The translations under genes were made by a program, and so were the position numbers. Shown here piece by piece: positions 1 through 64,000 of a stretch of DNA of 64,000 nucleotides. Under the pieces are notes generated by a model, which was given only the letters and a program-made list of their open reading frames with translations, had not been told where the DNA came from and searched no databases. Numbering within the stretch: position 1 is the stretch's first letter; every line of letters starts with the position of its first letter. The DNA lies in NCBI GenBank assembly GCA_031275285.1, contig JAISOY010000211.1, positions 17,318 to 81,317 on the forward strand, read 5' to 3'. This stretch comes from Bacteroidales bacterium (GTDB lineage Bacteria > Bacteroidota > Bacteroidia > Bacteroidales > UBA4181).

Positions 1-269
1 AAATTAAAACGGACTTACAGTCCTTGATATCTTGATGTTTGAAAGCAATATTATTAAAATCATTCCTATGCTTAATGATCATGCTGATAGATAACCCAAG
101 CGGATTATTACGTAACATCAGATACTAACTAAAATATGATAGATATACGAGACTTATTTGATCAACCAGAAGCATACCTGTCTTAAAACTATCGTCTATT
201 TCTATTAAGTAGATGTTCATAATTAGTTTCCATTATCATATTTTCTGTTCTCCTGCTCATACAGTGGTG

Positions 270-446
270 TTACACTTGGGAGGCCTGATCTTCCGGAAGC
301 GGGCACCAGTCCTGCAAAGTGAAGGGGCAAGCCGGAAGCTGTCTGAGCCGTTAGGTGAGTCCTTCCGGCGTCCCGTAGCGTGCAGTGGCTGGTCGCTGAG
401 GAAGCAAGCCTTGATTTTTGCTTCTTTTTATCAAGAAAAAGAAGAG
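270..446. other. GC-rich intergenic element with repeated CTTCCGG / CCGGAAGC words that can form alternative helices, ending in a 9-bp-stem hairpin (421-429 / 436-444)
   Basis: This stretch is visibly more GC-rich than its AT-rich flanks. GCCGGAAG (331-338) is perfectly complementary to CTTCCGGC (362-369). CTTCCGG occurs twice (290-296, 362-368) and CCGGAAGC twice (293-300, 332-339). CTTCTTTTT/AAAAAGAAG forms a hairpin with loop ATCAAG, and the loop can also pair with CTTGAT at 410-415. The class and the functional strand are unknown. Confidence 0.3.
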
Positions 447-695
447 TAAAAAAATGATTCCATATATGTATGGTATATTTTTAAACAATTAGCTAAATAA
501 ATCTACTCTCACATCAATAATGCCCTATGATAGTGCAAAAAATACCAAAAAATGCACTTTAATAGTGTAATTTTGTTGCCCTTATAAAAAAGTGAAATAT
601 GGATAAGTTTTCGAATACTCAAATACAGGAGCATATGCACGCTGTTAGTAATCAATAAACGAATTTCATATAGGCTCATGAAAGCCGGAGCTATG

Positions 696-1463
696 CTACG
701 AACCAACAATACGATATACTTTCCCTGAAGCGTACCGGTCCGTTGCGATAATCGAAAAATGTTCTTTAAAAGGTTGAAAAGTAGAGAGGGCCAGTTCCGG
801 AGCATTATTCTCCTCGGAAAGATGGGAAAGTAATACCATCTGTAAATCGGGATGATGATGTGCTCTCAATAGTTCCAATGCCTGTAGGTTTGACAGGTGT
901 CCATGAGAAGAAGCGATCCTTTTTTTCAGGTAATAAGGGTATCGTCCCGTCCATAGTTTATCTTCATCATAATTACTCTCCAGGAAAAGGGCCTGGCATT
1001 GCCTGAAATGGCAGGACACATTTTCGCAGGCTTCACCGATATCTGTAAAAACCCCCACATTGATGTGTTGGTAATTGATCCTGAAACTACAGGGTTCGGC
1101 GGCATCATGCTTTTTCAGGAAGGTATATACCGTAAATGCATCTATTTCTATGGTATCGCCAGGATCGAAAAAAACAACATCCCCGGGGCGGTCACTGATG
1201 CCCGACCCCTGCCAGGTTCTTTCGGTCATGTATGCCCTGATGCCGTTTTTTTTACAGAATACCCTTGCCCCTTTGATATGATCGGTATGTTCATGTGAGA
1301 TAAAAACAGCCTTTATCTTTTCCGGGTTCAGGTTTTTCTGTTTCATCCGCTCCATGATGCGCAGGCAACTGATGCCGGCATCGATCAGGACGGCACTTTC
1401 TTCATTCCCGATATAGTAACAGTTACCGTTACTCCCCGATGCTATGGCACATATCTCTATCAT
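696..1463 (-). CDS. MBL-fold metallo-hydrolase
   Basis: 255-aa ORF with the HxHxDH metal motif (SHEHTDHIKG) and a YycJ-like N-terminus (ICAIASGSNGNCYYIG). It starts 4 nt after the stop of the upstream gene on the same strand. Confidence 0.85.
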   Translation of the reverse strand: MIEICAIASGSNGNCYYIGNEESAVLIDAGISCLRIMERMKQKNLNPEKIKAVFISHEHTDHIKGARVFCKKNGIRAYMTERTWQGSGISDRPGDVVFFDPGDTIEIDAFTVYTFLKKHDAAEPCSFRINYQHINVGVFTDIGEACENVSCHFRQCQALFLESNYDEDKLWTGRYPYYLKKRIASSHGHLSNLQALELLRAHHHPDLQMVLLSHLSEENNAPELALSTFQPFKEHFSIIATDRYASGKVYRIVGS

Positions 1464-1467
1464 GCGC

Positions 1468-3252
1468 CTATTGGTCCATTGCTTTTACCACGATCTGGGC
1501 GATGTCTTCCACCTGTTGTGTTCCTGCTCCTGCAAATGTCTTTTTGCATAACGGACAGGCGGTTACCAATATATCAGGATGTTCTTCAGTCAGTTTTTCC
1601 AGTGCGTCCCGGGCTATTTTCCTGCGTTGGTCGTTCGTCAGTACCGCGTTACCTACGCTTGCCCCGCAACAAAGCGATTTTTCCCGCTCATTAGGATTAC
1701 CCATCACATAAGCGACCTGGTACAATACCTGTCGTGGCGGCTGGTAGATACCTCCCGAATTACGGCCCAGGTCACAGGGGTCGTGGTATACGACCGATAG
1801 ACCGGTATGATTGACGGAGATTTTTCCCGTATCGAGTAATTGTTCGATATACTGGGTGTGGTGCATCACCGGTATCGGCAGGTCATATTCCTCATTGAAC
1901 ACTTTGAAGCAGATAGGGCACGATGTCACCAGTAGTTTAGCATTGGATTGCAGGATGATGTCCGTATTCTTCCGGATCAATACCGCTGCTGACTCTTCCT
2001 GTCCCAGTAGCATGACCGGACGGCCGCAGCAGATACCGCCTCCTTCATCCATCATCCGGTAATTGACGCCTGCTTTTTCAAAAATGGTACGCATGGCCTT
2101 TTCTATGCCGGGAGTAACATGACTCATGCAACCGGCAAAGTACAACACATCGGTCCGGATGGTTTCGGCCGGAGGAATATATTGGTATTGTTGCGGACTG
2201 TGGAAAGAACCGGAACGGCGGACATTCTGCTTCAGACGGCATGAATCGATACCCACAGGACAGGCATCTACACAACGTCCGCACATCAGGCATTGCTGTG
2301 CCGCCTCTTCAATATTCCCTTTTTCATCCCGAAGCATACGCATGAAGTAGACGGTTGTTTTCCTGTCGAGGTGTGCTGCTGAAGACATCTGGCAGGCATC
2401 GATACAGATACCGCAACGGGAACAGGAATATAACTCGATATTGCCATATCCCGCATTGGTCTTTCTACTCTTGATGCCGGCATTCCGTAATACGATGAGC
2501 AGTATTTCAGTAGGGATATGCATGAAACGTGAAAAGGGCAGTGCAAAGAAAAAAGCGCCTAAGGCAATGGAATAAGCCCACCACATCGGCCGGATCAGGG
2601 CTTCGTTATGGACGAATGATTCAAAGACCAGTCCAAATCCACGGGTAAGGAAGCTGCCGCCACTGATGCCGGAGGTAAAGCTTTCGGCCAGCAGGCGTAA
2701 TGGAAAGATGGCCCAAAGGGTGTAAACCGCTATCGAATCCCCGATTTTCAACTTGGTGGTACGCCGCATACCCATCAAACGTGAATTGATACGTTTGTAG
2801 ATCGCTAAACCAATCCCTGTGAGCACCATTAGAAGGAAAAAGTCCATGAGGAAGAACAACAGCGATCCCTTGAGCGTGGTTTCGGTTTCCATCATGAAAT
2901 AACGGAAGAAGATCGGGAAATAAGGCAGTTTGACCCTGTCCGGACAATATAACTGAACTTCAAGATGCCCCAGTATGATCAGCATGAACCACCCGAAAGC
3001 AATGCTCATGTGCATGTAACCCAGAACGGGGTTCCTTTTCCATATTTTTCTGTGGATCAGGCATTCGATGAAGATCTCTTTAATGGAAACAAATATCTTA
3101 CGACTGAAAATGCTTTTCCCTAGCTTTTTCCGGTCTTCGTAAGGCAGTTCTTTGACGGTTTTGATGATTCCTGCAAAAAGATAGATCAGGATATAGATAA
3201 ATCCGGCCATGAAAGGCAGGACAAAAGGATCATATATAAAACGTTCGCGCAT
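1468..3252 (-). CDS. Membrane-anchored HdrD/DsrK-like Fe-S oxidoreductase (polytopic N-terminal domain, 2x[4Fe-4S] and 2 CCG domains)
   Basis: The N-terminal ~300 aa are hydrophobic and multi-helix, with conserved His (GYMHMSIAFGWFMLIILGH, SRFMHIP). Two cluster motifs are present: CSRCGICIDAC and CLMCGRCVDACP. Two CCG domains are present: C..ICCG..SCPIC and C..LCCG..ACPLC. The ORF-track start at 3363 overlaps the upstream gene, so the ATG at 3252 (MRERF...) was chosen. Confidence 0.8.
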   Translation of the reverse strand: MRERFIYDPFVLPFMAGFIYILIYLFAGIIKTVKELPYEDRKKLGKSIFSRKIFVSIKEIFIECLIHRKIWKRNPVLGYMHMSIAFGWFMLIILGHLEVQLYCPDRVKLPYFPIFFRYFMMETETTLKGSLLFFLMDFFLLMVLTGIGLAIYKRINSRLMGMRRTTKLKIGDSIAVYTLWAIFPLRLLAESFTSGISGGSFLTRGFGLVFESFVHNEALIRPMWWAYSIALGAFFFALPFSRFMHIPTEILLIVLRNAGIKSRKTNAGYGNIELYSCSRCGICIDACQMSSAAHLDRKTTVYFMRMLRDEKGNIEEAAQQCLMCGRCVDACPVGIDSCRLKQNVRRSGSFHSPQQYQYIPPAETIRTDVLYFAGCMSHVTPGIEKAMRTIFEKAGVNYRMMDEGGGICCGRPVMLLGQEESAAVLIRKNTDIILQSNAKLLVTSCPICFKVFNEEYDLPIPVMHHTQYIEQLLDTGKISVNHTGLSVVYHDPCDLGRNSGGIYQPPRQVLYQVAYVMGNPNEREKSLCCGASVGNAVLTNDQRRKIARDALEKLTEEHPDILVTACPLCKKTFAGAGTQQVEDIAQIVVKAMDQ

Positions 3253-3257
3253 GTATG

Positions 3258-3599
3258 TTATGTTCGGGATAGGGGATGGGTGAATCGATGGATGGCCAGT
3301 ACTACATTGCGGGTGTTGACGCCTCTCGGACAAAGCATCTGGCATTTGCCGCAAAGCATGCACTTTTCAATATCTTCGTGGATTTTTTTGATCTGGCCAC
3401 GCATGACCATCAGTTGTGCCATCCGCAGGTTAAAATGAGTGAAATGGCCCGCAGAACAGGTGGCCATGCAGGTTCCACATCCGATACATATGGCGAAGGA
3501 TGGCTCAAAGCGAAGCACGAAAGCAGCCACATCCTTTGGTGTCTGGTCCAGGTCAATTTTCTGGCTTTGGTTGATGCTATATCCGAAATCCGGTTTCAT
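3258..3599 (-). CDS. HdrC-like 4Fe-4S dicluster ferredoxin-domain protein
   Basis: 113-aa ORF with two CxxCxxCxxxC motifs (CIGCGTCMATCS, CMLCGKCQMLCP). It lies between the HdrA-like and HdrD-like genes on the same strand. Confidence 0.8.
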   Translation of the reverse strand: MKPDFGYSINQSQKIDLDQTPKDVAAFVLRFEPSFAICIGCGTCMATCSAGHFTHFNLRMAQLMVMRGQIKKIHEDIEKCMLCGKCQMLCPRGVNTRNVVLAIHRFTHPLSRT

Positions 3600-3615
3600 C
3601 CTGTGTGATTCAAAA

Positions 3616-4644
3616 TTATTTTGGGGAAGACTTCAGGTATTCGGATATGGCAATAGCTGCTCCTCTGGCGTCGGCCATTGTTTCCGGAATAGTTTTCGGT
3701 CCTGTGCATGTCCCGGCAACAAATACCCCTTTCTGCCGGGTATAGTTGCTTTGCAAATATTCATCGCCTACATTCAGGAAACGGTCTTTACCGGTGGTAA
3801 TATCCAGCATACGTGCCAGTTCTTCTGTTTCATCGGGCGCTTCCATACCCGACATCAACACCACCAGGTCGACGGATATTTTTAATAATTTCCCCATTAA
3901 AGTATCTTCCGCTTTGATGGTGACCTGTCCGTCAATACTTTCGGCAGCTTCCGATAAGCGTCCGCGGACGAACATTACCCCGTATTTGGTCTGGGCTTCC
4001 AGGTACATATTTTCAAAATGACGGTCAAACATGCGCAGGTCCATGTAGAAGCAGTATACTTCCGCTTCGGGGTACATCTGTTTTATTTCACAAGCCTGTT
4101 TCACGGCCGTGGCACAACAGACCTTGGAGCAATGGCGGTTATTGACCTTTTCGTCACGGGAACCGACACAGTGAATGAACGCGACACGTTTGGGCTCTTT
4201 TCCCTTGCTGGTAGTTACCGGATTTCCGGATGCAAACATTTTCTCGAGGTCGGAAGACGTGATCACATTATCATAGATGCCATAGCCGTATTCTTCCTTT
4301 CGGTGGGCATCGAACAGCCGGAATCCTGTAGTCAGGAGCACTGATGATGCTGTGACTCCCTGTCCGTCGGACAACCAGATGCGGAAATTCCGTCCGTCCG
4401 GCTGAATATCGGCCACAGAGGTTCCGGTAAGTATTTTTACCGGTGTTTTTTCAACAGCAGCGACCAATTCTCCGGAAAGCAGCGCAGCGTTTCTTTGAAA
4501 AGGGAACAACCGGTCCCAGTTGGCAACATGGCCTCCCGGTTCTTTTTCTTTCTCAACAAGTATTACTTCATGTCCCATGTTAGAAAGCCGGGTGGCGGCT
4601 TCTATCCCTGCAATACCTGCACCTATAACGGCAACATCATACAT
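3616..4644 (-). CDS. HdrA-like FAD-dependent oxidoreductase (minimal HdrA/QmoA-type core)
   Basis: N-terminal dinucleotide fold MYDVAVIGAGIAGIEAA...LVEKE, and the HdrA-type cluster signature CVGSRDEKVNNRHCSKVCC. Confidence 0.8.
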   Translation of the reverse strand: MYDVAVIGAGIAGIEAATRLSNMGHEVILVEKEKEPGGHVANWDRLFPFQRNAALLSGELVAAVEKTPVKILTGTSVADIQPDGRNFRIWLSDGQGVTASSVLLTTGFRLFDAHRKEEYGYGIYDNVITSSDLEKMFASGNPVTTSKGKEPKRVAFIHCVGSRDEKVNNRHCSKVCCATAVKQACEIKQMYPEAEVYCFYMDLRMFDRHFENMYLEAQTKYGVMFVRGRLSEAAESIDGQVTIKAEDTLMGKLLKISVDLVVLMSGMEAPDETEELARMLDITTGKDRFLNVGDEYLQSNYTRQKGVFVAGTCTGPKTIPETMADARGAAIAISEYLKSSPK

Positions 4645-4848
4645 TTGTCAAAATTTTAAACGACTCCTTTAAAACCCACATCAGCATAACTGGTGGTTAC
4701 CTATCATCCTGAAAAAATACAGCATCCGGCAATTTTTCGGAGGTCTTTTTGTCATACTTAAATGATAAAAATCAGGTTCAAAAATAGTGAAATAATAATT
4801 TCCCTTCAAACTTTAACAATAAAATGTTAGCAATGCCTTTGAAAATCT

Positions 4849-4856
4849 TACATTTG
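4849..4856 (+). promoter_or_regulatory. Candidate Bacteroidota -7 box (TACATTTG) for folK
   Basis: Exact TAnnTTTG match ending 4 nt before the folK ATG. No well-spaced -33 TTTG was seen. Confidence 0.35.
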
Positions 4857-4860
4857 CATC

Positions 4861-5346
4861 ATGAAAAAATCATATCTGTTGCTGGGAAGTAATATCGGAG
4901 ACAGGGAAGCGTATTTGAGACGTAGTATATCCTTATTGGGGGCGAATTGCGGGAAGGTTAACCGGTTGTCTTCGATCTATGAAAGTGAACCGTGGGGATT
5001 CGATCACCCTGACTGGTTCCTGAATCAGGCTGTGGAATTGCTCACATTGCTGGATGCACATATATTACTTGAAAAGATCCAGGAAATAGAGACTGCATTG
5101 GGGCGAATCCGTACCTCTGGAGATTATGAAGCGCGGACCATGGATATCGATATTATTTTTTATGGTAAAGAACAGATCCATCTTCCGGATCTGGTAGTTC
5201 CCCATCCTCATATGGCTGAACGCATGTTTGTGTTACAACCTTTATCGGATCTGATACCGGATTGGGTACATCCTGTTTTAGACCGGACGATCCATGTTCT
5301 GAAGGAAGAATGTACTGATGTTTTGACGGTACGGAAATGGGATTGA
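4861..5346 (+). CDS. folK: 2-amino-4-hydroxy-6-hydroxymethyldihydropteridine diphosphokinase
   Basis: 161 aa with HPPK hallmarks: LLGSNIGD, YESEPWGF, RTMDIDIIFY, VVPHPHMAERMFVLQPL. Confidence 0.92.
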   Translation: MKKSYLLLGSNIGDREAYLRRSISLLGANCGKVNRLSSIYESEPWGFDHPDWFLNQAVELLTLLDAHILLEKIQEIETALGRIRTSGDYEARTMDIDIIFYGKEQIHLPDLVVPHPHMAERMFVLQPLSDLIPDWVHPVLDRTIHVLKEECTDVLTVRKWD

Positions 5347-5400
5347 TATGACTTTTTTCCCTTAATTATTAAAATGCTTCCGTAGCTTAAAAAAAAGCTA

Positions 5401-5408
5401 TATATTTG
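5401..5408 (+). promoter_or_regulatory. Candidate -7 box (TATATTTG) upstream of secDF
   Basis: Exact TAnnTTTG match 45 nt upstream of the secDF ATG. Confidence 0.4.
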
Positions 5409-5453
5409 CGCTCAATTTTTATGAAACCATACATTATATAATAAAAGGATACA

Positions 5454-8400
5454 ATGCGCAATAAAGGAATTATCAGGGCATTTGCTATAGCGATGGCATT
5501 GGTGTGCCTGTATCAACTGTTGTTTACCTGGAAGACTTATACTGTTGAAAAAGCGGCTAAAGAATATGCAGCTGGTGACTACAACAAAGAAGCAAAATAT
5601 TTGGATTCCATATCCAATGTAGAAGTTTATAATTTTCTGGGGTTACGTAAGTATACGTATAAAGAATGTAAAGAGCGGGAAATCAACCTGGGCCTCGACC
5701 TGAAGGGAGGGATGAACGTTATTCTGGAAGTATCGGTGGCTGATGTTGTCAAGGCCTTATCGAATTACAATCCGGATCCGACTTTTCAGCAGGCACTTAC
5801 CCGTGCTACCCAGATGCAGCAAAACAGCCAGGAAGATTATATCACCCTTTTCGGAAGGGCATTCCGTGAAATCGATCCCAATGCCCGTTTGGCAGCGATA
5901 TTCCGTACTCCTGAAATGGGCGATAAGATCAAATTTGACGCGACCAATGAAGAGGTGCTTCGTATCATACGTAATGAATCAAACAGTGCCATTGATAATG
6001 CTTTCAATATCATCCGTACAAGGATTGACAAGTTTGGGGTAGTACAACCTAATATCCAGCAGTTAGAGACCAAAGGTCGGATATTGGTAGAATTACCGGG
6101 TGTGAAAGAGCCTGAAAGGGTCCGTAAGTTATTGCAGGGATCTGCGAATCTCGAATTCTGGGAAACTTACGATAATTCGGAAGTATACCCATATCTGTTA
6201 CAGGCCAATGAAAAGATCAAAGAAATAGAAGATGCCAAAGCTGCTCTGGAGACACCGGAGACAGAAACACAAGCAACTTCTTCCGTTCAGCAGCCGGTAG
6301 CAGAAGCATCTGTACAGGATACTTCTTCCCAGGGTGGATTACTTGACCGGTTGAGTCAGGAAGGTACTACCGTTACCGATACTGCAGCATTACAGGGTGA
6401 TGTAATGAAGGATTTTCCTTTATTTTCAGTGTTGAGTCCCAATGTATCCCAGAATCAGCTTATGCCGGGATCAATTGTTGGGATGGCTCGTATAAAAGAT
6501 ACGGCTCAGGTAAATCGTTATCTTTCTATGGCTCAGGTACGTGACCTGATGCCTCGTAACATAAAATTCCTGTGGGCAGTAAAGCCGATGAAAGATCCTA
6601 ATGATCCTCAAAGAAAACGCGACACGGATTTTTTTGAATTACATGCCATCAAGCAGACAGGACGTGATGGACGCCCTCCGTTGAGTGGCGATGCCATTAC
6701 TACAGCATCTGCTAATTTCGCCGATCAGGGAGGCTCTTCAGCTGAAGTCTCTATGACGATGAACAAAGAAGGCGCCCAGACATGGGCCCGGATGACCAAG
6801 GAAAATATTGGCCGTTCGATAGCCATTGTTTTGGATGACAACGTTTATTCCGCACCTAATGTTCAGACGGAAATTACGGGAGGACAATCAAGGATTACCG
6901 GTAATTTTACGATCAATGAAGCCACGGACCTTGCCAATATTTTGAAATCAGGAAAATTGCCGGCGAAAGCCCGCATTATCCAGGATGAAGTGGTCGGTCC
7001 TACTTTAGGAAAAGAATCCATCCGCGCCGGGTTTATCTCTTTCATTATGGCATTGGTAGTGGTGATGCTCTATCTGGCATTCTATTACAGTAGTGCCGGT
7101 GTGGTTGCAGACATCGCTTTGATGGTAAATATGTTCTTCCTGATGGGTGTGCTCGCTTCACTGGGAGCCGTGCTCACTTTGCCGGGTATTGCAGGTATCG
7201 TATTGACGCTGGGTATGGCGGATGATGCCAACATCATCATATTTGAGCGTATCCGGGAAGAGCTTCGAGCGGGTAAAGGGTTGCGGCTGGCAGTATCCGA
7301 CGGATATAAAAATGCATACTCTGCGATCATTGACGGTAACGTTACTACGCTTCTGACAGGGGTTGTATTATATTTCTTTGGAACAGGGCCTATTCAGGGA
7401 TTTGCCACTACCTTGGTTTTGGGTATCCTCACTTCTATGTTCTGTTCTATCTTTATCAGCCGCCTGATCTTTGAGTGGATGCTGGACAGGAACAAAAATA
7501 TCAAGTTTTCCATTCCGGCTACAGCCAATGTATTCAGTAAAGCGAAGTTCAATTTCATAGATTTCCGTAAGAAAACTTATATTATATCACTTTCGATGGT
7601 GGCCGTAGTTTTATTGTCCATCATATTCCAGGGATTTAATATGGGGATTGACTTTACCGGTGGACGTAGTTATACCGTTCGTTTTAACGATCCTGTAAAT
7701 ACCGTAGAACTGCAGTCTTCTTTACGGGATGCATTAGAGAACAGTTCTCCGGAAGTAAAAACCTTCGGTTCTGATAATCAGGTGAAAATAACAACGAATT
7801 ACCTGATGGAAGAAGAATTGAACCATGAAATAACCGGTAATGTCGACAGTATTGTTTTGGTACGTTTGTATGAAGGTTCTAAATATTTACTGGGTGATAA
7901 TGTGGATATTGAGCAATTCCGTACGGATCATATCATGTATTCGCAAAAAGTAGGAGCAAGCATTGCCCATGATATCAAGCGTAATGCCGTGATTGCGGTA
8001 TTGCTGTCGTTGATGGTGATCTTCCTGTATATCTTCATGCGATTCAGGAACTGGCAGTTTGGATTGGCTGCCGTCACTTCCCTCTTCTTTGTAGCAACCA
8101 TTATGATCGGATTGTATTCGTTGTTGTATAAGGTGATGCCTTTCTCCATGGAGATTGACCAGCATTTTATAGCAGCTATCCTGACCATCATCGGTTATGC
8201 GATCAACGATACGGTGATTATTTTCGACCGTATCCGTGAATATGTGACGCTTTATCCGAAACGTTCGATGAAAGAGACATACAATGCTGCTATTAATAGT
8301 ACATTGGGTCGTACCATGAATACCTCGCTGTCAACCATGTTTGTATTGTTCATCATCTTCCTTTTCGGGGGAGAAATGATTCGTGGTTTTGCGTTTGCTC

Positions 8401-8504
8401 TGCTGGTTGGTATTATGGTCGGTACCTATTCTTCCATCTTTACGGCCGCTCCGATTGTATTTGATTTAATGAATAGAAAAAACAAAAAGGAAGTAAAGAA
8501 ATAA
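5454..8504 (+). CDS. secDF: Protein translocase subunit SecDF (fused SecD-SecF)
   Basis: 1016 aa. The first half has SecD features (N-terminal TM, large periplasmic domain, 6-TM block with GIAGIVLTLGMADDANIIIFERIREE). The second half has SecF features (GIDFTGG, second 6-TM block with GYAINDTVIIFDRIRE). Confidence 0.95.
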   Translation: MRNKGIIRAFAIAMALVCLYQLLFTWKTYTVEKAAKEYAAGDYNKEAKYLDSISNVEVYNFLGLRKYTYKECKEREINLGLDLKGGMNVILEVSVADVVKALSNYNPDPTFQQALTRATQMQQNSQEDYITLFGRAFREIDPNARLAAIFRTPEMGDKIKFDATNEEVLRIIRNESNSAIDNAFNIIRTRIDKFGVVQPNIQQLETKGRILVELPGVKEPERVRKLLQGSANLEFWETYDNSEVYPYLLQANEKIKEIEDAKAALETPETETQATSSVQQPVAEASVQDTSSQGGLLDRLSQEGTTVTDTAALQGDVMKDFPLFSVLSPNVSQNQLMPGSIVGMARIKDTAQVNRYLSMAQVRDLMPRNIKFLWAVKPMKDPNDPQRKRDTDFFELHAIKQTGRDGRPPLSGDAITTASANFADQGGSSAEVSMTMNKEGAQTWARMTKENIGRSIAIVLDDNVYSAPNVQTEITGGQSRITGNFTINEATDLANILKSGKLPAKARIIQDEVVGPTLGKESIRAGFISFIMALVVVMLYLAFYYSSAGVVADIALMVNMFFLMGVLASLGAVLTLPGIAGIVLTLGMADDANIIIFERIREELRAGKGLRLAVSDGYKNAYSAIIDGNVTTLLTGVVLYFFGTGPIQGFATTLVLGILTSMFCSIFISRLIFEWMLDRNKNIKFSIPATANVFSKAKFNFIDFRKKTYIISLSMVAVVLLSIIFQGFNMGIDFTGGRSYTVRFNDPVNTVELQSSLRDALENSSPEVKTFGSDNQVKITTNYLMEEELNHEITGNVDSIVLVRLYEGSKYLLGDNVDIEQFRTDHIMYSQKVGASIAHDIKRNAVIAVLLSLMVIFLYIFMRFRNWQFGLAAVTSLFFVATIMIGLYSLLYKVMPFSMEIDQHFIAAILTIIGYAINDTVIIFDRIREYVTLYPKRSMKETYNAAINSTLGRTMNTSLSTMFVLFIIFLFGGEMIRGFAFALLVGIMVGTYSSIFTAAPIVFDLMNRKNKKEVKK

Positions 8505-8520
8505 TCTCGATTGAGATCAA

Positions 8521-8568
8521 AAACAGAAAGCCGCCTAAACAATAAAATTAGGCAGCTTTCTGTTTTTT
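8521..8568 (+). terminator. Rho-independent terminator after secDF
   Basis: ACAGAAAGCCGCCTAA ... TTAGGCAGCTTTCTGT stem with one mismatch, followed by a T-run, 17 nt after the secDF stop. Confidence 0.8.
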
Positions 8569-8681
8569 AATATTTCTGTCTGGTAAAGCCTGGGTTTATT
8601 CATAACAGAAAAATATTTATATGGGATAACTCCCTGTAGGTATTATTATTTCCGATTCTATGAAGTTATCTTCATTTTTAA

Positions 8682-9422
8682 CTACAGATTTTCATAAAAG
8701 TCGACTTTTCCGGTATGCATATCGTATACGCCCCCGATGATTTTGATTTCCCCTTTTTCTTCCATTTCTTTCAGTATTGGGCTTTGTTTCCGTATTTCCT
8801 TCACCATTAGTTCAACATTGGTATGACAAACTGCTTCGACAAATTCCGGGTTGGATGATTTCGCTTCTCCTTGAAAAGACGATCTGGACTGCTCAACAGC
8901 CGGTTTTATCTTATCAAGCAGTGTGGTGATATTTCCAAGTTCCACATCGTCAATTGCCGATTTGATGGCGCCGCAGTACTCATGTCCCAGTACGAGTACC
9001 AGCTTGGATCCGGACACTTTACAGGCAAACTCCATACTGCCCAGAATATCAGGGTTCACTATGTTTCCTGCAACGCGTGCCACAAATATATCTCCTATTC
9101 CGCGATGAAACACATCTTCTACCGGGACGCGTGAATCCAGGCATGAAAGAATGACAGCTTTCGGATATTGCCCTAATGAAGCATCCCTTACCCGCTCGGT
9201 GGTATTCCGTACGATCAGATTATTTTGGGTGAAGTCATCATTTCCCCTTTTCAGGATTTCAATTACCTGATCGGGCGTTAGCTTAGCCTGTTGATCTGCT
9301 GTGAGAATTGTATTGTCAAGGATTTCTTCCTTATCAATTTCAACCACTTTTGTATTTGATCCGTTACAGGATAATAAAGCCGATACGGCAATGAATACAA
9401 TCAATAAATTTTTCATGATCAT
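8682..9422 (-). CDS. Beta-class carbonic anhydrase with a lipoprotein-type signal peptide
   Basis: Zinc ligand motifs CLDSRV and HEYCGAIK. N-terminus MIMKNLLIVFIAVSALLSCNGS has a hydrophobic core followed by Cys. Confidence 0.88.
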   Translation of the reverse strand: MIMKNLLIVFIAVSALLSCNGSNTKVVEIDKEEILDNTILTADQQAKLTPDQVIEILKRGNDDFTQNNLIVRNTTERVRDASLGQYPKAVILSCLDSRVPVEDVFHRGIGDIFVARVAGNIVNPDILGSMEFACKVSGSKLVLVLGHEYCGAIKSAIDDVELGNITTLLDKIKPAVEQSRSSFQGEAKSSNPEFVEAVCHTNVELMVKEIRKQSPILKEMEEKGEIKIIGGVYDMHTGKVDFYENL

Positions 9423-9775
9423 TTTATTAAGTTTCTATGTTAAGATTTTTTGTAATCTATGCTACATCAAAAAGAGTGCCGAAGAAATGTGTTGTGGTTG
9501 ATAATCAATAAAATTTAGGCATGCTCGAGAGATGAATTCGTGATATATCTGTACCATTGTGAACGAAAACCATATTCGTTCTATCTATTGTAAATTACGT
9601 ATTTTCAGATATGGAAATAAAATTAAAAAGATGATGTCTGATTATTTTCCGGAGGACCGAATATTTGATTTTAGACTCAGTGAGACACAAATTACTTGCG
9701 CATAGTGGCCTTTTTACTTATAATACCACTTTATACCTCCTTGACTACCCAGCTTGAAGGACAAAAATTAAGTTT

Positions 9776-10210
9776 TTATTGCATATTGACTATCCCTGAT
9801 CCATCGACTAACCAATTATTGTCTTTTTTTATAACCTTAACGGCCAGTTTAAATTGTTCCTGACCCTTCCCCTTTAAAAAAACATAATTATCCTTGTCGT
9901 TAATATAATCTAACTCATATCCTTCATCTGGGCGGTCTTGTCCGTTAATTACGGGATCGAAACCAAGTCCCAGTTCGGAATCCATTTCCCACCCTTTATC
10001 AATTACTCTTTTATACGCAGTTTTAAAAGATTCTGTGACCAAATTGGACGATTTGAACCATGCTTCAAGATCTTCAGGCGATGAAGCGTCTATTTTTATA
10101 TAGTTGTTTACAAATGTCAATGCACTGGTGACACGGGCATCATCTTTTTTATTAGATTGGCTACACGAGATAAGTAATAAAAACGCTAGAGGTATTATTT
10201 GTTTCATCAT
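9776..10210 (-). CDS. Hypothetical lipoprotein
   Basis: 144 aa with lipobox-like N-terminus (LAFLLLISCSQS). No catalytic motif recognised. Confidence 0.6.
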   Translation of the reverse strand: MMKQIIPLAFLLLISCSQSNKKDDARVTSALTFVNNYIKIDASSPEDLEAWFKSSNLVTESFKTAYKRVIDKGWEMDSELGLGFDPVINGQDRPDEGYELDYINDKDNYVFLKGKGQEQFKLAVKVIKKDNNWLVDGSGIVNMQ

Positions 10211-10415
10211 ATTTCACACAGTTTTTATTTGCAATATTAATAACTAAAAGTCTTTAACAAATGTAATGATTTATTTTACAATATATGCTTTTTATATATA
10301 CCTACACTCCTTTTAAATACTGTGAAGTTGGTATTCAGATACCTCCAAAATGTGCGTTAGGACATCGGATCAGGTTGGTTTGTTGGGTGAAATAGTATTG
10401 ACTTTAAGCTTTATA

Positions 10416-10457
10416 GAAATAAACCCTAAAAGTTGTACAACTTTTAGGGTTTATTTC
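10416..10457. terminator. Perfect 42-bp palindrome, likely a bidirectional terminator downstream of pgi
   Basis: GAAATAAACCCTAAAAGTTGTACAACTTTTAGGGTTTATTTC equals its own reverse complement. It lies 21 nt beyond the pgi stop, between two minus-strand genes. Confidence 0.55.
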
Positions 10458-10478
10458 AAAATTTTAATATCCGACGAT

Positions 10479-11810
10479 TTATAGTCTGGCCTTTACCTTT
10501 TTACTTTCTTCTTCATAACCGGGTTTATCGAGTAATGCAAACATGTTCTTTTTGTATGCTTCCACACCAGGTTGGTCGAATGGATTGACACCAAGCAGGT
10601 AACCGCTGATACCACATGCAATTTCAAAGAAATAGAAAAGTTTCCCTAAGTTGTATTCATTGATGGCCGGTATTTCTATACGGATATTGGGAACACCTCC
10701 GTCAACATGTGCCAGCATGGTTCCCAATTCAGCCATTTTATTCACTTCATCGATCCGTTTGCCGGAAAGGAAATTAAGGGTGTCAAGGTTTGCCGGATCA
10801 TTGGGGATGCGTAATTTATGGGCTGTGCGTTCAACAGAAATGACCGTTTCAAAGAGGATGCGCAATCCTTCCTGGATGTACTGACCCATTGAATGGAGGT
10901 CAGCTGTCAGGGTGACTCCTGCAGGGAAGATGCCTTTAAGTTCCTTGCCCTCGCTTTCCCCGTATAGTTGTTTCCACCATTCGGTAACATAGAGTAACTT
11001 AGGATGGTATCCCGCCAGTATCTCAACGGTCTTTCCGGTTTTGTAAAGTTCGTTGCGGGTAGCCGCATAAATAGCCGCTATATTTTCTTCAAAAGGAACT
11101 TCCGGGCCTGTCGCTTTCTGCATATCCACGGCTCCCTGCACCAGTTCCCTGATATTGAATCCTGCGATGGCAATAGGCAGTAATCCGACAGGGGTAAGCA
11201 CCGAATAACGGCCACCCACATCATCAGGAATCACAAAAGTACGGTAACCTTCCTGTACAGCCAGTGTCCGCAGAGCGCCACGTTTCTCGTCAGTGATGGC
11301 AACAATATAATCCTTGGCCTTTTCCTTACCGATTTTACTTTCCAGATGGTCTTTCAGTATGCGGAAAGCAACGGCAGGTTCAGTGGTGGTACCTGATTTT
11401 GAAATAACAACAATACCATATTTCTTGTTTTCCAACAAATCCAGCAATTCATATAAATAGTCCTCACTGATGTTTTGTCCGGCAAAAACAACTTTCGGGC
11501 TTTCATTTTCTTTCATTTGCCAGAAATTATCGGACAAAGCTTCCAATGTTGCTTTAGCTCCGAGATAAGATCCACCGATGCCTATCACCACTACTATTTC
11601 GGCATTTTTCTTGTAAAAAGAGGCTACATCTTCAATGGCGGCAAAGTCTTTATCTTTGATGGAGGAAGGGAGGTCTACCCATCCAAGGAAATCGCTTCCC
11701 TTGCCGGTTTTTTCATACAGGGCTTTTACATATCCCAATGCCTGATCCTTATTGGCATATATTTTTTCTTTTGATACGAAATCAGTGACTTTTTCGATAT
11801 TCAGCTTCAT
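10479..11810 (-). CDS. pgi: Glucose-6-phosphate isomerase
   Basis: 443 aa with typical short-form PGI motifs: [41 protein letters not shown]. Confidence 0.95.
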
Positions 11811-11946
11811 ACTAATGATTATTAAATGGTCTTTATTTTCAGATAAGCACTCAGTGCTATTTATTATTTTCTTGAGCTAGATTGATCAAATTGGTTACGT
11901 TCATTTAAATATGTCATTAATTGACATTACTTAATAAAATATTTTG

Positions 11947-12936
11947 TCAATCAATGAATACTTCCAGTATTTCCGTTGGTTCCGATGGAATCAAACGGAT
12001 GTTTTTGAGCACAGCAGGTAATAATATGGTTTCACCTTTGCGGATATCCGTTATTTTACCCGGTCCGTATTCTATGGAACAGCTTCCGGATGTGCAGATA
12101 TAGATAACAAACGAATCGATAGCCTGATAATCCTTTTCCATGGATTGACTGATACTGATTATGTTCGTGGTAAAATAGGGACATTTCACCAATTCGGCAG
12201 TTCCCTGTTCTTTTTTCCGGTATTGGGTCTTATAATGATCATGGTAAGAATAGTCGATCGCATCAACTGCCAGTTCGGTATGCAATTCACGTGATTTTCC
12301 GTCCGAGTCTATCCTGTCCCAGTCATAAATTCGATAGGTAACATCGGATGTCTGCTGGATCTCGGCGACCAGGATATCCTTGCAGATGGCATGTATCCTG
12401 CCTGCAGGAATGAAGAAGACATCACCTTTGGATACTTTTTCCACATTCATGATGTCTTTTAATTTTTTTTCGTCCAGCGCTCTGAGATAGGTAGTTTTGT
12501 CCATTTTCTGATTGAAGCCGACAATCAGGTTACTGTCCTTATCGGCTTCCATCACATACCACATTTCGGTTTTCCCGTACGAATTATGCCGTTCAGCAGC
12601 TAACTGGTCATCCGGATGTACCTGTATCGAAAGATCATCCTGTGCATCAATGAATTTGATCAGTACAGGGAATTCGATGCCGAATTTATCATAAATGGTA
12701 TCTCCTACCAGGTCGCCCATATAAATTTCAATCAATTCCTGGAGATTATTATTTTTAAGGAATCCGTTTTCAACCACCGAGATGTCACCTGATACACCGG
12801 ATAATTCCCAGCTTTCCCCACAATGATCCGTCTTTGTCTTTTTCCCTAAAACAGTATGTAAGCGATCGCCTCCCCAAATACGTTCTTTTAATATGGGCGT
12901 AAATTTTAAAGGATATAAAGATTGTTCTGTAGACAT
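11947..12936 (-). CDS. manA: Type I phosphomannose isomerase (mannose-6-phosphate isomerase)
   Basis: LYPLKFTPILKERIWGG, SIQVHPDD and the cupin core FFIPAGRIHA. The ORF opens at 12975, but the Met at 12936 (MSTEQSLYPLKF) matches the usual N-terminus. Confidence 0.85.
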   Translation of the reverse strand: MSTEQSLYPLKFTPILKERIWGGDRLHTVLGKKTKTDHCGESWELSGVSGDISVVENGFLKNNNLQELIEIYMGDLVGDTIYDKFGIEFPVLIKFIDAQDDLSIQVHPDDQLAAERHNSYGKTEMWYVMEADKDSNLIVGFNQKMDKTTYLRALDEKKLKDIMNVEKVSKGDVFFIPAGRIHAICKDILVAEIQQTSDVTYRIYDWDRIDSDGKSRELHTELAVDAIDYSYHDHYKTQYRKKEQGTAELVKCPYFTTNIISISQSMEKDYQAIDSFVIYICTSGSCSIEYGPGKITDIRKGETILLPAVLKNIRLIPSEPTEILEVFID

Positions 12937-13087
12937 GATGTTGAGATCCGGATTATTTGTAATAAAACCTTTCAAGAATGTGGATGTAAAATTAATGAAA
13001 CTATCATTTTTTACAAAAATATTCAGGAAACAAAATCAATGATGTTCTGCATTTTCAAGGTTTTCAAAACTTTGGTACAGTGGGCTC

Positions 13088-13576
13088 TTATTTTCTCAGA
13101 TATACTTCGAATGAATAGGCATAAGGATGTTTTTCGTCTGTTTCGTGACGTTCGGATGATTGTAACTGCCAGATATCCGGATCTATATCAGGGAAATATA
13201 CATCCGCCTCGAACCGGTGATGTATGCGTGTTATATATAACTTCTGTACATAGGGCATCATTTGCCGGTATATTTGCATCCCACCGGTGATGAAGCATTC
13301 TTCGCTATCATCGCATTGTTCCAGTGCATCCTCTATAGAAGATACCACAATACTGCCCGGTGCTTCGGAGAAAGATTTGCTGATGATAATATTTTTTCTT
13401 CCGGGCAAAGGCTTTACCGGTAAAGATTCATAAGTATTCCGTCCCATGATTACCGGATGCCCGAGCGTAGTGCGTTTAAAATATTTCAGGTCATTAGGGA
13501 GATGGGTGAGTAACTGGTTATTGTATCCGATGGCATTATTTTCATCGATAGCGACAATGGCAGAGATCATATTCAA
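13088..13576 (-). CDS. folA: Dihydrofolate reductase
   Basis: 162 aa: ISAIVAIDENNAIGYNNQL, LKYFKRTTLGHPVIMGRNTYESL, ITGGMQIY. Confidence 0.93.
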   Translation of the reverse strand: MNMISAIVAIDENNAIGYNNQLLTHLPNDLKYFKRTTLGHPVIMGRNTYESLPVKPLPGRKNIIISKSFSEAPGSIVVSSIEDALEQCDDSEECFITGGMQIYRQMMPYVQKLYITRIHHRFEADVYFPDIDPDIWQLQSSERHETDEKHPYAYSFEVYLRK

Positions 13577-13584
13577 TGATAGAT

Positions 13585-14772
13585 TTAGTATTTTACTTCT
13601 TTTCCTTTACAAAAAGTTTTGGCAAGCCGGTATTCATTGTCTAACAGGTTAATGTCCGCATCTTTTCCTGTTTTCAGGGAACCTTTTCTCTGGTCGATCC
13701 CCATCATTTTGGCGGGATTTGTTGACGCCATTTTTACAGCATCTTCCAAAGGGATACCAGCCAGGGTGATCAGGTTCCGGAACATGGCATCAAGCGGAGT
13801 GACAGATCCAGCCAGGGATGTACGTTGCTCATTCAATGCAATTCCGTTTTCGACAATGAAAGTGTGTCCATATACATGGTAAACACCTCCGTCTTTGCAT
13901 CCCGACGCGCCATTGGCATCGGAACATATCAATAGTTTATCCGCTCCTTTACAGCGATAAGCGATTTGGATCAGCGGAACCGGTACATGATAGCCGTCAG
14001 CAATAATTTCAGCATAAAGCGTGTCCAGCGTAAGCGCGGCTTCTGTCATTCCGCAAATCCTGAATGGCCCTTCCTTATGTACCTGCGACATGGCATTGTA
14101 CAGATGGGTAACACTATTCATGCCAAGAGCAGCTGCTTCCAGCATCAGGTCATAGTCGGCATCGCTATGTCCTCCGGATACGACTATTCCCATCCCGGTA
14201 AGTTCTGATATGCGTTGCAGGTGGTGTTCTAATTCGGGAGAGAGCGTAATGCGTTTTATGATATCCTTATAAGTGTTGATGACAGGCAGGTATTTTTCAT
14301 CAAAAGGAATAAAATATTTCTCAGACTGGCTTCCTTTATACTTAATGTTCAGGAAAGGGCCTTCAAGATGTGCTCCCAGAATATTCCCTTCCGGATTTTT
14401 ATGCATGTATTCCCTGATGATCTCAAATCCTTTGATGATCTTATTGAAATCGTCGGTAGCCAATGTCGCGTACATTCCGGTGACCCCATGTCTCAGGTGG
14501 AAATTAGCCAGTGTTTCTATCGATCCGACTGTACCGTCATTAGCATCTGCACCATTACCTCCGTGGCAATGGGTGTCGATAAATCCGGGAATGGCTGTCA
14601 GCCCGCTACCGTCAATCTTATTTCGTATGTCATGTGCTTCCGGATTGTCACTGATCCCGGTGATGACACCATCTTCAAAAATGATCGATCCGTTGTTGAT
14701 GGTCCGGTCTTCGGTAACGATGCGGATATGGTTGATGCTGGTTTTTGTCATATCGGGTGTTCTTATCCGCAA
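13585..14772 (-). CDS. nagA: N-acetylglucosamine-6-phosphate deacetylase
   Basis: 395 aa amidohydrolase: GFIDTHCHGGNGAD, GAHLEGPF, HLYNAMS. An alternative Met lies at 14751. Confidence 0.9.
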   Translation of the reverse strand: MRIRTPDMTKTSINHIRIVTEDRTINNGSIIFEDGVITGISDNPEAHDIRNKIDGSGLTAIPGFIDTHCHGGNGADANDGTVGSIETLANFHLRHGVTGMYATLATDDFNKIIKGFEIIREYMHKNPEGNILGAHLEGPFLNIKYKGSQSEKYFIPFDEKYLPVINTYKDIIKRITLSPELEHHLQRISELTGMGIVVSGGHSDADYDLMLEAAALGMNSVTHLYNAMSQVHKEGPFRICGMTEAALTLDTLYAEIIADGYHVPVPLIQIAYRCKGADKLLICSDANGASGCKDGGVYHVYGHTFIVENGIALNEQRTSLAGSVTPLDAMFRNLITLAGIPLEDAVKMASTNPAKMMGIDQRKGSLKTGKDADINLLDNEYRLAKTFCKGKEVKY

Positions 14773-14880
14773 AGGTAAGAAATAAACACCGGATCACACG
14801 GATGTCTGAATGTAGAATAACAAAAGACACACTACATACTGTTGGTGAGCATGTAGTGTGTCTGTTTGGGATCATGTTGA

Positions 14881-16746
14881 TCAATCGTTGTCCAATGATT
14901 TTACCGTTTCCGCAATTCTTACAAATTCACGGCGGTATCCTTTAGGATCCTTTCCCAATCCGGATTCGGCCAGGGTGATCACTTTTTCATAGCTTCCATC
15001 GCCTTTGAAATCAGATTTGCGTAACAGTTGCCCGAACATAGCCACGGCTGCAGCAAACCGGAAATCATCCGAGACATTATTTTTTCCATTGTCAATCACC
15101 GCTACTTCCATTTTATGGCTTTTCCCTTCATCAGGACGTTTATAACGTAATTTTACGGTGAGCAGGTCCGATGATTGGCTTTTGATTTTCGTATTTTTCG
15201 TGTTTGACTGGTACTTCAAGTCATCCACACTGCCTGGTCCTTGTACTCCGACCGGAACCACTTCATAAAAAGCAATGATACTGTGTCCGGCACCAATTTC
15301 TCCGGCATCTTTGGTGTCATCGTTGAAATCTTCCTTGTTCAGCAAGCGGCTTTCATATCCGATCAGACGATAGGATTGTACCTTTCCCGGATTGAACTCG
15401 ATCTGTAATTTTACGTCTTTGGCAACAGTATGCATGGTGGAACCGAATTCCTGTACCAGCACCCTGTTGGCTTCCTGGAGATTATCTATGTAAGCATGGT
15501 TGCCATTTCCTTTTTCAGCAAGGGTCTGCATTTTGCTGTCTTTATAATTACCCATTCCGTAACCCAGTACTGTCAGGAAGATACCGCTCTTCCGTTCTTC
15601 CTCGATCAAGTTTTCCAGATCTTTGTTGCTGGATACTCCGACATTGAAATCTCCGTCTGTGCAAAGAATGATACGATTATTGCCGTCTTTAACCAGATTT
15701 TTTTTAGCAATCTTGTAAGCCAGTTGTATCCCGGCTCCTCCGGCCGTTGACCCCCCGGCAGTAAGTCCGTCCAGGGCATCACGGATCTTCTGCTTGTCGG
15801 AACCTGGTGTCGAAGGCAGCACTTCTCCTGCAGCGCCGGCATACACTACGATAGCAACTCGGTCTTTTTCACGCAGATTGTTGACCAGTAATTTTAATGA
15901 TGATTTTACCAGATCGAGACGTGTCGGACCAAACATGGAGCCGGATACATCGATCAAAAAAACAAAGTTGCTGGCAGGAAGATGCTCGCTTTCAATTTCT
16001 TTAGCCTTGATTCCGATACGGACGAGACGATGGGAAGTGTTCCAGGGACATTCCCCGATCTCTGTAGTGATGTGTACCGGATCTTTGCCATTGGGTTTTG
16101 TATCGTTGTAGCTGAAATAGTTCACCAGTTCTTCAGTGCGGATGGCGTCTTTCGGAGGCATTTGCCCCTGATTGACAAAACGGCGCATATTGCTGTATGA
16201 TGCAGCATCCACATCAATGGAGAAAGTAGATAGCGGATCATCCAGTGCATTTTTAAACCTGTTTTCCCCGAATGAAGCATACTCTTCAGTCTGCATGGGG
16301 ATGCTACGTTGCATTACCGCACCTATTACAGATGCTTTTCTTTGTGTGCCGAATGCTACTATTGTTACTTCATCAAGCTGTGCTTCTGCTTCTTTCATAT
16401 GGACATCATGCGTGCTTTTTATGACTATGACTTCTTGTGTCTGATATCCGACAAAAGAAAATACCAGTATATCTCCCTTTTTTGCCTGGATACTGTACAA
16501 TCCGTTGATGTCGCTCACAGTACCAGTCCGGGTGCTTTTTACGATGATACTTGCCCCCGGTAATACGCCGCTTTTATCCGTAACCCGACCTGTGACTGTC
16601 ATTGTCTGGGCACTTAGATGAAATCCGAATAATAATATTATCCATAAAAAGGCCCACTTTGTTTTTGCATTCATTGTTTTCATAGCTCTGAATTTTAAAT
16701 TCGACATTATTTTTCTATATAGATGCAATGTTATGTCGTATTCCAT
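14881..16746 (-). CDS. Secreted YfbK-like von Willebrand factor type A domain protein with an N-terminal CarboxypepD_reg-like domain
   Basis: Signal-like segment (KWAFLWIILLFGFHLSAQ). Carboxypeptidase-regulatory-like beta-sandwich (VTGRVTD...ASIIVKSTRTGTVSDINGLYSI). VWA MIDAS motif DVSGSM. The true start is probably an internal Met at 16683 or 16674. Confidence 0.8.
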   Translation of the reverse strand: MEYDITLHLYRKIMSNLKFRAMKTMNAKTKWAFLWIILLFGFHLSAQTMTVTGRVTDKSGVLPGASIIVKSTRTGTVSDINGLYSIQAKKGDILVFSFVGYQTQEVIVIKSTHDVHMKEAEAQLDEVTIVAFGTQRKASVIGAVMQRSIPMQTEEYASFGENRFKNALDDPLSTFSIDVDAASYSNMRRFVNQGQMPPKDAIRTEELVNYFSYNDTKPNGKDPVHITTEIGECPWNTSHRLVRIGIKAKEIESEHLPASNFVFLIDVSGSMFGPTRLDLVKSSLKLLVNNLREKDRVAIVVYAGAAGEVLPSTPGSDKQKIRDALDGLTAGGSTAGGAGIQLAYKIAKKNLVKDGNNRIILCTDGDFNVGVSSNKDLENLIEEERKSGIFLTVLGYGMGNYKDSKMQTLAEKGNGNHAYIDNLQEANRVLVQEFGSTMHTVAKDVKLQIEFNPGKVQSYRLIGYESRLLNKEDFNDDTKDAGEIGAGHSIIAFYEVVPVGVQGPGSVDDLKYQSNTKNTKIKSQSSDLLTVKLRYKRPDEGKSHKMEVAVIDNGKNNVSDDFRFAAAVAMFGQLLRKSDFKGDGSYEKVITLAESGLGKDPKGYRREFVRIAETVKSLDND

Positions 16747-17217
16747 AAATCCGGAGAAATTTTTATATATTTTTAAGTAAGTTGTTGTTGATTAGTTGGT
16801 TGTGTGTTGATTTTAGATATAAGTGTTGAGTAAATTCATATTTTGGATTATAAATTTAGAATTATTTTCACGTAACCTCGTTTTTGGAGGAAGAGTAATA
16901 TCTATATGTATTAAATGAAAAATAGAGAAATAAACCGGTAATTTTGAGATAGTTTCTTAGTTCTTTTGATTTACTCTTTATTTCATTCGAAAGAGCCTTC
17001 TGGCGGCAATTACCGCTTATTTTACAATTTGAAAGAAATTCTATTGTATTTATTTGAAGTTACTTTCAATACGTTATTCAAAATTGTAAATTAATTTTAA
17101 ATTATAACTAAAATTGATTTTTTAACTTTATTTTATCTAAAATATTGTGATTTTGAAAAAATGTTATCTTTATTTGCATTGTTGTTTTGATAATGTAGTA
17201 AAAATAAGAAAACGGTT

Positions 17218-18048
17218 ATGAAATTCACAAAAATGCAAGGTTCAGGTAATGATTATATATATGTGGATTGTTCGCGGGAACAGATCAGCCGACCCGAGGA
17301 ATTTGCCGTTCGCTACAGTGACAGGCATAAAGGAATAGGTTCTGACGGTCTGGTGCTGATTATGCCATCCGAGATTTGTGATTTTCGTATGCGCATGTTT
17401 AATTCCGACGGTTCGGAGGCTCAGATGTGCGGTAATGCTTCACGGTGTGTCGGAAAGTATGTTTACGAACATGGTATGACCGGAAAAACACATCTGACAC
17501 TGGAAACCTTATCAGGGATAAAACAACTCTGGCTTTTTCCTGAAAACGGGGAAATAACAAAGGTTTGCGTAGATATGGGGGAACCTGTCCTGAGATCAAC
17601 AGGAATACCGGTGGCATTACCGGAAGAACAAATAATCGCGACTCCGGTCTATTTTCCTTCGGGGTCACACCTGATCACTTGTGTTTCTATGGGAAATCCT
17701 CATACAGTGATCTTTGAAAACAATATCGATTATTTTCCATTGAGGAGGATAGGTTCTGAAATCGAGTGTTATCCTATTTTCCCTGAACGCACCAATGTCG
17801 AATTTGTGAAGTGTATCTCATCTACACACCTGAAAATGCGGGTCTGGGAACGTGGAGCCGGCGAAACCCAGGCATGTGGGACAGGTGCCTGTGCTGCACT
17901 TGTTGCCGCAGTACTTAATGGGAAAGCAGAACGAAAAGCGACGATCAGTTTATTAGGTGGAGACCTTGAGATAGAATGGCGTGAAAGCGATAACCATGTA
18001 TATATGACCGGTGATGCCATTACTGTGTTTCATGGGGAAATAGAATAG
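17218..18048 (+). CDS. dapF: Diaminopimelate epimerase
   Basis: 276 aa: [41 protein letters not shown] (both catalytic Cys contexts). Confidence 0.95.
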
Positions 18049-18134
18049 TTAGAACGTTGGAAAGTCAAAAAGTTCATAAAGTTAGAAAGTCAGAATGTTG
18101 GAAAGTCAAAAAGTTCATAAAGTCAAAAGTTAGC
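18049..18134 (+). repeat. Array of ~10 degenerate 8-9 nt units ending in (A)AAGT (locus 1)
   Basis: Units read TAGAACGT TGGAAAGT CAAAAAGT TCATAAAGT TAGAAAGT CAGAATGT TGGAAAGT CAAAAAGT TCATAAAGT CAAAAGT. It contains a 27-nt internal direct repeat (18056-18082 and 18096-18122). It fills the whole dapF-dapL spacer. Confidence 0.85.
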
Positions 18135-19388
18135 ATGGCCTTAATCAACGAAAATTACCTGAAGTTAGCCGGCAATTATCTATTTGCAGAGATTGCCAAA
18201 AGAGTGAATGTCTACCAAAAATCACATCCCGAAAACAAGCTGGTTTTTCTTGGTATCGGTGATGTTACGCGACCGCTGGCTCCGGCAGTTATTGAAGCCA
18301 TGCAGAAAGCAACTCTTGAAATGGCCGATGCTGCAACTATGCATGGGTATGCTCCGTATGAGGGTTATTCATTCCTGATCGATGCCATTATAAAAAACGA
18401 TTTTGAAGCCCGTGGGGTAAGTATTGATCCGGATGAAATCTTCATTAGTGATGGCGCTAAAAGTGATACGGGAAACATCGGGGATATATTGAGCACCGAT
18501 AATATGGTGGCTGTGACCGACCCGGTATACCCGGTATATGTAGATACCAATGTGATGGCCGGGAGAGCCGGTGAATGGGAGGATGCTATGTGGAATGGTA
18601 TTGAATATCTGCCATGTACGGCGGCGAACAAATTTGTCCCTGAATTTCCGCAAAGGCGTGTGGACGTAGTATATCTGTGTTATCCCAATAATCCTACCGG
18701 AACCACACTAACCAAAAGTGAACTGAAAAAATGGGTCGATTATGCCGTTCAAAATGATGTGTTGCTACTGTTCGATGCAGCTTATGAAGCGTTCATCACT
18801 GAAAAAGATGTTCCACACAGCATCTATGAAATTGAAGGAGCCAAAAAAGTAGCTATAGAATTCCGTAGTTTCTCAAAAACAGCTGGTTTTACCGGACTCC
18901 GGTGTGGATACACGGTGGTGCCGAAAGAGTTAAAAGGATATTCCGATACAGGAAAAACTTTTTCTTTGAATGAATTATGGCGCCGTCGCCAATCGACGAA
19001 ATTCAACGGTACGGCTTATATTGTACAACGTGCGGCAGAAGCGGTTTATTCACCCGAGGGTAAACTACAGGTACGTGAGACCATCGATTACTATATGGAG
19101 AATGCAAAAATTATCCGGACAGGATTGGAGCAATGCGGAATGAAAGTATATGGCGGTATAAATGCCCCTTATATCTGGTTGCAGGTACCTGACGGAAAGT
19201 CATCGTGGGATTATTTTGATTTTCTGTTGCAAAAGCTGGAAATTGTATGTACTCCGGGTTCAGGTTTCGGGAAAAGCGGGGAAGGCTATGTAAGGCTCAC
19301 TGCATTTGGAAAGCGGGAAGATACTGTTGAAGCAATAAATAGAATGAAAGGAAAGGTTCATAAAGTTAGAATGTCAGAAAGTTCATAA
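18135..19388 (+). CDS. dapL: LL-diaminopimelate aminotransferase
   Basis: The start MALINENYLKLAGNYLFAEI is typical of DapL, and a PLP Lys context is present (FRSFSKTAGFTGLRCGY). The ORF-track start at 18057 reads through the upstream repeat array and was rejected. The last ~12 codons and the stop lie inside repeat locus 2. Confidence 0.9.
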   Translation: MALINENYLKLAGNYLFAEIAKRVNVYQKSHPENKLVFLGIGDVTRPLAPAVIEAMQKATLEMADAATMHGYAPYEGYSFLIDAIIKNDFEARGVSIDPDEIFISDGAKSDTGNIGDILSTDNMVAVTDPVYPVYVDTNVMAGRAGEWEDAMWNGIEYLPCTAANKFVPEFPQRRVDVVYLCYPNNPTGTTLTKSELKKWVDYAVQNDVLLLFDAAYEAFITEKDVPHSIYEIEGAKKVAIEFRSFSKTAGFTGLRCGYTVVPKELKGYSDTGKTFSLNELWRRRQSTKFNGTAYIVQRAAEAVYSPEGKLQVRETIDYYMENAKIIRTGLEQCGMKVYGGINAPYIWLQVPDGKSSWDYFDFLLQKLEIVCTPGSGFGKSGEGYVRLTAFGKREDTVEAINRMKGKVHKVRMSESS

Positions 19389-19458
19389 GGTTAGAAGGTT
19401 AAAAAGTTTATAAAGTTTATAAAGTCGGAAAGTTATAAAGTTTAGGAAGTGAAATAGT
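19351..19458 (+). repeat. Array of ~13 degenerate 8-9 nt units ending in (A)AAGT (locus 2)
   Basis: Units read GAAAGGT TCATAAAGT TAGAATGT CAGAAAGT TCATAAGGT TAGAAGGT TAAAAAGT TTATAAAGT TTATAAAGT CGGAAAGT TATAAAGT TTAGGAAGT GAAATAGT. It shares GTTCATAAAGTTAGAA.GTCAGAA.GT with locus 1. Confidence 0.85.
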
Positions 19459-19707
19459 TCATCGATAAATAAAATGTCATGAAAAAGTTAAAACTGGATT
19501 TTCAATTGTATCCGCGGATAAAGAACCCCTACGGGGGATGAACTGATTCCGGGGAATAGCCTGATAGACGATGGATTATATCCCTTGTATTATCCGGACA
19601 TATAAAAAAGGAATGACTGCCAAGCCCAGCGTAGTATTCGTTCGGAAAAATATACCTATTATTATCAATTTTTTCGGTTTAAGATTCAACTTTAATTTTT
19701 AGAAATC

Positions 19708-20439
19708 ATGAACAAATCATGTTCAATATTATTCATAACAACGATGATGTTTGTTGCTCCCTTAACAAGTAAAGCGCAAGTCGATTATTCATTAGGAGCT
19801 GATATTGTCAGTTCATATATATGGCGCGGATCCCATTGTGCCGGAACAAGTATTCAACCCAGTATGGGATTATCGGTAGGAGGCTTCTCCATCGGGACAT
19901 GGGGAAGCGTAGATGTGGGCGGGTTCGGACTCAAGGAAGTGGACCTGACCCTCGGCTATTCTATCGGAGGCTTCAGTATCGGATTATCCGATTATTGGTG
20001 GAACGGCGAAGAAGCTTATGATTATTTCCGGTTCAAAAAAGATTCGTCATCCCACATGCTGGAAGTGAACCTGGGATATGAATTCGGATTCGGTCTCAGC
20101 TTATCGTGGAATACCATGGTAGCCGGAGCTCAGGACAAATACCCGGACGATGATGGAGATATCCAGAGGGCTTTCTCTACCTATATCGAAGCCGGTTATT
20201 CTTTCTCCATCAAAAGTATTGACTTAACGGCGTCACTCGGCTTCAGCCCGTGGAAAAGCGATGTCATGTATACTGCAGGATATGCCCATGCGACAGACGG
20301 ATTCGCAATCACCAATATTTCACTGCTTGCATCCAAAGAGATCAGTATCACCGAACGCTTTTCGCTGCCTGTCTTTACTCAGTTAACTTTCAATCCTGCA
20401 AAGGAAGATGTATTCCTTGTATTCGGATTTAGTTTCTAA
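19708..20439 (+). CDS. Putative outer-membrane beta-barrel porin (TorF/Gcw_chp-like), first gene of the glnB-amtB operon
   Basis: Signal peptide ending SKAQ. SSYIWRGSHCAGTSIQPS resembles the TorF-family Y-x-x-RG motif. The sequence shows an alternating amphipathic pattern and ends in an aromatic residue (FGFSF). Confidence 0.6.
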   Translation: MNKSCSILFITTMMFVAPLTSKAQVDYSLGADIVSSYIWRGSHCAGTSIQPSMGLSVGGFSIGTWGSVDVGGFGLKEVDLTLGYSIGGFSIGLSDYWWNGEEAYDYFRFKKDSSSHMLEVNLGYEFGFGLSLSWNTMVAGAQDKYPDDDGDIQRAFSTYIEAGYSFSIKSIDLTASLGFSPWKSDVMYTAGYAHATDGFAITNISLLASKEISITERFSLPVFTQLTFNPAKEDVFLVFGFSF

Positions 20440-20457
20440 TATTATAATGAAAAGAAA

Positions 20458-20805
20458 ATGAAAAAGATAGAAGCAATTATACGCAAAAGCCGGTTCGAGG
20501 ATGTGAAAGAAGCTTTACTGAAAGCAGATATCGAATGGTTCTCTTATTATAGTGTACGTGGTGTAGGTAAGACACATCAGGAAAGGATTTATCGTGGTGT
20601 AGTGTACGATACCAGTTATATTGAACGTACCATGCTTGTTATAGTGGTACGTGACATAAATGTGGAAAAAACGGTTTCCGCAATTCTCCAAACGGCTCAG
20701 ACCGGTGAAATCGGAGATGGAAGGATCTTTATTTCAACCATTGATGATTCCATCCGCATCCGTACCGGTGAACGTGGAGACATTTCACTATATGATGCCA
20801 AATAA
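20458..20805 (+). CDS. glnB: P-II family nitrogen regulator
   Basis: 115 aa: MKKIEAIIR, a T-loop-like region, GEIGDGRIFIS. Confidence 0.9.
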   Translation: MKKIEAIIRKSRFEDVKEALLKADIEWFSYYSVRGVGKTHQERIYRGVVYDTSYIERTMLVIVVRDINVEKTVSAILQTAQTGEIGDGRIFISTIDDSIRIRTGERGDISLYDAK

Positions 20806-20826
20806 TCACTTTCAAAAACAATAATC

Positions 20827-22200
20827 ATGATACATAGTATTTCAAAATATATCACAATTCTATTCATCGTTTTGTTGGTCATACCGTTTTCGGTATTGGC
20901 TCAGGCTCCCGCGACTGTTGACGTTACAGAAGTCGTCCTAATTGAAGATGTTCCGGTGATGGATACAGGCAATACAGCATGGATACTTACCGCCACTATT
21001 CTTGTTATGTTGATGACGATACCGGGGCTTGCCTTGTTTTATGGTGGTTTGGTACGTCAGAAGAACGTATTGAGCATCATTATGCAATGTCTGGTTTGTG
21101 TAGGGGTAATCAGCATACTTTGGGTTGCTTTCGGGTACAGTTGGGTATTCGGGACCGGCTTTATGGAATCAGGCAGTCCATGGGGATTCATTATTGGAGG
21201 GTTCGACAAGGTTTTCCTTAACGGGATAACACTGGATACCTTAACGAGCGGAAACATCCCTGAAATCCTGTTTGCCCTTTTTCAATGTATGTTTGCCGTA
21301 ATTACGCCCGCATTGATAGTAGGAGCTTTTGCCGAGAGGATCAAGTTCTCAGGATTTCTTCTCTTTACCATTTTCTGGGCTATACTGGTATACAATCCTA
21401 TGGCGCACTGGGTATGGGGCGGAGGCTGGATCGGAGAAATGGGAGCCATCGACTTTGCCGGAGGCACGGTCGTTCATATCAATGCAGGTATATCGGCACT
21501 TGTGATGGCGATTATGCTGGGGAAGCGCGAGGATTATAAACATGGACGCCCTACCACTCCTCACAACATCACTTATGTCTTTTTAGGAGCTACCTTCCTC
21601 TGGTTGGGCTGGTTCGGGTTCAATGCAGGTAGTGGGCTGGCTGCCGACGGACTGGCTGCAAATGCTTTTCTGGTAACACACATTGCGACAGCAGTTGCGG
21701 CAATCGTATGGATGGTAATAGACTGGATACACCACAAAAAACCAACAACAGTAGGTCTTTGTACAGGAGCCGTAGCGGGATTAGTGGCCATTACTCCTGC
21801 CGCAGGAACAGTCGGTGTCCTTGGTGCTTTTGTCATCGGGGCGGTATCATCCATAGTCTGTTTTTTAATGGTAGCTTTTGTCAAATCAAAGTATAAATAT
21901 GATGATTCTTTAGATGCCTTTGGTGTGCATGGTATGGGGGGGATTGTCGGATCTATACTTACAGGAGTATTTGCTACACAGTTTATTACCGGTCCTGATG
22001 GACAGCAGGGCGCATTGTATGGAGACTGGCACCAGCTTTGGGTGCAAACCATTGCTACTGTAGCAGCCATCGCATATAGTGCAGTTTTTACATATATCAT
22101 TTTCATTATCGTGGATAAAATGGTCGGAATACGGGTCTCTCCACGGGTTGAAGAAGAAGGATTGGATATTTATGAACATGGTGAAACAGCATATAACTGA
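20827..22200 (+). CDS. amtB: Ammonium transporter
   Basis: 457 aa with signal peptide and Amt motifs: DTGNTAWILTATILV, AIDFAGGTVVHINAG, FGVHGMGGIVGSILTGVF. Confidence 0.95.
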   Translation: MIHSISKYITILFIVLLVIPFSVLAQAPATVDVTEVVLIEDVPVMDTGNTAWILTATILVMLMTIPGLALFYGGLVRQKNVLSIIMQCLVCVGVISILWVAFGYSWVFGTGFMESGSPWGFIIGGFDKVFLNGITLDTLTSGNIPEILFALFQCMFAVITPALIVGAFAERIKFSGFLLFTIFWAILVYNPMAHWVWGGGWIGEMGAIDFAGGTVVHINAGISALVMAIMLGKREDYKHGRPTTPHNITYVFLGATFLWLGWFGFNAGSGLAADGLAANAFLVTHIATAVAAIVWMVIDWIHHKKPTTVGLCTGAVAGLVAITPAAGTVGVLGAFVIGAVSSIVCFLMVAFVKSKYKYDDSLDAFGVHGMGGIVGSILTGVFATQFITGPDGQQGALYGDWHQLWVQTIATVAAIAYSAVFTYIIFIIVDKMVGIRVSPRVEEEGLDIYEHGETAYN

Positions 22201-22274
22201 TAAATAATTAAGAATTAAGAATGAAAAGTTGAGTAGTTCTTAATTTTTATCTCTTAATTTTAAAATTTAACAAA

Positions 22275-23306
22275 ATGTTAAGTATCCCTAAAGATTATCA
22301 TCCGACACTGGATGTACAGCAGACGGAAGAAGCTGTGAAGATGATCAAACTCACATTTCAGGAAGAGTTGGCACAGGCATTATCCCTACGCAGGGTAACA
22401 GCCCCGCTTTTTGTCCTATCAGGCACAGGTATCAATGACAATCTGAACGGAATGGAGCGTCCGGTATCGTTTGAAATATCCGCCATCGGGCAACGTGCCG
22501 AAATCGTTCATTCACTGGCAAAGTGGAAACGCATGAAACTCGGTGCATACAATATCGAACCCGGGAAAGGACTCTATACCGATATGAATGCTATCCGGGC
22601 AGATGAAGAGGTGTTGGATAACCTGCATTCCGTATATGTGGACCAGTGGGACTGGGAGCGTACCATCACCGCTGCAGACCGTAACATCGGCTTCCTGAAA
22701 AAAATAGTCCGGAAAATATATCAGGCTATTCGTATTACGGAAAAAAAGGTACATGATACCTATCCAGATATCAGGCAATGGCTTCCGGATGATATCCATT
22801 TCATACACAGTGAAGAGTTGTTGGAATTGTATCCCCAGTTGTCTCCGAAAGAACGCGAAAACAAAATCGCAGAAAAGTATGGTGCTGTATTTGTTATCGG
22901 TATCGGCGGAGAACTGGCAGACGGAAAGATACATGACGGACGCTCGCCCGATTATGACGACTGGAGTACACCTGGTGAAAATGGTTTCAAGGGTCTCAAC
23001 GGAGATATTATCCTTTGGAATCCATTGTTAAAAAGCGCTTTCGAAATCTCATCCATGGGCATCCGTGTGGATAAGACCGCTTTGGTGGAACAACTCAGGA
23101 TCAGGGGATGTGAGGACCGGCTGGGCTTGCTTTTCCACAAGAGCCTGATGGAAGACAGGATACCTCTCTCTATCGGCGGCGGTATCGGACAGTCACGTCT
23201 TTGCATGTACCTTTTACACAGCGCCCATATCGGCGAAGTACAATCGAGTATCTGGCCGGAGGAAATGATCAGAAAATGTGCAGACAACCACATTATTTTA
23301 AAATAA
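22275..23306 (+). CDS. asnA: Aspartate--ammonia ligase (asparagine synthetase A)
   Basis: 343 aa with AsnA-type class II synthetase-like motifs: RVTAPLF, YVDQWDWE, GGGIGQSRLCMYLL. Confidence 0.92.
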   Translation: MLSIPKDYHPTLDVQQTEEAVKMIKLTFQEELAQALSLRRVTAPLFVLSGTGINDNLNGMERPVSFEISAIGQRAEIVHSLAKWKRMKLGAYNIEPGKGLYTDMNAIRADEEVLDNLHSVYVDQWDWERTITAADRNIGFLKKIVRKIYQAIRITEKKVHDTYPDIRQWLPDDIHFIHSEELLELYPQLSPKERENKIAEKYGAVFVIGIGGELADGKIHDGRSPDYDDWSTPGENGFKGLNGDIILWNPLLKSAFEISSMGIRVDKTALVEQLRIRGCEDRLGLLFHKSLMEDRIPLSIGGGIGQSRLCMYLLHSAHIGEVQSSIWPEEMIRKCADNHIILK

Positions 23307-23404
23307 AATATTTAAACAACATGATATATGCGGGAAACAGGGATGTTTATAAGTTCAGTGTGAAAAAGTTGTCTACTAATTTGCACTCATGGCTGTTGGT
23401 TTTG

Positions 23405-23412
23405 TATTTTTG
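23405..23412 (+). promoter_or_regulatory. Candidate -7 box (TATTTTTG) upstream of the type III glutamine synthetase gene
   Basis: TAnnTTTG match, with a TTTG at 23380-23383 (21-nt spacing), about 95 nt upstream of the ATG. Confidence 0.4.
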
Positions 23413-23508
23413 CAGAATAACAGCGCATCCGGTTTTCGATATTTGCGAACATCCATGTAATCTGTGTTATTCGTGTCTTCATTAACCATTGAAATCAAAT
23501 TTTAAACC

Positions 23509-25701
23509 ATGTCTAATCTAAGATTCAAAGCAGTAGAAACAGCTTTCAGCAGGAAAGCCGTTCAGGTTCCTATTCCTGACAAAAAAACATCCGATTATTA
23601 TGGAACGCTTGTTTTTGATCGCAACCAGATGCGCAAATATCTTTCGAAGGAGACGCTTAAAGTGGTGTTGGATGCCATCGATAAAGGGGTTCCCTTGGAA
23701 CGTAGCATTGCCAACCACGTAGCAGCAGGTATGCGCATGTGGGCCATGGAACTGGGGGCTACCCACTATACGCACTGGTTTCATCCCCTGACCGATGGTA
23801 CGGCTGAAAAACACGATGCATTCGTGGAACCTGATGGAAATGGTGGAGTAATTGAGGAATTTACCGGAAAACTCCTGGCACAGCAGGAACCCGATGCATC
23901 CAGTTTCCCCAGCGGCGGTATCCGTAATACTTTTGAAGCCCGCGGATATACGGCATGGGATCCTTCTTCTCCCGCATTTATTATAGACGATACACTCTGT
24001 ATCCCGACCATTTTCATATCATATACCGGTGAATCGCTCGATTATAAACTGCCCTTGCTGAAAGCTATTCAGGCAGTAGACAGAGCAGCAACAGGTGTAT
24101 GTAAATACTTCGACCGCAGTGTCAGAAAAGTAACTTCTTTTCTGGGCTGGGAACAGGAGTATTTCCTGGTGGATGAAGCCTTATATTCAGCTCGTCCCGA
24201 TTTGCTTCTGACCGAACGTACCCTGATGGGGCATGAAAGCGCCAAAAACCAGCAGCTGGAAGACCATTATTTCGGTGCTATTCCTACTCGGGTTTCCGCA
24301 TTCATGCGTGAACTGGAATACGAATGCTATAAGCTCGGCATTCCTGTAAAAACACGTCACAACGAGGTAGCTCCCAATCAGTTTGAACTTGCTCCGATTT
24401 ATGAAGAAGCTAATTTAGCTGTAGACCACAACTTATTATTGATGTCTACCATGAAAAGAGTTGCAGAACACCATAATTTCAAGGTGTTGCTGCATGAAAA
24501 ACCTTTTAAGGGCATCAATGGGTCAGGGAAACACAATAACTGGTCGTTGGGTACTGATACCGGAGTGAACTTACTTGGCCCCGGCAAAAATGCTTCCGAA
24601 AACCTCCAGTTCATCACTTTCCTTGCAAATGTGTTAATGGCGGTATACAAAAACAATGCATTGCTGAAAGCCAGCATATCGTCGGCTACCAATGCACACC
24701 GTCTGGGCGCTAACGAAGCCCCGCCGGCTATTATTTCCGTATTCCTCGGTTCGCAAATATCCAAAGTACTGGATAAACTGGAATCTAGTGAAGGGATCTC
24801 TACCATCAAGGTAACCGAAAAAACCGGAACCCGTCTTTCTTTAACACATATTCCCGAGATTTTGGTAGACAATACCGATCGTAACCGTACGTCACCTTTT
24901 GCTTTTACAGGGAACCGTTTCGAATTCCGTGCGGTAGGCTCGTCCGCCAACTGTGCTTCCGCTATGATCGCACTTAACACAGCTGTGGCATACCAGCTCA
25001 ACCAGTTCAAAAAATCGGTGGATGAGCTGATTGCCAAAGGAACTAAGAAAGACGAAGCCATCTTTAAAATGATCCGTGAGTACATCATCGAATCGAAGCC
25101 CATTCGTTTTGACGGTAACGGTTACAGCGACGAATGGAAAGAAGAAGCTAAGAAACGCGGCCTCGATTGTGAAACCTGTGTGCCTGTAATTTATGATGCC
25201 TACCTTACTCCCCGTTCCGTGGATATGTTCACTTCCGCAGATGTGTTGAGTGAAAAGGAATTACATGCACGTAATGAGGTGAAATGGGAAGTATATACCA
25301 AGAAAATACAGATAGAGGCACGTGTGCTCGGTGATCTGGCGATGAATCATATCATTCCGGTGGCTACCCGTTATCAGGGAATGCTGCTCGATAATGTATA
25401 CAAGATTCAATCAGTATATGACAATATTGAAAAAGCCAAGGCGGTATCTGCACAGGATTTTGAACTGATAGAGGATATATCGCATCATATCAATACTATT
25501 AAGACAAAGACCGATCAGATGATCGAAGCCCGTAAAGTGGCCAACAGGATCGAAAACGAGCGTGAAAAAGCCGTCACTTACTGCCGGGAAGTAGAACCGT
25601 TCTTTGACGAGATCCGCTACCATATCGATAAACTCGAGCTGATTGTCGATAATGAAATGTGGACACTGCCGAAATACAGGGAACTGTTATTTATCCGATA
25701 G
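23509..25701 (+). CDS. glnA: Glutamine synthetase, type III
   Basis: 730 aa, the length and layout typical of GSIII: HYTHWFHPLT, NEVAPNQFELAP, HEKPFKGINGSGKHNNWSL. Confidence 0.95.
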   Translation: MSNLRFKAVETAFSRKAVQVPIPDKKTSDYYGTLVFDRNQMRKYLSKETLKVVLDAIDKGVPLERSIANHVAAGMRMWAMELGATHYTHWFHPLTDGTAEKHDAFVEPDGNGGVIEEFTGKLLAQQEPDASSFPSGGIRNTFEARGYTAWDPSSPAFIIDDTLCIPTIFISYTGESLDYKLPLLKAIQAVDRAATGVCKYFDRSVRKVTSFLGWEQEYFLVDEALYSARPDLLLTERTLMGHESAKNQQLEDHYFGAIPTRVSAFMRELEYECYKLGIPVKTRHNEVAPNQFELAPIYEEANLAVDHNLLLMSTMKRVAEHHNFKVLLHEKPFKGINGSGKHNNWSLGTDTGVNLLGPGKNASENLQFITFLANVLMAVYKNNALLKASISSATNAHRLGANEAPPAIISVFLGSQISKVLDKLESSEGISTIKVTEKTGTRLSLTHIPEILVDNTDRNRTSPFAFTGNRFEFRAVGSSANCASAMIALNTAVAYQLNQFKKSVDELIAKGTKKDEAIFKMIREYIIESKPIRFDGNGYSDEWKEEAKKRGLDCETCVPVIYDAYLTPRSVDMFTSADVLSEKELHARNEVKWEVYTKKIQIEARVLGDLAMNHIIPVATRYQGMLLDNVYKIQSVYDNIEKAKAVSAQDFELIEDISHHINTIKTKTDQMIEARKVANRIENEREKAVTYCREVEPFFDEIRYHIDKLELIVDNEMWTLPKYRELLFIR

Positions 25702-25724
25702 AGTTAGTTTACCAATTTTTTCGT

Positions 25725-25755
25725 CCCGGCAGGAATTAGTCTGCCGGGATTTTTA
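25725..25755 (+). terminator. Rho-independent terminator after glnA(III)
   Basis: CCCGGCAG (25725-32) and CTGCCGGG (25741-48) form a stem with an 8-nt loop, followed by ATTTTT. Confidence 0.8.
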
Positions 25756-25811
25756 ATTGAAAAGTTGATACATTTCGTTCAGTATTGTGTTAAAAAGTAG
25801 ATGTTTTAAGT

Positions 25812-26843
25812 ATGCTATTTCAATTTTCTGATGGAAAATTTCTCTTAATTCCTATTCTGTTCTTTTTGATTTCCCTGCAAGGCTGTAAAATGAAAAGAAC
25901 TGTTGTTTCCGATCATTCTTCCCATGTTATGGAAGAGGTGATCGGGGATATTACTTTCGAAAAAGGTTTTTCCCTTTCGCCGCTCGATCCACAAATTACC
26001 CAGCGAAAAGGTGCAGATAAGGCAAATACTGATACCCTTTATTTTTATCAGCCGGATACCCGACCGGTTTGGCAAATGTCGCAATGGTATAGTAAATATG
26101 ACCTGGCAGGTACCATAACTCAAAAAAACAGGGACAGCATATCATACAGTAATCAGGGCAAGAAAATTACAAGGCATCATGACGGATCCCTGTTACTGGA
26201 GATCACAACAAGTACTGAATATGACCATCCCCGCCGGGATGGAGAACCATGGCCGCATTTACTGATCGAACAAAAGTTGAATAAAAGGGTAAACATCGGG
26301 GAAGTCCGGAAAATACTTTTTTCAATGGAAATGAAGTTGGTGAAGTGTACTAATATGATGCGTGAAGAAGATTTTAACGAGGCCTTACACACCGCCCAGA
26401 CGCCTCTTTATTTTATTTTAAAAAATACCAATAAAAACTCTGAAGACTATAATTCCGCTATCTGGTTCGGTATTCCCTCTTTTGATTACCGATATACTAA
26501 GATGAGTGAAAAGGAATTAATATCCTGGGATATAGGAACACAGATGTTTATTTATAATGTTCCCCAAATACTTGTCTGGGGCGATATCTCTTTTCAGGAT
26601 ATGAGGTGGCATAAGGCTGAAACGGATCTATTGCCATTGATGATGCGGGCGGTTGAATCGATGCAGGAAAAAGGGGTTTTTACGGCGACATCACTTTCGG
26701 ATTTGGTACTTACAGAAATGAACTTCGGATGGGAAGTTCCGGGGATTTTTGATGCGGCTGTCATGGTAAGAGGGATCAGTCTTAAAGTGGAAAGAGATAC
26801 TCCTGATACCATGATGACAGCAAGCAGGTCAGGATTCCGGTAA
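25812..26843 (+). CDS. Hypothetical lipoprotein (no recognisable family)
   Basis: 343-aa ORF with lipobox-like LISLQGC near the N-terminus. No motif recognised. Confidence 0.6.
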   Translation: MLFQFSDGKFLLIPILFFLISLQGCKMKRTVVSDHSSHVMEEVIGDITFEKGFSLSPLDPQITQRKGADKANTDTLYFYQPDTRPVWQMSQWYSKYDLAGTITQKNRDSISYSNQGKKITRHHDGSLLLEITTSTEYDHPRRDGEPWPHLLIEQKLNKRVNIGEVRKILFSMEMKLVKCTNMMREEDFNEALHTAQTPLYFILKNTNKNSEDYNSAIWFGIPSFDYRYTKMSEKELISWDIGTQMFIYNVPQILVWGDISFQDMRWHKAETDLLPLMMRAVESMQEKGVFTATSLSDLVLTEMNFGWEVPGIFDAAVMVRGISLKVERDTPDTMMTASRSGFR

Positions 26844-26885
26844 TCATCTGACAGGTATTGCCTGCCTTCCCGATATAATATGGTT

Positions 26886-27728
26886 TTATTTTCTACTCTT
26901 GGTATAAACCCATTCTAAGAAGCCGGGGTCTTCAAAGGCGACTTCCCAACTGTGATGCTTGATCCCTTCATATTCACTATAACGAAAGTTTGTGATGCCT
27001 AATTTTTCCAGTTCTTTTACGATCAATCTTGAATTTTCTACAGGGACCATCGGGTCTTTTTCTCCATGTATGATCCATATAGGCACTTTACCTGCCCATT
27101 TTTCAACGTTGGAAAGAGATGCTCCTGCCGACATGGCTACAGCGGCGGCAAACAGGTCAGGGTATTCGGCAATCATTTGATAGGTAGTATATCCACCCAT
27201 GGAAACCCCACCTATATATATCCTGGTGGTATCTATAATATTACCGACTATGAGTTGATTTATAATATCATACACCATCTCTCCGTATGGGGAAAGGGAT
27301 ATTTCCATCTCATTACGGTTAGATTCTTCTCTCATCAGTTTTCTTGTTCCTACAAAAAAAGCAGATTTTCCATTTCTCATGATGTTTACAAAGGCGCTTC
27401 TCTTTGGGGCCTGTGGATATATCACTATAGACGGGTATTTTTTACGATTTTCCGGTTCAAGAAAAAGTTCTGCACCACGTTTTAATTGTCTTTCGTTGTC
27501 ATTACCGGAAAGGCCTTTTCCATGTAGAAAAATAAACAACGGATATGATTTGCCTTCTTCCATATCTTCCGGCCATAGTATACGATAGGGTAAGGTATAT
27601 TCTCCTTTCACATATTCTTTTTTTTCGAATAGGCTATAATCCGGTTTCCATGATTTTACCGACAGTATTAATGGTAAGACCGATATACAGGCAATAATAA
27701 TGGCTGCCCTTTTTATGGATACGTTCAT
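26886..27728 (-). CDS. Secreted alpha/beta-hydrolase (carboxylesterase / PHB-depolymerase-type esterase family)
   Basis: Signal anchor, nucleophile elbow GGVSMGG, and a later HGEKD acid/His region. Confidence 0.8.
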   Translation of the reverse strand: MNVSIKRAAIIIACISVLPLILSVKSWKPDYSLFEKKEYVKGEYTLPYRILWPEDMEEGKSYPLFIFLHGKGLSGNDNERQLKRGAELFLEPENRKKYPSIVIYPQAPKRSAFVNIMRNGKSAFFVGTRKLMREESNRNEMEISLSPYGEMVYDIINQLIVGNIIDTTRIYIGGVSMGGYTTYQMIAEYPDLFAAAVAMSAGASLSNVEKWAGKVPIWIIHGEKDPMVPVENSRLIVKELEKLGITNFRYSEYEGIKHHSWEVAFEDPGFLEWVYTKSRK

Positions 27729-27755
27729 TTTACATAATTATATGCTTTTTTCAGA

Positions 27756-28427
27756 TTACAGAATGGTACTTTGATCAAAATAATCCTGATCATCCGCATA
27801 GATGAAGATCAAAGTCCCTTCTTTTATGGTATCGATAATGGTCTTGCTGATTGATTTGGGAAGTGCCGGACAACCGAAACTTCGTCCCAAACGTCCTGCT
27901 GAAGCAATGACGGAAGGGTCGGCATAAGTAGCGCTATGGATCACGATAGCACGTTCTTTTGCACGGTCGTTGATTCCTTTTTCAAGGCCGTCAATAATCA
28001 GGGAGTAGCCATGTTTTCCCTGATAAGTATTTTCAGTGATAAAAAAACCTAATGAACTTTTATTCGATCCCCTTTCATTGGAAAAAGAGGTGGCATAATT
28101 TCCGCCGCTATTCTTACCGTGCGATACATGCGTCGAATACAGGATTTTTTTCTGTTTCATGTCCAACACATAAAGACGTTCCTCTGTCGATGGTTTTGAA
28201 AAGTCAATCAACGTGACCACATCTTTGTTTTTGGCATTTAATTTCTGATACCCGGTAACAGCGTATTCAAATGCCGTATAATTGACTACATGCTCCAACT
28301 CCATTTCTGTATAAAGTTGCTGACTCTCTGATAAAACCAATTCTTCTGAATCCCGTTCTTTACTCAACAGAAAATTGATCGGCAAGCAAAGAAACCATAC
28401 ACTAAAAAAGATAAAATATTTCTGCAT
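27756..28427 (-). CDS. Murein L,D-transpeptidase catalytic-domain family protein (YkuD_2-like)
   Basis: Signal peptide, VSHGKNSG, IVIHSA and SFGCPAL (catalytic Cys context). Confidence 0.78.
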   Translation of the reverse strand: MQKYFIFFSVWFLCLPINFLLSKERDSEELVLSESQQLYTEMELEHVVNYTAFEYAVTGYQKLNAKNKDVVTLIDFSKPSTEERLYVLDMKQKKILYSTHVSHGKNSGGNYATSFSNERGSNKSSLGFFITENTYQGKHGYSLIIDGLEKGINDRAKERAIVIHSATYADPSVIASAGRLGRSFGCPALPKSISKTIIDTIKEGTLIFIYADDQDYFDQSTIL

Positions 28428-28471
28428 GCCACAATTAAAACAACTTTTGTGCCAAATACCTATAATTGATT

Positions 28472-29509
28472 TCAGTCAAAAACAAAAACAAGTGTCTCTT
28501 CAACAGGAGCCCAGTCAAAAATGAACCTGGCATGCGAGGTGGCATTCCGTACACACATATGTGAACGGGGAGTTGTTCCGAGTGTCGGGATATATTCAAT
28601 GATCTCTGTGTGTGGAAGATTTACCGGAACCCCATGTATGTATCCTCCATTGGAAAAACGACTGGCATAAGGTGCGAATCCGCCTATTTCCGTAGTCCCG
28701 TCTTTATAAAAAAACATCTGGCCTTTTTTCCCCTGGATTACAAAAATTCCGGTAGGGGTTGCGCGTTCAAAAGGCGGTTTACGGCGACCCGTAGTTGCCG
28801 GATTCATACTTCTTATCAACCATATTGCACCCACTTTTTCAAGCACTGTGATATTTTGATTGGTACGGTCAACGAAAATGGCTTTTTTGAAGATGACCGT
28901 ATCATTGATCGGCCTGATATATTTTTTGGGAACCAGCCACTCTCCTTCAATACTGATTACATCTATTTTTGTAAATCCGGCAGTATCCGCAATATATTTA
29001 ACAAGCGAACCGTCTTTTCCATATCGTTCCGCAACCGTCCGGTTATCCGGAAAAAATAAAGGGACCGATTGATTCTGGTCGACTCCGAAAGCATCGGATA
29101 TGCTGTTATACTCATTTTTATGATTTACTTTAACTACCGGCGCTTTCCCGTTCATATTCCTGTAATTTTGTAAAATGCCCCAACGTACGTTTCCTTGTTG
29201 GATTGAATCAAGGAATACCAGATGCCTGCGTATTTTATCCCATTGAAATTTGCGAACGGTACTTTCATATGGAAAACTGTCCGGTAGCGTATATTGGTCA
29301 TAAAGGAAATCCTTTTCCATCTCTACAGTCATGGGAGCTATTTTTCTGGAAATTATCCCTGTATGAGAATCTGTTTGATCAGGTAAAGATATAACATTCG
29401 TTTCCCGGGATAGTCTTTTTATTGTTTTCACAGAACAGGATTCTGATAATAAGACTATTGTCAGTAATGGTGCAATTATCTTTTGAATAGGTTTTATCCG
29501 GTGTAGCAT
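28472..29509 (-). CDS. L,D-transpeptidase family protein (YkuD domain)
   Basis: C-terminal YkuD signature IHGVPV...TPRSHMCVRN. Signal or lipoprotein N-terminus. Confidence 0.8.
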   Translation of the reverse strand: MLHRIKPIQKIIAPLLTIVLLSESCSVKTIKRLSRETNVISLPDQTDSHTGIISRKIAPMTVEMEKDFLYDQYTLPDSFPYESTVRKFQWDKIRRHLVFLDSIQQGNVRWGILQNYRNMNGKAPVVKVNHKNEYNSISDAFGVDQNQSVPLFFPDNRTVAERYGKDGSLVKYIADTAGFTKIDVISIEGEWLVPKKYIRPINDTVIFKKAIFVDRTNQNITVLEKVGAIWLIRSMNPATTGRRKPPFERATPTGIFVIQGKKGQMFFYKDGTTEIGGFAPYASRFSNGGYIHGVPVNLPHTEIIEYIPTLGTTPRSHMCVRNATSHARFIFDWAPVEETLVFVFD

Positions 29510-29668
29510 TTTTCTGGTATGTGATGATTACCAGGGCAAAGGTATTGAATCTTTAAAGAAAATACCCGTTTTCAATAAAATGAATCCTATAAATAGGTTT
29601 AATCCGTAATTTTGCGTATGAATATAAAAGTGACCGTTCCGCTTTCAAGACGCTGAATTACAGCTTGA

Positions 29669-30193
29669 TCAATTTTTCCAATTTTCCATCATGACCAGAT
29701 CGGATAGTGGTTTGCGGAGAACAGAATGACGGTTCGGATCTGAAAAATCATTTTTTGGATAACCGAGGATGAGTAATGCTGTTGCTTCCATATAATCGGG
29801 GATGTCAAACTCCTTCCTAATGATATGCGGATCAAACAGGCCGACCATGACACTTCCTATGCCTACTTCCCGTGCTGCTAACATCATATGGTCTGTGATG
29901 ATTCCTATATCCAGGTCCCCGGAACATTTGTTGTCATAGGGCCGTATCAGGGACTCCCTCGTATCCCTGCATATGATCATGACGCATGGCGCGCCGAATG
30001 TTTTGTATGCTTTCTGGACTTTTGTGATGTTTTCCGGCTCCTGGATAACAAGTATTCTTTGTGGTTGTTTGTTACAGGCTGTCGGTGCGACCCGGGCAGC
30101 CTGCAGTATATAGTCCAGTTTTTCTTTTTCTATTGCCTGTGCTATAAATGCCCTGACAGTACAACGCTGTTTCGCTAAATCTAAAAAATTCAT
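29669..30193 (-). CDS. Nitroreductase family protein
   Basis: MNFLDLAKQRCTVRAF..., ARVAPTACNKQP. The ATG at 30193 overlaps the upstream stop as ATGA. The ORF-track start at 30244 was rejected. Confidence 0.85.
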   Translation of the reverse strand: MNFLDLAKQRCTVRAFIAQAIEKEKLDYILQAARVAPTACNKQPQRILVIQEPENITKVQKAYKTFGAPCVMIICRDTRESLIRPYDNKCSGDLDIGIITDHMMLAAREVGIGSVMVGLFDPHIIRKEFDIPDYMEATALLILGYPKNDFSDPNRHSVLRKPLSDLVMMENWKN

Positions 30194-30873
30194 GTGAGGT
30201 GTTTTTGATTGATTCCAAAACGATGGGGACATATTCTCCTGCATTCAAAGCATTTTAGTTCCAACTTGCCTTTTATTGTTTTGTAACATACTTTATAGCA
30301 ATTTTTCTGACCAAATAATGCCGGATCATTTAATGCCCCTGAAGGGCAAACATCGACGCACAGATTACATCCTTTACAGATATCATATTCCAGTATCTGA
30401 TCTGCTTCGATCCGAGCATTGGTTAAAATAGCGCTGAACCATAGGAGATTTCCATAATCTGGATTGGTTAAAAGGTAATTGCGTGTAATACATCCGAGTC
30501 CGGCAAGTTCTGCAGCATGTTTTAATGAGATATGTCCCCTGAAACGGCCATTATCCCATTTCCCACCCAATCCGCCTATTATTTTGGTTTTGTATCCCAT
30601 TTCTTTGACTTGTTTTGCCGCTTCTTTTGCGGTATGGTTCATTTTTTCTACCATTTCGTTGCGGATGGAAGTATATTCAATTGTGGTTTTTGATAATGCT
30701 TCCCGTGGAAACGGTGATCCGAATACGATCACCGTTTTGCATCCCGGTAATTTATCTTCCGGAGAAAAACCAACTGTTGCATTGGTAAAACGATCTGAGG
30801 GAGTAATTCCCACTACGGACGCCCCCGATGCAATTCCTATTTCCCTGATTATGTTTTTGTCAAGCTGCCCCAT
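30190..30873 (-). CDS. 4Fe-4S ferredoxin-domain protein, QueG / reductive-dehalogenase-like
   Basis: 227 aa. The N-terminal region resembles the epoxyqueuosine-reductase-like fold. It has a CKGCNLCVDVCP cluster motif and a second Cys-rich stretch (CFECRRICP). Confidence 0.6.
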   Translation of the reverse strand: MGQLDKNIIREIGIASGASVVGITPSDRFTNATVGFSPEDKLPGCKTVIVFGSPFPREALSKTTIEYTSIRNEMVEKMNHTAKEAAKQVKEMGYKTKIIGGLGGKWDNGRFRGHISLKHAAELAGLGCITRNYLLTNPDYGNLLWFSAILTNARIEADQILEYDICKGCNLCVDVCPSGALNDPALFGQKNCYKVCYKTIKGKLELKCFECRRICPHRFGINQKHLT

Positions 30874-31227
30874 AATTGAAAGCTAAATTAGAAAATTATC
30901 ATTCAATCGTAAAGAATGTTGAAAAATAATTTGTGTTAATTCTGTTGACATAGGTTTACGGCCGGATGACGATAAATTGATTGATGAATAAAGAAATTGA
31001 AATACAGCAGCACAACTAAAACATTACTGAAACAGCTATTTGGCGATGATGCCGATAAAAAATCTTGATATTTAAGAAGAAAAGAAATTTAATAACTGTA
31101 GTTAAAATTAGCATTGAAAAATTATTAAATGCTTGTTAGCAATGTCTTAGTCAAGTCACAACGATCGGTCAGTTCATTTTATTCATGCGAAGCATACCAT
31201 ATTGACGATTTTCCGTTCAAGCGAAGC

Positions 31228-31297
31228 CGGAGGCGGAGCGCGTTAAAATCGTTAAGCCGTTTTTGATTACTTTTTGCGGCGTCAAAAAGTAATGAAG
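31228..31297. repeat. Intergenic hairpin element (GC-rich GAAGCCGGAGGCGGAGCG, then AAGCCGTTTTTGAT, then a 10-bp stem)
   Basis: TTACTTTTTG (31267-76) and CAAAAAGTAA (31283-92) form a perfect stem with loop CGGCGT. It has the same architecture as the element at 395-446. Confidence 0.5.
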
Positions 31298-31473
31298 ATA
31301 AATTAAAGTGATTTAACAACGTTATTATAAACTTGGCCAATTTGATATGTAATTATTTGATTTTTAGGCAAAATATTTTTTTCTGTAAATAAAATTAATT
31401 TTATTAAAAAATAAACCTTTACTTTGCATTTAAAAGTACTTTTAATTACAATAATTTATTAATGTGAATACAC

Positions 31474-33981
31474 ATGAAAGAAATAATTAATGACAAGCCT
31501 TATCTGGTTGGACTGGGCTTTATTTTTGTTAGTTTTCTTGTTTATTTAGCCGGAATGAATGTAGAGGGGGATGCTACGCTGGGGCTTTTTTTTGTGAATT
31601 ATATTTTTACAGCCATTGCATGGGTGTATTTGGCCATTTCAGTTATATTTTTCCGCAAGACATTCCGTTTCTTCCGCATCTTTCCTGTTCTGGTGTTATC
31701 GCTGATCAGTGCTTATTCTTTGAACAGGTTTATGAATCTGTTCGATACCTCTCCGCTATGGTTTTTCCTTGTGCTTGTGTTGGTCTCGTTGGCCTGTTTA
31801 TCATTGGCGGGATTCAGGGGGATGAACCGTTATTTTCAATGGCTGGTATTGACATTGGTCGGGGTGGGAATAGTTGTGTTTTTCTATCTGGGTATTTACC
31901 TGATTCCCGCATATCCGGTCAGTGCGTTTCTTTTCTGGGTGTTGGGAATTTCTTTGCATAGTTTTGTTCCATTACTTTTTTTGATATTTATTTTTATATG
32001 GATATTCCGTTATACCCGGAAAGGCGAAATGGCAGTAAAGGGTTTGTATGCCGGGAGCGGATTGGTACTTATCCTGGCAATCATATTTACCTTCCGGTGG
32101 GCTTCGGTGGTCAATGGCATTAATGATACTTATCAGGAGTCATTTGCTGAAGATGATGTAACATTGCCGGCCTGGGTCAGGGTATCCCAGCGTATCCCCA
32201 GGAATAACATTACCAATAAAGCATTGAAGGTAGGACTTACTTACGTTTTACCCGATTTTAACACACTAAACCTTTCCAACTTCCGTTTTTCTACGGGATT
32301 TACAGAGCAGCAGCTGCATGATCCGTTCATTGTTGTGGCGGCACTCGTCGCCGGACAACCCCGTCTTAATGACGAAGAAAAAATAAAAATACTGGAAAGT
32401 ATCTACGATTCGCGTCATCAGGCAACCGAACGATTATGGAGCGATGAGGGGATCAAAACCACTTATGTGAACTCTTCCATACAGATATGGCCTCAATTTC
32501 GTATGGCGTATACAGAGCAAATCATCATGCTCAGGAATACCCGGATCGGATGGCGGGATACCGGTGAAGCCGTATATACTTTTCATTTGCCCGAAGGTTC
32601 GGTAGTGACTTCACTTTCTTTATGGATCAACGGTGAAGAGGAAAAAGGGATACTGACCACTAAGGGTAAAGCCGATTCGGCATACCGGACAATCGTAGGT
32701 GTGGAGGCCCGGGACCCGTCATTGGTGCATTGGCAGGAGGGGTCAACTGTAAGCGTGCGTGTTTTTCCGGTCACATCAAAAGAAGAACGGGTATTTAAAA
32801 TAGGTATTACGTCCCCTTTAAGGAAAAAAGAAACAAAGCTCGTGTATGAACCCGTTTATTTTGAAGGTACCGACTGCAGTAAAGCAAGAGAAACCATCCA
32901 TGTCCGATTTATGGATGAACCTCTACAGTTGAAATATCCGCCGTTTATGGGAAAAAACCACACAGGTCTGGAAAGTAAACGGAAAAGCAGGTACAAGAGC
33001 AACTGGACAATTTCTATGGATGATCCTGGTTTATCCGTCGAGCCCTTCTGTTTTGATGCACATTGCTATCATATACAGGAACTTCAGTCAAAGGAAGTGC
33101 AGGTTGATATAAAAGAAGTGTATCTGGATGTAAACCGCTCATGGAGCAAAAAAGAATTCGATGCTGTGTGGAATGCTTCGGATGGCAGAAAAGTAAAGGT
33201 ATTCAACGGTCAGGAAATGGTTACGGTAAATTCAGGAAATAAAGACGAGGTATATCGTGATTTGAGTAAGCTTCAGTTTTCTCTTTTCCCGGTTCACCTG
33301 ATTAATAAAACGGACCAAAGCCTGCTGATAAGCAAGAGTACTTCCGCTTCTCCCAATTTATCCGATTTAAAGGATAGTCGCTTTTTCAGAAAAATGAAAT
33401 CTGCATTACATCCGGAACAATCTGTATATTTTCTGGACATAGGAGAAACATTGTCTCCATACCTGAAAACTCTCCGGGAATACCGGTTATTGAATTATCG
33501 GAAAGGAAATATTGAGGATGTATATAAAACAATGAAACAATCTGTTTTTTTGCAGGCTTCGCTTGAAAATGATCATCAGGTGGCGGTACACGATGCGGGA
33601 ATTAATATCATCAAACAATCCGGGTCTTTAACAGGAAATGCTCCCGACCACCTGATGCGTTTGTTTGCTTACAACCATATCATGTTCCGTTATGCCGGCA
33701 GTTGGAACTCGGTTTCAACACTTACCGAAGAAATGGTGGAAGAAGCCCGGCAAGCCTATGTCGTTTCGCCGGTCTCGAGTCTTGTTGTGCTGGAATCCCA
33801 GAAGGATTACGAACGTTTTGGCATTACAGATGCAGACAATAGCCTGAAGAACGCATCGAAAAAATCGAAGGGTGCCATACCTGAGCCTCACGAATGGGCA
33901 TTATTACTCATTGTAATAGCCGTGACGTGTTATCTGTATATCCGTAAAAAGAATCCTGACTTTTTGATCAGAAAAATATAA
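31474..33981 (+). CDS. Polytopic VIT-domain protein with a C-terminal PEP-CTERM-type sorting signal (XrtN-system VIT protein-like)
   Basis: About 8 hydrophobic helices in the first ~215 aa. VIT-like segment VYTFHLPEGSVVTSLSLWINGEEEKGILTTKGKADSAYRTIV...VSVRVFPV (~32560-32840). C-terminus ...IPEPHEWALLLIVIAVTCYLYIRKKNPDF has PEP at 33880-33888, then a TM helix, then basic residues. Confidence 0.8.
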   Translation: MKEIINDKPYLVGLGFIFVSFLVYLAGMNVEGDATLGLFFVNYIFTAIAWVYLAISVIFFRKTFRFFRIFPVLVLSLISAYSLNRFMNLFDTSPLWFFLVLVLVSLACLSLAGFRGMNRYFQWLVLTLVGVGIVVFFYLGIYLIPAYPVSAFLFWVLGISLHSFVPLLFLIFIFIWIFRYTRKGEMAVKGLYAGSGLVLILAIIFTFRWASVVNGINDTYQESFAEDDVTLPAWVRVSQRIPRNNITNKALKVGLTYVLPDFNTLNLSNFRFSTGFTEQQLHDPFIVVAALVAGQPRLNDEEKIKILESIYDSRHQATERLWSDEGIKTTYVNSSIQIWPQFRMAYTEQIIMLRNTRIGWRDTGEAVYTFHLPEGSVVTSLSLWINGEEEKGILTTKGKADSAYRTIVGVEARDPSLVHWQEGSTVSVRVFPVTSKEERVFKIGITSPLRKKETKLVYEPVYFEGTDCSKARETIHVRFMDEPLQLKYPPFMGKNHTGLESKRKSRYKSNWTISMDDPGLSVEPFCFDAHCYHIQELQSKEVQVDIKEVYLDVNRSWSKKEFDAVWNASDGRKVKVFNGQEMVTVNSGNKDEVYRDLSKLQFSLFPVHLINKTDQSLLISKSTSASPNLSDLKDSRFFRKMKSALHPEQSVYFLDIGETLSPYLKTLREYRLLNYRKGNIEDVYKTMKQSVFLQASLENDHQVAVHDAGINIIKQSGSLTGNAPDHLMRLFAYNHIMFRYAGSWNSVSTLTEEMVEEARQAYVVSPVSSLVVLESQKDYERFGITDADNSLKNASKKSKGAIPEPHEWALLLIVIAVTCYLYIRKKNPDFLIRKI

Positions 33982-33992
33982 TTGCGGTATTG

Positions 33993-35351
33993 ATGGTCGC
34001 ATTGTTGAAACAATTTAATCTATGGAGCGCTGGTAAGATCATCTTTGTCTTATCTGTTTTTTCCTGTATATTGCTTGTCATCTTGTTCTTTCGTGAATAT
34101 CTGTCTGCCCAGTTATTCAATCTGGCTTTGGGTGTAATCGTGATCCCTTTTGCCATAAAGATAAATTCCCGGAAAAAAGGATCTTTCCGTTTTGCGATAG
34201 TGGCCGTATCGTTTATGCTTCTCTCATTTTATGTTCCGGTGCATACATTTATTTACTTCGCCCTGATCTCTGTTTTGCTTTTTCTGGTAGAATCACGTTT
34301 TGGGCGGATCAATTTTCTGACTGTTGTCGTAGCGGTTTTGGTCATGCCTATTACCAGCTATTTATTGAATACTTTTAGTTTTCCTGTTCGGATATGGCTG
34401 ACTTCTGTTTGTGGATATTTATTCGGCCTGGCAGGGGTTCCGGTCGTAATAGCCGGCAATACGATTGTTTTTGATGGAGTCGATTTTACAGTAGATCCGG
34501 CTTGTATGGGGCTCAGTATGTTGACCACTTCTTTTCTTGTCGGGGTACTCCTGCTTGGTTTTTATCAGAAACAGTGCAAAAAAGAACTTCCGGTATGGGG
34601 TGTCTGCTTGTATTTATTGATCATTCTCCTCTTGAATGTATTTTCTAATCTTATCAGAATGATGGTATTGGTGTTGTTTCAGGTGATGCCTGAAACAATC
34701 ATGCACGATATCGTCGGGATCATTTGTTTTTCGGTACAGGTGATCTTGCCTGCTTGGATCATCAGCCGGTTAATGATGATGAAACTCGGAAAGCAAAGTA
34801 AAGAGGACAATCGTATTTTCCGGAAAAATACCGGAAAACTTTTCTACATACCTGTTCAGATTGCTTGTTGCCTGTTGTTATGGATGGCAACATTACATGT
34901 TTCGGACAAAAAAATATCTGGTGAACTGCAAACAATGCATGTACCCGGTTATGAAACTACCCGGCACTCACAGGGTATTTTTAAACTGGAGAACAATAAT
35001 TCACTGGTATATGTGAAACGTATCCGGTGGTTTTGCGATACCGAACATAATCCGATGATATGCTGGAAAGGTAGCGGCTATACTATCACCCAGGTTCAGG
35101 AAACTGTTCGGGGTGACTTTTCCATATATACAGGAATACTTTATAACGGGCAGGATGTCCTGTATACGGCATGGTGGTATACGAACGGGTATTCGATGAC
35201 CAACAGCCAGCTGCATTGGCGCTGGGATATGCTCAAAGGCGCTCATCCTTACTCTTTGGTAAACGTAACAGTAGCCAGCAAAGAAGAACTGGAGTCCGGA
35301 ATATCAGAAATGATCGGCCTTGCCCATGAAGTTGTAGCATTTCGTTTTTAG
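33993..35351 (+). CDS. Exosortase (XrtN-like) with a fused C-terminal EpsI-like domain
   Basis: Multi-TM protein with the exosortase triad contexts: DPACMGLS (Cys codon 34503-05), SNLIRMMVL (Arg) and MHDIVGI (His). The C-terminal ~160 aa are soluble and contain HNPMICWKGSGY, which resembles the EpsI H-x-P-x-x-C-x-x-G-x-G-W/Y motif. It starts 11 nt after the VIT gene stop. Confidence 0.78.
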   Translation: MVALLKQFNLWSAGKIIFVLSVFSCILLVILFFREYLSAQLFNLALGVIVIPFAIKINSRKKGSFRFAIVAVSFMLLSFYVPVHTFIYFALISVLLFLVESRFGRINFLTVVVAVLVMPITSYLLNTFSFPVRIWLTSVCGYLFGLAGVPVVIAGNTIVFDGVDFTVDPACMGLSMLTTSFLVGVLLLGFYQKQCKKELPVWGVCLYLLIILLLNVFSNLIRMMVLVLFQVMPETIMHDIVGIICFSVQVILPAWIISRLMMMKLGKQSKEDNRIFRKNTGKLFYIPVQIACCLLLWMATLHVSDKKISGELQTMHVPGYETTRHSQGIFKLENNNSLVYVKRIRWFCDTEHNPMICWKGSGYTITQVQETVRGDFSIYTGILYNGQDVLYTAWWYTNGYSMTNSQLHWRWDMLKGAHPYSLVNVTVASKEELESGISEMIGLAHEVVAFRF

Positions 35352-35467
35352 CTGTTTGTTCTTTAAAAAATAGGTCTTGGATTTTTCCTCTAAAATCATT
35401 ATATTTGTTTAATGGACTACGGTAGTTTTCCATAACAGATATTTAAGAAGGATAAAAGAATAATGCT

Positions 35468-35701
35468 ATGGAGTTTTTCCTGTTTTTTGCTACAGCAGCA
35501 ATAGCACAGGAATTTACCGTGAACGGAATTAAGTATGAAACAACCGGAATCAATCAGGTGAAAGTCATCACAAATAATTATACCAGAAAGATCATTATTC
35601 CAAAATCAGTAGTCCGTTCAGGAAAAACATATTCCGTAACAGCTATCGGGAACGAGTTGCAGGCTTTAAAGAATAATGCATGGAAATATTTTTGTTGGTG
35701 A
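35468..35701 (+). pseudogene. Truncated remnant of a BspA-like leucine-rich-repeat surface protein
   Basis: FTVNGIKYETTGINQVKVI...IIIPKSVVRSGKTYSVTAIGNE matches the usual N-terminal module of BspA-type LRR proteins. The match then breaks off after 77 aa and runs into the deoC start region. Confidence 0.45.
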
Positions 35702-35714
35702 AAGGAAACAATCA

Positions 35715-36422
35715 ATGATGAATGAAATAATCAACCGTTTATCGGCAGATCAACTGGCTGCTATGATCGATCATACTTTTTTGAAAGCTTACGGGACAGC
35801 CGGGGATATTGAACAGTTGTGTTCAGAGGCGATTGAATATCAATTTTCTACAGTGATGGTACACCCGTCTGAAATCGATACCTGTAAGCAGCTATTGTCC
35901 GGATCAAGTATACGCATCGGTACTGTGATCGGTTTTCCATTAGGACAAAACAGTACGGAAAGTAAAGTGTTTGAGACCAGGGATGCCGTTGACAGGGGAG
36001 CCGTTGACATAGATATGGTGATCAATAACCGGGCATTACAAAAAGGACAATTCAATACCGTTATACAGGAAATCGAAAGTGTCGTATTAGTCTGTAAGGA
36101 ACATCAAGCCATTTGTAAGGTAATATTGGAAACCTGTTATCTGACGGATGAAGAAAAAGAAAAGGTTTGCCGGATAGCGGTCGATGCAGGCGCAGATTAT
36201 GTGAAAACATCCACCGGGTTCGGAACGGGCGGAGCTACGATTGAAGATATCAAACTGATGCGCCGTGTGGTAGGGGAGCAGGTTGGTATAAAAGCTTCCG
36301 GCGGGATCCGGGATCTTACAACTGCGCTGGCCATGATCAAAGCAGGAGCCAGTCGCCTCGGAACTTCAGGAAGTGTATCTATTGTAGAAGCCTACCGGAA
36401 GTTAAAGACAGAAATATCTTAA
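35715..36422 (+). CDS. deoC: Deoxyribose-phosphate aldolase
   Basis: IDHTFLK, the catalytic Lys context DYVKTSTGF, and IKASGGIR. Start chosen at the MMNEIINRL Met. The ORF-track start is 35676. Confidence 0.9.
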   Translation: MMNEIINRLSADQLAAMIDHTFLKAYGTAGDIEQLCSEAIEYQFSTVMVHPSEIDTCKQLLSGSSIRIGTVIGFPLGQNSTESKVFETRDAVDRGAVDIDMVINNRALQKGQFNTVIQEIESVVLVCKEHQAICKVILETCYLTDEEKEKVCRIAVDAGADYVKTSTGFGTGGATIEDIKLMRRVVGEQVGIKASGGIRDLTTALAMIKAGASRLGTSGSVSIVEAYRKLKTEIS

Positions 36423-36457
36423 AAAATAACCCAACAATAAGAATGTTTTTTTGATAT

Positions 36458-36480
36458 TCCTGAATTCAGGATTATTATTT
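36458..36480 (+). terminator. Possible terminator after deoC
   Basis: TCCTGAATTCAGGA palindrome followed by a T-rich tract (TTATTATTT). The stem is short, so this is a weak call. Confidence 0.3.
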
Positions 36481-36509
36481 ATACCTTTGGAGAACCAATC
36501 ACCTGATTT

Positions 36510-37175
36510 ATGCTCGCTAAGGATCTCATATCAGAAGTAATACCTTCGTTAAGTCCATCTGATACTGGAATGAAAGCACTCCACTGGATGGATATTTTTC
36601 GTATTTCACATTTGCCTGTCGTCTCTAACGGTGACTTTTTGGGTTTGTTGTCCGATGTGGACATTTATGATCAGGACATGGTCGACGATCCTATTGAAAA
36701 ACATCAGATTCCCCCTTTTTCTCCTTTTGTATATGAGCACCAGCACCTGTATGAAGTGATAGAACTCGTTTCGCGTCTTGACCTTACTGCTGTGCCTGTA
36801 CTTACAGAGAAAAATAAATATTTGGGGATCATCAGCCAGCGTCAGCTGATCCAGTCATTCGGGGACCTGGCGGCTGTAAAAAATCCGGGAGGGATCCTGG
36901 TGCTGGAAGTAAATACCAAAGATTACCTGTTATCACAGATGGCAACTATTATTGAAGAGAATGATGCAAAAATACTTAGCTGTTATGTAACCACACCGTC
37001 TGATTCTGTCAAAATGGAGGTAATACTTAAGGTCGACCGCACGGATCTGACATCCATTATCCAGACTTTTTTGCGTTATGACTATACCATTAAAGCCTCA
37101 TTCCAGAGCAGGAACGATAATGAGGATATATTACGCAACAACTATGATCAGTTCATGATGTATATGAACGTTTGA
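36510..37175 (+). CDS. CBS domain-containing protein (CBS pair plus C-terminal ACT-like region)
   Basis: Two CBS-like repeats (HLPVVSNGDFLGLLS and AVPVLTEKNKYLGIIS). The stop codon abuts the stop of the convergent MoxR gene. Confidence 0.8.
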   Translation: MLAKDLISEVIPSLSPSDTGMKALHWMDIFRISHLPVVSNGDFLGLLSDVDIYDQDMVDDPIEKHQIPPFSPFVYEHQHLYEVIELVSRLDLTAVPVLTEKNKYLGIISQRQLIQSFGDLAAVKNPGGILVLEVNTKDYLLSQMATIIEENDAKILSCYVTTPSDSVKMEVILKVDRTDLTSIIQTFLRYDYTIKASFQSRNDNEDILRNNYDQFMMYMNV

Positions 37176-38138
37176 TTATCTGGGAACTTCTATCTTCTGG
37201 ATGATCTGTCTGACCATATCGTCCGGGCTGGAGCCTTCCATTTCTTTTTCGGGAGAAAGCATGATCCTGTGCCGGAGAACAGGATAAGCCAGTTCCTGGA
37301 TATCTTCAGGGGTAATGAAGTCACGTCCCTGCATGGCAGCCCAGGCTTTTGTCCCATTCAATAAAGCTATAGAGGCACGTGGGGAAGCACCCAGGTACAA
37401 AGCTGGGTTTCCTCTGGTTGCAGCAACTATCTGGGCAATATATTCCAATAAATCCGGTTTTACATATACCGATTGAATCGAGGAACGCAGATTCCGGATA
37501 ATATCGGCATTCAGTACTTTGGGAAGATCGGTGGTTTGTGCAAATAACCCGTTATTGTGGCGTTGCATGATTTCAACTTCCTGAACTGTATCAGGATAAC
37601 TCACCAGGATTTTAAACATGAAACGATCCAGTTGCGCTTCCGGAAGCCGGTAAGTACCTTCCTGGTCAATAGGATTTTGTGTGGCAACTACCATGAACGG
37701 ATACGACATCGGATAGGTGACGCCATCATAAGTTACCTGACGTTCTTCCATTACCTCAAATAATGCGGCCTGGGTTTTGGCCGGGGCACGGTTGATCTCG
37801 TCGGTAAGGATGATATTGGCGAATACCGGTCCGTTCCTGAATTCAAAAATGCCTTTGGCAGGAAGATATACAGACGATCCTGTTACATCCGAAGGCATTA
37901 AATCCGGTGTAAATTGTATCCGGCTGAATCCGGCATCAACGATCTCAGCAAGGAGTTTCGCCGAAAGGGTTTTAGCCACACCGGGAACTCCTTCAATCAG
38001 TACATGGCCTTCTGATAAAATAGCGACCAGCAATAAGTCTATCATCTGTTGCTGACCCACAATCAGTTTGCCAATGGATTCCCTGGCCGATTGTATCCGT
38101 TCGTTCAATTGTGAAAAATCAATGCGTGCTTCAAACAT
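37176..38138 (-). CDS. MoxR-family AAA+ ATPase
   Basis: 320 aa: Walker A GVPGVAKT, Walker B ILTDEINRA, MVVATQNP, and a MoxR-type C-terminus. Confidence 0.93.
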   Translation of the reverse strand: MFEARIDFSQLNERIQSARESIGKLIVGQQQMIDLLLVAILSEGHVLIEGVPGVAKTLSAKLLAEIVDAGFSRIQFTPDLMPSDVTGSSVYLPAKGIFEFRNGPVFANIILTDEINRAPAKTQAALFEVMEERQVTYDGVTYPMSYPFMVVATQNPIDQEGTYRLPEAQLDRFMFKILVSYPDTVQEVEIMQRHNNGLFAQTTDLPKVLNADIIRNLRSSIQSVYVKPDLLEYIAQIVAATRGNPALYLGASPRASIALLNGTKAWAAMQGRDFITPEDIQELAYPVLRHRIMLSPEKEMEGSSPDDMVRQIIQKIEVPR

Positions 38139-38161
38139 ATCTGTTTTATTTGAGATTAATA

Positions 38162-39352
38162 TCAGTGATGTAAGGTACTTTCATGAAAATCTTCTAGGGT
38201 TTTGTTCAGTTTTTCCAATTCATCGGCAGTCAGGCTGTTTTGTTTTCCGACCTGTTCGATTTTCCATACCAGATATTGCGTCTTGTCTTGAGGATAGCCC
38301 GATTTCAGGGAAAGCATATGTGTAAATTCTTCATCCAGGGTATGGGTTGGTAAGTGGTACAGGTTGCGTACCTGTTCCAGGAAAAAAGTGATCTTTTTTC
38401 TGGCAATGCTTTGATGATCCTGTTTTTGATAATACAGCCGGCTGACAACATTCAAAAAGTCGAGGGTGGTATTCCTGAGCGGACGTACTACCGGAATGAT
38501 CCGTTGACGACGTTTCCCTTCGATCAGGATAAAGAACAATATGCCGAATATGCTTGTGTAATACGCCCAACGCATTTGAGGTCGCTGCATGACTACATGC
38601 AATAGGCTTGTTGCGCCGGCTCTTCCCTGTTTCAGATATTCATCCCAGATAACCGTTTTTCCGGGAGGTAAATATGATAATGCTTTAAAGGCATAATCGG
38701 AAGTGGTATCGTTCAGGACATAGTAATTGGAAAAAGCCAAAGGTAAAAGATGCAGGTAAATGTTTCCTTTTCCATGATCGATCCTGATAAAATTAGGTTT
38801 AGCTATTGTGTTTTTTCCAAGTATGGTATATTTTGACAAGGAGTCCGGTTCAAAAAAGAGGATGTTCGAGGTTTTCTGAAAACTATATGGCCGGGTATTC
38901 AGTTCCGGATGGGTGAAGGTGACGGATGTGTCACGCAATGCCTGTGCCAGTGTGTCATTGATCAGGAAATGGAGACTATCGGAAAGCATGCTTCCCGAAT
39001 GCATGTACTGGGTGGCAATGAATACAGAATTTCCTTTTGATATAAAATTCAACAGGCTTTTTGTATCGAGTTCGTCCAGGGATAGATTATTGCAGATAAA
39101 AATATAATGGGCTTCCAAAGTGCTGTCCTTTTCCAGGAAATTGTATGCCGGAACCCGTGCTTCTATGATTTCCTGCCCGGGGAATACCTCACCCATCAGA
39201 TTGTACAGGACGTGGGTGCCGAATGGAATTTTATCATTATTGGATAATGTTCTCGACCAGTTAATGGGTTTGGGCCGGTATACCTCAAAAAGGACTGCAG
39301 CCGCAAATATCAGGACCAGGATTACGACATATTTGATCTCGTTTTTTGTCAT
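38162..39352 (-). CDS. DUF4350-like membrane-anchored protein
   Basis: N-terminal TM followed by PKPINWSRTLSNNDKIPFGTHVLYNLM, typical of the Bacteroidota DUF4350 proteins found next to MoxR. A second TM lies near residue 270. It has an ATGA overlap with the upstream gene. Confidence 0.7.
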   Translation of the reverse strand: MTKNEIKYVVILVLIFAAAVLFEVYRPKPINWSRTLSNNDKIPFGTHVLYNLMGEVFPGQEIIEARVPAYNFLEKDSTLEAHYIFICNNLSLDELDTKSLLNFISKGNSVFIATQYMHSGSMLSDSLHFLINDTLAQALRDTSVTFTHPELNTRPYSFQKTSNILFFEPDSLSKYTILGKNTIAKPNFIRIDHGKGNIYLHLLPLAFSNYYVLNDTTSDYAFKALSYLPPGKTVIWDEYLKQGRAGATSLLHVVMQRPQMRWAYYTSIFGILFFILIEGKRRQRIIPVVRPLRNTTLDFLNVVSRLYYQKQDHQSIARKKITFFLEQVRNLYHLPTHTLDEEFTHMLSLKSGYPQDKTQYLVWKIEQVGKQNSLTADELEKLNKTLEDFHESTLHH

Positions 39353-40095
39353 GACAGTAATCCTTTCAATTGATGATAATTGTCTGCTACATCAGCATAA
39401 TGTTTCTCGGTAATATCAAAATCTCCATACCAGACATATTCATATTGCCGGGTAAGTTCTGCAAACGGATTACGAAGTTTTTCACGGTTGATCTCACCCA
39501 GGTAAGAACGATTGGTTTTGTCCGGCTGCCAGTGTATTTGTCCGGCATCAGACAATAGTTTTAACATGATCAGATAGGTGAGGCGTACGGCCAGCCGGTA
39601 TTGTTGCTGGTCCAGTGCTTTTTCAAGCATCTTGTCCAGTTGGGCGGTACGGATATCCTGATCGATCGTCTTATCCGAAAGGTCGATTGTTTCCGGGGAA
39701 CTGAAGAAGATTCCGGATGTGTCTATTTTCAGCATTTTAAGCAGGACAAAAACAGCTGCAACAACCAACAGGATGATCAAAATCCGTTTGGTCCATTTTC
39801 CGGATACATCCGAGTCAAATACGCTCCGGAGCCATTTTTGCAGATAATATTTAACATGTTCCCAGAAAGTGGTAGGATATTGGACATCCCTGGTATACCT
39901 GAATTCGGGATTTCGCCGGAAACGATCCAGGGATGCTTCATCCGGTAGCCGGACAGTAACCGGGGAATGGTCTGTCGAAACGATTGGGGCGGAAATATCA
40001 TTTGGATCCTGTATTTCCATAGATACAGCTGCATCCGGCAGCAGGAATAAAGCAACCAGAACCAGGAATACAGTATATTTACACAAATCAGACAA
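39349..40095 (-). CDS. DUF4129-like protein
   Basis: Signal or TM segment, SLDRFRRNPEFRY, a central TM, and C-terminal WQPDKTNRSYL...YEYVWYGDF, typical of DUF4129. Confidence 0.7.
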   Translation of the reverse strand: MSDLCKYTVFLVLVALFLLPDAAVSMEIQDPNDISAPIVSTDHSPVTVRLPDEASLDRFRRNPEFRYTRDVQYPTTFWEHVKYYLQKWLRSVFDSDVSGKWTKRILIILLVVAAVFVLLKMLKIDTSGIFFSSPETIDLSDKTIDQDIRTAQLDKMLEKALDQQQYRLAVRLTYLIMLKLLSDAGQIHWQPDKTNRSYLGEINREKLRNPFAELTRQYEYVWYGDFDITEKHYADVADNYHQLKGLLS

Positions 40096-40118
40096 TGTGG
40101 CAATTGACTTGAAACGAT

Positions 40119-41033
40119 TTAAAACCCGCCTTCGTTTTCAGAAGTTTCTTCTTTTCCAAGCTGTTCTATTTTTTCCAGAAGACCAGTTCCTTCTTTCTTT
40201 TCGACCAGGTTAAAGTATTGGAATCCGAGAGCGAGTGTGGGCAATACCGACATCAGGTATGATCCCAGGAACAGGATCAGGGAACAGATAATGATCAGGA
40301 GATTTCCTGTTTCACCTATCTGCATGATCGCGGCTACACCCATTGAAACATAGAAGGGGATGGCAAAAACAACGGAAGCAATACCTACCACCAATCCCAT
40401 AACCAATAGGAGCCAAAAGGTAGCCCACCAGTTACTTCTGATCAGGAAAAAACTCCGGTTGATACTTTCGATCAATGGTTTTTTTTCGATGATCATGATG
40501 GGAAAAGTCAGGGAAACGGCTATGAAGATATAGAATAATAAGATAGAAGCCAGCAGGACTTTAAAAAACATCATGTTTTGAGGAATGGGTATGGCCACGA
40601 TGATCACCATAGCAAGGATCAATACGATAAAAAATACGATACCAAAGCCTATGATCGGTAAAATATATGTTTTGCCCCGGTTCCATATGGTTTCTATACT
40701 GATATTTCTGTTCCCTCCGGCATATTCGGCCATATATGCATATATGGCGATCATCATCCATAAGGAGGCCAGGCCCAGAAGTAAATTGGCGAAGATTCCT
40801 TCAAAAGCCGAATTCAGGGTAGTGAGCCCCTCATCTAAATCAAGTGACATTACATCTATAGCATTGGAATAAAGCATGCCGAACATAATACTGCCCAACA
40901 AAATCAAAGGACCTACAGTAAATAAGATGATTTTGAAAAGTGATTTGAAATTGAGTTGCACAAAGGAAAAAACCGCATTGAATTTTTCACCGAAATCGCG
41001 TATTTCGCGAAGATTAATTTCTTTATAGTTCAT
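40119..41033 (-). CDS. Polytopic membrane protein (unknown function)
   Basis: About 6-7 hydrophobic helices. Start chosen at the Met at 41033 (MNYKEINLREI), giving an 11-nt overlap with the upstream gene. The ORF-track start is 41105. Confidence 0.65.
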   Translation of the reverse strand: MNYKEINLREIRDFGEKFNAVFSFVQLNFKSLFKIILFTVGPLILLGSIMFGMLYSNAIDVMSLDLDEGLTTLNSAFEGIFANLLLGLASLWMMIAIYAYMAEYAGGNRNISIETIWNRGKTYILPIIGFGIVFFIVLILAMVIIVAIPIPQNMMFFKVLLASILLFYIFIAVSLTFPIMIIEKKPLIESINRSFFLIRSNWWATFWLLLVMGLVVGIASVVFAIPFYVSMGVAAIMQIGETGNLLIIICSLILFLGSYLMSVLPTLALGFQYFNLVEKKEGTGLLEKIEQLGKEETSENEGGF

Positions 41034-41976
41034 GGGTATTGGTTTGGTTAAGACGAATAGGATAAATAATGAAATAAAAAATGATAAAAGCCAGGGAGCT
41101 GCCAATAATGGTCAGGCTCATCCATACCGGCATTTCGGTATGCCTGGTGACGTATGATTCGAAAAAGGCGGCAATGATAAAGACAGGTACAAGTCCGGCA
41201 ACGATTTTCATGCCTCTCCGGACACCCCTGCTGAATGATTCGCTCCGGGAATAAGTGCCTGGGAATAAGATGCTGTTACCCATGACGAGTCCGGCACAAC
41301 CGGCAATCACGATGGCCGAAATTTCCAGTGTACCATGTATCCAGATCGTCAGGAGGGATTCGGTAAGTACCCCGTATTGAAAAAAGAAATACTGGAATGC
41401 CCCCAGCATTACACCATTTTGAAACAATACCATGACTGTTCCCATGGAAAAGAAGATGCCGAATACAAAGGCTAAAAAAGAAACCCGGATATTGTTGTAC
41501 ATAATGTAAACGAACATGGAACTTTCGTTTACACCTTTATATACGGCCATCGGGTCGCCTTTCCTGATATTTTCAATAGTCATGTTTACATAAGAATCCC
41601 CTAAAATGAGCCGGACAAAATTTTCATCTTTGGATGCGGAAAATGCTCCGATCAAGGCAGAGATCATAAAAATGACAAAGGCGGTCAATAATTGCCTGTG
41701 GGCTCCATAAAAGAGTTGGGGTAACTCCTTTTTCCAAAATGTAATAAACCGGCTGGCCGGTTGTTTTTTGTTTTTATAGAGATAGAGGTAATATTTTCCT
41801 GCCAGTTGATTCAGGTATCGCTCTGTGTTTGATTCCGGATAAAATGTACGGGCATAGGATAAGTCATCTGTTAATTCAATAAAAGCATCGGCCAACTCAT
41901 CAGCATTGTCGGATACATTTTTTTCAAACCTCGTCCATTTATCCTGGTTTTTCTGAACAAAAGTGATTTCGCGCAT
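41023..41976 (-). CDS. SpoIIM-family (stage II sporulation protein M-like) membrane protein
   Basis: The soluble N-terminal region MREITFVQKNQDKWTRFE... followed by a multi-TM core with GVMLGAF and HGTLEISAIVIAG is typical of the SpoIIM family. Confidence 0.72.
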   Translation of the reverse strand: MREITFVQKNQDKWTRFEKNVSDNADELADAFIELTDDLSYARTFYPESNTERYLNQLAGKYYLYLYKNKKQPASRFITFWKKELPQLFYGAHRQLLTAFVIFMISALIGAFSASKDENFVRLILGDSYVNMTIENIRKGDPMAVYKGVNESSMFVYIMYNNIRVSFLAFVFGIFFSMGTVMVLFQNGVMLGAFQYFFFQYGVLTESLLTIWIHGTLEISAIVIAGCAGLVMGNSILFPGTYSRSESFSRGVRRGMKIVAGLVPVFIIAAFFESYVTRHTEMPVWMSLTIIGSSLAFIIFYFIIYPIRLNQTNTHEL

Positions 41977-42067
41977 TACCTCATTTTTGAGAAAACAAAG
42001 ATAAGCATCTTTTAATTACTTTGAAGAGGATTACAGAATCCGCCTGGTACCAGATTGATGAAAACCC

Positions 42068-42098
42068 TTTGTTATTACCGTCAATAACTGTATATTTG
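42068..42098 (+). promoter_or_regulatory. Candidate Bacteroidota sigma-A promoter for dxs (TTTG-N19-TATATTTG)
   Basis: TTTG at 42068-71 and TATATTTG at 42091-98, with canonical 19-nt spacing. The -7 box ends 9 nt before the dxs ATG. Confidence 0.55.
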
Positions 42099-42107
42099 CC
42101 CCTCAAA

Positions 42108-44033
42108 ATGGACAGGGACCACACGATAGATCAAACCGGGAATTTGCTGGAGCGGATTCACCTGCCTTCTGACTTGAAAAAGCTGACGACAGAAGAGATG
42201 CTCGTATTGTCTTCACAGCTTCGCCAGTTCATTATTGATGCAACCAGTCATAATCCGGGTCATTTAGGGGCTAACCTGGGGGTAGTGGAACTGGCTGTTG
42301 CCCTTCATTATGTTTTTGATACACCCAACGATAAGATCATCTGGGATGTGGGCCATCAGGCATACGCACATAAAATACTTACCGGCAGGAAGGATAACTT
42401 CCATACGAACCGGAAATACGGAGGATTAAGTGGTTTCCCAAATCCGGCGGAAAGCGAATATGATGCGTTTGGAGTCGGCCACTCATCGACTTCTATATCG
42501 GCCGCTTTAGGTATAGCTGTTGCTTCAAAGCTGGAAAATGAAAAAAGGCAGGTCGTAGCGGTAATCGGTGATGGATCCCTTACCGGTGGAATGGCTTTTG
42601 AAGCTTTGAACCATGCCGGCGCTGAACGTGCGAACATGTTGGTTATCCTGAATGATAATAATATGTCCATTGATCCGAATGTCGGAGCCCTGAAAGAATA
42701 CCTGATCGATATTACCACTTCATATACCTATAACAAGCTAAAGAAGGAAGTCTGGGATATCATGCACAAACATTCCCGTTCGCGCCGGATGATACAACAG
42801 ATCGAACGTGGGATCAAAGCAGTACTGATGAAACAAGGTAACCTTTTTGAAGCGCTTGGCTTTCGTTATTTTGGTCCGGTCGATGGGCACGATATCACTT
42901 ACCTGACGCGGATATTGCAGGACATGAAGCGTATTGAAGGGCCAAAATTGTTGCATGTGCTGACCACCAAAGGGAAAGGATATGAGTTTGCCGAAAAGGA
43001 CCAGACCCGCTGGCATGCACCGGGATTATTCAACAAGGAAACCGGAGAGTTGATCCGTGTATCAACTGATCAGCCGCAACCACCCTTGTACCAGGAGGTT
43101 TTCGGACAAACCCTGACCCAGCTGGCAGAAAAAAACGATAGAATCGTTGGCGTTACCCCGGCCATGTCCAGCGGGTGTTCCATGAGTCATTTGATGAAGC
43201 GTTTTCCGGATCGCTTTTTTGATGTCGGCATTGCTGAACAACATGCGGTTACCTTTTCCGCTGGTCTGGCGATGCAGGGATTGATCCCTTTTTGTAATAT
43301 TTATTCATCTTTCCTGCAGCGGGCATATGATCAGGTGATCCATGATGTCGCCCTGCAGAAACTTCCTGTAGTTTTATGTATTGACCGGGCGGGCCTGGTG
43401 GGGGAAGATGGTGCTACACACCATGGCGCCTATGATCTGGCTTATCTCCGGAGTATTCCTAATATGGTTATCTCGGCGCCCATGAATGAGATACAGTTAC
43501 GTCATTTGATGTATACGGCACAAAACGGGAAATATGGCCCCTTTGCCATACGTTATCCCAGGGGACATGGTGTAACCACGAAGTGGGAAGAACCGTTCCG
43601 GGAACTTCCTGTCGGAAAGGGAAAAGTTGTCCGTGAAGGGGATGATATCGCCATTGTCAGTATCGGAACAGTAGGGAACTCGGTGATTGAAGCCTGTCGT
43701 AAGCTTGAAGATGAGGGGGTTCATGCCGCACACTATGATATGATTTTCTTAAAACCGCTTGATGAAGAGCTTTTGCATAGTATATGCAGGAAGCATAGGC
43801 TTTTGGTGACCATAGAAGATGGAACCGTTCTCGGAGGTCTGGGGAGCGCCGTATTGGAATTTGCCAACGATCATAACTATGAGGTACAGGTAAAGCGATT
43901 GGGTATTCCGGATCGTTTTGTGACGCACGGAACGATACAGGAACTGCAGCATGAGTGCGGGTATGATGTAGAAGGTATTGTAAATACGGTAAAAAGCATA
44001 TTACAGCGGGTGGTTCTTTCACATGTCGGTTAA
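42108..44033 (+). CDS. dxs: 1-deoxy-D-xylulose-5-phosphate synthase
   Basis: GHLGANLGVVEL, WDVGHQAYAHKILTGR, TPP motif GDGSLTGGMAFEALN, IAEQHAV. The ATG at 42108 was chosen over the TTG at 42021. Confidence 0.95.
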   Translation: MDRDHTIDQTGNLLERIHLPSDLKKLTTEEMLVLSSQLRQFIIDATSHNPGHLGANLGVVELAVALHYVFDTPNDKIIWDVGHQAYAHKILTGRKDNFHTNRKYGGLSGFPNPAESEYDAFGVGHSSTSISAALGIAVASKLENEKRQVVAVIGDGSLTGGMAFEALNHAGAERANMLVILNDNNMSIDPNVGALKEYLIDITTSYTYNKLKKEVWDIMHKHSRSRRMIQQIERGIKAVLMKQGNLFEALGFRYFGPVDGHDITYLTRILQDMKRIEGPKLLHVLTTKGKGYEFAEKDQTRWHAPGLFNKETGELIRVSTDQPQPPLYQEVFGQTLTQLAEKNDRIVGVTPAMSSGCSMSHLMKRFPDRFFDVGIAEQHAVTFSAGLAMQGLIPFCNIYSSFLQRAYDQVIHDVALQKLPVVLCIDRAGLVGEDGATHHGAYDLAYLRSIPNMVISAPMNEIQLRHLMYTAQNGKYGPFAIRYPRGHGVTTKWEEPFRELPVGKGKVVREGDDIAIVSIGTVGNSVIEACRKLEDEGVHAAHYDMIFLKPLDEELLHSICRKHRLLVTIEDGTVLGGLGSAVLEFANDHNYEVQVKRLGIPDRFVTHGTIQELQHECGYDVEGIVNTVKSILQRVVLSHVG

Positions 44034-44055
44034 TTCACTATAAAATAAGGCTTGT

Positions 44056-45051
44056 ATGGATCGTTTACGGTTTGGTGTGATCGGAACTAATTTTATATCC
44101 GATTGGGTCATTGCAGGAGGAAAACAGGATGAACGTTTTGAGTTATCTGCTGTATATTCGCGTACTCAGGAAACAGCAGATGCTTTTGCTTCCAGGCACC
44201 GGATCCCCTATACTTTTACTTCACTGGAGGCCATGTTGGAAAGTCCGCTGATAGATGCGGTATATATAGCCTCTCCCAATGCCCTTCATGCACAGCAAAG
44301 TATCCTTTGCATGGAACATGGAAAACATGTGTTGTGCGAAAAGGCTTTTGCTTCGAATGCACAGGAAGCCCGGGAAATGATGGCTGCATCCGGGCGTAAC
44401 CATGTGGTACTGATGGAAGCCATGAAACCCACGCTTACACCGAATTTTCTAAAGGTGAAGGATTCCCTTTCCAGGATCGGGACCATTCGTCGTTATTTCT
44501 CCTGTTATTGCCAGTATTCTTCACGGTATGACAAATTCCGGGAAGGAACCGTATTGAACGCCTTCCGGCCGGATCTGTCCAACGGAGCTTTGCCGGATAT
44601 CGGCGTGTATACTATTTACCCGATGGTGGTCTTATTCGGGCGTCCGGACAGCATTAAAGCACAGGGATTATTGTTGTCATCCGGAGTGGACGGGGAAGGC
44701 AGTGTGGTTTTCGGTTATCCGGGGATGGATGCGGCTGTGTTGTATTCAAAAATTGCCAACTCTTCCTTACCTACGGAAATACAGGGAGAGGAAGGTAATA
44801 TCATCCTTGACAGGATCAATATAATCGGAGATGTCCGAATTCAATACCGTAACGGTGAAGTTGAAGACCTGACCGCTTTTACTGAAAAAGAAGAATATTA
44901 CTATGAGATAAAGGAATTTATTGATGTAGTGCAGTCAGGAAGAAAGGAATCAACAATCAATAGTCTGGAAAACTCGCTGATCACTGTGGAAATTATGGAT
45001 GAGATACGTAGGCAGATAGGGGTTGTGTATCCTGCTGATAAAAATATCTAA
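44056..45051 (+). CDS. Gfo/Idh/MocA family oxidoreductase
   Basis: N-terminal Rossmann fold LRFGVIGTNFIS, and EKAF in the usual position. Confidence 0.85.
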   Translation: MDRLRFGVIGTNFISDWVIAGGKQDERFELSAVYSRTQETADAFASRHRIPYTFTSLEAMLESPLIDAVYIASPNALHAQQSILCMEHGKHVLCEKAFASNAQEAREMMAASGRNHVVLMEAMKPTLTPNFLKVKDSLSRIGTIRRYFSCYCQYSSRYDKFREGTVLNAFRPDLSNGALPDIGVYTIYPMVVLFGRPDSIKAQGLLLSSGVDGEGSVVFGYPGMDAAVLYSKIANSSLPTEIQGEEGNIILDRINIIGDVRIQYRNGEVEDLTAFTEKEEYYYEIKEFIDVVQSGRKESTINSLENSLITVEIMDEIRRQIGVVYPADKNI

Positions 45052-45146
45052 GAATTACACGCAGCAATTGAAAGATACAACGTCATAATATTAAAGGGAT
45101 GAAATTTACTTGTGACTGATTTTACTGTTATAAATTTACATTTGTT

Positions 45147-45713
45147 ATGAAAAACGTATGGATTTTTGTATTTCTTGGTTTTTTGATATCTTGTTCCGAT
45201 GACGATTCCTTGCCATATTCCTATTCAAGCGAACATACCATCTATTCAAAATCCGAACAAACGACATTGCGGGAACTTGTATTTATGGTAAAACCATATA
45301 TGATAGACCAGGGTATTAAAAAATATATTGTGTCCCCATCAATTATTAACGTGAAAATTATGATCAATGGAGAGGAATGGGGTGTTTTTGAGTCTGTTAA
45401 AGTAGATACGTCTCATATCAATAAGGAAATTTCCGGAGATTTTTATACTTGGCTGACACCTGTTAAATATGTTGTTAGAGCTCCCTACCTGATTTCTGGA
45501 GACATATTGACCACTGCAGGAGCATATTCTGATTTGTTAAATCGGTATATTTCATTAAAGCCAGGGACTTATATATGCCAGATCGAATATTTTGAAATAA
45601 TGAATAATAACCATGAAACACGACGGATATATCCTTTGATTGCAGTACCTTTCGACGTTAAAGAAAATACAGCTAGTGCATTTATTGATGAATTTGAAAT
45701 ATCTATAGATTAA
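45147..45713 (+). CDS. Hypothetical lipoprotein
   Basis: 188 aa with lipobox FLISCSDD. No family recognised. It lies in visibly AT-rich DNA. Confidence 0.55.
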   Translation: MKNVWIFVFLGFLISCSDDDSLPYSYSSEHTIYSKSEQTTLRELVFMVKPYMIDQGIKKYIVSPSIINVKIMINGEEWGVFESVKVDTSHINKEISGDFYTWLTPVKYVVRAPYLISGDILTTAGAYSDLLNRYISLKPGTYICQIEYFEIMNNNHETRRIYPLIAVPFDVKENTASAFIDEFEISID

Positions 45714-45716
45714 ATT

Positions 45717-46064
45717 ATGAGAAAGTTTATATTTTTATTGATATTGATCCCATTCTTCTATTCCTGTAAAGATAAAGCTTATATCAAGATTCAGAATAAA
45801 GTCCGTAATGCGACCCTGAACAATGTGAGTTGGGACAATAACTCTATTGCTTATTCTTTACTTCCGGGCGAAGTCAGTGAGGAATTGAAGATAGTTGATG
45901 ATAAAGACGATTTTCCAAAACGGGCAGTCGTTAAGTTTTATATGCAAGGAGCCGAAAATCAGGTATACCTTCAAACAAAATATTCGTTTTCTTTAGATGC
46001 CGGTCAAACCCTGTTGATTGTGATATCCGATACAACTTCGGTGATCAATCCGATAACAGAATGA
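45717..46064 (+). CDS. Hypothetical lipoprotein
   Basis: 115 aa with lipobox FFYSCKDK. It starts 3 nt after the preceding gene. Confidence 0.55.
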   Translation: MRKFIFLLILIPFFYSCKDKAYIKIQNKVRNATLNNVSWDNNSIAYSLLPGEVSEELKIVDDKDDFPKRAVVKFYMQGAENQVYLQTKYSFSLDAGQTLLIVISDTTSVINPITE

Positions 46065-46149
46065 GCTGAATCCTACCTACTTTTATCCATGTCGTATTTG
46101 TCTATATTTATTTAAGGGAGATACTATTAATACCATTATATCCAAAAAA

Positions 46150-46180
46150 TTTGATTATTTCAAAATGTAAAGTATATTTG
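46150..46180 (+). promoter_or_regulatory. Candidate sigma-A promoter (TTTG-N19-TATATTTG) for the membrane-protein/HTH pair
   Basis: TTTG at 46150-53 and TATATTTG at 46173-80, about 48 nt upstream of the ATG at 46228. Confidence 0.5.
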
Positions 46181-46227
46181 TCAAAAATATATGTTTATTT
46201 TACTTTTTGTCTAATCTGTTTTATACC

Positions 46228-46638
46228 ATGAAAAGGAAAAATGATGTAATTATTCTATTCCCTGCTTATTTTAAGAAAATAGGGATCGCAATTATCGCCT
46301 TTGTATTCATTATGATTGGCGCTTTAAAGATATCAGGAATTGTTTCTGCATTGGATTTATCTAAAGAACTTATCCGGACTGTTATTTATGCGATGTTGAT
46401 CATAGGTTTGTTTTTTATGGCATGGAGCAGGGAAAAAAAAGAAGATGAGATGAGTTTATTTATACGTTTTCAGGCTATTACAGTCTCATTTGTCTTTGTG
46501 ATTGCGTATGTACTGATAGAGCCTGTAGGGAATTATATATTCTCCATGGAAAGAGTTAGTTACGGGCATAATGTCATTTTATTGATGTTGATATTCTATT
46601 TATTGATGTATTATTTGATAAAAAAAAGATATCAATGA
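46228..46638 (+). CDS. Small 4-TM membrane protein paired with an XRE-type regulator
   Basis: Four hydrophobic helices. The stop overlaps the downstream start as ATGA. The ATG at 46228 was preferred to the non-ATG start at 46207. Confidence 0.6.
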   Translation: MKRKNDVIILFPAYFKKIGIAIIAFVFIMIGALKISGIVSALDLSKELIRTVIYAMLIIGLFFMAWSREKKEDEMSLFIRFQAITVSFVFVIAYVLIEPVGNYIFSMERVSYGHNVILLMLIFYLLMYYLIKKRYQ

Positions 46639-46841
46639 GAAATACGATAAAAGTCGAGAGGGCAAAACTGAATATCACCCAGCAGGAGTTGGCTGATAAG
46701 ATCGGTGTTTCACGGCAAACGATCAATTCCATCGAGACACAAAGATTCATACCATCTACCGTGTTAGCGCTTAAAATTTCCGGTTTTTTTAAGGTAACTG
46801 TGAATGAGATCTTTATGCTTGAAGACGATGATTTTATTTGA
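46635..46841 (+). CDS. Short XRE/Cro-type helix-turn-helix transcriptional regulator (YozG/y4mF-like)
   Basis: 68 aa: LNITQQELADKIGVSRQTINSIETQRFIPSTVLALKIS. Confidence 0.88.
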   Translation: MRNTIKVERAKLNITQQELADKIGVSRQTINSIETQRFIPSTVLALKISGFFKVTVNEIFMLEDDDFI

Positions 46842-46842
46842 A

Positions 46843-46970
46843 TGAGTAGGGAAGTAGGAATGTTTATAAAGTCTGAAAGTCATAAAGTTTATAAAGTTTG
46901 AAAGTCTGAATGTTCATAAAGTAGAGTTTCGGGTGTCTTTTCGGAATAATTTTCATTTCTTCTTGTTCTA
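46843..46970 (+). repeat. Array of ~10 units ending in (A)AAGT plus a conserved tail GTTTCGGG..TTTTCGG..TTTTCAT (locus 3)
   Basis: Units read AGGGAAGT AGGAATGT TTATAAAGT CTGAAAGT CATAAAGT TTATAAAGT TTGAAAGT CTGAATGT TCATAAAGT, followed by AGAGTTTCGGGTGTCTTTTCGGAATAATTTTCATTTCTTC. Confidence 0.85.
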
Positions 46971-47220
46971 CCTTTTTCCAATTTCATTTAGAAGCTATTT
47001 AAAAATTATTATTGAATAAAATTTGAACATCATCTCAAATTAAAATCATTTATTATCAATCAATTCTACGAAATCCAATAGGGTCAGGTTCTATTACTTT
47101 TTCAGCTTTTCTAACCATATTTCATTCTTCGTTACAAAAACTTGCCTGTATCGGCAAAAATGAGTATTTTTAAAGTTGATTTTAAATAAAACCTGCCGAT
47201 AAGAGCAATTTATATACTTT

Positions 47221-48108
47221 ATGCAATATCTATCAGTCAGTCAGTTCGCAGAGAAATGGGGTGTGCCGGAAAGAACCATCCGTAATTATTGTGCGACAGG
47301 AAAAATAAAAGGAGTTTTCTTAACAGGTAAAACGTGGAATATACCCGAAGATGCTCTTTTACCTAAAAAGAGTAGTAGCCGGTTTAGTGATAATCTTTTG
47401 CTCAATATTCTTAAAGAGCAAAAAGATATGAAGCTGAAAGGGGGTATCTATCATCGTACACAAATCGACTTAACCTACAATTCCAATCGTATTGAAGGAA
47501 GTAAACTAACAGAGGAGCAGACCCGCTATATCTTTGAAACAAATACAATAGGAGTAACTAATGAAACTATTAACGTGGATGATATAATCGAAACATCCAA
47601 TCACTTCCGTTGTATCGACCTGATTATTGAAAAGGCAAAATCAAAACTTACAGAAGCGTTAATAAAAGAATTGCACTATATACTTAAGTCCAGTACCTCA
47701 GATAGTCGTAAAGATTGGTTTGGGATGGGCGATTATAAGAAACTACCTAACGAAGTAGGGGGAATGAAAACATGCTCTCCCGAAGAAGTTCAGAATACGA
47801 TGAAAGAACTACTCAATTGTTATCATTCCCAAAAAGATAAAACGATTGAGGATATAATTGAGTTTCATTATAAATTTGAATCTATACACCCGTTTCAGGA
47901 CGGTAATGGGCGTGTAGGCCGCCTCATTATGTTTAAAGAATGTTTGGCTAATAATGTGGTGCCATTTATTATTGATGAAGATTTGAAATGGTTTTATTAT
48001 CGCGGGTTGCAGGAATGGGAAAAAGCACATGGTTATTTAATTGATACATGTCTGACAGCTCAGGATAAATACAAAGAAATACTTAACTATTTCAAGATTA
48101 ATTATTAA
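47221..48108 (+). CDS. Fic family protein (class II, with N-terminal HTH domain)
   Basis: Canonical Fic motif HPFQDGNGRVGRL. Inhibitory-helix motif S-N-R-I-E-G, matching (S/T)xxxE(G/N), lies upstream of it. N-terminal MerR/excisionase-like HTH (LSVSQFAEKWGVPERTIRNYC). Confidence 0.9.
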   Translation: MQYLSVSQFAEKWGVPERTIRNYCATGKIKGVFLTGKTWNIPEDALLPKKSSSRFSDNLLLNILKEQKDMKLKGGIYHRTQIDLTYNSNRIEGSKLTEEQTRYIFETNTIGVTNETINVDDIIETSNHFRCIDLIIEKAKSKLTEALIKELHYILKSSTSDSRKDWFGMGDYKKLPNEVGGMKTCSPEEVQNTMKELLNCYHSQKDKTIEDIIEFHYKFESIHPFQDGNGRVGRLIMFKECLANNVVPFIIDEDLKWFYYRGLQEWEKAHGYLIDTCLTAQDKYKEILNYFKINY

Positions 48109-48227
48109 TGTGAATCAGGGGTTGAAATGAATGCTACGATTTTATCGGATATCCCGAAGGGATTGAATGATATTCGCCCCATTACCTTCGATGAACTCTC
48201 ATCATTCAAAGTTCATTGTTAAATAGT

Positions 48228-48380
48228 ATAAGTCTGAAAGTAGGAATGTTTATAAAGTCATAAAGTAGGAAAGAGGAAAGTTTATAAAGTAGGAAAGTAC
48301 AAAAGTTTGAACGTTCATAAAGTCATAAAGTAAGGTTCGGGAATTTTTTTTCCGGCATTTTTTCATCTCTTTTTCATTCA
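48228..48380 (+). repeat. Array of ~13 units ending in (A)AAGT plus a conserved tail GGTTCGGG..TTTCCGG..TTTTCAT (locus 4)
   Basis: Units read CTGAAAGT AGGAATGT TTATAAAGT CATAAAGT AGGAAAG AGGAAAGT TTATAAAGT AGGAAAGT ACAAAAGT TTGAACGT TCATAAAGT CATAAAGT, followed by AAGGTTCGGGAATTTTTTTTTCCGGCATTTTTTCATCTC. It shares AGTAGGAATGTTTATAAAGTC with locus 3. Confidence 0.85.
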
Positions 48381-48423
48381 TCATTCATTTTTCATTGTTA
48401 TTTCATATTTTTACCTACTTAAA

Positions 48424-49812
48424 ATGGAAAAATCAGAATCTTATTCATTATCGGAGTTCAACCGGATGGTCGGGTTGAAATTGAAGGCGACTATGCCCGG
48501 TTCATATTGGGTATCAGGAGAAATCAATGAGATCCATGTAAACAATAGCGGGCACTGTTTTTTAGAATTGATTGAGAAGGAAGGCCAGGGAGAAAAGATT
48601 GTTGCCAGGAGCCGGGCCAATATATGGGCTTATCATTTCCGGATGCTACATCCTTATTTCAAAACCATGACCGGGCAGAACCTTTCGGCAGGACTGAAAG
48701 TAATGCTCCAGGTCAATATCGAGTTTCATGAACTTTATGGAATCAGCCTGCAGGTAACGGATATCAATCCGGCTTTTACGGTAGGCGAGTTGGCTGTACA
48801 GAAGCAACTGGTGATCCAGCGTCTGACAGATGAAGGCGTGATCGACATGAACAGGGAGCTGGATATACCTCTTGTCCCACAAAGAATTGCTGTTATCTCT
48901 TCCGGAACAGCTGCCGGGTATGGGGATTTCTCCGATCAGCTACACAGCAATACGTACGGATATGCTTTTCATCATACCCTTTTTCCTGCCGTTATGCAGG
49001 GGAATGAAGCGGAGCAGTCGATTATTCGTGCTTTGGAAGAGATCTTCGATCGTGAAGTTGAGTTTGACGTGGTGGTGATCATCAGGGGCGGAGGCTCACA
49101 AACCGATCTGAACTGTTTCAATAGTTACCGGTTGGCTTATCATATGGCACAATTTCCTTTACCCATTATTACCGGGATCGGGCATGAACGTGACGAGACT
49201 ATTGCAGATATGGTGGCCTGTATCCCATTGAAAACCCCGACGGCGGTTGCCGAGTTTCTGATAGATAGAGCTGCTTCCATCCATCATGAACTTGAGGAAC
49301 TGACACAACGTTTATACGATTCCGTTACTTCTCAGGTTCGGTTTTCCGCACAGCAATTGCAGGAGCAAAGCTATCGCTTGCAGAACATACTTCATACACA
49401 GTTGCATGAGCAGGAAAAATTATTACAGGGCCTTCAGCTTACCTTGTCGCATGCAGTATCCATGTTTTTATCGGAGAAAAGAAACGGACAGGATCAGTTA
49501 TTAGTAAAAGCCCGTTCGTTGGTATGTAATACGGTACAGGTGCAAATGACAAAGATTCCGGCATTGGAAAAGCAACTCAGTAAGGTCACCCGGGCTATGC
49601 TGGAAAAGAAACGGGAACGGGTTGTATGGCTCGGTAACAAGTTATCGTTGCTGGATCCTGTAAAATTGCTGGAACGGGGTTATTCCATCACCCTGGCAAA
49701 TGGGAAGGTGATTCGTGGGATTGACGAACTCGGAGCAGGGCAACGTATAGAAACCTTATTCAAGGACGGAAAGGCAGAGAGTGTGGTAGAAAAAGCGGTA
49801 AGAGACTTGTAG
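48424..49812 (+). CDS. xseA: Exodeoxyribonuclease VII large subunit
   Basis: 462 aa: OB-fold N-terminus (WVSGEINEI...NSGHCFLEL), IAVISSGTAAG, IIRGGGS, TGIGHERD. Confidence 0.93.
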   Translation: MEKSESYSLSEFNRMVGLKLKATMPGSYWVSGEINEIHVNNSGHCFLELIEKEGQGEKIVARSRANIWAYHFRMLHPYFKTMTGQNLSAGLKVMLQVNIEFHELYGISLQVTDINPAFTVGELAVQKQLVIQRLTDEGVIDMNRELDIPLVPQRIAVISSGTAAGYGDFSDQLHSNTYGYAFHHTLFPAVMQGNEAEQSIIRALEEIFDREVEFDVVVIIRGGGSQTDLNCFNSYRLAYHMAQFPLPIITGIGHERDETIADMVACIPLKTPTAVAEFLIDRAASIHHELEELTQRLYDSVTSQVRFSAQQLQEQSYRLQNILHTQLHEQEKLLQGLQLTLSHAVSMFLSEKRNGQDQLLVKARSLVCNTVQVQMTKIPALEKQLSKVTRAMLEKKRERVVWLGNKLSLLDPVKLLERGYSITLANGKVIRGIDELGAGQRIETLFKDGKAESVVEKAVRDL

Positions 49813-49820
49813 TTCTGAAA

Positions 49821-50711
49821 ATGATGAAGAAGGCGATTTTATTTTGCGTGCTGCTCCTGTTTTCTGTGGTTTCGTTTTCACAGGATGTATCCACTGTGGA
49901 CTATGAGATTACGTATATATTTTCCTCATCGGGAAAGACAAATAAAATTAAATTTATTTGTTTGGTTCCAGCGGATATAAAAGGAAAACAAAAAGTACAT
50001 ACGCTTACTTATTCCAGACAACCCCAGCGGGTTTTTTCTGAAGACGGGGATCATTATGCCGAATTTATCATGGAACGCCCATCTAAAGAAGAAAAGATAA
50101 AAATATCCGTCACCATTGATATCTACAGGAACGATTTTCAAAACAGGAAAAAAGACATAGCACAGACAGGGACTGATATGGAAAAATATCTGAAGAATGA
50201 AAAATTTATTGAGAAAGATGACCCCCTTATTATTGAAAAAGCCGGAGAGCTGAAGAAAAAAACGAGGGAAGCCACCATCAGGAAAATTTATTCATTCGTC
50301 AGGAACCATATTCAATATGAAAGTCATGAAGATGAATTGGGATCCGTTGAAGCATTTAAAATAAAGAGGGGAGATTGTACGGAATTTGCCGATCTCTTTA
50401 TCGCCCTGTGCCGGGCCTGTGACATCCCTGCCAGATTTGCCGAAGGCTTTGTCACCAATATAACCAGTAATCCGAAGCATGATTGGGCGGAAGTATATCT
50501 GGAAGGTTACGGATGGATACGTTTTGACCCGACTTCCGGCAATTTAAATGAATGGAATACACTTCAAAACAGATATATCCAGTTGACCAATACGCGGTTT
50601 AACCGGACGATTAATAATGGAGGACATTATTGGGCGTATAGGTATTGGGGTGATCCTATTAAAGTTTCCCAATCATTTGTTATCAATAAGTATACTGCTA
50701 TTCAAAAATGA
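49821..50711 (+). CDS. Secreted transglutaminase-like domain protein
   Basis: Signal peptide, transglutaminase-core Cys context KRGDCTEFADLFIALCRA, and later HDWAEVY ... FDPT (His/Asp). Confidence 0.85.
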   Translation: MMKKAILFCVLLLFSVVSFSQDVSTVDYEITYIFSSSGKTNKIKFICLVPADIKGKQKVHTLTYSRQPQRVFSEDGDHYAEFIMERPSKEEKIKISVTIDIYRNDFQNRKKDIAQTGTDMEKYLKNEKFIEKDDPLIIEKAGELKKKTREATIRKIYSFVRNHIQYESHEDELGSVEAFKIKRGDCTEFADLFIALCRACDIPARFAEGFVTNITSNPKHDWAEVYLEGYGWIRFDPTSGNLNEWNTLQNRYIQLTNTRFNRTINNGGHYWAYRYWGDPIKVSQSFVINKYTAIQK

Positions 50712-50860
50712 ATAGAATTCATATTTTTATCTGTTCGCTGTTTCTCAGGAAGTTTTGAACTATAGTTGAAAAGAAAACATTGGATGAAAAAATGTACGAT
50801 CAATGTTGTTTGAATTTTACCGTACAATTTTTAGGAAAATATTACATCATTATTTTTTGA

Positions 50861-50868
50861 TACATTTG
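50861..50868 (+). promoter_or_regulatory. Candidate -7 box (TACATTTG) upstream of the ECF sigma gene
   Basis: Exact TAnnTTTG match 56 nt upstream of the predicted start. No well-spaced -33 box was seen. Confidence 0.35.
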
Positions 50869-50924
50869 CAAAATACAAAATTGTGAGAAGTTTTTTATAA
50901 TGGTTTATAGGTTTTAGGAACAAA

Positions 50925-51482
50925 TTGAATGAACTTGATCAGATATGGCGCGAAATAAAGAGAGGAAATGAAAAAGCATTTTATATGCTTTATACCTTGT
51001 TATTTTCTAATCTTGTAAGATATATCCAGCAAATCGTAAAAGATATTTTTTTGGCTGAAGATATTGTTCAGGAAGTATTTATTAAACTATGGGACGAACG
51101 GAATAAGATCCATATTGTCGGCTCCCTGCAGTCATACCTGTACAAGATGTCCCATAATTTATCCATCAATAAGTTACAACATTTTGCAACCGCTAAAAAT
51201 AAGGTAAACAGAACTATTAGTGAAGAAGAATGGCAATTCATTAAGGATACTTATCAGATTGACAGTTACGTAATTGAAAATATTGAAAAAGAAGATACCG
51301 ATGTGATTATCCGGCAGGTGATAGCTTCTCTTCCTGAAAAATGCCGCGAAGTATTTATACTAAGCCGTTATGAAAATCTGGATAATAATGAAATAGCTCA
51401 AAGATTGAATATTTCAGTAAATACGGTAAGATCACATATATATCAGGCCCTTGAAATAATCCGGCAGAAAGTCATGAAATGA
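50925..51482 (+). CDS. ECF-type RNA polymerase sigma-70 family factor
   Basis: 185 aa with region 2 (FLAEDIVQEVFIKLW) and region 4 HTH (NNEIAQRLNISVNTVRSHIYQA). The start is an apparent TTG, so the exact start is uncertain. Confidence 0.88.
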   Translation: MNELDQIWREIKRGNEKAFYMLYTLLFSNLVRYIQQIVKDIFLAEDIVQEVFIKLWDERNKIHIVGSLQSYLYKMSHNLSINKLQHFATAKNKVNRTISEEEWQFIKDTYQIDSYVIENIEKEDTDVIIRQVIASLPEKCREVFILSRYENLDNNEIAQRLNISVNTVRSHIYQALEIIRQKVMK

Positions 51483-51604
51483 TTTCATTCATTACGACTG
51501 ATTTACAGCTAGCCTGTGTCAACCAATGAAATTTTTTTTAAAAATATTCGTTTTCACTAATCATTTAAAAAGAAAATCCTGTCATAATTAATAGAAAACA
51601 ATAT

Positions 51605-52732
51605 ATGAAAGAGACCGTTGTCATTTCAGATCAAATCAAACAACTGATTTCCGGGTATTTATCTGATTCATTAACCCCGGAGGAATTATCCGTTTTGAAA
51701 TCGTGGATCATGCAATCTCCGGAAAATAAAAAATATTTTAATGAGATCCGGCACACATGGGCATTATCCGGAACAACTATTCAAAATAAAGAGTTCTCCG
51801 TAAGAAAGCTGGCGGGTAAATTGTCCAAACGTCATAAAAAACAATCCCGGAGATTCTGGACATGGCAGAAAGTCGCTGCATCATGGGGAATTATTGTCAT
51901 TTGTGCTACTTCTTTATGGTTTTTTTTGAATGGAGACGATATATCCGTACAACCTGATACTCCCGTTGTCGCCCAATCTACACATACAGTGATCCAGGCA
52001 GAACGTGGTTCCCAAAGTTTGATAAATTTACCTGACGGAACCAAAGTCTGGCTCAACGGTGGTAGTACCTTATCATACATTCATGACTACAATATCTCGG
52101 AAAGAATCGTAGAACTTTCAGGGGAAGCCTGTTTTGACGTAGTCACCAATCCGGATAAGCCATTTGTGGTAAAGGCCGGAAAATTATCTATTAAAGCGTT
52201 GGGAACGATGTTCAATGTGAAAGCATATCCCGAAGATAAAATAATTACTACCACCCTGGTAAAAGGAAATGTGGTCGTAGAGGGCAGGAATAAAAATGAT
52301 GAGGAATTTTCGATTCCTATGAAGCCGAATGAAAATATTACTTACCTCATAGATGAGAATATGGTTCATGACGCCGGTAGCAAGGCTGACATGAGTGATA
52401 TAAAAAAGATCGAACCATTGATCCCGATCATTAAAGAAGATAATATTAAACCGGAATTATATACATCCTGGAAAGATGAAATATGGGTAATCGAAAAACA
52501 ACAATTGGAAAATTTGTGCAAAGACCTTGAACGCAGGTACAATGTCAGTTTTGTATTTCTTACGGATGAACTAAAAACCATGCATTTTTCGGGAACGATT
52601 CAGCGACAGACAATAGAACAGGTATTGAGTATTTTGCAACGGACAATGCCTATAAATTTTTTAGTGGAAAAGAATGTGATTACACTTTCGATGAATATGG
52701 AATTAATGGAGAGATTTAAAACACAACAATGA
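51605..52732 (+). CDS. FecR-family anti-sigma factor
   Basis: 375 aa with a single TM (~aa 95-115) and a FecR domain (LPDGTKVWLNGGSTLSY, GEACFDV, FVVKAG). Confidence 0.9.
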   Translation: MKETVVISDQIKQLISGYLSDSLTPEELSVLKSWIMQSPENKKYFNEIRHTWALSGTTIQNKEFSVRKLAGKLSKRHKKQSRRFWTWQKVAASWGIIVICATSLWFFLNGDDISVQPDTPVVAQSTHTVIQAERGSQSLINLPDGTKVWLNGGSTLSYIHDYNISERIVELSGEACFDVVTNPDKPFVVKAGKLSIKALGTMFNVKAYPEDKIITTTLVKGNVVVEGRNKNDEEFSIPMKPNENITYLIDENMVHDAGSKADMSDIKKIEPLIPIIKEDNIKPELYTSWKDEIWVIEKQQLENLCKDLERRYNVSFVFLTDELKTMHFSGTIQRQTIEQVLSILQRTMPINFLVEKNVITLSMNMELMERFKTQQ

Positions 52733-52882
52733 TTATCACTATTAAAGAAGGAGTGCCTATGGAGAAATAACAAAACAAAGAAGCCCTTCCATGCCGAAAG
52801 GGCCTCATTTCAAATGGTATTTTTCGATATCCTTTGCAGAGGATTCGAAAACAAAATATAAAATAAAACTAAAGACAATATT

Positions 52883-55800
52883 ATGACAAATAAATGTACA
52901 TTTATTCGTGTAAGGTATTTTTTTTCGAAAAATAATTCTTTAGCACTGTTTATGAAATTATCTTCTATTCTTATCTTAATAGTCAATCTCAATATTTATG
53001 CCAATGTATATCCTCAAAATGTCAGGCTTGAAAATGCTATTGAGAATCAAACGATAAAAGATATTTTAAAACTGCTTGAGAATAAAAGCGATTATCGTTT
53101 TTTCTACAGTGATGATTATCCGGTTTTAAATAAAGTTATTTCTGTAAGCGCTCAGGAGTCAGATATATATGTATTACTCAACCAAATATTTAATGACACA
53201 CCGGCGTCATATGAGATATTGGATGATAATGTCGTCGTAATCAGTCCATTTTCCCGGCAGACCATAAGAATAACCGGCACCGTTTCGGATGATTCAGGGG
53301 AAACCATGCCCGGGGTAAATGTTCTTATTAAAGGAACCGGTACTGGAATTACTACTGATGTTGATGGTAGGTTCTCGATCGATGTTCCTAATACGGAATC
53401 TGTTCTGGTTTTTTCATTTGTAGGGTACCACGAACAGGAAATTCCCGTCGGGGAACAACGTATGATACAGGTGATAATGGTTGAATCTTCAACGGAAATC
53501 GAAGAAGTCGTCGTTGTCGGCTATGGGGTTCAGAAAAAAGAAACCATGGTCGGAGCTGTATCACAGGTAGGGAATAAAGCGCTGATGCAGTCGGGGACTG
53601 CCAGTGTAACCAATGCCATTGCAGGTAAATTATCAGGTGTATTAACGATGCAGCAATCCGGTGAACCCGGGAATGATAATGCGGAAATCATTATACGCGG
53701 AGTTTCCAGTTGGAACGGCTCCCAGCCATTGGTGCTGGTAGATGGTGTGGAACGGGACTTCAAGGATCTGGATCCGAACGAGATCAATACCATCTCAATT
53801 TTGAAAGATGCTTCCGCTACCGCTGTTTTTGGTGCAAGAGGCGCCAACGGGGTATTGATCGTCACTACCAAAAGAGGTGTGGAAGGAAAACCGAAACTGG
53901 ACATATCCGCATCCTTTGGCATGGAAAAGGCCACAAATATACCGGATCATATAGATTCCTACACCACTATGAAAATGTTAAATGTTGCCAGAATGAATGA
54001 GCAACAATTTACGGAACTGATCCCCGAATATGTGCTGGAAGAATACAGGAATCCGTCATCCCGTTTAAACGCACTGCGATATCCGAATGTAAACTGGTTT
54101 AAAGAAGTGACCAGGCCGTTTGCGCCCACGGCAACTGCAAATGTCAATGTGACGGGGGGAACCAGTTTTGTCAAATATTTTGCATCTTTGGGTTATACCC
54201 ATCAGGGCTCGTACTTCAAAGGTGAGAAAGACGGACATGTTGATTCCCGCTTTTGGAACAATAGGTTCAATTACCGGACCAACCTTGATTTTAATGTTTC
54301 GAAATCAACCTTATTGTCATTCAATATCGGCGGGGAGGTAAGTATCAAGAATCAGCCCACTATCGGAAATATCTGGTGGACCTTGTATGGTACTTCTCCG
54401 GCCCGCTTCCCTACTTATTTCCCATCATGGCTTCTGGAAGAATATCCGGACCAGGACTATCCCGATGATACGGGAATACGTTATGCTGAACCCATCGGAG
54501 AATATATGGATAATCCGTATACCGTATTTAACCAGAGGGCTTTTAACCGGTATCTGGAAACCAAGCTTTTTACTGATGTAATGTTGAAACAGGATCTGGA
54601 TTTCCTGCTTAAAGGGCTATCCATTAGAGGAAAAGTATCCCTCAGTACCTATTACAGAAATCTTTCCCTGACATCAGCAACTACGAACAATTATCCCCAA
54701 TACCAGTTTGATTATGAAAAAGCGGCAATCGGGGAAAATCCGTGGTTCAGACAGGGACAGGGTGACGAGACATACAAAATGCCGCCGCTGGCAATCGGAA
54801 TAGGTGGTTTGCAGAGTGGTTATTACAGTGATCTGTATTACGAATTTTCACTGGATTACAATAACACTTTCGGAGGCCACACTGTTTCGGTATTGGCATT
54901 GATGAACCGTCAGCAGAAAAACAACGGAACAGAGTTCGCCTATTATAACCAGGGACTGGTCGGACGGATCACCTATGATTACCGGAATAAATACCTGGCT
55001 GAAGTAAATGTCGGTTATACGGGATCGGAAAGATTTGCACCGGGCAACCGGTTCGGATTCTTTCCTTCAGGCGCTGTAGGTTGGGTAATATCGGAAGAAC
55101 AGTTTTTCCGCGATGCACTACCCTGGATCAGCAAGATGAAGATACGCTATTCCGATGGTTTGGTCGGCAGTGATAATACATCCAGCAGATGGTTGTATAT
55201 CAGTGATTATTTTGAAGACAGTAAAAAATACATCCGCGAGGATAAAGCCGCCAATACCCGTGCACAATGGGAAGAAGCCAGAAAACAGGATTTAGGGGTT
55301 GAAATAGGTTTATTCGATAATTCTCTTCATTTTTCGGTAGACCTTTTTAAAGAACGCCGTACCAATATGTTGTTGGTTCCACAAAGTACCCCCACGCTCT
55401 TGGGTATTCAATTTAAAGAATTGAATCTGGGGAAAATGAAGAAACACGGTATAGAGGTAGAGATCGAATATAAGAACACAACAGACGGGGGCTTCTATTA
55501 CTTTGTACGCGGTATGGTCGGTATCAATGAAAACAGGATCCTTTTTAAGGACGATCCACCGTATGCACCCGATTATCAAAAACAGGAAGGAAAACCTTTG
55601 GAAGCCCAGACAAGCGGAGTACAGCTTGCAGGAAACGGCTATTTTACTTCTGTGGATGATATCCATACTTTACCATCTCCGTTACCTGTTTCAGGTCTCG
55701 CGATAGGCGATTATGCATTTCTTGATTATACAGCCGACGGATTGATCAGCAGCCTGGATGCCTATCCGATCAAAGGATCGCTTTATCCTCCCGTAACATA

Positions 55801-56305
55801 TTCGTTTTCTGCGGGATTCAATTACAGGAATTTCGAGTTCAGTTTCCTGTTTCAGGGTAATGCCGGAAAATATGTATCGTACAACCAGAACTTTGAAGCC
55901 GAGTTCACGAAAGGTAATTATCAGGTACATGCTTCGCAACTGGATTATTGGACACCTACCAATACGGGAGCCAATCACTCCACCCTGCATTTCCCGGGCA
56001 CCGGTTATATCAGGAACCTGGCATGGCTTCCTGCTACGGAAGGAACAGGATATACCACGTATATCGAAGGCCGGTTCTGGAGAAAAGCCGATTATCTCAA
56101 ACTGAAGGAAGTATATATAGGATACAAGTTTGAACCTAAATGGGAAAAACTTCCGGGTATTTCCTCTATCAATGTTTATATGACAGGAAATAACCTGTTG
56201 ACTTTTACCAAATTGATCGAAGGTGATCCTGAGCGGAAGGATTTCAGCAAGGGATTTTATCCTCAATTGCTCAGTGTTAAACTTGGTATGAGGGTTTCTT
56301 TTTAA
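52883..56305 (+). CDS. SusC/RagA-family TonB-dependent transducer (with N-terminal STN signalling domain)
   Basis: STN-like segment (IKDILKLLENKSDYRFFYSD...YEILDDNVVVI), CarboxypepD_reg-like domain (ITGTVSDDSGETMPGVNVLIKGTGTG), TonB box-like VVVVGYG, plug, and C-terminal aromatic residue (RVSF). The Met at 52952 is a likely alternative start. Confidence 0.93.
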   Translation: MTNKCTFIRVRYFFSKNNSLALFMKLSSILILIVNLNIYANVYPQNVRLENAIENQTIKDILKLLENKSDYRFFYSDDYPVLNKVISVSAQESDIYVLLNQIFNDTPASYEILDDNVVVISPFSRQTIRITGTVSDDSGETMPGVNVLIKGTGTGITTDVDGRFSIDVPNTESVLVFSFVGYHEQEIPVGEQRMIQVIMVESSTEIEEVVVVGYGVQKKETMVGAVSQVGNKALMQSGTASVTNAIAGKLSGVLTMQQSGEPGNDNAEIIIRGVSSWNGSQPLVLVDGVERDFKDLDPNEINTISILKDASATAVFGARGANGVLIVTTKRGVEGKPKLDISASFGMEKATNIPDHIDSYTTMKMLNVARMNEQQFTELIPEYVLEEYRNPSSRLNALRYPNVNWFKEVTRPFAPTATANVNVTGGTSFVKYFASLGYTHQGSYFKGEKDGHVDSRFWNNRFNYRTNLDFNVSKSTLLSFNIGGEVSIKNQPTIGNIWWTLYGTSPARFPTYFPSWLLEEYPDQDYPDDTGIRYAEPIGEYMDNPYTVFNQRAFNRYLETKLFTDVMLKQDLDFLLKGLSIRGKVSLSTYYRNLSLTSATTNNYPQYQFDYEKAAIGENPWFRQGQGDETYKMPPLAIGIGGLQSGYYSDLYYEFSLDYNNTFGGHTVSVLALMNRQQKNNGTEFAYYNQGLVGRITYDYRNKYLAEVNVGYTGSERFAPGNRFGFFPSGAVGWVISEEQFFRDALPWISKMKIRYSDGLVGSDNTSSRWLYISDYFEDSKKYIREDKAANTRAQWEEARKQDLGVEIGLFDNSLHFSVDLFKERRTNMLLVPQSTPTLLGIQFKELNLGKMKKHGIEVEIEYKNTTDGGFYYFVRGMVGINENRILFKDDPPYAPDYQKQEGKPLEAQTSGVQLAGNGYFTSVDDIHTLPSPLPVSGLAIGDYAFLDYTADGLISSLDAYPIKGSLYPPVTYSFSAGFNYRNFEFSFLFQGNAGKYVSYNQNFEAEFTKGNYQVHASQLDYWTPTNTGANHSTLHFPGTGYIRNLAWLPATEGTGYTTYIEGRFWRKADYLKLKEVYIGYKFEPKWEKLPGISSINVYMTGNNLLTFTKLIEGDPERKDFSKGFYPQLLSVKLGMRVSF

Positions 56306-56322
56306 CATAAAACCGGACAACA

Positions 56323-58176
56323 ATGAAAAAAAATAATTATATCATTATCCTGTTCATAGGAATACTTTTCTCGTCATGCCTTGATGATTATCTGGACCGT
56401 GCACCTGAATCCGGAATGACCACCGAAGATGTCTTTTCAAAATATGAAAATTACAAGTTATTTTTCGATGCGGTATATGAAGGAACCAGTAAAGACGATC
56501 CTTCCCAGCCGAATAACTGGCATGAGTTCAATATAAAGACGAGCTATAACCTGTATTTAACACAAAGCGACTTACGAAGTACCTGGGAAGGTTTGACCGA
56601 AACGGCAGATATGGGCCGTATTAACCGTCAGGCCATTAAAATGGGGGAAATAGAGGCCAATCTTCAATGGTTTACTACACATCGTGTAGCCCCTATATTG
56701 AATTCTATGTTCAAGGTGATTCGTATCTGTAATGTTTCCTTAAAAAACATTGAGATGTTGACTGATGCGGATAAAGAAACCATCGATGATTTTAAGGGTC
56801 AGGCACATTTCGTAAGGGCTTATGCTCATTTTGCATTATTCAGGCTTTGGGGCAGGATGCCCTATATCGATAATGTGATCAGCGGTGATGACCAGTGGGA
56901 TCTTCCCCGGCTGAGTAATAATGAAACTTTATTACGGATAGCTGAAGATCTGGATACGGCAGCCTACTATTTCGGAATGGCAGGAAAAATGCGCCGTGAT
57001 CCGGGCCCCGGTGGACAGGGTCACTTAAATGATCCGGAGCAATGGAGACCTAACGGAGTAGCTGCGAAATCGCTGAAAGGAAGAGTATTGTTATATGCTG
57101 CCAGCCCGTTGAGTAATGTAAAGGGTAATACCGATTGGGAAAGTGCAGCTGTGGCCTGTTGGGAAGCCATAGAGCTTGCCGAACAGCATGAGTATGCTTT
57201 GCTATCCGCAGCTGATTACAAAAGTAATTTCGTAGGTGCCAAATACACCAATGAACAGATATGGGCGTGGAATTATGGGACTGCAAATTATTCCAACAGG
57301 ATACAGACCCAATTACTCAACAATGTGCTTCGTAACAATTCGACAAGCCCGTCACCGGAATGTCCCACTCAGAATATGGTCGACCGGTATGAAACAGCAT
57401 CAGGTGATCCTTTATTTACCCAGGCCGAAAGGGCAGAGGCCATCGCAAAAGGAACTTATAAGGAGCAGGATCCTTACGCTAACCGGGATCCGAGATTTTA
57501 TCTCAGCATCCTTTATAATACTGCTCCTGTTACCGGATTCGGAACTGCCAAAATTTATTACGAAATGGTCAATGGAGTGAGGGTCAATGGTGAAATGTTG
57601 AATTTCGGCACTCATACAGGAGTCACACAAACCGGTTATTATCAGGCAAAATACTGGGGCGGACAAAGTGTGAAAAATAACATAAGCACTCATTATACCG
57701 ATCCTTTAATTCGTTTAGCTGAACTTTATCTGAACTATGCGGAAGCAGCCAATGAGGCCTACGGACCTAACGGGAAGGCGCCTGGAGCTGCTTTGTCGGC
57801 TGTTGAGGCGGTAAATAAAGTCAGGAACAGGATAGGAATGGTTTCTGTCCAGGATAGATTTACCACATCCACCGAATTATTCAGGGAACGTATCAAAAAT
57901 GAAAGGACAGTGGAACTTTATGGGGAAGGCCATCACTTTTATGACATCCGTCGCTGGAAAGACGCTCCCAGACTGATGAACGAAAAATCCAGAAGAATGG
58001 ATATAGAAAAGGTGCCTGTCAGCGCAGAATATCCCACAGGGTACAAGTATGATGCCACTAAAGAATTACCTGCAGAAAGACAGGTACGGTGGAAATCTGA
58101 TGCCATGTATTATTTTCCTTTTCCGATTTCAGAGGAAAACAAAATGAAAGTGTTTGAACCCAATCCACGTTGGTAA
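56323..58176 (+). CDS. RagB/SusD-family nutrient-binding outer-membrane lipoprotein
   Basis: Lipobox LFSSCLDDYLD, and SusD hallmarks (AYAHFALFRLWG, RLAELYLNYAEA, ERTVELYGEGHHFYDIRRW). Confidence 0.93.
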   Translation: MKKNNYIIILFIGILFSSCLDDYLDRAPESGMTTEDVFSKYENYKLFFDAVYEGTSKDDPSQPNNWHEFNIKTSYNLYLTQSDLRSTWEGLTETADMGRINRQAIKMGEIEANLQWFTTHRVAPILNSMFKVIRICNVSLKNIEMLTDADKETIDDFKGQAHFVRAYAHFALFRLWGRMPYIDNVISGDDQWDLPRLSNNETLLRIAEDLDTAAYYFGMAGKMRRDPGPGGQGHLNDPEQWRPNGVAAKSLKGRVLLYAASPLSNVKGNTDWESAAVACWEAIELAEQHEYALLSAADYKSNFVGAKYTNEQIWAWNYGTANYSNRIQTQLLNNVLRNNSTSPSPECPTQNMVDRYETASGDPLFTQAERAEAIAKGTYKEQDPYANRDPRFYLSILYNTAPVTGFGTAKIYYEMVNGVRVNGEMLNFGTHTGVTQTGYYQAKYWGGQSVKNNISTHYTDPLIRLAELYLNYAEAANEAYGPNGKAPGAALSAVEAVNKVRNRIGMVSVQDRFTTSTELFRERIKNERTVELYGEGHHFYDIRRWKDAPRLMNEKSRRMDIEKVPVSAEYPTGYKYDATKELPAERQVRWKSDAMYYFPFPISEENKMKVFEPNPRW

Positions 58177-58190
58177 AAAATTGATCAAAT

Positions 58191-61100
58191 ATGAAAATAA
58201 ATATATCAGCCCATTTAAAGGTTTTTATCGTGCTTTTGCTCTGTACGGTGTCTGTAAAAACATTACCGGCCCAGAACAAAAAGGGAAAAGCCGTACTAAA
58301 GGAATACAGTTTAACTGTAAAAGATGAAGCAGGCAGAATGCTGGACGGAGTCCAGCTGATAGTCGGCGAAGGGATCTTTCATGCCCGTTCCGATCAATCC
58401 GGAATGATTAACTTCAGTGCTTATAGTGATGATTTTATCACGATCCATAAGTATGGATTCGGAAAGGAAGTATATGCTGTCGATCATCTTCCCGAAGATG
58501 GAGTGGTCATACTGACCGAGGCAAAATTATTTAAAAGTGACGATGATAATGTTCCGCTGCCATTGACTACTTTTAAGAAAAGGGACCTTACAAGTAGTGA
58601 TTTTGTATTACGGGGTGATCAGCTGGAAAAATATCCCTCCTCGGATTTACGCAATGCGCTTACAGGATTGGTTCCGGGACTGGATATAATTGAAAACAAT
58701 GGCGCCCCGGGAGTTTCTGTTGTGGCCTCAAGTCGTGTATCTACATCATTGAGGAACTACAGTCCATTGTATATAGTGGATGGAATGGAAGTGAACATCC
58801 TGGAAATGCCGCTTGATCCGCAGGAGATAGAAACCGTTACCGTAGTAAAGGATATTGTAACGAAAGCCATGTATGGACCGAAGGCCGCGAATGGAATCAT
58901 TTACATAGAGACAAAACGCGGCAAACAGAATGAAAGGTTCCTGGATGTCGAAGTAGAATCCGGTGTAAATGTGGTCGATCGTTTTCCCGAATGGGTATCT
59001 GGTGCCGATTACGCCCGGTTAAATAACCAGGCAAGAAGGAACAGTAATATGGAGCCGTTATATAGTGAGGCGGATATCGATGCATATGCAAAAAACGATC
59101 CTTATGATTTGTATCATCCAAGCATTAATTTTAAGGAAATGTTATGGAAAGACACACGTCCATTTACACGGGCCAATGTTTCAGCCGGTGGTGGGAATGA
59201 CAGGGTGCGATATTTTGCATATCTTGGATACAACGGGGAAGGAGATAACTTTAAAGTAGGATCCAAATCCGATTATAACAGGATCAATGCACGTTCAAAT
59301 ATAGATATCAAAATCACGGATCACATGAAGGTAGGACTTGGTATATACGGAGGAGTAACGATCAACAGGGCACCCAATTATTCCAATACTGCCAAAGCCA
59401 TTGAAATGGACGGTTTACTGAACGATATCACCACTACGCCGCCTATTGCTTACCCGGTATATGCGTATTATGATGAAAAGAACGATAATCCATGGTACGG
59501 TGTTTCGACCAATTATGAGAGAAACCATATCGGAGACCTCGAGTCTTGCGGGTACTATAATGAGCTGACACGAACAAGCGCAGCAAATATAAATCTTGAC
59601 TATGATTTCTCCCAGTTTGTTCCAGGATTAAAATCACGTACGTTCTTGTCATTTAATTTATTGAACCTGACAAGAATAGGGAAGGTGAACGAATATATTG
59701 CCTATACCGCAACTCCTTCACTTACCTCAGAGGGCAATGATACCATATTATTAGCGAAAGTACATGATGGAGTGGACAATACAGACCAGGAAAGGATACT
59801 GTCCTATTATTACCAGCGGTTATCTTTTTATGAATCCCTGTCCTATGACAAATCTTTCGGGGATCATGATCTTCAACTGGGTTTGACTTATTTCCTGTTT
59901 AATGGGATGAAAGATGCCGTTCGGGAACCGGACCGTCAGCAAAATGGTATTTTTACCGCCGGCTATACCTTCCGTGATAAATATTCCGTACAGGGAGTAT
60001 TGAACTATGCGGGAACATCCAGTTTTGACAAAAACAAGAGATACAAAGTCTTTCCATCCCTGGGTATCGGCTGGGTGATCTCAGATGAGTATTTCATGCA
60101 GGATATCGGGTTCCTCGATTTTCTGAAGATACGTGCCAGCGCAGGTATCCTGGGATATGACGGGCTATCCACCGCTTTTTATTATCAGGACAGATGGTCT
60201 ACAGCCACAGGTGCGGCATTTGGCCCGCATAGCGCCAACCAGTGGTTCGGTTCTGATACCGAAGCAACAGTAAGGCGCGCTTATCCTAACAGGATCGCCA
60301 ATTACGGTCTCTCCTGGGAAAAAAGAAAAGAATTCACTGCGGGACTGGAAGCTCTTTTATTCGACCGCAAATTGTATGTCGAATTTAATTATTATAACAA
60401 TACCCGGGATGGGATCATTGCCAAAATGGAGAATATGGTACCCTATGTAATGGGTATTTCAACAGCAAGTCCCTGGTATAATTATGATAAATATCGTTAT
60501 CATGGGGTCGAGTTCAATCTATCCTATTCGGGAAGTGCCGGTGATTTCAAATACAGGATCGGAGGAAATGCCAATATCCGAAACAGCAAGGTGTTGAAAA
60601 TAGATGAACCCAATTACGGTGAGTCATACCGTTCGAAAGTAGGAGAACCTGTCGATGCGATTTTCGGCTATACATGGCTTGGCCGTTATTCGAGTGATGC
60701 CGAGGCACAGGCAGTCATTCAGACTTTTGATGAGACCCTGCGTACCGGAGACCTGAAATATCAGGATAAAAACACCGACAATGTCATTGATGAAAATGAC
60801 CAGAGCGTTATAGGGCGTTCTGATCCTCGTTTGATATATGGTCTGGATATACAACTGAGTTATAAGAATTTTGAACTTTTTGCCCTGGGTTCAGGACGGG
60901 CTTTTTATGATATTGAGAAAACCAACCGTTATTTTCAGAGCGGGACGGGAGACAATACTTACTCGAAATATGTTATGGATAATATCGATGGAGACTATCC
61001 CCGTCTGACCTATCAAAAAGTAAACAATAACTTTTTGAAATCTGATTTTTGGCTGACCAGTGGTAATTTTTTCAAATTACAGAATGTGGAATTTGCTTAT

Positions 61101-61280
61101 AACCTGTTTCTCAAAAACAACAGAGTGCTGGGGATACAACGGGTCAGGTTCTACCTGCGTGGAGCAAACCTGTTTACCATATCCGGATTAAAAGATGTGG
61201 ATCCTGAATCAATTAGTTCTGGAATCAATGCTTATCCGTTGTTCCGGACTTTTACAGGTGGTATTAAAGTAACTTTTTAA
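58191..61280 (+). CDS. SusC/RagA-family TonB-dependent receptor (second copy, no STN domain)
   Basis: Signal peptide, CarboxypepD_reg-like domain, plug (IVDGMEV, GPKAANGIIYIETKRG), 22-strand barrel length, and C-terminal KVTF. Confidence 0.92.
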   Translation: MKINISAHLKVFIVLLLCTVSVKTLPAQNKKGKAVLKEYSLTVKDEAGRMLDGVQLIVGEGIFHARSDQSGMINFSAYSDDFITIHKYGFGKEVYAVDHLPEDGVVILTEAKLFKSDDDNVPLPLTTFKKRDLTSSDFVLRGDQLEKYPSSDLRNALTGLVPGLDIIENNGAPGVSVVASSRVSTSLRNYSPLYIVDGMEVNILEMPLDPQEIETVTVVKDIVTKAMYGPKAANGIIYIETKRGKQNERFLDVEVESGVNVVDRFPEWVSGADYARLNNQARRNSNMEPLYSEADIDAYAKNDPYDLYHPSINFKEMLWKDTRPFTRANVSAGGGNDRVRYFAYLGYNGEGDNFKVGSKSDYNRINARSNIDIKITDHMKVGLGIYGGVTINRAPNYSNTAKAIEMDGLLNDITTTPPIAYPVYAYYDEKNDNPWYGVSTNYERNHIGDLESCGYYNELTRTSAANINLDYDFSQFVPGLKSRTFLSFNLLNLTRIGKVNEYIAYTATPSLTSEGNDTILLAKVHDGVDNTDQERILSYYYQRLSFYESLSYDKSFGDHDLQLGLTYFLFNGMKDAVREPDRQQNGIFTAGYTFRDKYSVQGVLNYAGTSSFDKNKRYKVFPSLGIGWVISDEYFMQDIGFLDFLKIRASAGILGYDGLSTAFYYQDRWSTATGAAFGPHSANQWFGSDTEATVRRAYPNRIANYGLSWEKRKEFTAGLEALLFDRKLYVEFNYYNNTRDGIIAKMENMVPYVMGISTASPWYNYDKYRYHGVEFNLSYSGSAGDFKYRIGGNANIRNSKVLKIDEPNYGESYRSKVGEPVDAIFGYTWLGRYSSDAEAQAVIQTFDETLRTGDLKYQDKNTDNVIDENDQSVIGRSDPRLIYGLDIQLSYKNFELFALGSGRAFYDIEKTNRYFQSGTGDNTYSKYVMDNIDGDYPRLTYQKVNNNFLKSDFWLTSGNFFKLQNVEFAYNLFLKNNRVLGIQRVRFYLRGANLFTISGLKDVDPESISSGINAYPLFRTFTGGIKVTF

Positions 61281-61284
61281 TAGG

Positions 61285-63093
61285 ATGATGATGAAAAAGA
61301 TGAAAATAATAAACCTTTGGGTAATGATAGGAATGCTGGTTTCATGCAATGATTTTATGGAACCTTACCCCAATGGAGGATATACTACGGATGATATCTG
61401 GGATTACCAGGCAATGGTACAAGGCCTGATCGGAGAATGCTATGAAAGTAGTTATCTGCCCCGGAATTATAATAATAATGAAGGAACTTATCTTGACGGA
61501 GCTACGGATGATGCTGTAATTACCAGTACTACCCATAATATCCGCCGGCTGGCGGTAGGGGCGCTTCCCTCTTCTTCCGATCCTTTTCTGACATACTGGG
61601 ACAGAGGGTATAAAGGTATTTTCCTGGTCAATACTTTTTTGAAAGACCGGAACGGTTATCATACCCGTTTTATGGTCGATGAACATAAAAACAACCTGAT
61701 CCGTACCCGTTTGCAGGGCGAAGCTTTTGCTTTGAGAGCCTGGTTTTTATGGGATCTATTGCAGAAATTCGGTGGCAAAGGAATGAACGGCGAGATGCTG
61801 GGTGTCCCTATCCTGCTCGAACCGGTAGATATGGAAGAGGCAGAAGGGTTGACGCGTAATACATATGATGAATGCGTACAACAGATACTCTCCGATTGTG
61901 ATTCTGCATTTAAATATCTTCCTATAGCACACCGCGATTTCCTGGTTACCGATGACGCAGATAAAGCCCTTGCCGGCTCGCGTTATTGGGGACGTTTTGA
62001 CGGTATCACCACCAGGGCTATAAAGGCAAATGTATACCTGACCTGGGCAAGCCCCAGGTTTAATCCGGGAAATATCGCAGCAAGGTGGGATTCAGCTGCA
62101 GTAAATGCAAAGAAGGTGATGGATTTTAAGGAAAATGTAGATGGTATAGTCGCGAACGGCTTCAATAAAAGCACGGGAGTGAATTGGGTGAATCCTAATT
62201 TTCCGGGCATCGTATTTACATCACGTTATAATAACGCCAATGATGCCATGGAAAAAATGTTTTATCCGGGAGGTTTTCAGGGTAATGGTAACATAGGAGC
62301 CACCCAGGACCTGGTGGATGCTTTTCCCATGAGTAATGGTTATCCTAAAGACCACCCTCTTGGTGCGGCATTATATGATCCGCAAAATCCTTATGCGAAC
62401 AGGGATCCCCGGTTTTACAGTATTATTTTCCATAATCAGGCACAGGCAAAGAAGAATAATACGGGCGCTGTGATGTATACTTTTGAAAATTGGGATGGGG
62501 CCAAGGATGCTCCCGGACCGATCAACAACAGCCGTACTAATTACCACATCAAAAAATTTGTTTTTATGGGGTTGAACTGGTCGGAAAATAATCCCAATAA
62601 ACAACCTCATTCGAAATTCTTCATCCGTTGGGCGCATATGTGCCTGGCTTTTGCCGAAGCCGCCAACCATGTAGCTGGTCCTACCGATGCATCGAAATAC
62701 GGGATATCGGCAAAAGACGCCATTGCATACCTGCGGTCGCGGAAAACATATGACAATGCTGATGGCTTCCTTTCGGATCCCTACCTTGACGAAGTCGCAG
62801 GGCAGGGAAAAGATGCCTTCAATGAATTTATCAGGAACGAACGCAGGTTGGAAACCTGTTTCGAAGGAATACGCTTTTTCGATCTTCGCAGATGGTCTAC
62901 AGACGTCGAGACACTGAACAAACCGGTACATATGGCTAAGATCACCCGTAATACAGATGACACCTTTACCTATGATCTGGGCCAGGAAGTCGAATCGCGT
63001 GTGTTCCGTTCGGCTTATCTTCCGATTCCTTACCAGGAAATGTTAAGAATGGGTAACCTGATCCAGAATGAAGGCTGGGATAATTGGAAATAA
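61285..63093 (+). CDS. RagB/SusD-family nutrient-binding outer-membrane lipoprotein (second copy)
   Basis: Lipobox MLVSCNDF, GEAFALRAWFLWDLLQKFGG, RWAHMCLAFAEAAN, ERRLETCFEGIRFFDLRRW. Confidence 0.92.
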   Translation: MMMKKMKIINLWVMIGMLVSCNDFMEPYPNGGYTTDDIWDYQAMVQGLIGECYESSYLPRNYNNNEGTYLDGATDDAVITSTTHNIRRLAVGALPSSSDPFLTYWDRGYKGIFLVNTFLKDRNGYHTRFMVDEHKNNLIRTRLQGEAFALRAWFLWDLLQKFGGKGMNGEMLGVPILLEPVDMEEAEGLTRNTYDECVQQILSDCDSAFKYLPIAHRDFLVTDDADKALAGSRYWGRFDGITTRAIKANVYLTWASPRFNPGNIAARWDSAAVNAKKVMDFKENVDGIVANGFNKSTGVNWVNPNFPGIVFTSRYNNANDAMEKMFYPGGFQGNGNIGATQDLVDAFPMSNGYPKDHPLGAALYDPQNPYANRDPRFYSIIFHNQAQAKKNNTGAVMYTFENWDGAKDAPGPINNSRTNYHIKKFVFMGLNWSENNPNKQPHSKFFIRWAHMCLAFAEAANHVAGPTDASKYGISAKDAIAYLRSRKTYDNADGFLSDPYLDEVAGQGKDAFNEFIRNERRLETCFEGIRFFDLRRWSTDVETLNKPVHMAKITRNTDDTFTYDLGQEVESRVFRSAYLPIPYQEMLRMGNLIQNEGWDNWK

Positions 63094-63119
63094 AATATTA
63101 ATGTAATTTATCGAATAAA

Positions 63120-64000
63120 ATGAAAAAAATATTTTTCCTGATCATTTCTGTCATGTTGTTTTCATGTTATGATGATTATATTCATGATTATGACTATGAC
63201 GCGATATATTTTACCAATCAGATCAATGTACGTACTTTTGTTGTAGGCGAAGGAATGCAGATACAAACAGGCGTTGCATTGGGGGGTGTCCGTGAAAACG
63301 ATAGGGACCGGAATGTCGAATTTGTATTGAACAACGATCTTTTCATATCCAAAGGGATCTTTCAAAGTATGAAAACAGGTGTCGATCATGTGAAAGGATT
63401 CGTTTCCGATACACTATTACCCATGCCTGCCGATTTTTATACCCTGAGCGATCCGGTTAAGATGACGATCAGATCCGGAGATCATAAAGGGATGATCACC
63501 ATCAAAGCAGATTCTGCAAAGTTTTTGTCGGACGCGAAAACTTTACGCGCTCATTATGCCATTCCGTTTTATATCACAAATGCTGATGCAGACTCTGTCC
63601 TCACTGCCAAGAGATATTCCGTAATCGGGTTAAGGTATGAGAACATGTTGTTCGGAAATTATTGGCATGGAGGTGAAACCGTGGTTAAAGATGCTTCAGG
63701 TACTATAGTGGAAACCATCAAATATTACACGGCTATACCCTCACCGGAAGCAAAAGTGATGAACCTGACGACTGTCGGTCCTCATTCGCTGGTTACCAGT
63801 AAAATTAGCGATGTGGCGGGATCATTCAAAATTACTTTAGATGGCGATAATATCTTGGTAAGTCAGGCCGACGGGTCGGGTGTGGAAGTACTCCCGGATG
63901 GTGAAAGCAAGTTCAATCGTTCCAGATTGCTTCAGGACAGGAAGATCTTCCTGAAATATAAATACGACAATGGCGACGGGACAACATCCTATGCTACCGA
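63120..64000 (+). CDS. DUF1735-like (BT_3987-type) PUL-associated surface lipoprotein, 3' end outside the window
   Basis: Translated by hand from the ATG at 63120: MKKIFFLIISVMLFSCYDDYIHDYDYDAIYF...VEFVLNND...ADFYTL...GMITIKADSAKF...YAIPFYITNAD...RYSVIGLRYENMLFGNYWHGG. The frame stays open to the window end. It is absent from the ORF track because it has no stop. Confidence 0.7.
   Translation, partial: MKKIFFLIISVMLFSCYDDYIHDYDYDAIYFTNQINVRTFVVGEGMQIQTGVALGGVRENDRDRNVEFVLNNDLFISKGIFQSMKTGVDHVKGFVSDTLLPMPADFYTLSDPVKMTIRSGDHKGMITIKADSAKFLSDAKTLRAHYAIPFYITNADADSVLTAKRYSVIGLRYENMLFGNYWHGGETVVKDASGTIVETIKYYTAIPSPEAKVMNLTTVGPHSLVTSKISDVAGSFKITLDGDNILVSQADGSGVEVLPDGESKFNRSRLLQDRKIFLKYKYDNGDGTTSYAT

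Follow-up and report, generated by a model that had tools for sequence, protein, structure and literature searches.

sHdr systems oxidize sulfane sulfur to sulfite, and in the type II form (shdrC1B1AHB3-etfAB-emo) the emo product is proposed to hand electrons to menaquinone (Tanabe et al. 2024; PMC11094781). Clusters of the type I form (shdrC1B1AHC2B2 plus LbpA) invariably come with LbpA and sulfur transferases (TusA, DsrE, rhodanese). EtfD of M. smegmatis (PDB 9ojn) and EMO of Syntrophus aciditrophicus (SaEMO) are ETF:(methyl)menaquinone oxidoreductases, whose electron donor is the EtfAB of beta-oxidation. EtfD has a single heme, ligated by H78 and H241, and its menaquinone is flanked by F85 and F230 (PMC13083937). 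According to a preprint (10.64898/2026.08.18.745454), the ligands of SaEMO heme bP are H87 and H251, and the distal cluster is altered in both EtfD and EMO.

The locus described here occupies positions 696-4644 of the window, i.e., the whole 64,000-nt stretch of a Bacteroidales contig that was analyzed. Four tightly packed minus-strand genes had been reported in a first-pass annotation, and the ORF map and the sequence confirm their coordinates and the intergenic gaps of 16, 5 and 4 nt. The features are:

3616..4644, minus strand: hdrA, minimal HdrA-like FAD/[4Fe-4S] flavoprotein (342 aa)
3258..3599, minus strand: fdx, small HdrC-like 2x[4Fe-4S] ferredoxin subunit (113 aa)
[quoted passage not shown]
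696..1463, minus strand: MBL-fold metallo-hydrolase with a SHEHTDH motif (255 aa)
4645..4860, no strand: AT-rich spacer of 216 bp between hdrA and the divergent folK (from the ORF map and the sequence)

The length given for the fusion takes the ATG that opens MRERF as the start; an upstream GTG would give the longest frame (1468..3363). The folK gene is also the upstream neighbor in the relatives L001, L006 and L007. The spacer is the place where hdrC1-hdrB1 would sit in most Bacteroidales, and the promoter of the three genes that remain here presumably lies in it; a sigma-70-type scan of the locus, which used no Bacteroidota promoter model, gave a number of sites not above that of shuffled sequences.

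HdrA matched NF040770 (NCBIfam HdrA2, the HdrA core) in two stretches with an E value of 2.7e-84, at a score (283.8 bits) far under the equivalog cut-off of 1100. It aligned over its full length with 6tjr_A, the 349-aa sHdrA of Hyphomicrobium denitrificans (residues 3-336 with 3-339, E value 5e-64). Methanogen HdrA chains (640-670 aa) aligned in two stretches, skipping the inserted domain, and their core was the top-scoring sequence match (251 bits); the window protein consists of this core only and has neither the N-terminal nor the ferredoxin domains of its methanogen counterpart. HdrA thus has the short form known from the sHdrA of sulfur oxidizers (∼340-350 aa, FAD and one [4Fe-4S]). The motifs singled out by the first-pass annotation are real and conserved; the four cysteines of CVGSRD..CSKVCC (159, 172, 176 and 177) do not vary across 39 sequences. 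The small ferredoxin, described earlier as a 113-aa HdrC-like 2x[4Fe-4S] protein, indeed matched Fer4 dicluster families (Fer4_7, Fer4_8 and Fer4_17) and HdrC (TIGR03290, E value 2.2e-9), and its eight cysteines (38, 41, 44, 48, 80, 83, 86 and 90) are invariant in 28 sequences. In every related locus its gene stands between hdrA and the membrane gene.

The fusion protein contains one Fer4 dicluster and two CCG stretches that matched PF02754 with 93.7 bits, well above the cut-off of 20.6, and none of the ten CCG cysteines found in catalytic HdrB/HdrD is missing from it. Its AlphaFold2 model (pLDDT 90.7, pTM 0.86) has five long helices in the membrane domain. The best Foldseek match of this model was 9ojn, over the whole chain (742 columns; E value 2.4e-20, TM 0.69), and a profile of 38 fusion homologues matched EtfD (9ojn_A) with an E value of 3.4e-33; the transmembrane part of that HMM alignment scored -5.3 and is by itself not significant. 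By its modeled fold and the profile match, the fusion is a structural homologue of EtfD/EMO. In the 38 aligned sequences H67, H81, H245, Y227, F234 and 18 cysteines are invariant, and the profile alignment places H245, F234 and Y227 opposite H241, F230 and H223 of EtfD, respectively. Because alignment, spacing, invariance and fold match agree, H81 and H245 are the predicted equivalents of the proximal-heme histidine pair of EtfD/EMO. With Tyr227 in the place of a histidine, the distal heme ligand is gone, which makes an energy-coupled transmembrane redox loop like that of SaEMO or HdrDE unlikely. Family searches and fold thus agree with the membrane-anchored HdrA/HdrC/HdrD-like set proposed at first, including a cytochrome-b-type membrane domain, with its conserved histidine pair and NarI/EMO-like fold.

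Co-conservation of all four genes had also been expected. The three Hdr-like genes strictly keep together (39 of 42 close loci, plus the diverse loci across the order); the MBL gene does not follow them (0/81 related loci, 42 close and 39 order-level). In about 30 of the 39 order-level loci, drawn from ∼35 families of the order Bacteroidales, the gene order is hdrC1-hdrB1-hdrA-fdx-membrane fusion. The conserved unit is therefore one of five genes, and the trio is its 3′ part in most Bacteroidales. The HdrC1-like and HdrB1-like genes that normally precede hdrA had gone unnoticed in the first-pass annotation; in the window genome they lie on another contig (G000:C214:22117-23922). Their products matched NF041779 (HdrC1, E value 2.5e-27) and NF041780 (HdrB1, E value 1.9e-40, with a CCG match in addition). 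HdrB1 of the window genome has a complete C-terminal CCG motif (C181, C221, C222, C261 and C264) and three of the five cysteines of the N-terminal one (C28, C62 and C100). Ser61 and Ser103 align with the two missing cysteines; S103 recurs in 95% or more of the 37 sequences compared, and S61 is not conserved.

The split is shared by at least three near relatives, in which hdrC1B1 is retained at 82-90% identity on a different contig from the trio. No hdrB1 match was obtained in two of the five near relatives that hold the trio, both being assemblies that carry no completeness estimate, so that the trio might work without hdrC1B1. Among 401 genomes sampled from the order, 137 had a full-length fusion gene; in a phylum-wide sample of 401 genomes, just two besides the window genome did. 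The genus has one further genome in the sample, which is 93% complete and yielded no hdrA, hdrB1 or fusion gene.

The nearest known system is type II sHdr. Both have the order hdrC1-hdrB1-hdrA and a short sHdrA-type HdrA, and both clusters encode an EMO-type membrane oxidoreductase. The Bacteroidales system differs in that sHdrH, sHdrB3 and etfAB are missing, a 110-aa HdrC-like ferredoxin is inserted between hdrA and the membrane gene, and the two complete CCG motifs are in the membrane fusion whereas the N-terminal motif of HdrB1 is degenerate. No ETF or sHdrB3-like genes were found inside or beside the clusters of the related loci, and LbpA, TusA, DsrE and rhodanese were all absent from the 25 commonest Pfam/NCBIfam families among the 123 proteins that flank 39 clusters. 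Its hosts live by fermentation and fumarate respiration; they are Bacteroidales, not sulfur oxidizers. With type I sHdr, relatives of the window genome share the C1-B1-A order, but C1B1 is unlinked in the window genome itself, a ferredoxin and a membrane fusion stand in place of sHdrH and separate C2 and B2 genes, and the LbpA and sulfur transferases that always go with type I are not found in the flanks of the Bacteroidales clusters.

Like EtfD and EMO, the fusion is a single chain in which a NarI-like cytochrome-b domain of five helices is joined to two cubane clusters and a CCG/non-cubane domain, and it shares with them the proximal-heme histidine pair and the whole-chain fold. Sequence identity is just 17%, and the disordered C-terminal tail of EtfD is missing. 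Both CCG motifs are complete in the fusion, unlike the altered distal cluster of EtfD and EMO, and the distal-heme histidine is replaced by an invariant tyrosine. The conserved neighbors of the fusion gene are hdrA and the ferredoxin gene instead of etfAB, which was adjacent to it at no locus. HdrDE of Methanosarcina, a membrane-bound methanophenazine:heterodisulfide reductase, also joins a cytochrome-b anchor to an HdrC- plus HdrB-like module with two complete CCG motifs, but in Bacteroidales these parts are fused into one chain, HdrA, HdrC1, HdrB1 and ferredoxin subunits are added, and the equivalog cut-offs of the NCBIfam HdrB and HdrC families are not reached. The quinone of Bacteroidales is menaquinone, not methanophenazine, and synthesis of CoM or CoB is not known in this order. 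QmoABC of sulfate reducers similarly ties a short HdrA-like flavoprotein (QmoA) to the menaquinone pool and to a cytochrome-b/FeS subunit in the membrane; here QmoB is absent, HdrB1 and HdrC1 come in addition, CCG domains are part of the membrane subunit but not of QmoC, and apr and sat genes are not nearby. In methanogen HdrABC, HdrA is a ∼650-aa protein with an N-terminal domain plus inserted and C-terminal ferredoxin domains, compared with a 342-aa core here, and HdrB has two complete CCG motifs (ten cysteines), compared with an incomplete N-terminal motif in HdrB1.

Our main reading, to which we assign a probability of about 0.6, is that genes 1-3 encode the flavoprotein, the connector ferredoxin and the membrane subunit of a five-subunit Hdr-like complex of anaerobic Bacteroidales with a quinone-linked mechanism. 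It probably exchanges electrons with the quinone pool of the membrane. Subunit composition, conservation, the fold of the membrane subunit, the cofactor-binding residues and the split over two contigs are shown by the data above; the electron path from a reaction at a CCG site to menaquinone is what we infer. The cytoplasmic two-electron reaction, on a thiol or sulfane sulfur, would use a CCG-type non-cubane cluster that belongs either to HdrB1 or to the fusion with its own complete CCG pair. Electrons would pass from the FAD/[4Fe-4S] of HdrA to the small ferredoxin and into the fusion, where the cubane clusters and one proximal heme b (His81/His245) would lead them to a menaquinone site on the cytoplasmic side; the menaquinol formed would then feed fumarate respiration. 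The complex would thus work in a type II sHdr-like manner, the ETF step being replaced by direct docking of HdrA and ferredoxin on an EMO-like anchor. The first-pass annotation knew of no function for such a complex, and none was described in the literature searched, which yielded no paper on this five-gene system.

A specific version of the main reading, which we regard as rather unlikely, is that the complex is an anaerobic sHdr-like oxidase that converts sulfane sulfur to sulfite with menaquinone as acceptor, chiefly feeding cysteate synthase and sulfonolipid synthesis. In 4 of 39 diverse loci the gene immediately downstream of the fusion gene, and on its strand, encodes cysteate synthase (TIGR03844, 442.6 bits; cut-off 324.9), and in two loci a cysteine-dioxygenase-like cupin gene sits between hdrB1 and hdrA. 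In the order-level sample, cysteate synthase occurs in 44 of 137 Hdr-positive and 54 of 264 Hdr-negative genomes (odds ratio 1.8, phylogeny ignored). Hdr or CysH is present in 90 of the 98 genomes with cysteate synthase, and within these the two are negatively associated (odds ratio 0.28, again ignoring phylogeny). These associations are weak and uncorrected for phylogeny, however, and 93 of the 137 Hdr-positive genomes have no cysteate synthase. The window genome has its own sulfite route (cysD-cysN-cysH) and carries cysteate synthase on another contig without Hdr genes; the lack of LbpA and sulfur transferases in the cluster neighborhoods also speaks against this version. The occasional adjacency and the weak phyletic patterns are a hint of sulfite supply. 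That the cluster represents a previously unrecognized anaerobic route from reduced sulfur to sulfite, sHdr-like but needing neither a lipoate-binding protein nor oxygen, with electrons going to menaquinone and fumarate and sulfite to cysteate and sulfonolipid synthesis, perhaps to other uses too, in gut and sediment Bacteroidales, we consider unlikely.

Quite improbable is a complex that runs in the reducing direction or bifurcates electrons, the FAD of HdrA splitting or merging menaquinone and low-potential branches while the complete CCG pair of the fusion reduces a disulfide in the manner of HdrDE or HdrABC. In such a scheme the low-potential branch would run via the small ferredoxin to ferredoxin or flavodoxin of the cell, and the membrane fusion would be the menaquinone branch. 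The intact CCG cysteines of the fusion, set against the altered distal cluster of EtfD and EMO, argue in its favor, as do the top-scoring match to the methanogen HdrA core and the separate small ferredoxin, which takes the place of the ferredoxin domains of methanogen HdrA. However, no bifurcating role is established for sHdrA, which shares the short architecture, the 123 flanking proteins of the 39 loci include no candidate disulfide carrier (DsrC-like, CoM/CoB), and Tyr227 argues against an energy-coupled transmembrane redox loop.

A four-gene operon, as first suggested, with the MBL hydrolase as a functional partner acting on a thiol or thioester that the Hdr-like complex produces, is highly improbable: the gene lies on the same strand, starts 4 nt past the fusion stop and is separated by no terminator-like site detected in the site scan, but an MBL homologue never stands behind the cluster elsewhere, and close relatives, even those 82-88% identical, each have a different downstream gene. 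As the 0/81 count implies, the MBL gene is an incidental downstream neighbor outside the conserved system, possibly co-transcribed with it here. The identification of its product as an MBL-fold hydrolase stands, through matches to the generic Lactamase_B and Lactamase_B_2 families; no NCBIfam family reached its cut-off, and the single PDB match was a weak one (7l0b, E value 4e-4).

The first-pass annotation had described four co-directional genes on the minus strand, separated by gaps of 16, 5 and 4 nt. The ORF list and the sequence bore out this arrangement, and Pfam and NCBIfam confirmed all the domains that had been named; hence, the observation was correct. The genes are:

3616-4644, minus strand: gene 1, hdrA-like, 342 aa; HdrA core (NF040770, E 2.7e-84, far under the equivalog cut-off)
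3258-3599, minus strand: gene 2, HdrC-like ferredoxin, 113 aa; helical 2x[4Fe-4S] HdrC-like fold (Pfam/NCBIfam)
1468-3252, minus strand: gene 3, membrane fusion, 594 aa from the ATG of MRERF; one Fer4 dicluster and two CCG stretches
696-1463, minus strand: gene 4, MBL-fold, 255 aa; Lactamase_B (Pfam)

The HMM searches proposed earlier returned matches for HdrA and for the CCG domain of gene 3 (Pfam PF02754, 93.7 bits against a cut-off of 20.6). A 216-bp AT-rich spacer lies upstream of hdrA, followed by divergent folK and secDF genes. Promoter and terminator scans found sites no more numerous than in shuffled sequences, Bacteroidota promoters being outside the model of the scan. Cluster look-ups of names returned only "Fe-S oxidoreductase" or "(Fe-S)-binding protein".

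Conservation was analyzed in a close set of 42 loci, from species genomes in which a relative of gene 3 is encoded, most of them of uncultured Bacteroidales from termite guts and other habitats. The genes hdrA, the small ferredoxin gene and the fusion gene are adjacent, with their order kept, in 39 of them. In two Prevotellaceae/Bacteroidales MAG loci (L012, 4552-5896, and L041, 4573-5896) ∼1.3 kb of extra DNA separates hdrA from the ferredoxin gene. One MAG, EPI_MAG_00140, carries two copies of the fusion gene (loci L005, 2645-6558, and L031), and with one copy a 576-aa ORF stands instead of hdrA before the ferredoxin gene. The 17-kb neighbourhoods of 40 order-level carriers were then fetched and the encoded proteins clustered, with counts taken over 39 loci. 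In these diverse carriers the conserved block has five genes, coding for an HdrC1-like protein of ∼235 aa (NF041779, E 2.5e-27), an HdrB1-like CCG protein of ∼356 aa (NF041780, E 1.9e-40, plus a Pfam CCG match), HdrA, the ferredoxin of ∼110 aa and the fusion protein.

A full-length fusion orthologue was present in 137 of 401 sampled genomes of the same order (98 of 236 genera), so that about a third of the sampled genomes of Bacteroidales, a dominant anaerobe order of gut, rumen, termite gut and sediment, carry the complex. Among 401 genomes sampled across the phylum, just two besides the source genome had a full-length match. The other matches of that sample cover the CCG part only; many non-Bacteroidales Bacteroidota have ∼670-aa proteins of this kind (aligned to residues 362-590 of the fusion), which may represent a different family of membrane CCG oxidoreductases. 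No relevant paper came up when the literature was searched for Hdr-like complexes in Bacteroidales or for a connection of Hdr with sulfonolipids, and no description of the system was found.

The MBL-fold protein had been proposed as a partner of the complex, and this was not borne out. No MBL homologue was found 3′ of the fusion gene in any of the 81 loci (42 close and 39 diverse), and the gene at that position differs each time, even among the closest relatives; the partnership is rejected for lack of co-conservation. The protein matches generic MBL families only (Pfam/NCBIfam), with a single, weak PDB match. In the source genome the gene may be co-transcribed with genes 1-3; nothing connects it to the Hdr-like system.

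In the source genome the upstream neighbour of hdrA is folK rather than hdrB1. The missing hdrC1-hdrB1 pair is present on another contig (C214, 22117-23922), its products being 82% (HdrB1) and 67% (HdrC1) identical to their counterparts in a family relative whose cluster is intact. In the nearest relatives, whose fusion proteins are 82-88% identical, folK likewise adjoins hdrA, and in three of five such genomes hdrC1-hdrB1 is on a separate contig (82-90% identity); hdrB1 was not found in the other two, whose completeness is not known. From the shared folK neighbour and the off-contig pair we conclude that the split is real and common to the lineage, several members of which retain both halves. 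In a second genome of the genus (93% complete, and the only further one sampled), searches for hdrA, hdrB1 and the fusion gene found nothing. The source-genome copy is a split, less typical example, which shows that the two halves can persist unlinked. Just upstream of the C214 pair are an HTH_17 gene, an unassigned 195-aa gene and a DUF5712 gene (C214, 19000-24000; locus L098, 5072-9932). These HTH_17/DUF5712 surroundings look like a mobile-element remnant, which may be related to how the operon became split.

Among the soluble subunits, HdrA resembles its counterpart in the sulfur oxidisers' Hdr-like system (sHdr). HdrA aligns end to end with Hyphomicrobium denitrificans sHdrA (6tjr_A, 349 aa, E 5e-64), and its four cluster Cys are invariant. 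With methanogen HdrA chains the alignment is broken into two parts, one on each side of their inserted ferredoxin domain. HdrB1 aligns over its full length with methanogen HdrB and retains the C-terminal CCG motif, and its N-terminal CCG motif has Ser at two of five Cys positions. In the small ferredoxin eight Cys, spaced as in HdrC, are invariant. The sHdr clusters are of two kinds, type I (shdrC1B1AHC2B2) and type II (shdrC1B1AHB3-etfAB-emo), and neither occurs without LbpA and sulfur transferases; for type II, electrons are proposed to reach menaquinone by way of EtfAB and EMO (Tanabe et al. 2024, PMC11094781). The Bacteroidales cluster resembles type II in its C1-B1-A order, its short HdrA and its EMO-type anchor, but lacks sHdrH, sHdrB3 and EtfAB, and the free HdrC-like ferredoxin is its own. 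LbpA, TusA, DsrE, rhodanese and ETF were not among the commonest families of the 123 flanking proteins (39 loci). Given these shared and missing parts, we infer that the complex would work like type II sHdr, yet it falls outside that type. A link to lipoate was discarded: the three flanking BPL_LplA_LipB matches are BirA biotin ligases according to NCBIfam.

Residue conservation in the fusion protein was computed over 38 homologues. The histidines looked for in the membrane domain are conserved (H67, H81 and H245), as are eight cubane Cys (277, 280, 283, 287, 321, 324, 327 and 331) and all ten Cys of the two CCG motifs, both complete (375, 408, 409, 445, 448 and 493, 528, 529, 566, 569). The family profile matched M. 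smegmatis EtfD, an ETF:menaquinone oxidoreductase (9ojn_A, E 3.4e-33). The AlphaFold2 model (pLDDT 90.7, pTM 0.86) shows five long membrane helices, the first of which is followed by short connecting helices. Its top Foldseek match was EtfD over the whole chain (E 2.4e-20, TM 0.69); HdrB chains align to the CCG part alone. Each of the two non-cubane sites has its full set of ligands, like those of catalytic HdrB and HdrD and unlike EtfD/EMO.

EtfD has a single haem b, with H78 and H241 as ligands, and binds menaquinone between F85 and F230 (PMC13083937). For Syntrophus EMO, a preprint (10.64898/2026.08.18.745454) assigns a proximal haem to H87/H251 and a distal twin haem to H233. In the HMM alignment, a stretch not significant alone places H245, F234 and Y227 of the fusion opposite H241, F230 and H223 of EtfD, and spacing puts H81 and W88 at H78 and F85. 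It is probable that the fusion has one proximal haem and a quinone site on the cytoplasmic side. The distal haem is predicted to be absent, given an invariant Tyr at the position of the His, which argues against an energy-coupled transmembrane loop.

We predict that the complex acts as an oxidoreductase of thiols or sulfane sulfur, linked to menaquinone and passing electrons towards quinone. If it couples cytoplasmic chemistry of this kind to the menaquinone pool, it would be an overlooked entry or exit point in the anaerobic respiratory chain of Bacteroidales. The complex unites parts known separately (an sHdr core, an EMO anchor and a free HdrC-like connector), and hence offers a natural test of flavoprotein docking on non-cubane-cluster domains.

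A role in sulfite supply was also considered. If sulfite is made, the complex could account for how strict anaerobes supply cysteate synthase; cysteate feeds sulfonolipids, which act on host immunity. Cysteate synthase is encoded directly 3′ of the cluster in 4 of 39 loci (TIGR03844, 442.6 bits). In the order sample it is present in 44 of 137 Hdr carriers and 54 of 264 non-carriers (odds ratio 1.8, relatedness ignored). Tight coupling as a general rule is rejected at this odds ratio, 93 of the 137 carriers lacking the enzyme. CysH occurs in 263 of the 401 genomes. Among the 98 genomes with cysteate synthase, 90 possess at least one of Hdr and CysH, which tend not to occur together (odds ratio 0.28, relatedness ignored); Hdr where CysH is missing is thus a weak pattern in the expected direction. 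The idea that the complex serves as a sulfite source just in genomes without CysH fails for the source genome, which has cysDNH: cysH-cysN-cysD lie beside ABC-transporter genes (contig C35; locus L103, 8328-11318), and cysteate synthase is unlinked (contig C167; locus L102, 8403-9698), so that this organism is probably able to derive sulfite from sulfate and to use the product in cysteate synthesis. With these weak associations and the source genome's cysDNH, sulfite supply is a hint rather than a finding.

A HisKA_3-type sensor kinase and a LuxR/NarL-type response regulator flank the five-gene cluster in 7-8 of 39 loci (L073, L074, L075, L082, L085, L088 and L089), which suggests dedicated regulation in some lineages. 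Within the cluster of two loci out of 39, L078 (6084-6632) and, at the same position, L079, a 182-aa cysteine-dioxygenase-like cupin (CDO_I match) is encoded between hdrB1 and hdrA; the carriers are two related complete or near-complete genomes.

Follow-up and report, generated by a model that had tools for sequence, protein, structure and literature searches.

The window analysed here, a 64,000-nucleotide stretch of DNA from a Bacteroidales bacterium, contains four tandem arrays of a degenerate unit 7-9 nt long, of the form N3-4 A-A-A/x-G-T. In sequence these AAAGT arrays are new, but they belong to a known, poorly understood kind of bacterial simple-sequence repeat and not to a new kind of system. 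With moderate confidence we regard them as lineage-specific long simple-sequence repeats of the STRR/TAACTGA kind, probably produced by slippage and local copying and limited by selection on the neighbouring ORFs, and we infer no sequence-specific function for them.

The arrays were called with Tandem Repeats Finder (TRF) in the 64-kb window. Array 1 (18041-18137, + strand) has a period of 8 with 11.4 copies and a super-period of 41 nt (2.4 copies, 87% matches, score 150). Array 2 (19351-19462, +), of about 13 units, has a period of 8 with 10 copies and a super-period of 25 nt (score 106). Array 3 (46843-46922, +) has about 10 units; TRF reported 46858-46922 (score 88), and the array was traced to 46843 by eye. 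Array 4 (48228-48332, +), of about 13 units, was extended to 48228 from the TRF call at 48236-48332 (score 117). The arrays of AAGT units pointed out in a preliminary description of this DNA, including the two at 46843 and 48228, are thus real, being recovered by TRF at four places with a chance expectation of about 0.

Cutting 3' of each GT yields the units TCATAAAGT, TAGAAAGT, CAGAATGT, TGGAAAGT, CAAAAAGT, TTATAAAGT, CTGAAAGT, AGGAAAGT and more. Array 1 is composed of about 11 units, TAGAACGT TGGAAAGT CAAAAAGT TCATAAAGT TAGAAAGT CAGAATGT, after which the same block appears again. The units are 8 and 9 nt long, rarely 7, and neighbouring AAGT motifs are spaced by 7, 8 or 9 nt. Variation affects mainly the first 3-4 positions of the unit; A-A-x-G-T is kept, and GT is present in essentially every unit. 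As a repeat the unit may be written (UCAUAAAGU)n, and its reverse strand reads TAACTTTA or TGAACTTTA. The arrays contain 39-47% A and only 4-8% C (45% and 8%, respectively, in array 1).

The pattern TYATAAAGTNNNRAAGTNNNAAWGT has 5 matches that cover all four arrays, against 0.00 expected from 100 shuffles, and AAGT-N4-AAGT-N4-AAGT has 3 matches against 0.01 expected from shuffles. A chain search of the window for three or more AAGT at 7-10 nt spacing retrieved the + strand and the four array sites only; arrays on the - strand and inverted copies were absent from the 64 kb, in line with the initial impression that no tandem copy has the opposite orientation. The 27-mer said to be common to the two arrays flanking dapL was located at 18072-18098 (GTTCATAAAGTTAGAAAGTCAGAATGT) and 19356-19382 (GTTCATAAAGTTAGAATGTCAGAAAGT). 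The Jaccard index for 10-mers equals 0.21 for arrays 3 and 4 and 0.02-0.09 for the other pairs, with 0.06 for arrays 1 and 2. Arrays 3 and 4 are paralogous: they align with 76% identity over about 150 nt including the tail (alignment A1) and have an identical 22-mer (46852-46873).

Array 1 folds worse than its shuffled versions (z = +1.96) and is predicted to be unstructured; the same comparison for array 4 gave z = +1.09. A long hairpin formed by an array with its T-rich tail was not better than in shuffles (z = +1.09 and -0.08). Searched against Rfam 15, the 64 kb gave no match at the gathering score, and the surroundings of the arrays gave no hit even at E <= 1. Unit age showed no gradient along the arrays (adjacent-unit identity 0.34 vs 0.23, p = 0.14), nor was there one in degenerate flanking units (p = 0.38), and directional growth was rejected on these grounds.

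All genes flanking the arrays are encoded on the + strand, which in the window has a positive GC skew, so the statement that the arrays lie on the strand of their flanking genes holds for all four. The arrays start at a stop codon or a few bases from it; array 2 begins inside dapL. Array 1 entirely fills the spacer between the stop of dapF (17218-18048, +; stop 18046-18048) and the ATG of dapL (+; ATG 18135-18137, stop 19386-19388). The dapL start is corrected here to 18135 and not earlier, given the ATG at this position and the database protein P0001 of 417 aa. The first 38 nt of array 2 constitute the last 12 codons of dapL (residues GKVHKVRMSESS) with the stop. DapL homologues stop 2-8 residues past the conserved ...EA(V/I)ER(I/M)K, whereas the protein from the window continues into array 2. 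Array 3 starts 2 nt past the stop of a 68-aa XRE-type HTH ORF (46635-46841, +; stop 46839-46841). Array 4 starts 120 nt past the stop of Fic (47221-48108, +; stop 48106-48108) and 6 nt past the stop of a doubtful 31-aa ORF; xseA (48424-49812, +) lies downstream.

The tail of array 3 (46923-46995, +), homologous to that of array 4 in alignment A1, consists of GTTTCGGG..TTTTCGG, forming a weak hairpin, and a T-rich stretch; this hairpin was seen by eye and in the computed fold and was missed by the terminator scan. The tail of array 4 (48333-48415, +) opens with a terminator-like hairpin at 48337-48355, where TCGGGAATTTTTTTTCCGG followed by CATTTTTT agrees with the intrinsic-terminator consensus (a consensus match only), and is T-rich up to the xseA start at 48424. 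No downstream terminator was found after arrays 1 and 2. The region 44.9-48.4 kb, with the XRE and Fic genes, is a low-GC island of 3.5 kb (GC 0.30-0.36 vs 0.45-0.49 outside), and no recombinase gene adjoins the window arrays.

The same spacers were compared in the nearest relatives, L122, L123 and L125 (DapL identity 75-77%), as proposed in the preliminary description. In L122 the dapF-dapL spacer contains a palindromic element, and dapL is followed by a short non-repeat spacer without an array. In L123 both places are occupied by arrays of heptamers (TTTCGAG/GTTTAAA), which encode the DapL C-terminus KSFEFKV*. In L125 the dapF-dapL spacer is 13 nt long and no repeats follow dapL. Hence none of these relatives has an AAAGT array in the corresponding spacers, where other repeats or nothing are found. 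A repeat of some kind resides in the dapF-dapL spacer of three of the four lineages, which could mean that something at this place is under selection. The dapF-dapL synteny is ancestral, and dapL occupies its ancestral position despite the flanking arrays. Given this synteny and a similarity no higher than that of non-neighbours, arrays 1 and 2 were rejected as a specially related pair around dapL.

Arrays of the AAAGT unit family were collected from at least 120 loci in species-representative genomes and from 86 metagenome loci. Many Bacteroidota have them, as do members of several other phyla, including Patescibacteria and Ignavibacteria. Arrays of (GTCATAAA)n were seen in a Flavobacterium. 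No 31-mers are common to the window and the metagenome loci, and viral contigs provided 50 pattern matches with 28 arrays, too few for any trend. Between co-directional ORFs, 46 arrays are in sense and 41 in antisense orientation in the genomes (among the matches listed), and 19 and 41, respectively, in the metagenomes. These counts reject an overall sense bias: the wider search suggested earlier did uncover many further copies, but no consistent sense orientation to genes. Array orientation has no link to local GC skew (59:52 in 111 loci, p = 0.57), and a replication-strand bias was rejected as well. The AAAGT loci represent a generally repeat-rich state and not one special motif, because the loci listed contain 149 further arrays of 6-10 nt with many different units in 1.41 Mb, that is, one per 9.5 kb.

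The arrays nevertheless have a strong polarity of another kind. The 5' end of the AAAGT strand prevails at ORF boundaries, 88:24 in genomes, among the matches listed, and 54:18 in metagenomes. The boundaries at this end comprise 45 starts and 43 stops (genomes, among the matches listed), and start codons of opposite-strand genes obey the same polarity as stop codons; therefore it follows the ORF boundary and not the direction of transcription. As a consequence of this polarity, arrays abutting stops are mostly AAAGT-sense, as in the window: 43:10 in genomes, among the matches listed, and 24:10 in metagenomes. Where an array has an inverted partner, the partner lies 3' of the AAAGT strand in 74 of 76 cases among the matches listed, giving the order (AAAGT)n-loop-(ACTTT)n. 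The other 6-10 nt arrays of the AAAGT loci follow no A-rich-first rule (9 vs 7); the polarity is thus a property of AAAGT units alone, and a general A-tract/T-tract rule, as in bidirectional terminators, was rejected. No target-site duplications were found around 27 inverted pairs in other genomes, which rejects a MITE with target duplication. Of 163 single arrays, 13 have a strong hairpin on the right and 1 has one on the left; overall hairpin content does not differ between the two sides (p = 0.54). A hairpin anchor 3' of every array was rejected, since a strong hairpin is present in only about 8% and there is no overall difference. Convergent gene layouts (12 in genomes, among the matches listed, and 4 in metagenomes) compare with 16 and 8 divergent ones. 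Neither terminator architecture, nor replication skew, nor target duplications explain the strong polarity.

Under the simple-sequence reading, slipped-strand mispairing or unequal recombination is the most likely source of the arrays and of their changes in length, as in the slippage model of Mrazek 2007 summarized in PMC4679880. Array 1 would have grown by duplication of a 41-nt block of five units. Local copying or recombination may have carried arrays to other spacers, arrays 3 and 4 with their common 3' tail being putative examples of such paralogous copies. Expansion would continue until a sequence under selection is met, and its halting there would explain both why an array starts right at a stop codon and why it may take the place of a gene's last codons and stop, as in dapL. 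If transcribed, an array would form a C-poor, A-rich, unstructured stretch, succeeded for arrays 3 and 4 by a predicted hairpin, weak in the case of array 3, with a T-rich tail; of the two sites only that of array 4 passed the terminator scan. A sequence-specific function is probably absent, and any effect on expression would probably be incidental. The intergenic heptamer repeats described in PMC4679880 for Beggiatoaceae, Cyanobacteria and Bacteroidetes, including Paludibacter, likewise lie directly beside start and stop codons, run over ORF ends, lack structure and vary from one close relative to another. Pure slippage does not account for several observations: one unit family occupies four spacers in 64 kb and is found in several phyla, variation is confined mostly to the first 3-4 unit positions, and the polarity at ORF boundaries and in inverted pairs is strong. 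The missing gradient of directional growth and the repeats of some kind in the dapF-dapL spacer of three of the four lineages also count against the simple-sequence reading.

A role at the RNA level seems rather unlikely to us. The arrays would then be unstructured A-rich platforms in 3' UTRs or between cistrons for a single-strand RNA-binding protein (ribosomal protein S1, a cold-shock protein or an RRM-type Rbp), tuning translation of the next gene or mRNA stability, and a similar proposal was made for TAACTGA repeats (PMC4679880). The preliminary description took the co-orientation with genes as a hint of such a role or of transcription-coupled insertion. An RNA-level role agrees with where the four window arrays lie, as they are in sense orientation and start at stop codons, with array 1 ending at the dapL ATG; so do the sense majority of stop-abutting arrays elsewhere, the predicted lack of structure, the scarcity of C and the AAAGT core kept behind a varying prefix. 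However, both orientations are found overall, and because of these overall counts four co-oriented arrays of four in one 64-kb window are weak evidence, and the inference from co-orientation is not supported as it stood. Moreover, the polarity is equal at starts of opposite-strand genes and hence not tied to transcription direction, orthologous spacers lack the array (dapL of L125 manages with 13 nt), and a candidate binding protein was not found. The tails of arrays 3 and 4 bear on another reading, in which the arrays are expanded A-rich upstream flanks of intrinsic terminators and the partner (ACTTT)n are expanded U-tracts, together making bidirectional terminators. The hairpin and T run after array 4, the homologous weak hairpin and T-rich tail after array 3, the A-rich arm placed 5' and the T-rich arm 3' in the inverted pairs of other genomes, and the excess of strong hairpins to the right of single arrays would suit it. 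Yet arrays 1 and 2 have no terminator downstream, array 1 being inside the dapF-dapL pair, other 6-10 nt arrays lack the A-rich-first rule, convergent layouts are no commoner than divergent ones, and the two sides are alike in overall hairpin content; we hold this reading to be very improbable.

It is unlikely, by our estimate, that the arrays, arrays 3 and 4 together with their tail, act as a DNA-level module, that is, sites for a recombinase or transposase-like enzyme or patches of homology for insertion and exchange of cassettes, with Fic as a cassette between two direct copies. Arrays 3 and 4 with their tails are indeed direct repeats on either side of Fic within the low-GC island, the inward-pointing inverted pairs resemble subterminal binding-site repeats of transposon ends, and L141, L145 and L147 share a right flank but have different sugar-nucleotide genes upstream of it, with arrays of 4, 5 and 12 units at the joint; PMC4679880 likewise suspected that its repeats take part in gene rearrangement. 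Against this, 27 inverted pairs lack target-site duplications, the window has no inverted partner and no recombinase gene next to an array, dapL is ancestral in position although bracketed by arrays, and arrays 1 and 2 are not especially alike. A broader reading, based on the very strong polarity of this unit family and in our view quite unlikely, sees in AAAGT arrays a family of polar elements present across phyla and recognized by machinery of their own, for instance a repeat-binding protein or an enzyme for copying or recombination. This machinery would fix their orientation to ORF boundaries and the (AAAGT)n-loop-(ACTTT)n order; the arrays would mark or mediate insertion of cassettes, such as the Fic island, in the source genome. 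That source organism was carried by one sample only. Sequencing or assembly artefact, to which short tandem repeats are prone, is hardly credible here. The independent Logan assembly of run SRR14710916 is identical base for base over 17135-19661, arrays 1 and 2 included; its contig ends 273 nt past dapL. Besides, the arrays are degenerate and not collapsed perfect repeats, and like arrays occur in hundreds of independent genomes and metagenomes.

STRR, TAACTGA repeats and long simple-sequence repeats (LSSR) were described decades ago, yet no function or origin for them has found acceptance. The survey shows one unit family common to Bacteroidota, Patescibacteria, Ignavibacteria and others, with a strict polarity at ORF boundaries and in inverted pairs, which offers a concrete, testable way into the question of how short-period arrays are made or come to be tolerated. 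A dedicated protein or copying mechanism behind the polarity would make it of general interest, whereas the arrays would be ordinary genomic filler if all it mirrors is selection on sequences tolerated beside start and stop codons. In either case AAAGT arrays can rewrite gene ends, as the C-terminus and stop of DapL come from the repeat, and they are a hazard for annotation, since they break short-read assemblies and can pass for regulatory RNA.

CRISPR, REP and known RNA families were rejected by the period, the absence of palindromy and the absence of Rfam matches. CRISPR arrays have repeats of about 23-50 nt with unique spacers of similar length; the period here is 7-9 nt and spacers are absent, as had been recognized from the start. 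The opinion that these are not palindromic REP elements also stands, because the arrays fold worse than shuffled sequences, show no palindrome with a stable stem-loop and have no inverted copy in the window. As in REP/BIME/MITE elements (BrickBuilt of Porphyromonas gingivalis, PMC4596501), the copies are dispersed, intergenic and often located after genes, and arrays 3 and 4 with their tails behave like a dispersed module of about 150 nt. Unlike those elements, the window has no palindromic unit, terminal inverted repeats or target-site duplication, and the period is 7-9 and not 20-40 nt.

The suggestion that the arrays belong to no named family was correct for the exact octamer, for which nothing relevant was found in the literature searched, but their kind is known (LSSR, cyanobacterial STRR and TAACTGA heptamers; PMC4679880, PMC2670836). 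LSSR are tandem repeats with units of 1-11 nt that run longer than chance predicts; in some lineages units of 5-11 nt prevail, those with a unit length not divisible by three are excluded from coding regions, and polymerase slippage has been proposed as their source (Mrazek et al. 2007, as summarized in PMC4679880). The window arrays have such head-to-tail units (TRF period 8, 10-11 copies) and exceed the expectation from shuffles. LSSR are, however, a descriptive class and not a sequence family, and the class is silent on the AAAGT core and polarity. STRR of filamentous cyanobacteria are genome-wide families of short tandem intergenic repeats with several unit types side by side, whose inverted arrays can form intergenic hairpins, e.g. 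in hupS-hupL, with a suggested role in transcript stability or translational coupling (PMC2670836). The window arrays resemble them as short tandem units in intergenic DNA; the 64 kb of the window contain four copies, all of one unit family. They differ from the 7-bp STRR of cyanobacterial hosts in the unit of 8 and 9 nt, rarely 7, in the single unit family and in the lack of a hairpin-forming inverted copy. TAACTGA heptamers of marine Beggiatoaceae, Cyanobacteria and some Bacteroidetes (MacGregor 2015, PMC4679880) point towards start codons in a Beggiatoaceae genome (PMC4679880), whereas the window arrays follow stops, and only array 1 reaches a start, in the opposite sense. The unit differs too, being N3-4 AAAGT, 8-9 nt long and degenerate, with only the AAAGT half kept. 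In other respects the two are alike: both are short direct tandems, nearly all intergenic, at or over ORF boundaries, with stops in all frames, predicted to be unstructured, missing from the same spacer in close relatives and mixed with other short repeats in Bacteroidetes spacers, and the other strand of the window unit (TAACTTTA) has TAACT in common with the heptamer.

Four tandem arrays of degenerate 7–9 nt units of the form N3-4 AAAGT were detected on the + strand by Tandem Repeats Finder, each built on a base period of 8 nt, with longer super-periods: array 1 at 18041–18137, array 2 at 19351–19462, array 3 at 46858–46922 (to 46843 by reading the sequence) and array 4 at 48236–48332 (likewise to 48228). 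In a scan of the window, runs of AAGT with 7–10 nt spacing occurred only in these arrays and only on the + strand. Pattern searches of the window yielded 5 and 3 matches, against 0.00 and 0.01 in shuffles. The 27-mer reported in the preliminary description as common to arrays 1 and 2 is present at 18072–18098 and 19356–19382, and both arrays are identical in an independent assembly (run SRR14710916). The arrays described there are therefore real.

Splitting the arrays after every GT gave the following units: TAGAACGT TGGAAAGT CAAAAAGT TCATAAAGT TAGAAAGT CAGAATGT ... in array 1; TCATAAAGT TAGAATGT CAGAAAGT TCATAAGGT TAGAAGGT TAAAAAGT TTATAAAGT ... in array 2; AGGGAAGT AGGAATGT TTATAAAGT CTGAAAGT CATAAAGT ... 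in array 3; and CTGAAAGT AGGAATGT TTATAAAGT CATAAAGT ... in array 4. Essentially all of them end in GT preceded by two or three A, position −3 being sometimes T, G or C, and are variable at the first 3–4 bases. The arrays contain 39–47% A and 4–8% C; the GC content of the window is 41.6%.

All genes beside the arrays are on the + strand: dapF (17218–18048), dapL (18135–19388), an ORF encoding a 68-aa XRE-type HTH protein (46635–46841), Fic (47221–48108) and xseA (48424–49812). Three of the four arrays begin at or beside a called gene's stop codon; for array 4 this is true only with respect to a doubtful small ORF. Array 1 spans the interval from the dapF stop through to the start codon (ATG) of dapL. 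The first base of array 2 lies 12 codons ahead of the dapL stop, array 3 begins 2 nt past the XRE stop, and array 4 begins 6 nt past the stop of the doubtful 31-aa ORF and 120 nt past Fic. DapL (417 aa) is the same as a database protein, P0001, and 100% identical to a protein annotated from an uncultured Bacteroidales MAG, the next-closest DapL being only 76–77% identical. Homologues end 2–8 residues after a conserved EA(V/I)ER(I/M)K motif, and DapL of the window extends past it with GKVHKVRMSESS, encoded by the repeat; this indicates that the repeat has replaced the original 3' end of dapL.

The gene order dapF, dapL, small conserved ORF, P-II/amtB operon is kept in relatives, which rules out dapL as a cassette inserted between arrays 1 and 2. 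The spacers were compared in the three nearest relatives by DapL. In L122 the dapF–dapL spacer (9893–10001) holds a palindromic REP-like element (ACCTGATAGGTTTTAAAAACCTGTTAGGTC ... its inverse), and the spacer 3' of dapL is short and non-repeat. In L123, TTTCGAG-type heptamer units form an inverted pair between dapF and dapL (9907–10001), and GTTTCGA/GTTTAAA units at the dapL 3' end (11210–11260) encode the C-terminus KSFEFKV, followed by the stop. L125 has a 13-nt dapF–dapL spacer and no repeats 3' of dapL. Given these differences among relatives, the arrays are recent and lineage-specific. The spacers around dapL nonetheless attract repeats of different kinds, the pair on either side of the gene carrying different repeats from one lineage to the next.

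The small ORF (19480–19542; MKKLKLDFQLYPRIKNPYGG and stop) separates dapL from an operon made up of a 243-aa gene, P-II and amtB. Its protein is conserved in relatives (MKKLKLDYRLYPRIKNPFGGCA in L122; MKRFKSDDRLYPRAQNPFGG in L125, with synonymous changes in LYPR), and the ORF contains a CCCC-N3-GGGG hairpin. In L122, L123 and L125 the non-coding sequence after the ORF shares a GACCGCGACGAAACT.GTCCCG-like motif; in the window the non-coding stretch reaches 19707. Region 19480–19707 had no Rfam match. The ORF could encode a leader peptide or serve as an attenuator in the control of nitrogen-assimilation genes.

Arrays 3 and 4 share an identical 22-mer, 76% identity over ~150 nt and a 10-mer Jaccard index of 0.21, and the likeness takes in a 3' tail composed of a small G+C hairpin and a T-rich stretch; by sequence comparison they are paralogous. 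The hairpin 3' of array 4 (48337–48355, then CATTTTTT) is predicted by a consensus scan to be terminator-like. No tail of this kind was found at arrays 1 and 2, which resemble each other no more than non-neighbouring arrays do. A second example of a module of array plus hairpin was seen in L132 (690–720, 865–900), L151 (154–185, 681–710) and L162, loci outside the window where a G+C-rich REP-like hairpin (GGGGCGAAC...GTTCGCCCGTAC) directly follows some arrays.

Arrays 3 and 4 belong to a low-GC stretch at 44.9–48.4 kb (GC 0.30–0.36 vs 0.45–0.49 outside), array 3 in its interior and array 4 at the right edge. This island (44900–48400), flanked by a GFO/IDH/MocA oxidoreductase gene and by xseA, contains a small membrane-protein gene paired with the XRE HTH gene, the Fic/HTH_17 gene and two ORFs without a Pfam match, and is probably an acquired accessory segment. 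Further along, an ECF sigma factor, FecR-like anti-sigma and SusC/SusD-like pairs (50925–63093) form a typical Bacteroidota polysaccharide-utilisation locus, which is unremarkable and has nothing to do with the arrays.

Species-representative genomes were searched with a pattern matching all four arrays, yielding at least 120 loci. About half of the matches listed come from Bacteroidota (Flavobacterium, Pontibacter, Belliella, Pedobacter, Limimorpha, many Bacteroidales MAGs); the others include Patescibacteria, Ignavibacteria, Nitrospirota, KSB1, Leptospirales and MAGs labelled Gammaproteobacteria. Metagenomes gave 86 loci under a stricter pattern leaving out pure (TTATAAAG)n, and viral contigs gave 50 matches to the original pattern. 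Across the arrays listed in these searches, successive AAGTs were most often 8 nt apart (896 cases), with 205 cases of 7 nt and 210 of 9 nt, and the most frequent units were TATAAAGT, CATAAAGT, TTGAAAGT, TGGAAAGT, TAGAAAGT, TTATAAAGT and TCATAAAGT. Three metagenome contigs, L141, L145 (reverse strand) and L147 (4105–4260), have the same right flank (CCTTTAAATTGACTATTTGAATAAACTGTGA...) after arrays of 4, 5 and 12 units, joined to different upstream genes; these arrays seem to lie where variable gene cassettes are joined. Other 7-nt repeats, ATTGACT-like and CTGTGAA-like, lie alongside, and the upstream gene of L147 is GDP-mannose 4,6-dehydratase-like by its N-terminus.

In several unrelated genomes, genes of PF05635 (the four-helix-bundle 23S rRNA intervening-sequence protein) begin 1–60 nt from AAAGT arrays: L026:1839-2204, L103:1413-1619, L141:7299-7646, L150:1630-1977, L161:6861-7205 and L165:3647-4069. 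Three were called by Pfam scan (E 1e-33 to 1e-35) and the rest by an N-terminal motif. In the loci fetched, about 6 of 10 genes of this kind adjoin an array, a proportion that establishes no enrichment, the loci being centred on arrays. The window has no PF05635 gene.

Orientation was counted on a rough gene map (ORFs of at least 100 aa, picked greedily by length). Arrays between co-directional ORFs were sense in 46 cases and antisense in 41 among the genome matches listed (23:20 in Bacteroidota alone), and 19 and 41 in metagenomes, so the co-orientation with transcription suggested by the window does not hold generally. Polarity is of another kind. Drawn with the AAAGT strand uppermost, arrays have an ORF boundary at −25 to +30 nt from their left (5') end in 88 cases and from their right end in 24 (genome matches listed), and in 54 vs 18 in metagenomes; arrays without an inverted partner keep the bias (59:22 among genome matches listed, 30:16 in metagenomes). 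The 88 boundaries comprise 43 stops of sense genes and 45 starts of opposite-strand genes, several of the latter being genuine N-termini by eye (Obg, sugar-nucleotide epimerases, GDP-mannose dehydratase). Stop-adjacent arrays are consequently mostly sense (43:10 among genome matches listed, 24:10 in metagenomes), the placement of all four window arrays. Of the inverted (ACTTT)n partners within 120 nt, 42 are on the right and 1 is on the left among genome matches listed, against 32 and 1 in metagenomes (binomial 8e-20). With 74 of 76 partners on the right, the order of such pairs is 5'-(N3-4 AAAGT)n-loop-(ACTTT N3-4)n-3'.

A general rule placing the A-rich arm first was rejected (9 vs 7 for other 6–10 nt arrays in the same loci), as was GC skew as the cause (59:52 for array orientation against local skew); GC skew is positive throughout the window + strand. 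Neither unit homogeneity nor degenerate flanking units showed a 5'–3' gradient. The polarity could reflect selection on the sequence tolerated beside start and stop codons, or a copying process or protein with an intrinsic direction.

We lean slightly towards regarding the arrays as filler. They would be made or resized by slippage or unequal exchange, as the block duplication in array 1 and the unit-number differences among L141, L145 and L147 suggest, and would be copied between spacers, as the paralogous relation between arrays 3 and 4, tails included, suggests. Lack of conservation at orthologous sites and the occurrence of both orientations speak against a conserved function. Three features speak for constraint: the AAAGT half of the unit is conserved, one family recurs in many phyla, and the arrays are polar. 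Our preference is therefore slight and other explanations are retained.

As RNA, the arrays fold less well than dinucleotide shuffles: array 1 gave z = +1.96 (198 of 200 shuffles fold at least as well), array 4 with its tail +1.09, array 3 with its tail −0.08 and array 2 with its downstream region −1.35. Rfam gave no match at the gathering threshold in the whole window and none at E <= 1 around the arrays. The preliminary description was right to exclude CRISPR and classical palindromic REP elements, and its argument from strand bias was too strong. A platform acting at the RNA level seems rather doubtful. Recombination sites or mobile modules, with which cassette junctions and the fixed order of inverted pairs are compatible, are improbable; no target-site duplications were found around 27 inverted pairs. 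That the arrays flank terminators is very unlikely: the hairpin 3' of array 4 would fit, as would the strong hairpins that lie to the right of 13 single arrays and to the left of 1, out of 163, and such hairpins accompany only ~8% of arrays, the flanks being alike overall.

Read most economically, the window arrays add a new unit family to an already known kind of repeat. By themselves they are a modest matter; the polarity across phyla merits attention beyond the window. The same 1.41 Mb of loci hold 149 arrays of many other 6–10 nt units (one per 9.5 kb), and one spacer often has several unit types side by side (L043, L081, L103, L073). Several unit types likewise occur together in cyanobacterial STRR (PMC2670836). 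The picture also fits the TAACTGA heptamer repeats of Beggiatoaceae, Cyanobacteria and five Bacteroidetes, including Paludibacter (PMC4679880); both belong to the long simple-sequence repeats of Mrazek 2007, as that class is summarised in PMC4679880.

Follow-up and report, generated by a model that had tools for sequence, protein, structure and literature searches.

A VIT-domain membrane protein and an exosortase-like protein are encoded side by side in a Bacteroidales MAG (Bacteroidota), which raises the question of whether the two constitute a sorting system of their own, one enzyme acting on one substrate. We analysed the 64,000-nucleotide stretch of DNA that carries both genes (the window), for which an earlier note had proposed an exosortase and a substrate with a PEP-CTERM tail. 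The best explanation as a whole, to which we assign a probability of roughly 0.8, is a dedicated two-gene protein-sorting module in which exosortase N (XrtN) cleaves the tail of the VIT protein.

Identity and setting of the gene pair

Both open reading frames were present where the earlier note had placed them. The first (31474-33981, forward strand, 835 aa) matched TIGR04477, "XrtN system VIT domain protein", over model positions 2-821 of 822 with 875.3 bits (curated cut-off 250; E 4e-263). The second (33993-35351, forward strand, 452 aa) matched TIGR04476, "exosortase N", over positions 6-406 of 406 with 345.8 bits (curated cut-off 200; E 4e-103). These E-values exclude a chance match for both proteins. 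In line with the proposed exosortase identity, the second protein also exceeded the cut-offs of the exosortase/archaeosortase signature TIGR04178 (32.2 bits, cut-off 23) and of Pfam PF09721 (64.4 bits, cut-off 25.7). Identical sequences of both proteins are catalogued in NCBI and JGI as exosortase N and XrtN-system VIT protein, and the names given in the earlier note proved to be the exact NCBIfam names, borne by the NCBI proteins of this MAG. The pair is thus already known and, judged by its sequence, is a typical copy of the catalogued Bacteroidota XrtN module: a predicted membrane cysteine protease beside a single predicted target. New support for the known pair comes from residue invariance, tail conservation, synteny, co-variation of PEP motif and XrtN, topology and an ITIH-like ectodomain. 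A full-text literature search found neither a biological paper that mentions XrtN or "exosortase N" nor an experiment on XrtN or any dedicated exosortase system, in agreement with the earlier statement on experimental characterisation.

The TAA of the VIT-protein gene (33979-33981) is separated by 11 nt, as previously stated, from the XrtN start codon on the same strand; this short gap counts in favour of the predicted co-transcription of the two genes. The start was assigned to the ATG at 33993 since the database exosortase N has 452 aa. An in-frame TTG lies just before it, at 33990.

Genes within ~22-45 kb encode AsnA, GS-III, an esterase, two YkuD proteins, a nitroreductase, Fer4, DeoC, CBS, MoxR, DUF4350 and DUF4129 proteins, DXS and a GFO oxidoreductase. 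No EPS or polysaccharide-synthesis genes flank the pair over this distance, as had been claimed, and neither glycosyltransferases nor lipid enzymes that could make an acceptor are among its conserved neighbours. An upstream HTH_34 regulator, a ~200-aa membrane protein and a CreD gene are found at about half of the other loci and are missing from this copy; apart from these optional neighbours, nothing of substance distinguishes it from other TIGR04476/TIGR04477 loci.

Architecture of the VIT-domain protein

In the AlphaFold model of the 835-aa protein (pLDDT 87.7), eight helices (residues 8-26, 34-59, 66-86, 95-116, 119-142, 144-157, 159-180 and 185-225) build an N-terminal polytopic membrane anchor (aa 1-214, 31474-32115), which hydropathy and positive-inside analysis also delineate. 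The charge distribution fits seven full spans plus one short helix, so the original count of "about 8" hydrophobic helices was fair. The N-terminus is predicted to lie inside, with the last span leading out to the periplasm. No Pfam family matched the anchor, and a relationship to the exosortase fold was rejected (hhalign probability 0.9%).

The beta-sandwich region that follows (32452-33114; model strands 327-547) includes the central VIT-like segment noticed previously, which Pfam VIT (PF08487) matched at residues 364-443 (32563-32802) with 39.4 bits (cut-off 26.5). Residues 548-781 (33115-33816) alternate between strand and helix as a vWA-like alpha/beta domain, with a modified MIDAS loop, D552-V-N554-R-S556, that reads DxNxS instead of the canonical D-x-S-x-S; D552 is conserved in 54/54 sequences, N554 in 53/54 and S556 in 40/54. 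Foldseek aligned the ectodomain model with ITIH1 (6FPY/6FPZ) over ~590 columns (E 1.5e-14, probability 1.00). A profile search additionally matched the ectodomain to ITIH4 (E 0.016) with the LxRLxAY...V(S/T)PxxSxVV segment included, and alignment to ITIH4 identified the post-vWA segment LMRLFAYNHI...VVSPVSSLVVL as ITIH-like. The protein thus has the order of VIT domain and vWA fold that marks ITIH-like VIT-vWA proteins, and its entire ectodomain is modelled as one inter-alpha-inhibitor-heavy-chain-like unit.

The protein ends in a tripartite C-terminal sorting signal (aa 800-835, 33871-33978), IPEPHEWALLLIVIAVTCYLYIRKKNPDF, with PEP at 33880-33888, a TM helix at 33889-33942 and an RKK basic cluster at 33943-33951. 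The motif reads G-A-I-P-E-P-H-E-W, then come the 18-aa TM helix and RKK, so the tail quoted in the earlier note is indeed there. AlphaFold places a low-confidence linker (799-804) before a helix (805-826), and Trp808 (33895-33897) is invariant (54/54). A tail of PEPxEW, TM helix and basic cluster was conserved in 110 of the 120 VIT-protein orthologues and at all 80 genome loci. The generic PEP-CTERM model TIGR02595 aligned end to end (positions 1-23 of 24) with 13.4 bits, below its cut-off of 16, which makes the tail a PEP-CTERM variant; of the proposed PEP-CTERM sorting signal, the architecture stands and the canonical sequence does not. The PEPxxWA-CTERM model NF035944 reached 11.9 bits (cut-off 35) with only model positions 1-11 aligned, although P-E-P-H-E-W-A literally fits the name of that family.

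The protein has the VIT domain and, at its C-terminus, the motif, TM helix and basic residues that together characterise XrtN-system VIT proteins. With an N-terminal ~7-span anchor and a C-terminal TM helix, the apparent substrate is itself predicted to be an integral membrane protein, as first proposed. No second tail of PEP, TM helix and basic cluster was found among the 191 ORFs of the window or the 1,305 genes of the 80 loci (up to ~22 kb each); "one enzyme, one substrate" therefore holds for the window and these loci and is, for whole genomes, a prediction.

Exosortase N and the predicted fate of the tail

XrtN (model pLDDT 91.4) contains the motifs DPACMG, NLIRMM and MHDIVG, starting at residues 168, 219 and 237, which had been recognised as exosortase Cys/Arg/His contexts. 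The predicted catalytic residues (34503-34706), Cys171 (34503-34505), Arg222 (34656-34658) and His238 (34704-34706), lie within the TIGR04178 match and are invariant in 118/118 homologues, which argues that XrtN has retained enzymatic activity. Cys, Arg and His have been named as the suspected exosortase/archaeosortase triad (Haft 2023 preprint, 10.1101/2023.06.07.544157). The positive-inside rule, applied to the K/R-rich loops 189-198 and 259-282, would put the three residues where TM helices end on the periplasmic side. Hydropathy and the same rule predict a periplasmic location for the PEP motif and both large domains as well, including the VIT domain, whose sidedness had been left to a topology check. 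The motif and the XrtN active site are thus predicted to share one side of the membrane.

Consistent with a functional link, XrtN lies directly downstream of the VIT gene in 79 of 79 testable loci from Chitinophagales, Sphingobacteriales, Cytophagales, Saprospiraceae and Bacteroidales, frequently with a 4-nt overlap, and the co-occurrence expected of the pair is thereby borne out. Looked up from the XrtN side, a VIT sequence was upstream in 3/3 cases, one of them a remnant. Such adjacency to a TIGR04477 protein in Bacteroidota is one mark of exosortase N, and by Haft's stated rule consecutive genes qualify a sorting system as dedicated and one-to-one (10.1101/2023.06.07.544157). VIT relatives without the PEP motif carry the tail P-x-G-D-L-N-x-W in its place, and XrtN-like sequence was absent from ~1.9-6 kb around their genes in 7/7 testable loci, six-frame search included. 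These relatives fall into at least four separate clades of a neighbour-joining tree, which has no bootstrap support and so leaves the number of independent PEP/XrtN transitions uncertain (2 to 4).

Cleavage by XrtN is itself a prediction, and the two proteins could instead cooperate, for example in a membrane complex, with the tail serving as a second anchor and PEP as a docking site. The sub-threshold score of the generic PEP-CTERM HMM would fit such an arrangement, as would the relatives with variant tails that function with no exosortase nearby. However, Cys, Arg and His are wholly invariant, loss of the PEP motif coincides exactly with loss of XrtN, and nothing separates the motif from the TM helix that it abuts, which is also true of processed PEP-CTERM, PGF-CTERM and GlyGly-CTERM signals (10.1101/2023.06.07.544157). 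We consider cooperation without cleavage very improbable.

In the cleavage module that we favour, the VIT protein would be held in the inner membrane by its N-terminal ~7-TM bundle and its C-terminal TM helix, with the ITIH-like VIT-vWA ectodomain (~590 aa) looped into the periplasm, an arrangement partly shown by sequence, hydropathy and the structure model. Exosortase N, a putative polytopic cysteine protease or transpeptidase with its invariant Cys, Arg and His presumably at the periplasmic membrane surface, would recognise VPEPHEW where the motif abuts the C-terminal TM helix and cut there. A thioester would form at Cys171, and the TM helix and basic tail would be discarded. We infer this cleavage from homology to ArtA, PEP/XrtN co-variation and one-to-one adjacency. 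Water might then resolve the acyl-enzyme, freeing the ectodomain C-terminus of a protein that is still N-terminally anchored; alternatively, the ectodomain might pass to the amine or hydroxyl group of an acceptor, for instance a glycan or the head group of a lipid. We prefer transfer to an acceptor, with low confidence. As the substrate keeps its N-terminal membrane anchor, neither release nor surface display is an obvious outcome of "sorting".

The retained 7-TM anchor also bears on whether XrtN might simply mature its substrate by proteolysis, taking off the C-terminal helix to activate or unlock the VIT-vWA module with no transfer, while the N-terminal bundle keeps the protein in the inner membrane. 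A new anchor would then be unneeded, and the pair has no linked pathway for making an acceptor. Furthermore, the relatives lacking both PEP and XrtN retain the C-terminal TM helix and the invariant Trp, which suggests that the doubly anchored form is functional and cleavage a regulatory add-on. Pure maturation is quite possible and falls only a little short of even odds; exosortase-family enzymes are, however, thought to couple cleavage with modification (10.1101/2023.06.07.544157; PMC7157517), and this reading does not account for an additional periplasmic domain that is conserved in XrtN.

This XrtN-specific alpha/beta domain (aa 312-452, 34926-35348), into which a ninth TM helix (aa 282-306) leads, contains the invariant block H352-x-P-x-x-C357-W-x-G-x-G362 (35046-35078). 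Apart from XrtN itself, no Pfam or NCBIfam family matched it. Of 626 matches in a profile search against 1.84 billion representatives, the best 150 were all XrtN-type and none EpsI-like. The HxPxxC block may resemble EpsI; an EpsI/DUF3485-like domain was rejected, with no EpsI match at E<=1 (Pfam) or E<=10 (NCBIfam). Alignments to XrtN of the long XrtD, XrtO, XrtW and XrtT models, in which an EpsI-like domain is fused to the exosortase, were confined to the membrane core. More speculatively, the periplasmic domain, HxPxxCWxGxG block included, probably serves as a docking site for the ectodomain or an acceptor.

XrtN could further be a true transpeptidase or transesterase that forms a covalent bond between the new ectodomain C-terminus and a lipid head group or cell-envelope glycan; the additional periplasmic domain could bind such an acceptor. 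This reading refines the best explanation, with cleavage kept, and would leave the protein anchored at its two ends or reaching from one envelope layer to another. The E-P-H-E-W motif has some likeness to the ITIH cleavage motif, which we take to be DPHFII and for which we found no literature source. The ectodomain is ITIH-like over ~590 columns, with the post-vWA segment common to ITIH4, and ITIH heavy chains shed a C-terminal pro-domain while their C-terminus becomes ester-linked to a glycan (PMC7170535). Transfer would thus mirror both this glycan esterification in animals and the lipid anchoring by ArtA, whose model has a thioester resolved by the amine of lipid ethanolamine (PMC7157517); the Cys/Arg/His set is also that of sortases, where transpeptidation is suspected (10.1101/2023.06.07.544157). 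Nevertheless, acceptor-synthesis genes are not conserved beside the pair, and even with ArtA and XrtA, transpeptidation in one step is explicitly regarded as unproven (10.1101/2023.06.07.544157). We hold the transfer reading tentatively, below even odds.

Relation to known systems

Overall, the interpretation of the pair as an XrtN exosortase and its VIT substrate is supported, and nothing that the earlier note had named as contrary evidence was found. Compared with the NCBIfam pair TIGR04476/TIGR04477, the adjacency, tail and phylum are the same, and both proteins are full-length, above-cut-off members. Another system of this overall design is suggested by MSEP-CTERM (TIGR04286), which matched residues 64-439 of the VIT protein (membrane and VIT region) at model positions 215-572. 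With 48.3 bits, the VIT protein falls well short of the 150-bit cut-off and is not a member; the weak but significant homology points to a paralogous dedicated system. Its signature is MSEP in place of VPEPHEW and its partner enzyme differs, presumably exosortase K in Bacteroidota, a pairing on which we found no paper.

The classical XrtA/PEP-CTERM/EPS-locus system (Haft 2006, PMC1569441) has in common with XrtN the exosortase fold, Cys/Arg/His, the tripartite signal and a motif abutting the helix. In contrast to XrtA, which is embedded in an exopolysaccharide locus and serves many Sec-secreted soluble substrates, XrtN has one polytopic membrane substrate, no EPS genes nearby, one more TM helix and a periplasmic domain particular to its family. 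Assignment to the XrtA type was rejected (31.6 bits on the XrtA model, whose cut-off is 208, no EPS genes, a single PEP-type tail in the window). ArtA of Haloferax volcanii, of the PGF-CTERM system, belongs to the same homologous superfamily, as the TIGR04178 match indicates; its Cys-173 is cited as an active-site residue, with a thioester model, and the C-terminal TM helix of its substrates is removed (PMC7157517). ArtA attaches lipid to many substrates, whereas the XrtN substrate is already anchored and the pair has no linked genes for lipid synthesis.

Finally, the animal proteins ITIH1-4 have the domain order VIT, vWA, post-vWA segment in common with the VIT protein, at a sequence identity of ~13%. 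The MIDAS is DxSxS in ITIH (D298, S300, S302 and D403 in ITIH1; PMC7170535) and DxNxS in the VIT protein, and the N-terminal 7-TM anchor is a feature of the bacterial protein. Glycan attachment belongs to ITIH and is for the VIT protein an analogy only. A C-terminal extension is removed in ITIH (PMC7170535), where the pro-domain measures ~240 aa, and is predicted to be removed in the VIT protein, where it is a 30-aa TM tag that exosortase N would cut.

Identity and predicted topology of the exosortase N pair

The VIT protein gene (31474..33981, + strand, 835 aa) is followed on the same strand by xrtN (33993..35351, 452 aa), with a gap of 11 nt between its TAA and the ATG of xrtN. The xrtN ORF is open from 33990; we placed its start at the ATG at 33993 because the database copy of the protein has 452 aa. 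In agreement with the family names given in the earlier note, the first protein matched NCBIfam TIGR04477 ("XrtN system VIT domain-containing protein") over its full length with 875 bits (cut-off 250) and the second matched TIGR04476 ("exosortase N") with 346 bits (cut-off 200). XrtN also scored above cut-off for the exosortase/archaeosortase signature TIGR04178 and for Pfam PF09721, while the XrtA, D, O, Q, T, V, W and CrtB models gave 18-35 bits, far under their cut-offs. Both identical proteins are already deposited in public databases, from a Bacteroidales MAG, under exactly these family names. Together with the model scores, this identifies a correctly recognised member of a curated family pair, which is already catalogued and ordinary as a locus. 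In a full-text literature search, XrtN, exosortase N, XrtK and MSEP-CTERM appeared in no biological paper, consistent with the previous statement that no experimental characterisation was known.

The sequence elements quoted in the earlier note were all recovered. The VIT-like segment corresponds to a Pfam VIT domain (aa 364-443, 39.4 bits), the tail consists of IPEPHEW, a hydrophobic helix and RKK, and the exosortase contexts DPACMG, NLIRMM and MHDIVG start at XrtN residues 168, 219 and 237. In the structure model of the VIT protein (pLDDT 87.7), eight helices at the N-terminus precede a beta-sandwich at 327-547 and a domain of alternating beta and alpha elements at 548-781; a linker of low confidence across 799-804 then leads to the terminal helix at 805-826. 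XrtN (pLDDT 91.4) was modelled as a helical membrane core, after which a K/R-rich loop and a ninth TM helix at 282-306 lead to an alpha/beta domain at 321-449. Judged by hydropathy together with the positive-inside rule, the N-terminus of the VIT protein is predicted to lie inside, with residues 214-804 in the periplasm and the RKK in the cytoplasm. For XrtN, the same analysis puts Cys171, Arg222, His238 and the C-terminal domain in the periplasm and the K/R-rich loop in the cytoplasm. With this predicted sidedness, the motif and the active site would come together on the outer surface of the inner membrane.

The N-terminal helix bundle of the substrate was rejected as a degenerate exosortase, as hhalign of the XrtN homologue alignment (A1) against A2 gave a probability of 0.9%. 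Nor did it match another known family, Pfam returning only a sub-threshold match to DUF998. The C-terminal domain of XrtN carries an invariant HxPxxCWxGxG block, and its profile matched 626 clusters among 1.84 billion representatives. The best 150 of these 626 matches were all XrtN-like, which suggests that, at HMMER sensitivity, the domain is confined to XrtN-type proteins. An EpsI-like nature received no support from Pfam or NCBIfam, and Foldseek yielded only weak PsbP/DcrB/SciW/LpqN-like matches (E ~0.08). Neither sequence search nor fold search returned a solved exosortase structure.

Conservation of the pair and co-variation of tail and enzyme

Cys171, Arg222 and His238 were invariant in 118 XrtN homologues and likewise in the alignment A1, so the Cys/Arg/His contexts pointed out previously do align with conserved positions. 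These three residues are the suspected triad of the exosortase/archaeosortase superfamily (Haft 2023 preprint, 10.1101/2023.06.07.544157), and Cys-173 of the archaeosortase ArtA has been cited as an active-site residue (PMC7157517). Conservation likewise bore out the proposed sorting signal: the PEPxEW motif, with a TM helix and basic residues behind it, was kept in 110 of 120 VIT-protein orthologues, with Trp808 invariant. The two genes also remain together across Chitinophagales, Sphingobacteriales, Cytophagales, Saprospiraceae and Bacteroidales. In 79 of 80 genome loci, the VIT gene had an XrtN homologue downstream in the same orientation, and since the 80th locus stops ~670 nt past the VIT gene, synteny held in all 79 informative loci. 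Looking up the pair in reverse, from XrtN, we found VIT sequence upstream in 3/3 cases, one of them a truncated and frameshifted remnant. In that case (L090:3686-4930), the XrtN gene P0174 of GCA_024708845.1 is preceded only by this remnant, whose HMM positions 439-830 are spread across four frames while the 5' half is absent; it represents a pseudogene or else an error of the assembly. Clear Bacteroidota-type XrtN pairs, or their proteins, also occurred in some bins labelled Bifidobacteriaceae, Beijerinckiaceae or Williamsia (L038, L063, P0099), and these contigs are probably mis-binned.

PEP is missing from eight of the 120 relatives (P0013, P0016-P0019, P0043, P0049 and P0061; loci L081-L089). 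Ahead of the helix they have P-x-[GS]-[DE]-[LIF]-x-x-W instead, still with the invariant Trp, and they keep the TM helix and basic residues. No exosortase gene was found near the VIT gene in the seven of these loci that were long enough, and a six-frame search of their flanks (1.9-6 kb) with the XrtN HMM found nothing. Across the combined samples, XrtN thus accompanied the PEP tail in 79/79 loci and the non-PEP tail in 0/7. In a neighbour-joining tree of the VIT proteins, calculated with the tails left out and without bootstrap, the variant proteins formed at least four separate all-variant clades inside one 21-member clade, which also holds 13 PEP-bearing members, including the protein from the window. 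As the tree is unbootstrapped, we count the transitions as two to four independent events. Among the comparative data, this co-variation argues most strongly for an action of XrtN on the PEP motif.

The most likely reading, to which we assign a probability of roughly 0.8, is that XrtN cuts the VIT-protein tail at the membrane's periplasmic surface through a Cys171 acyl-enzyme. The observations of the earlier note are confirmed, and its interpretation is supported. A partnership of the two proteins without any processing is very unlikely in view of the invariant Cys/Arg/His triad and of the co-variation between PEP and XrtN. The acyl-enzyme might be resolved by water (simple proteolysis) or by transfer to an acceptor; we rate the two as nearly equally likely, with simple proteolysis marginally ahead.

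Genomic surroundings

The proposal of one enzyme processing one substrate held within the 64-kb window and related loci of up to ~22 kb: the VIT protein was the only one among 191 ORFs of the window with a PEP-like motif, TM helix and basic C-terminus, and the same scan of 1,305 genes from related loci detected only the 80 VIT proteins. Polysaccharide-synthesis genes were absent from ~22 to 45 kb of the window, in line with the reported lack of flanking EPS genes.

None of the flanking genes in the window was a conserved companion of the pair in other genomes; the two YkuD L,D-transpeptidases, the MoxR operon and DeoC were thus rejected as parts of the system. The tandem, differing YkuD_2 and YkuD genes (27756-29509, - strand), ~2 kb upstream of the pair, are probably unrelated to it for this reason. 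MoxR ATPases frequently partner vWA proteins. The cluster of a MoxR AAA+ ATPase, DUF4350, DUF4129 and a membrane protein (37176-41105, - strand) is not a companion of the XrtN pair in other genomes, where only 2/80 loci have a MoxR homologue, and at a distance.

In other loci, the VIT gene is often preceded in the same orientation by an unannotated ~200-230-aa membrane protein (40/80 loci) and by a 97-99-aa protein of the HTH_34 winged-helix type (34/80), joined in some loci by a CreD-family gene (PF06123). Examples are L003:8445-9455, L081, L084, L087, L088, L089 and L091. CreD adjoins five of the eight variant-tail proteins. The three genes possibly represent a regulatory or envelope module, which is absent from the window. 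There, a 600-nt AT-rich spacer without ORF (30874-31473) separates the VIT gene from a divergent Fer4 gene. Rfam at gathering thresholds revealed no regulatory RNA or riboswitch in the whole window, spacer included. Sigma-70-type promoters (8 versus 13.4) and terminators (2 versus 4.6) were rarer than expected from shuffled sequence, and sigma-70-like sites in the spacer were not above chance, a result that is uninformative for Bacteroidota. Between xrtN and deoC, a short ORF (~35469-35700, + strand), beginning MEFFLFFATAAIAQEFTVNGIKYETTG...IIIPKSVVRSGKTYSVTAIGNE, resembles the N-terminal piece of a surface protein of the BspA/LRR_5 type and is probably what remains of a gene.

The XrtN pair compared with classical exosortases and ITIH heavy chains

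To our knowledge, the cleavage site, any transfer and the acceptor of exosortase action have never been demonstrated biochemically. Classical exosortase systems have dozens of substrates each and are hard to dissect for this reason. The XrtN system, in which a single enzyme and its one apparent substrate share an operon and which has carriers in culturable genera (Chitinophaga, Pedobacter, Mucilaginibacter, Niastella and Pontibacter), offers a tractable and simple model for exosortase chemistry, and this is its lasting interest rather than the locus itself. To the known pair, our analysis adds two concrete hypotheses, one from the ITIH-like VIT-vWA substrate and one from the loss of the PEP motif that tracks the loss of XrtN; a PEP-less, XrtN-less sister group is now at hand for comparison.

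The model of the VIT protein matched the animal inter-alpha-inhibitor heavy chain ITIH1 (6FPY/6FPZ) in Foldseek with an E value of 1.5e-14 over ~590 columns. The MIDAS loop reads D-x-N-x-S in the VIT protein versus D-x-S-x-S in ITIH1. The VIT-family sequence profile reached ITIH4 (E 0.016) with a match that takes in the segment after the vWA domain (LMRLFAYNHI...VVSPVSSLVVL versus MERLWAYLTI...FVTPLTSMVVT). In ITIH heavy chains, C-terminal pro-domains are removed as the new C-terminus becomes ester-linked to a glycan (PMC7170535). The XrtN substrate similarly bears a C-terminal tag that is predicted to be cut by a putative transpeptidase, and the parallel is suggestive. The ITIH cleavage motif, which we take to be DPHFII (a D-P-H site) and for which we found no literature source, can be likened to E-P-H-E-W of the VIT protein (E804-P805-H806). 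By this analogy, the XrtN/VIT pair would be a bacterial counterpart of ITIH maturation, with a cut of the ITIH-like VIT-vWA ectodomain at the acidic-Pro-His site E804-P805-H806 and covalent transfer of the new C-terminus to an envelope glycan or lipid, which we regard as unlikely. If true, the one-to-one pair would be the simplest model of what exosortases really do, and the XrtN-less relatives with P-x-G-D-L-N-x-W tails would represent a second way of tail handling.
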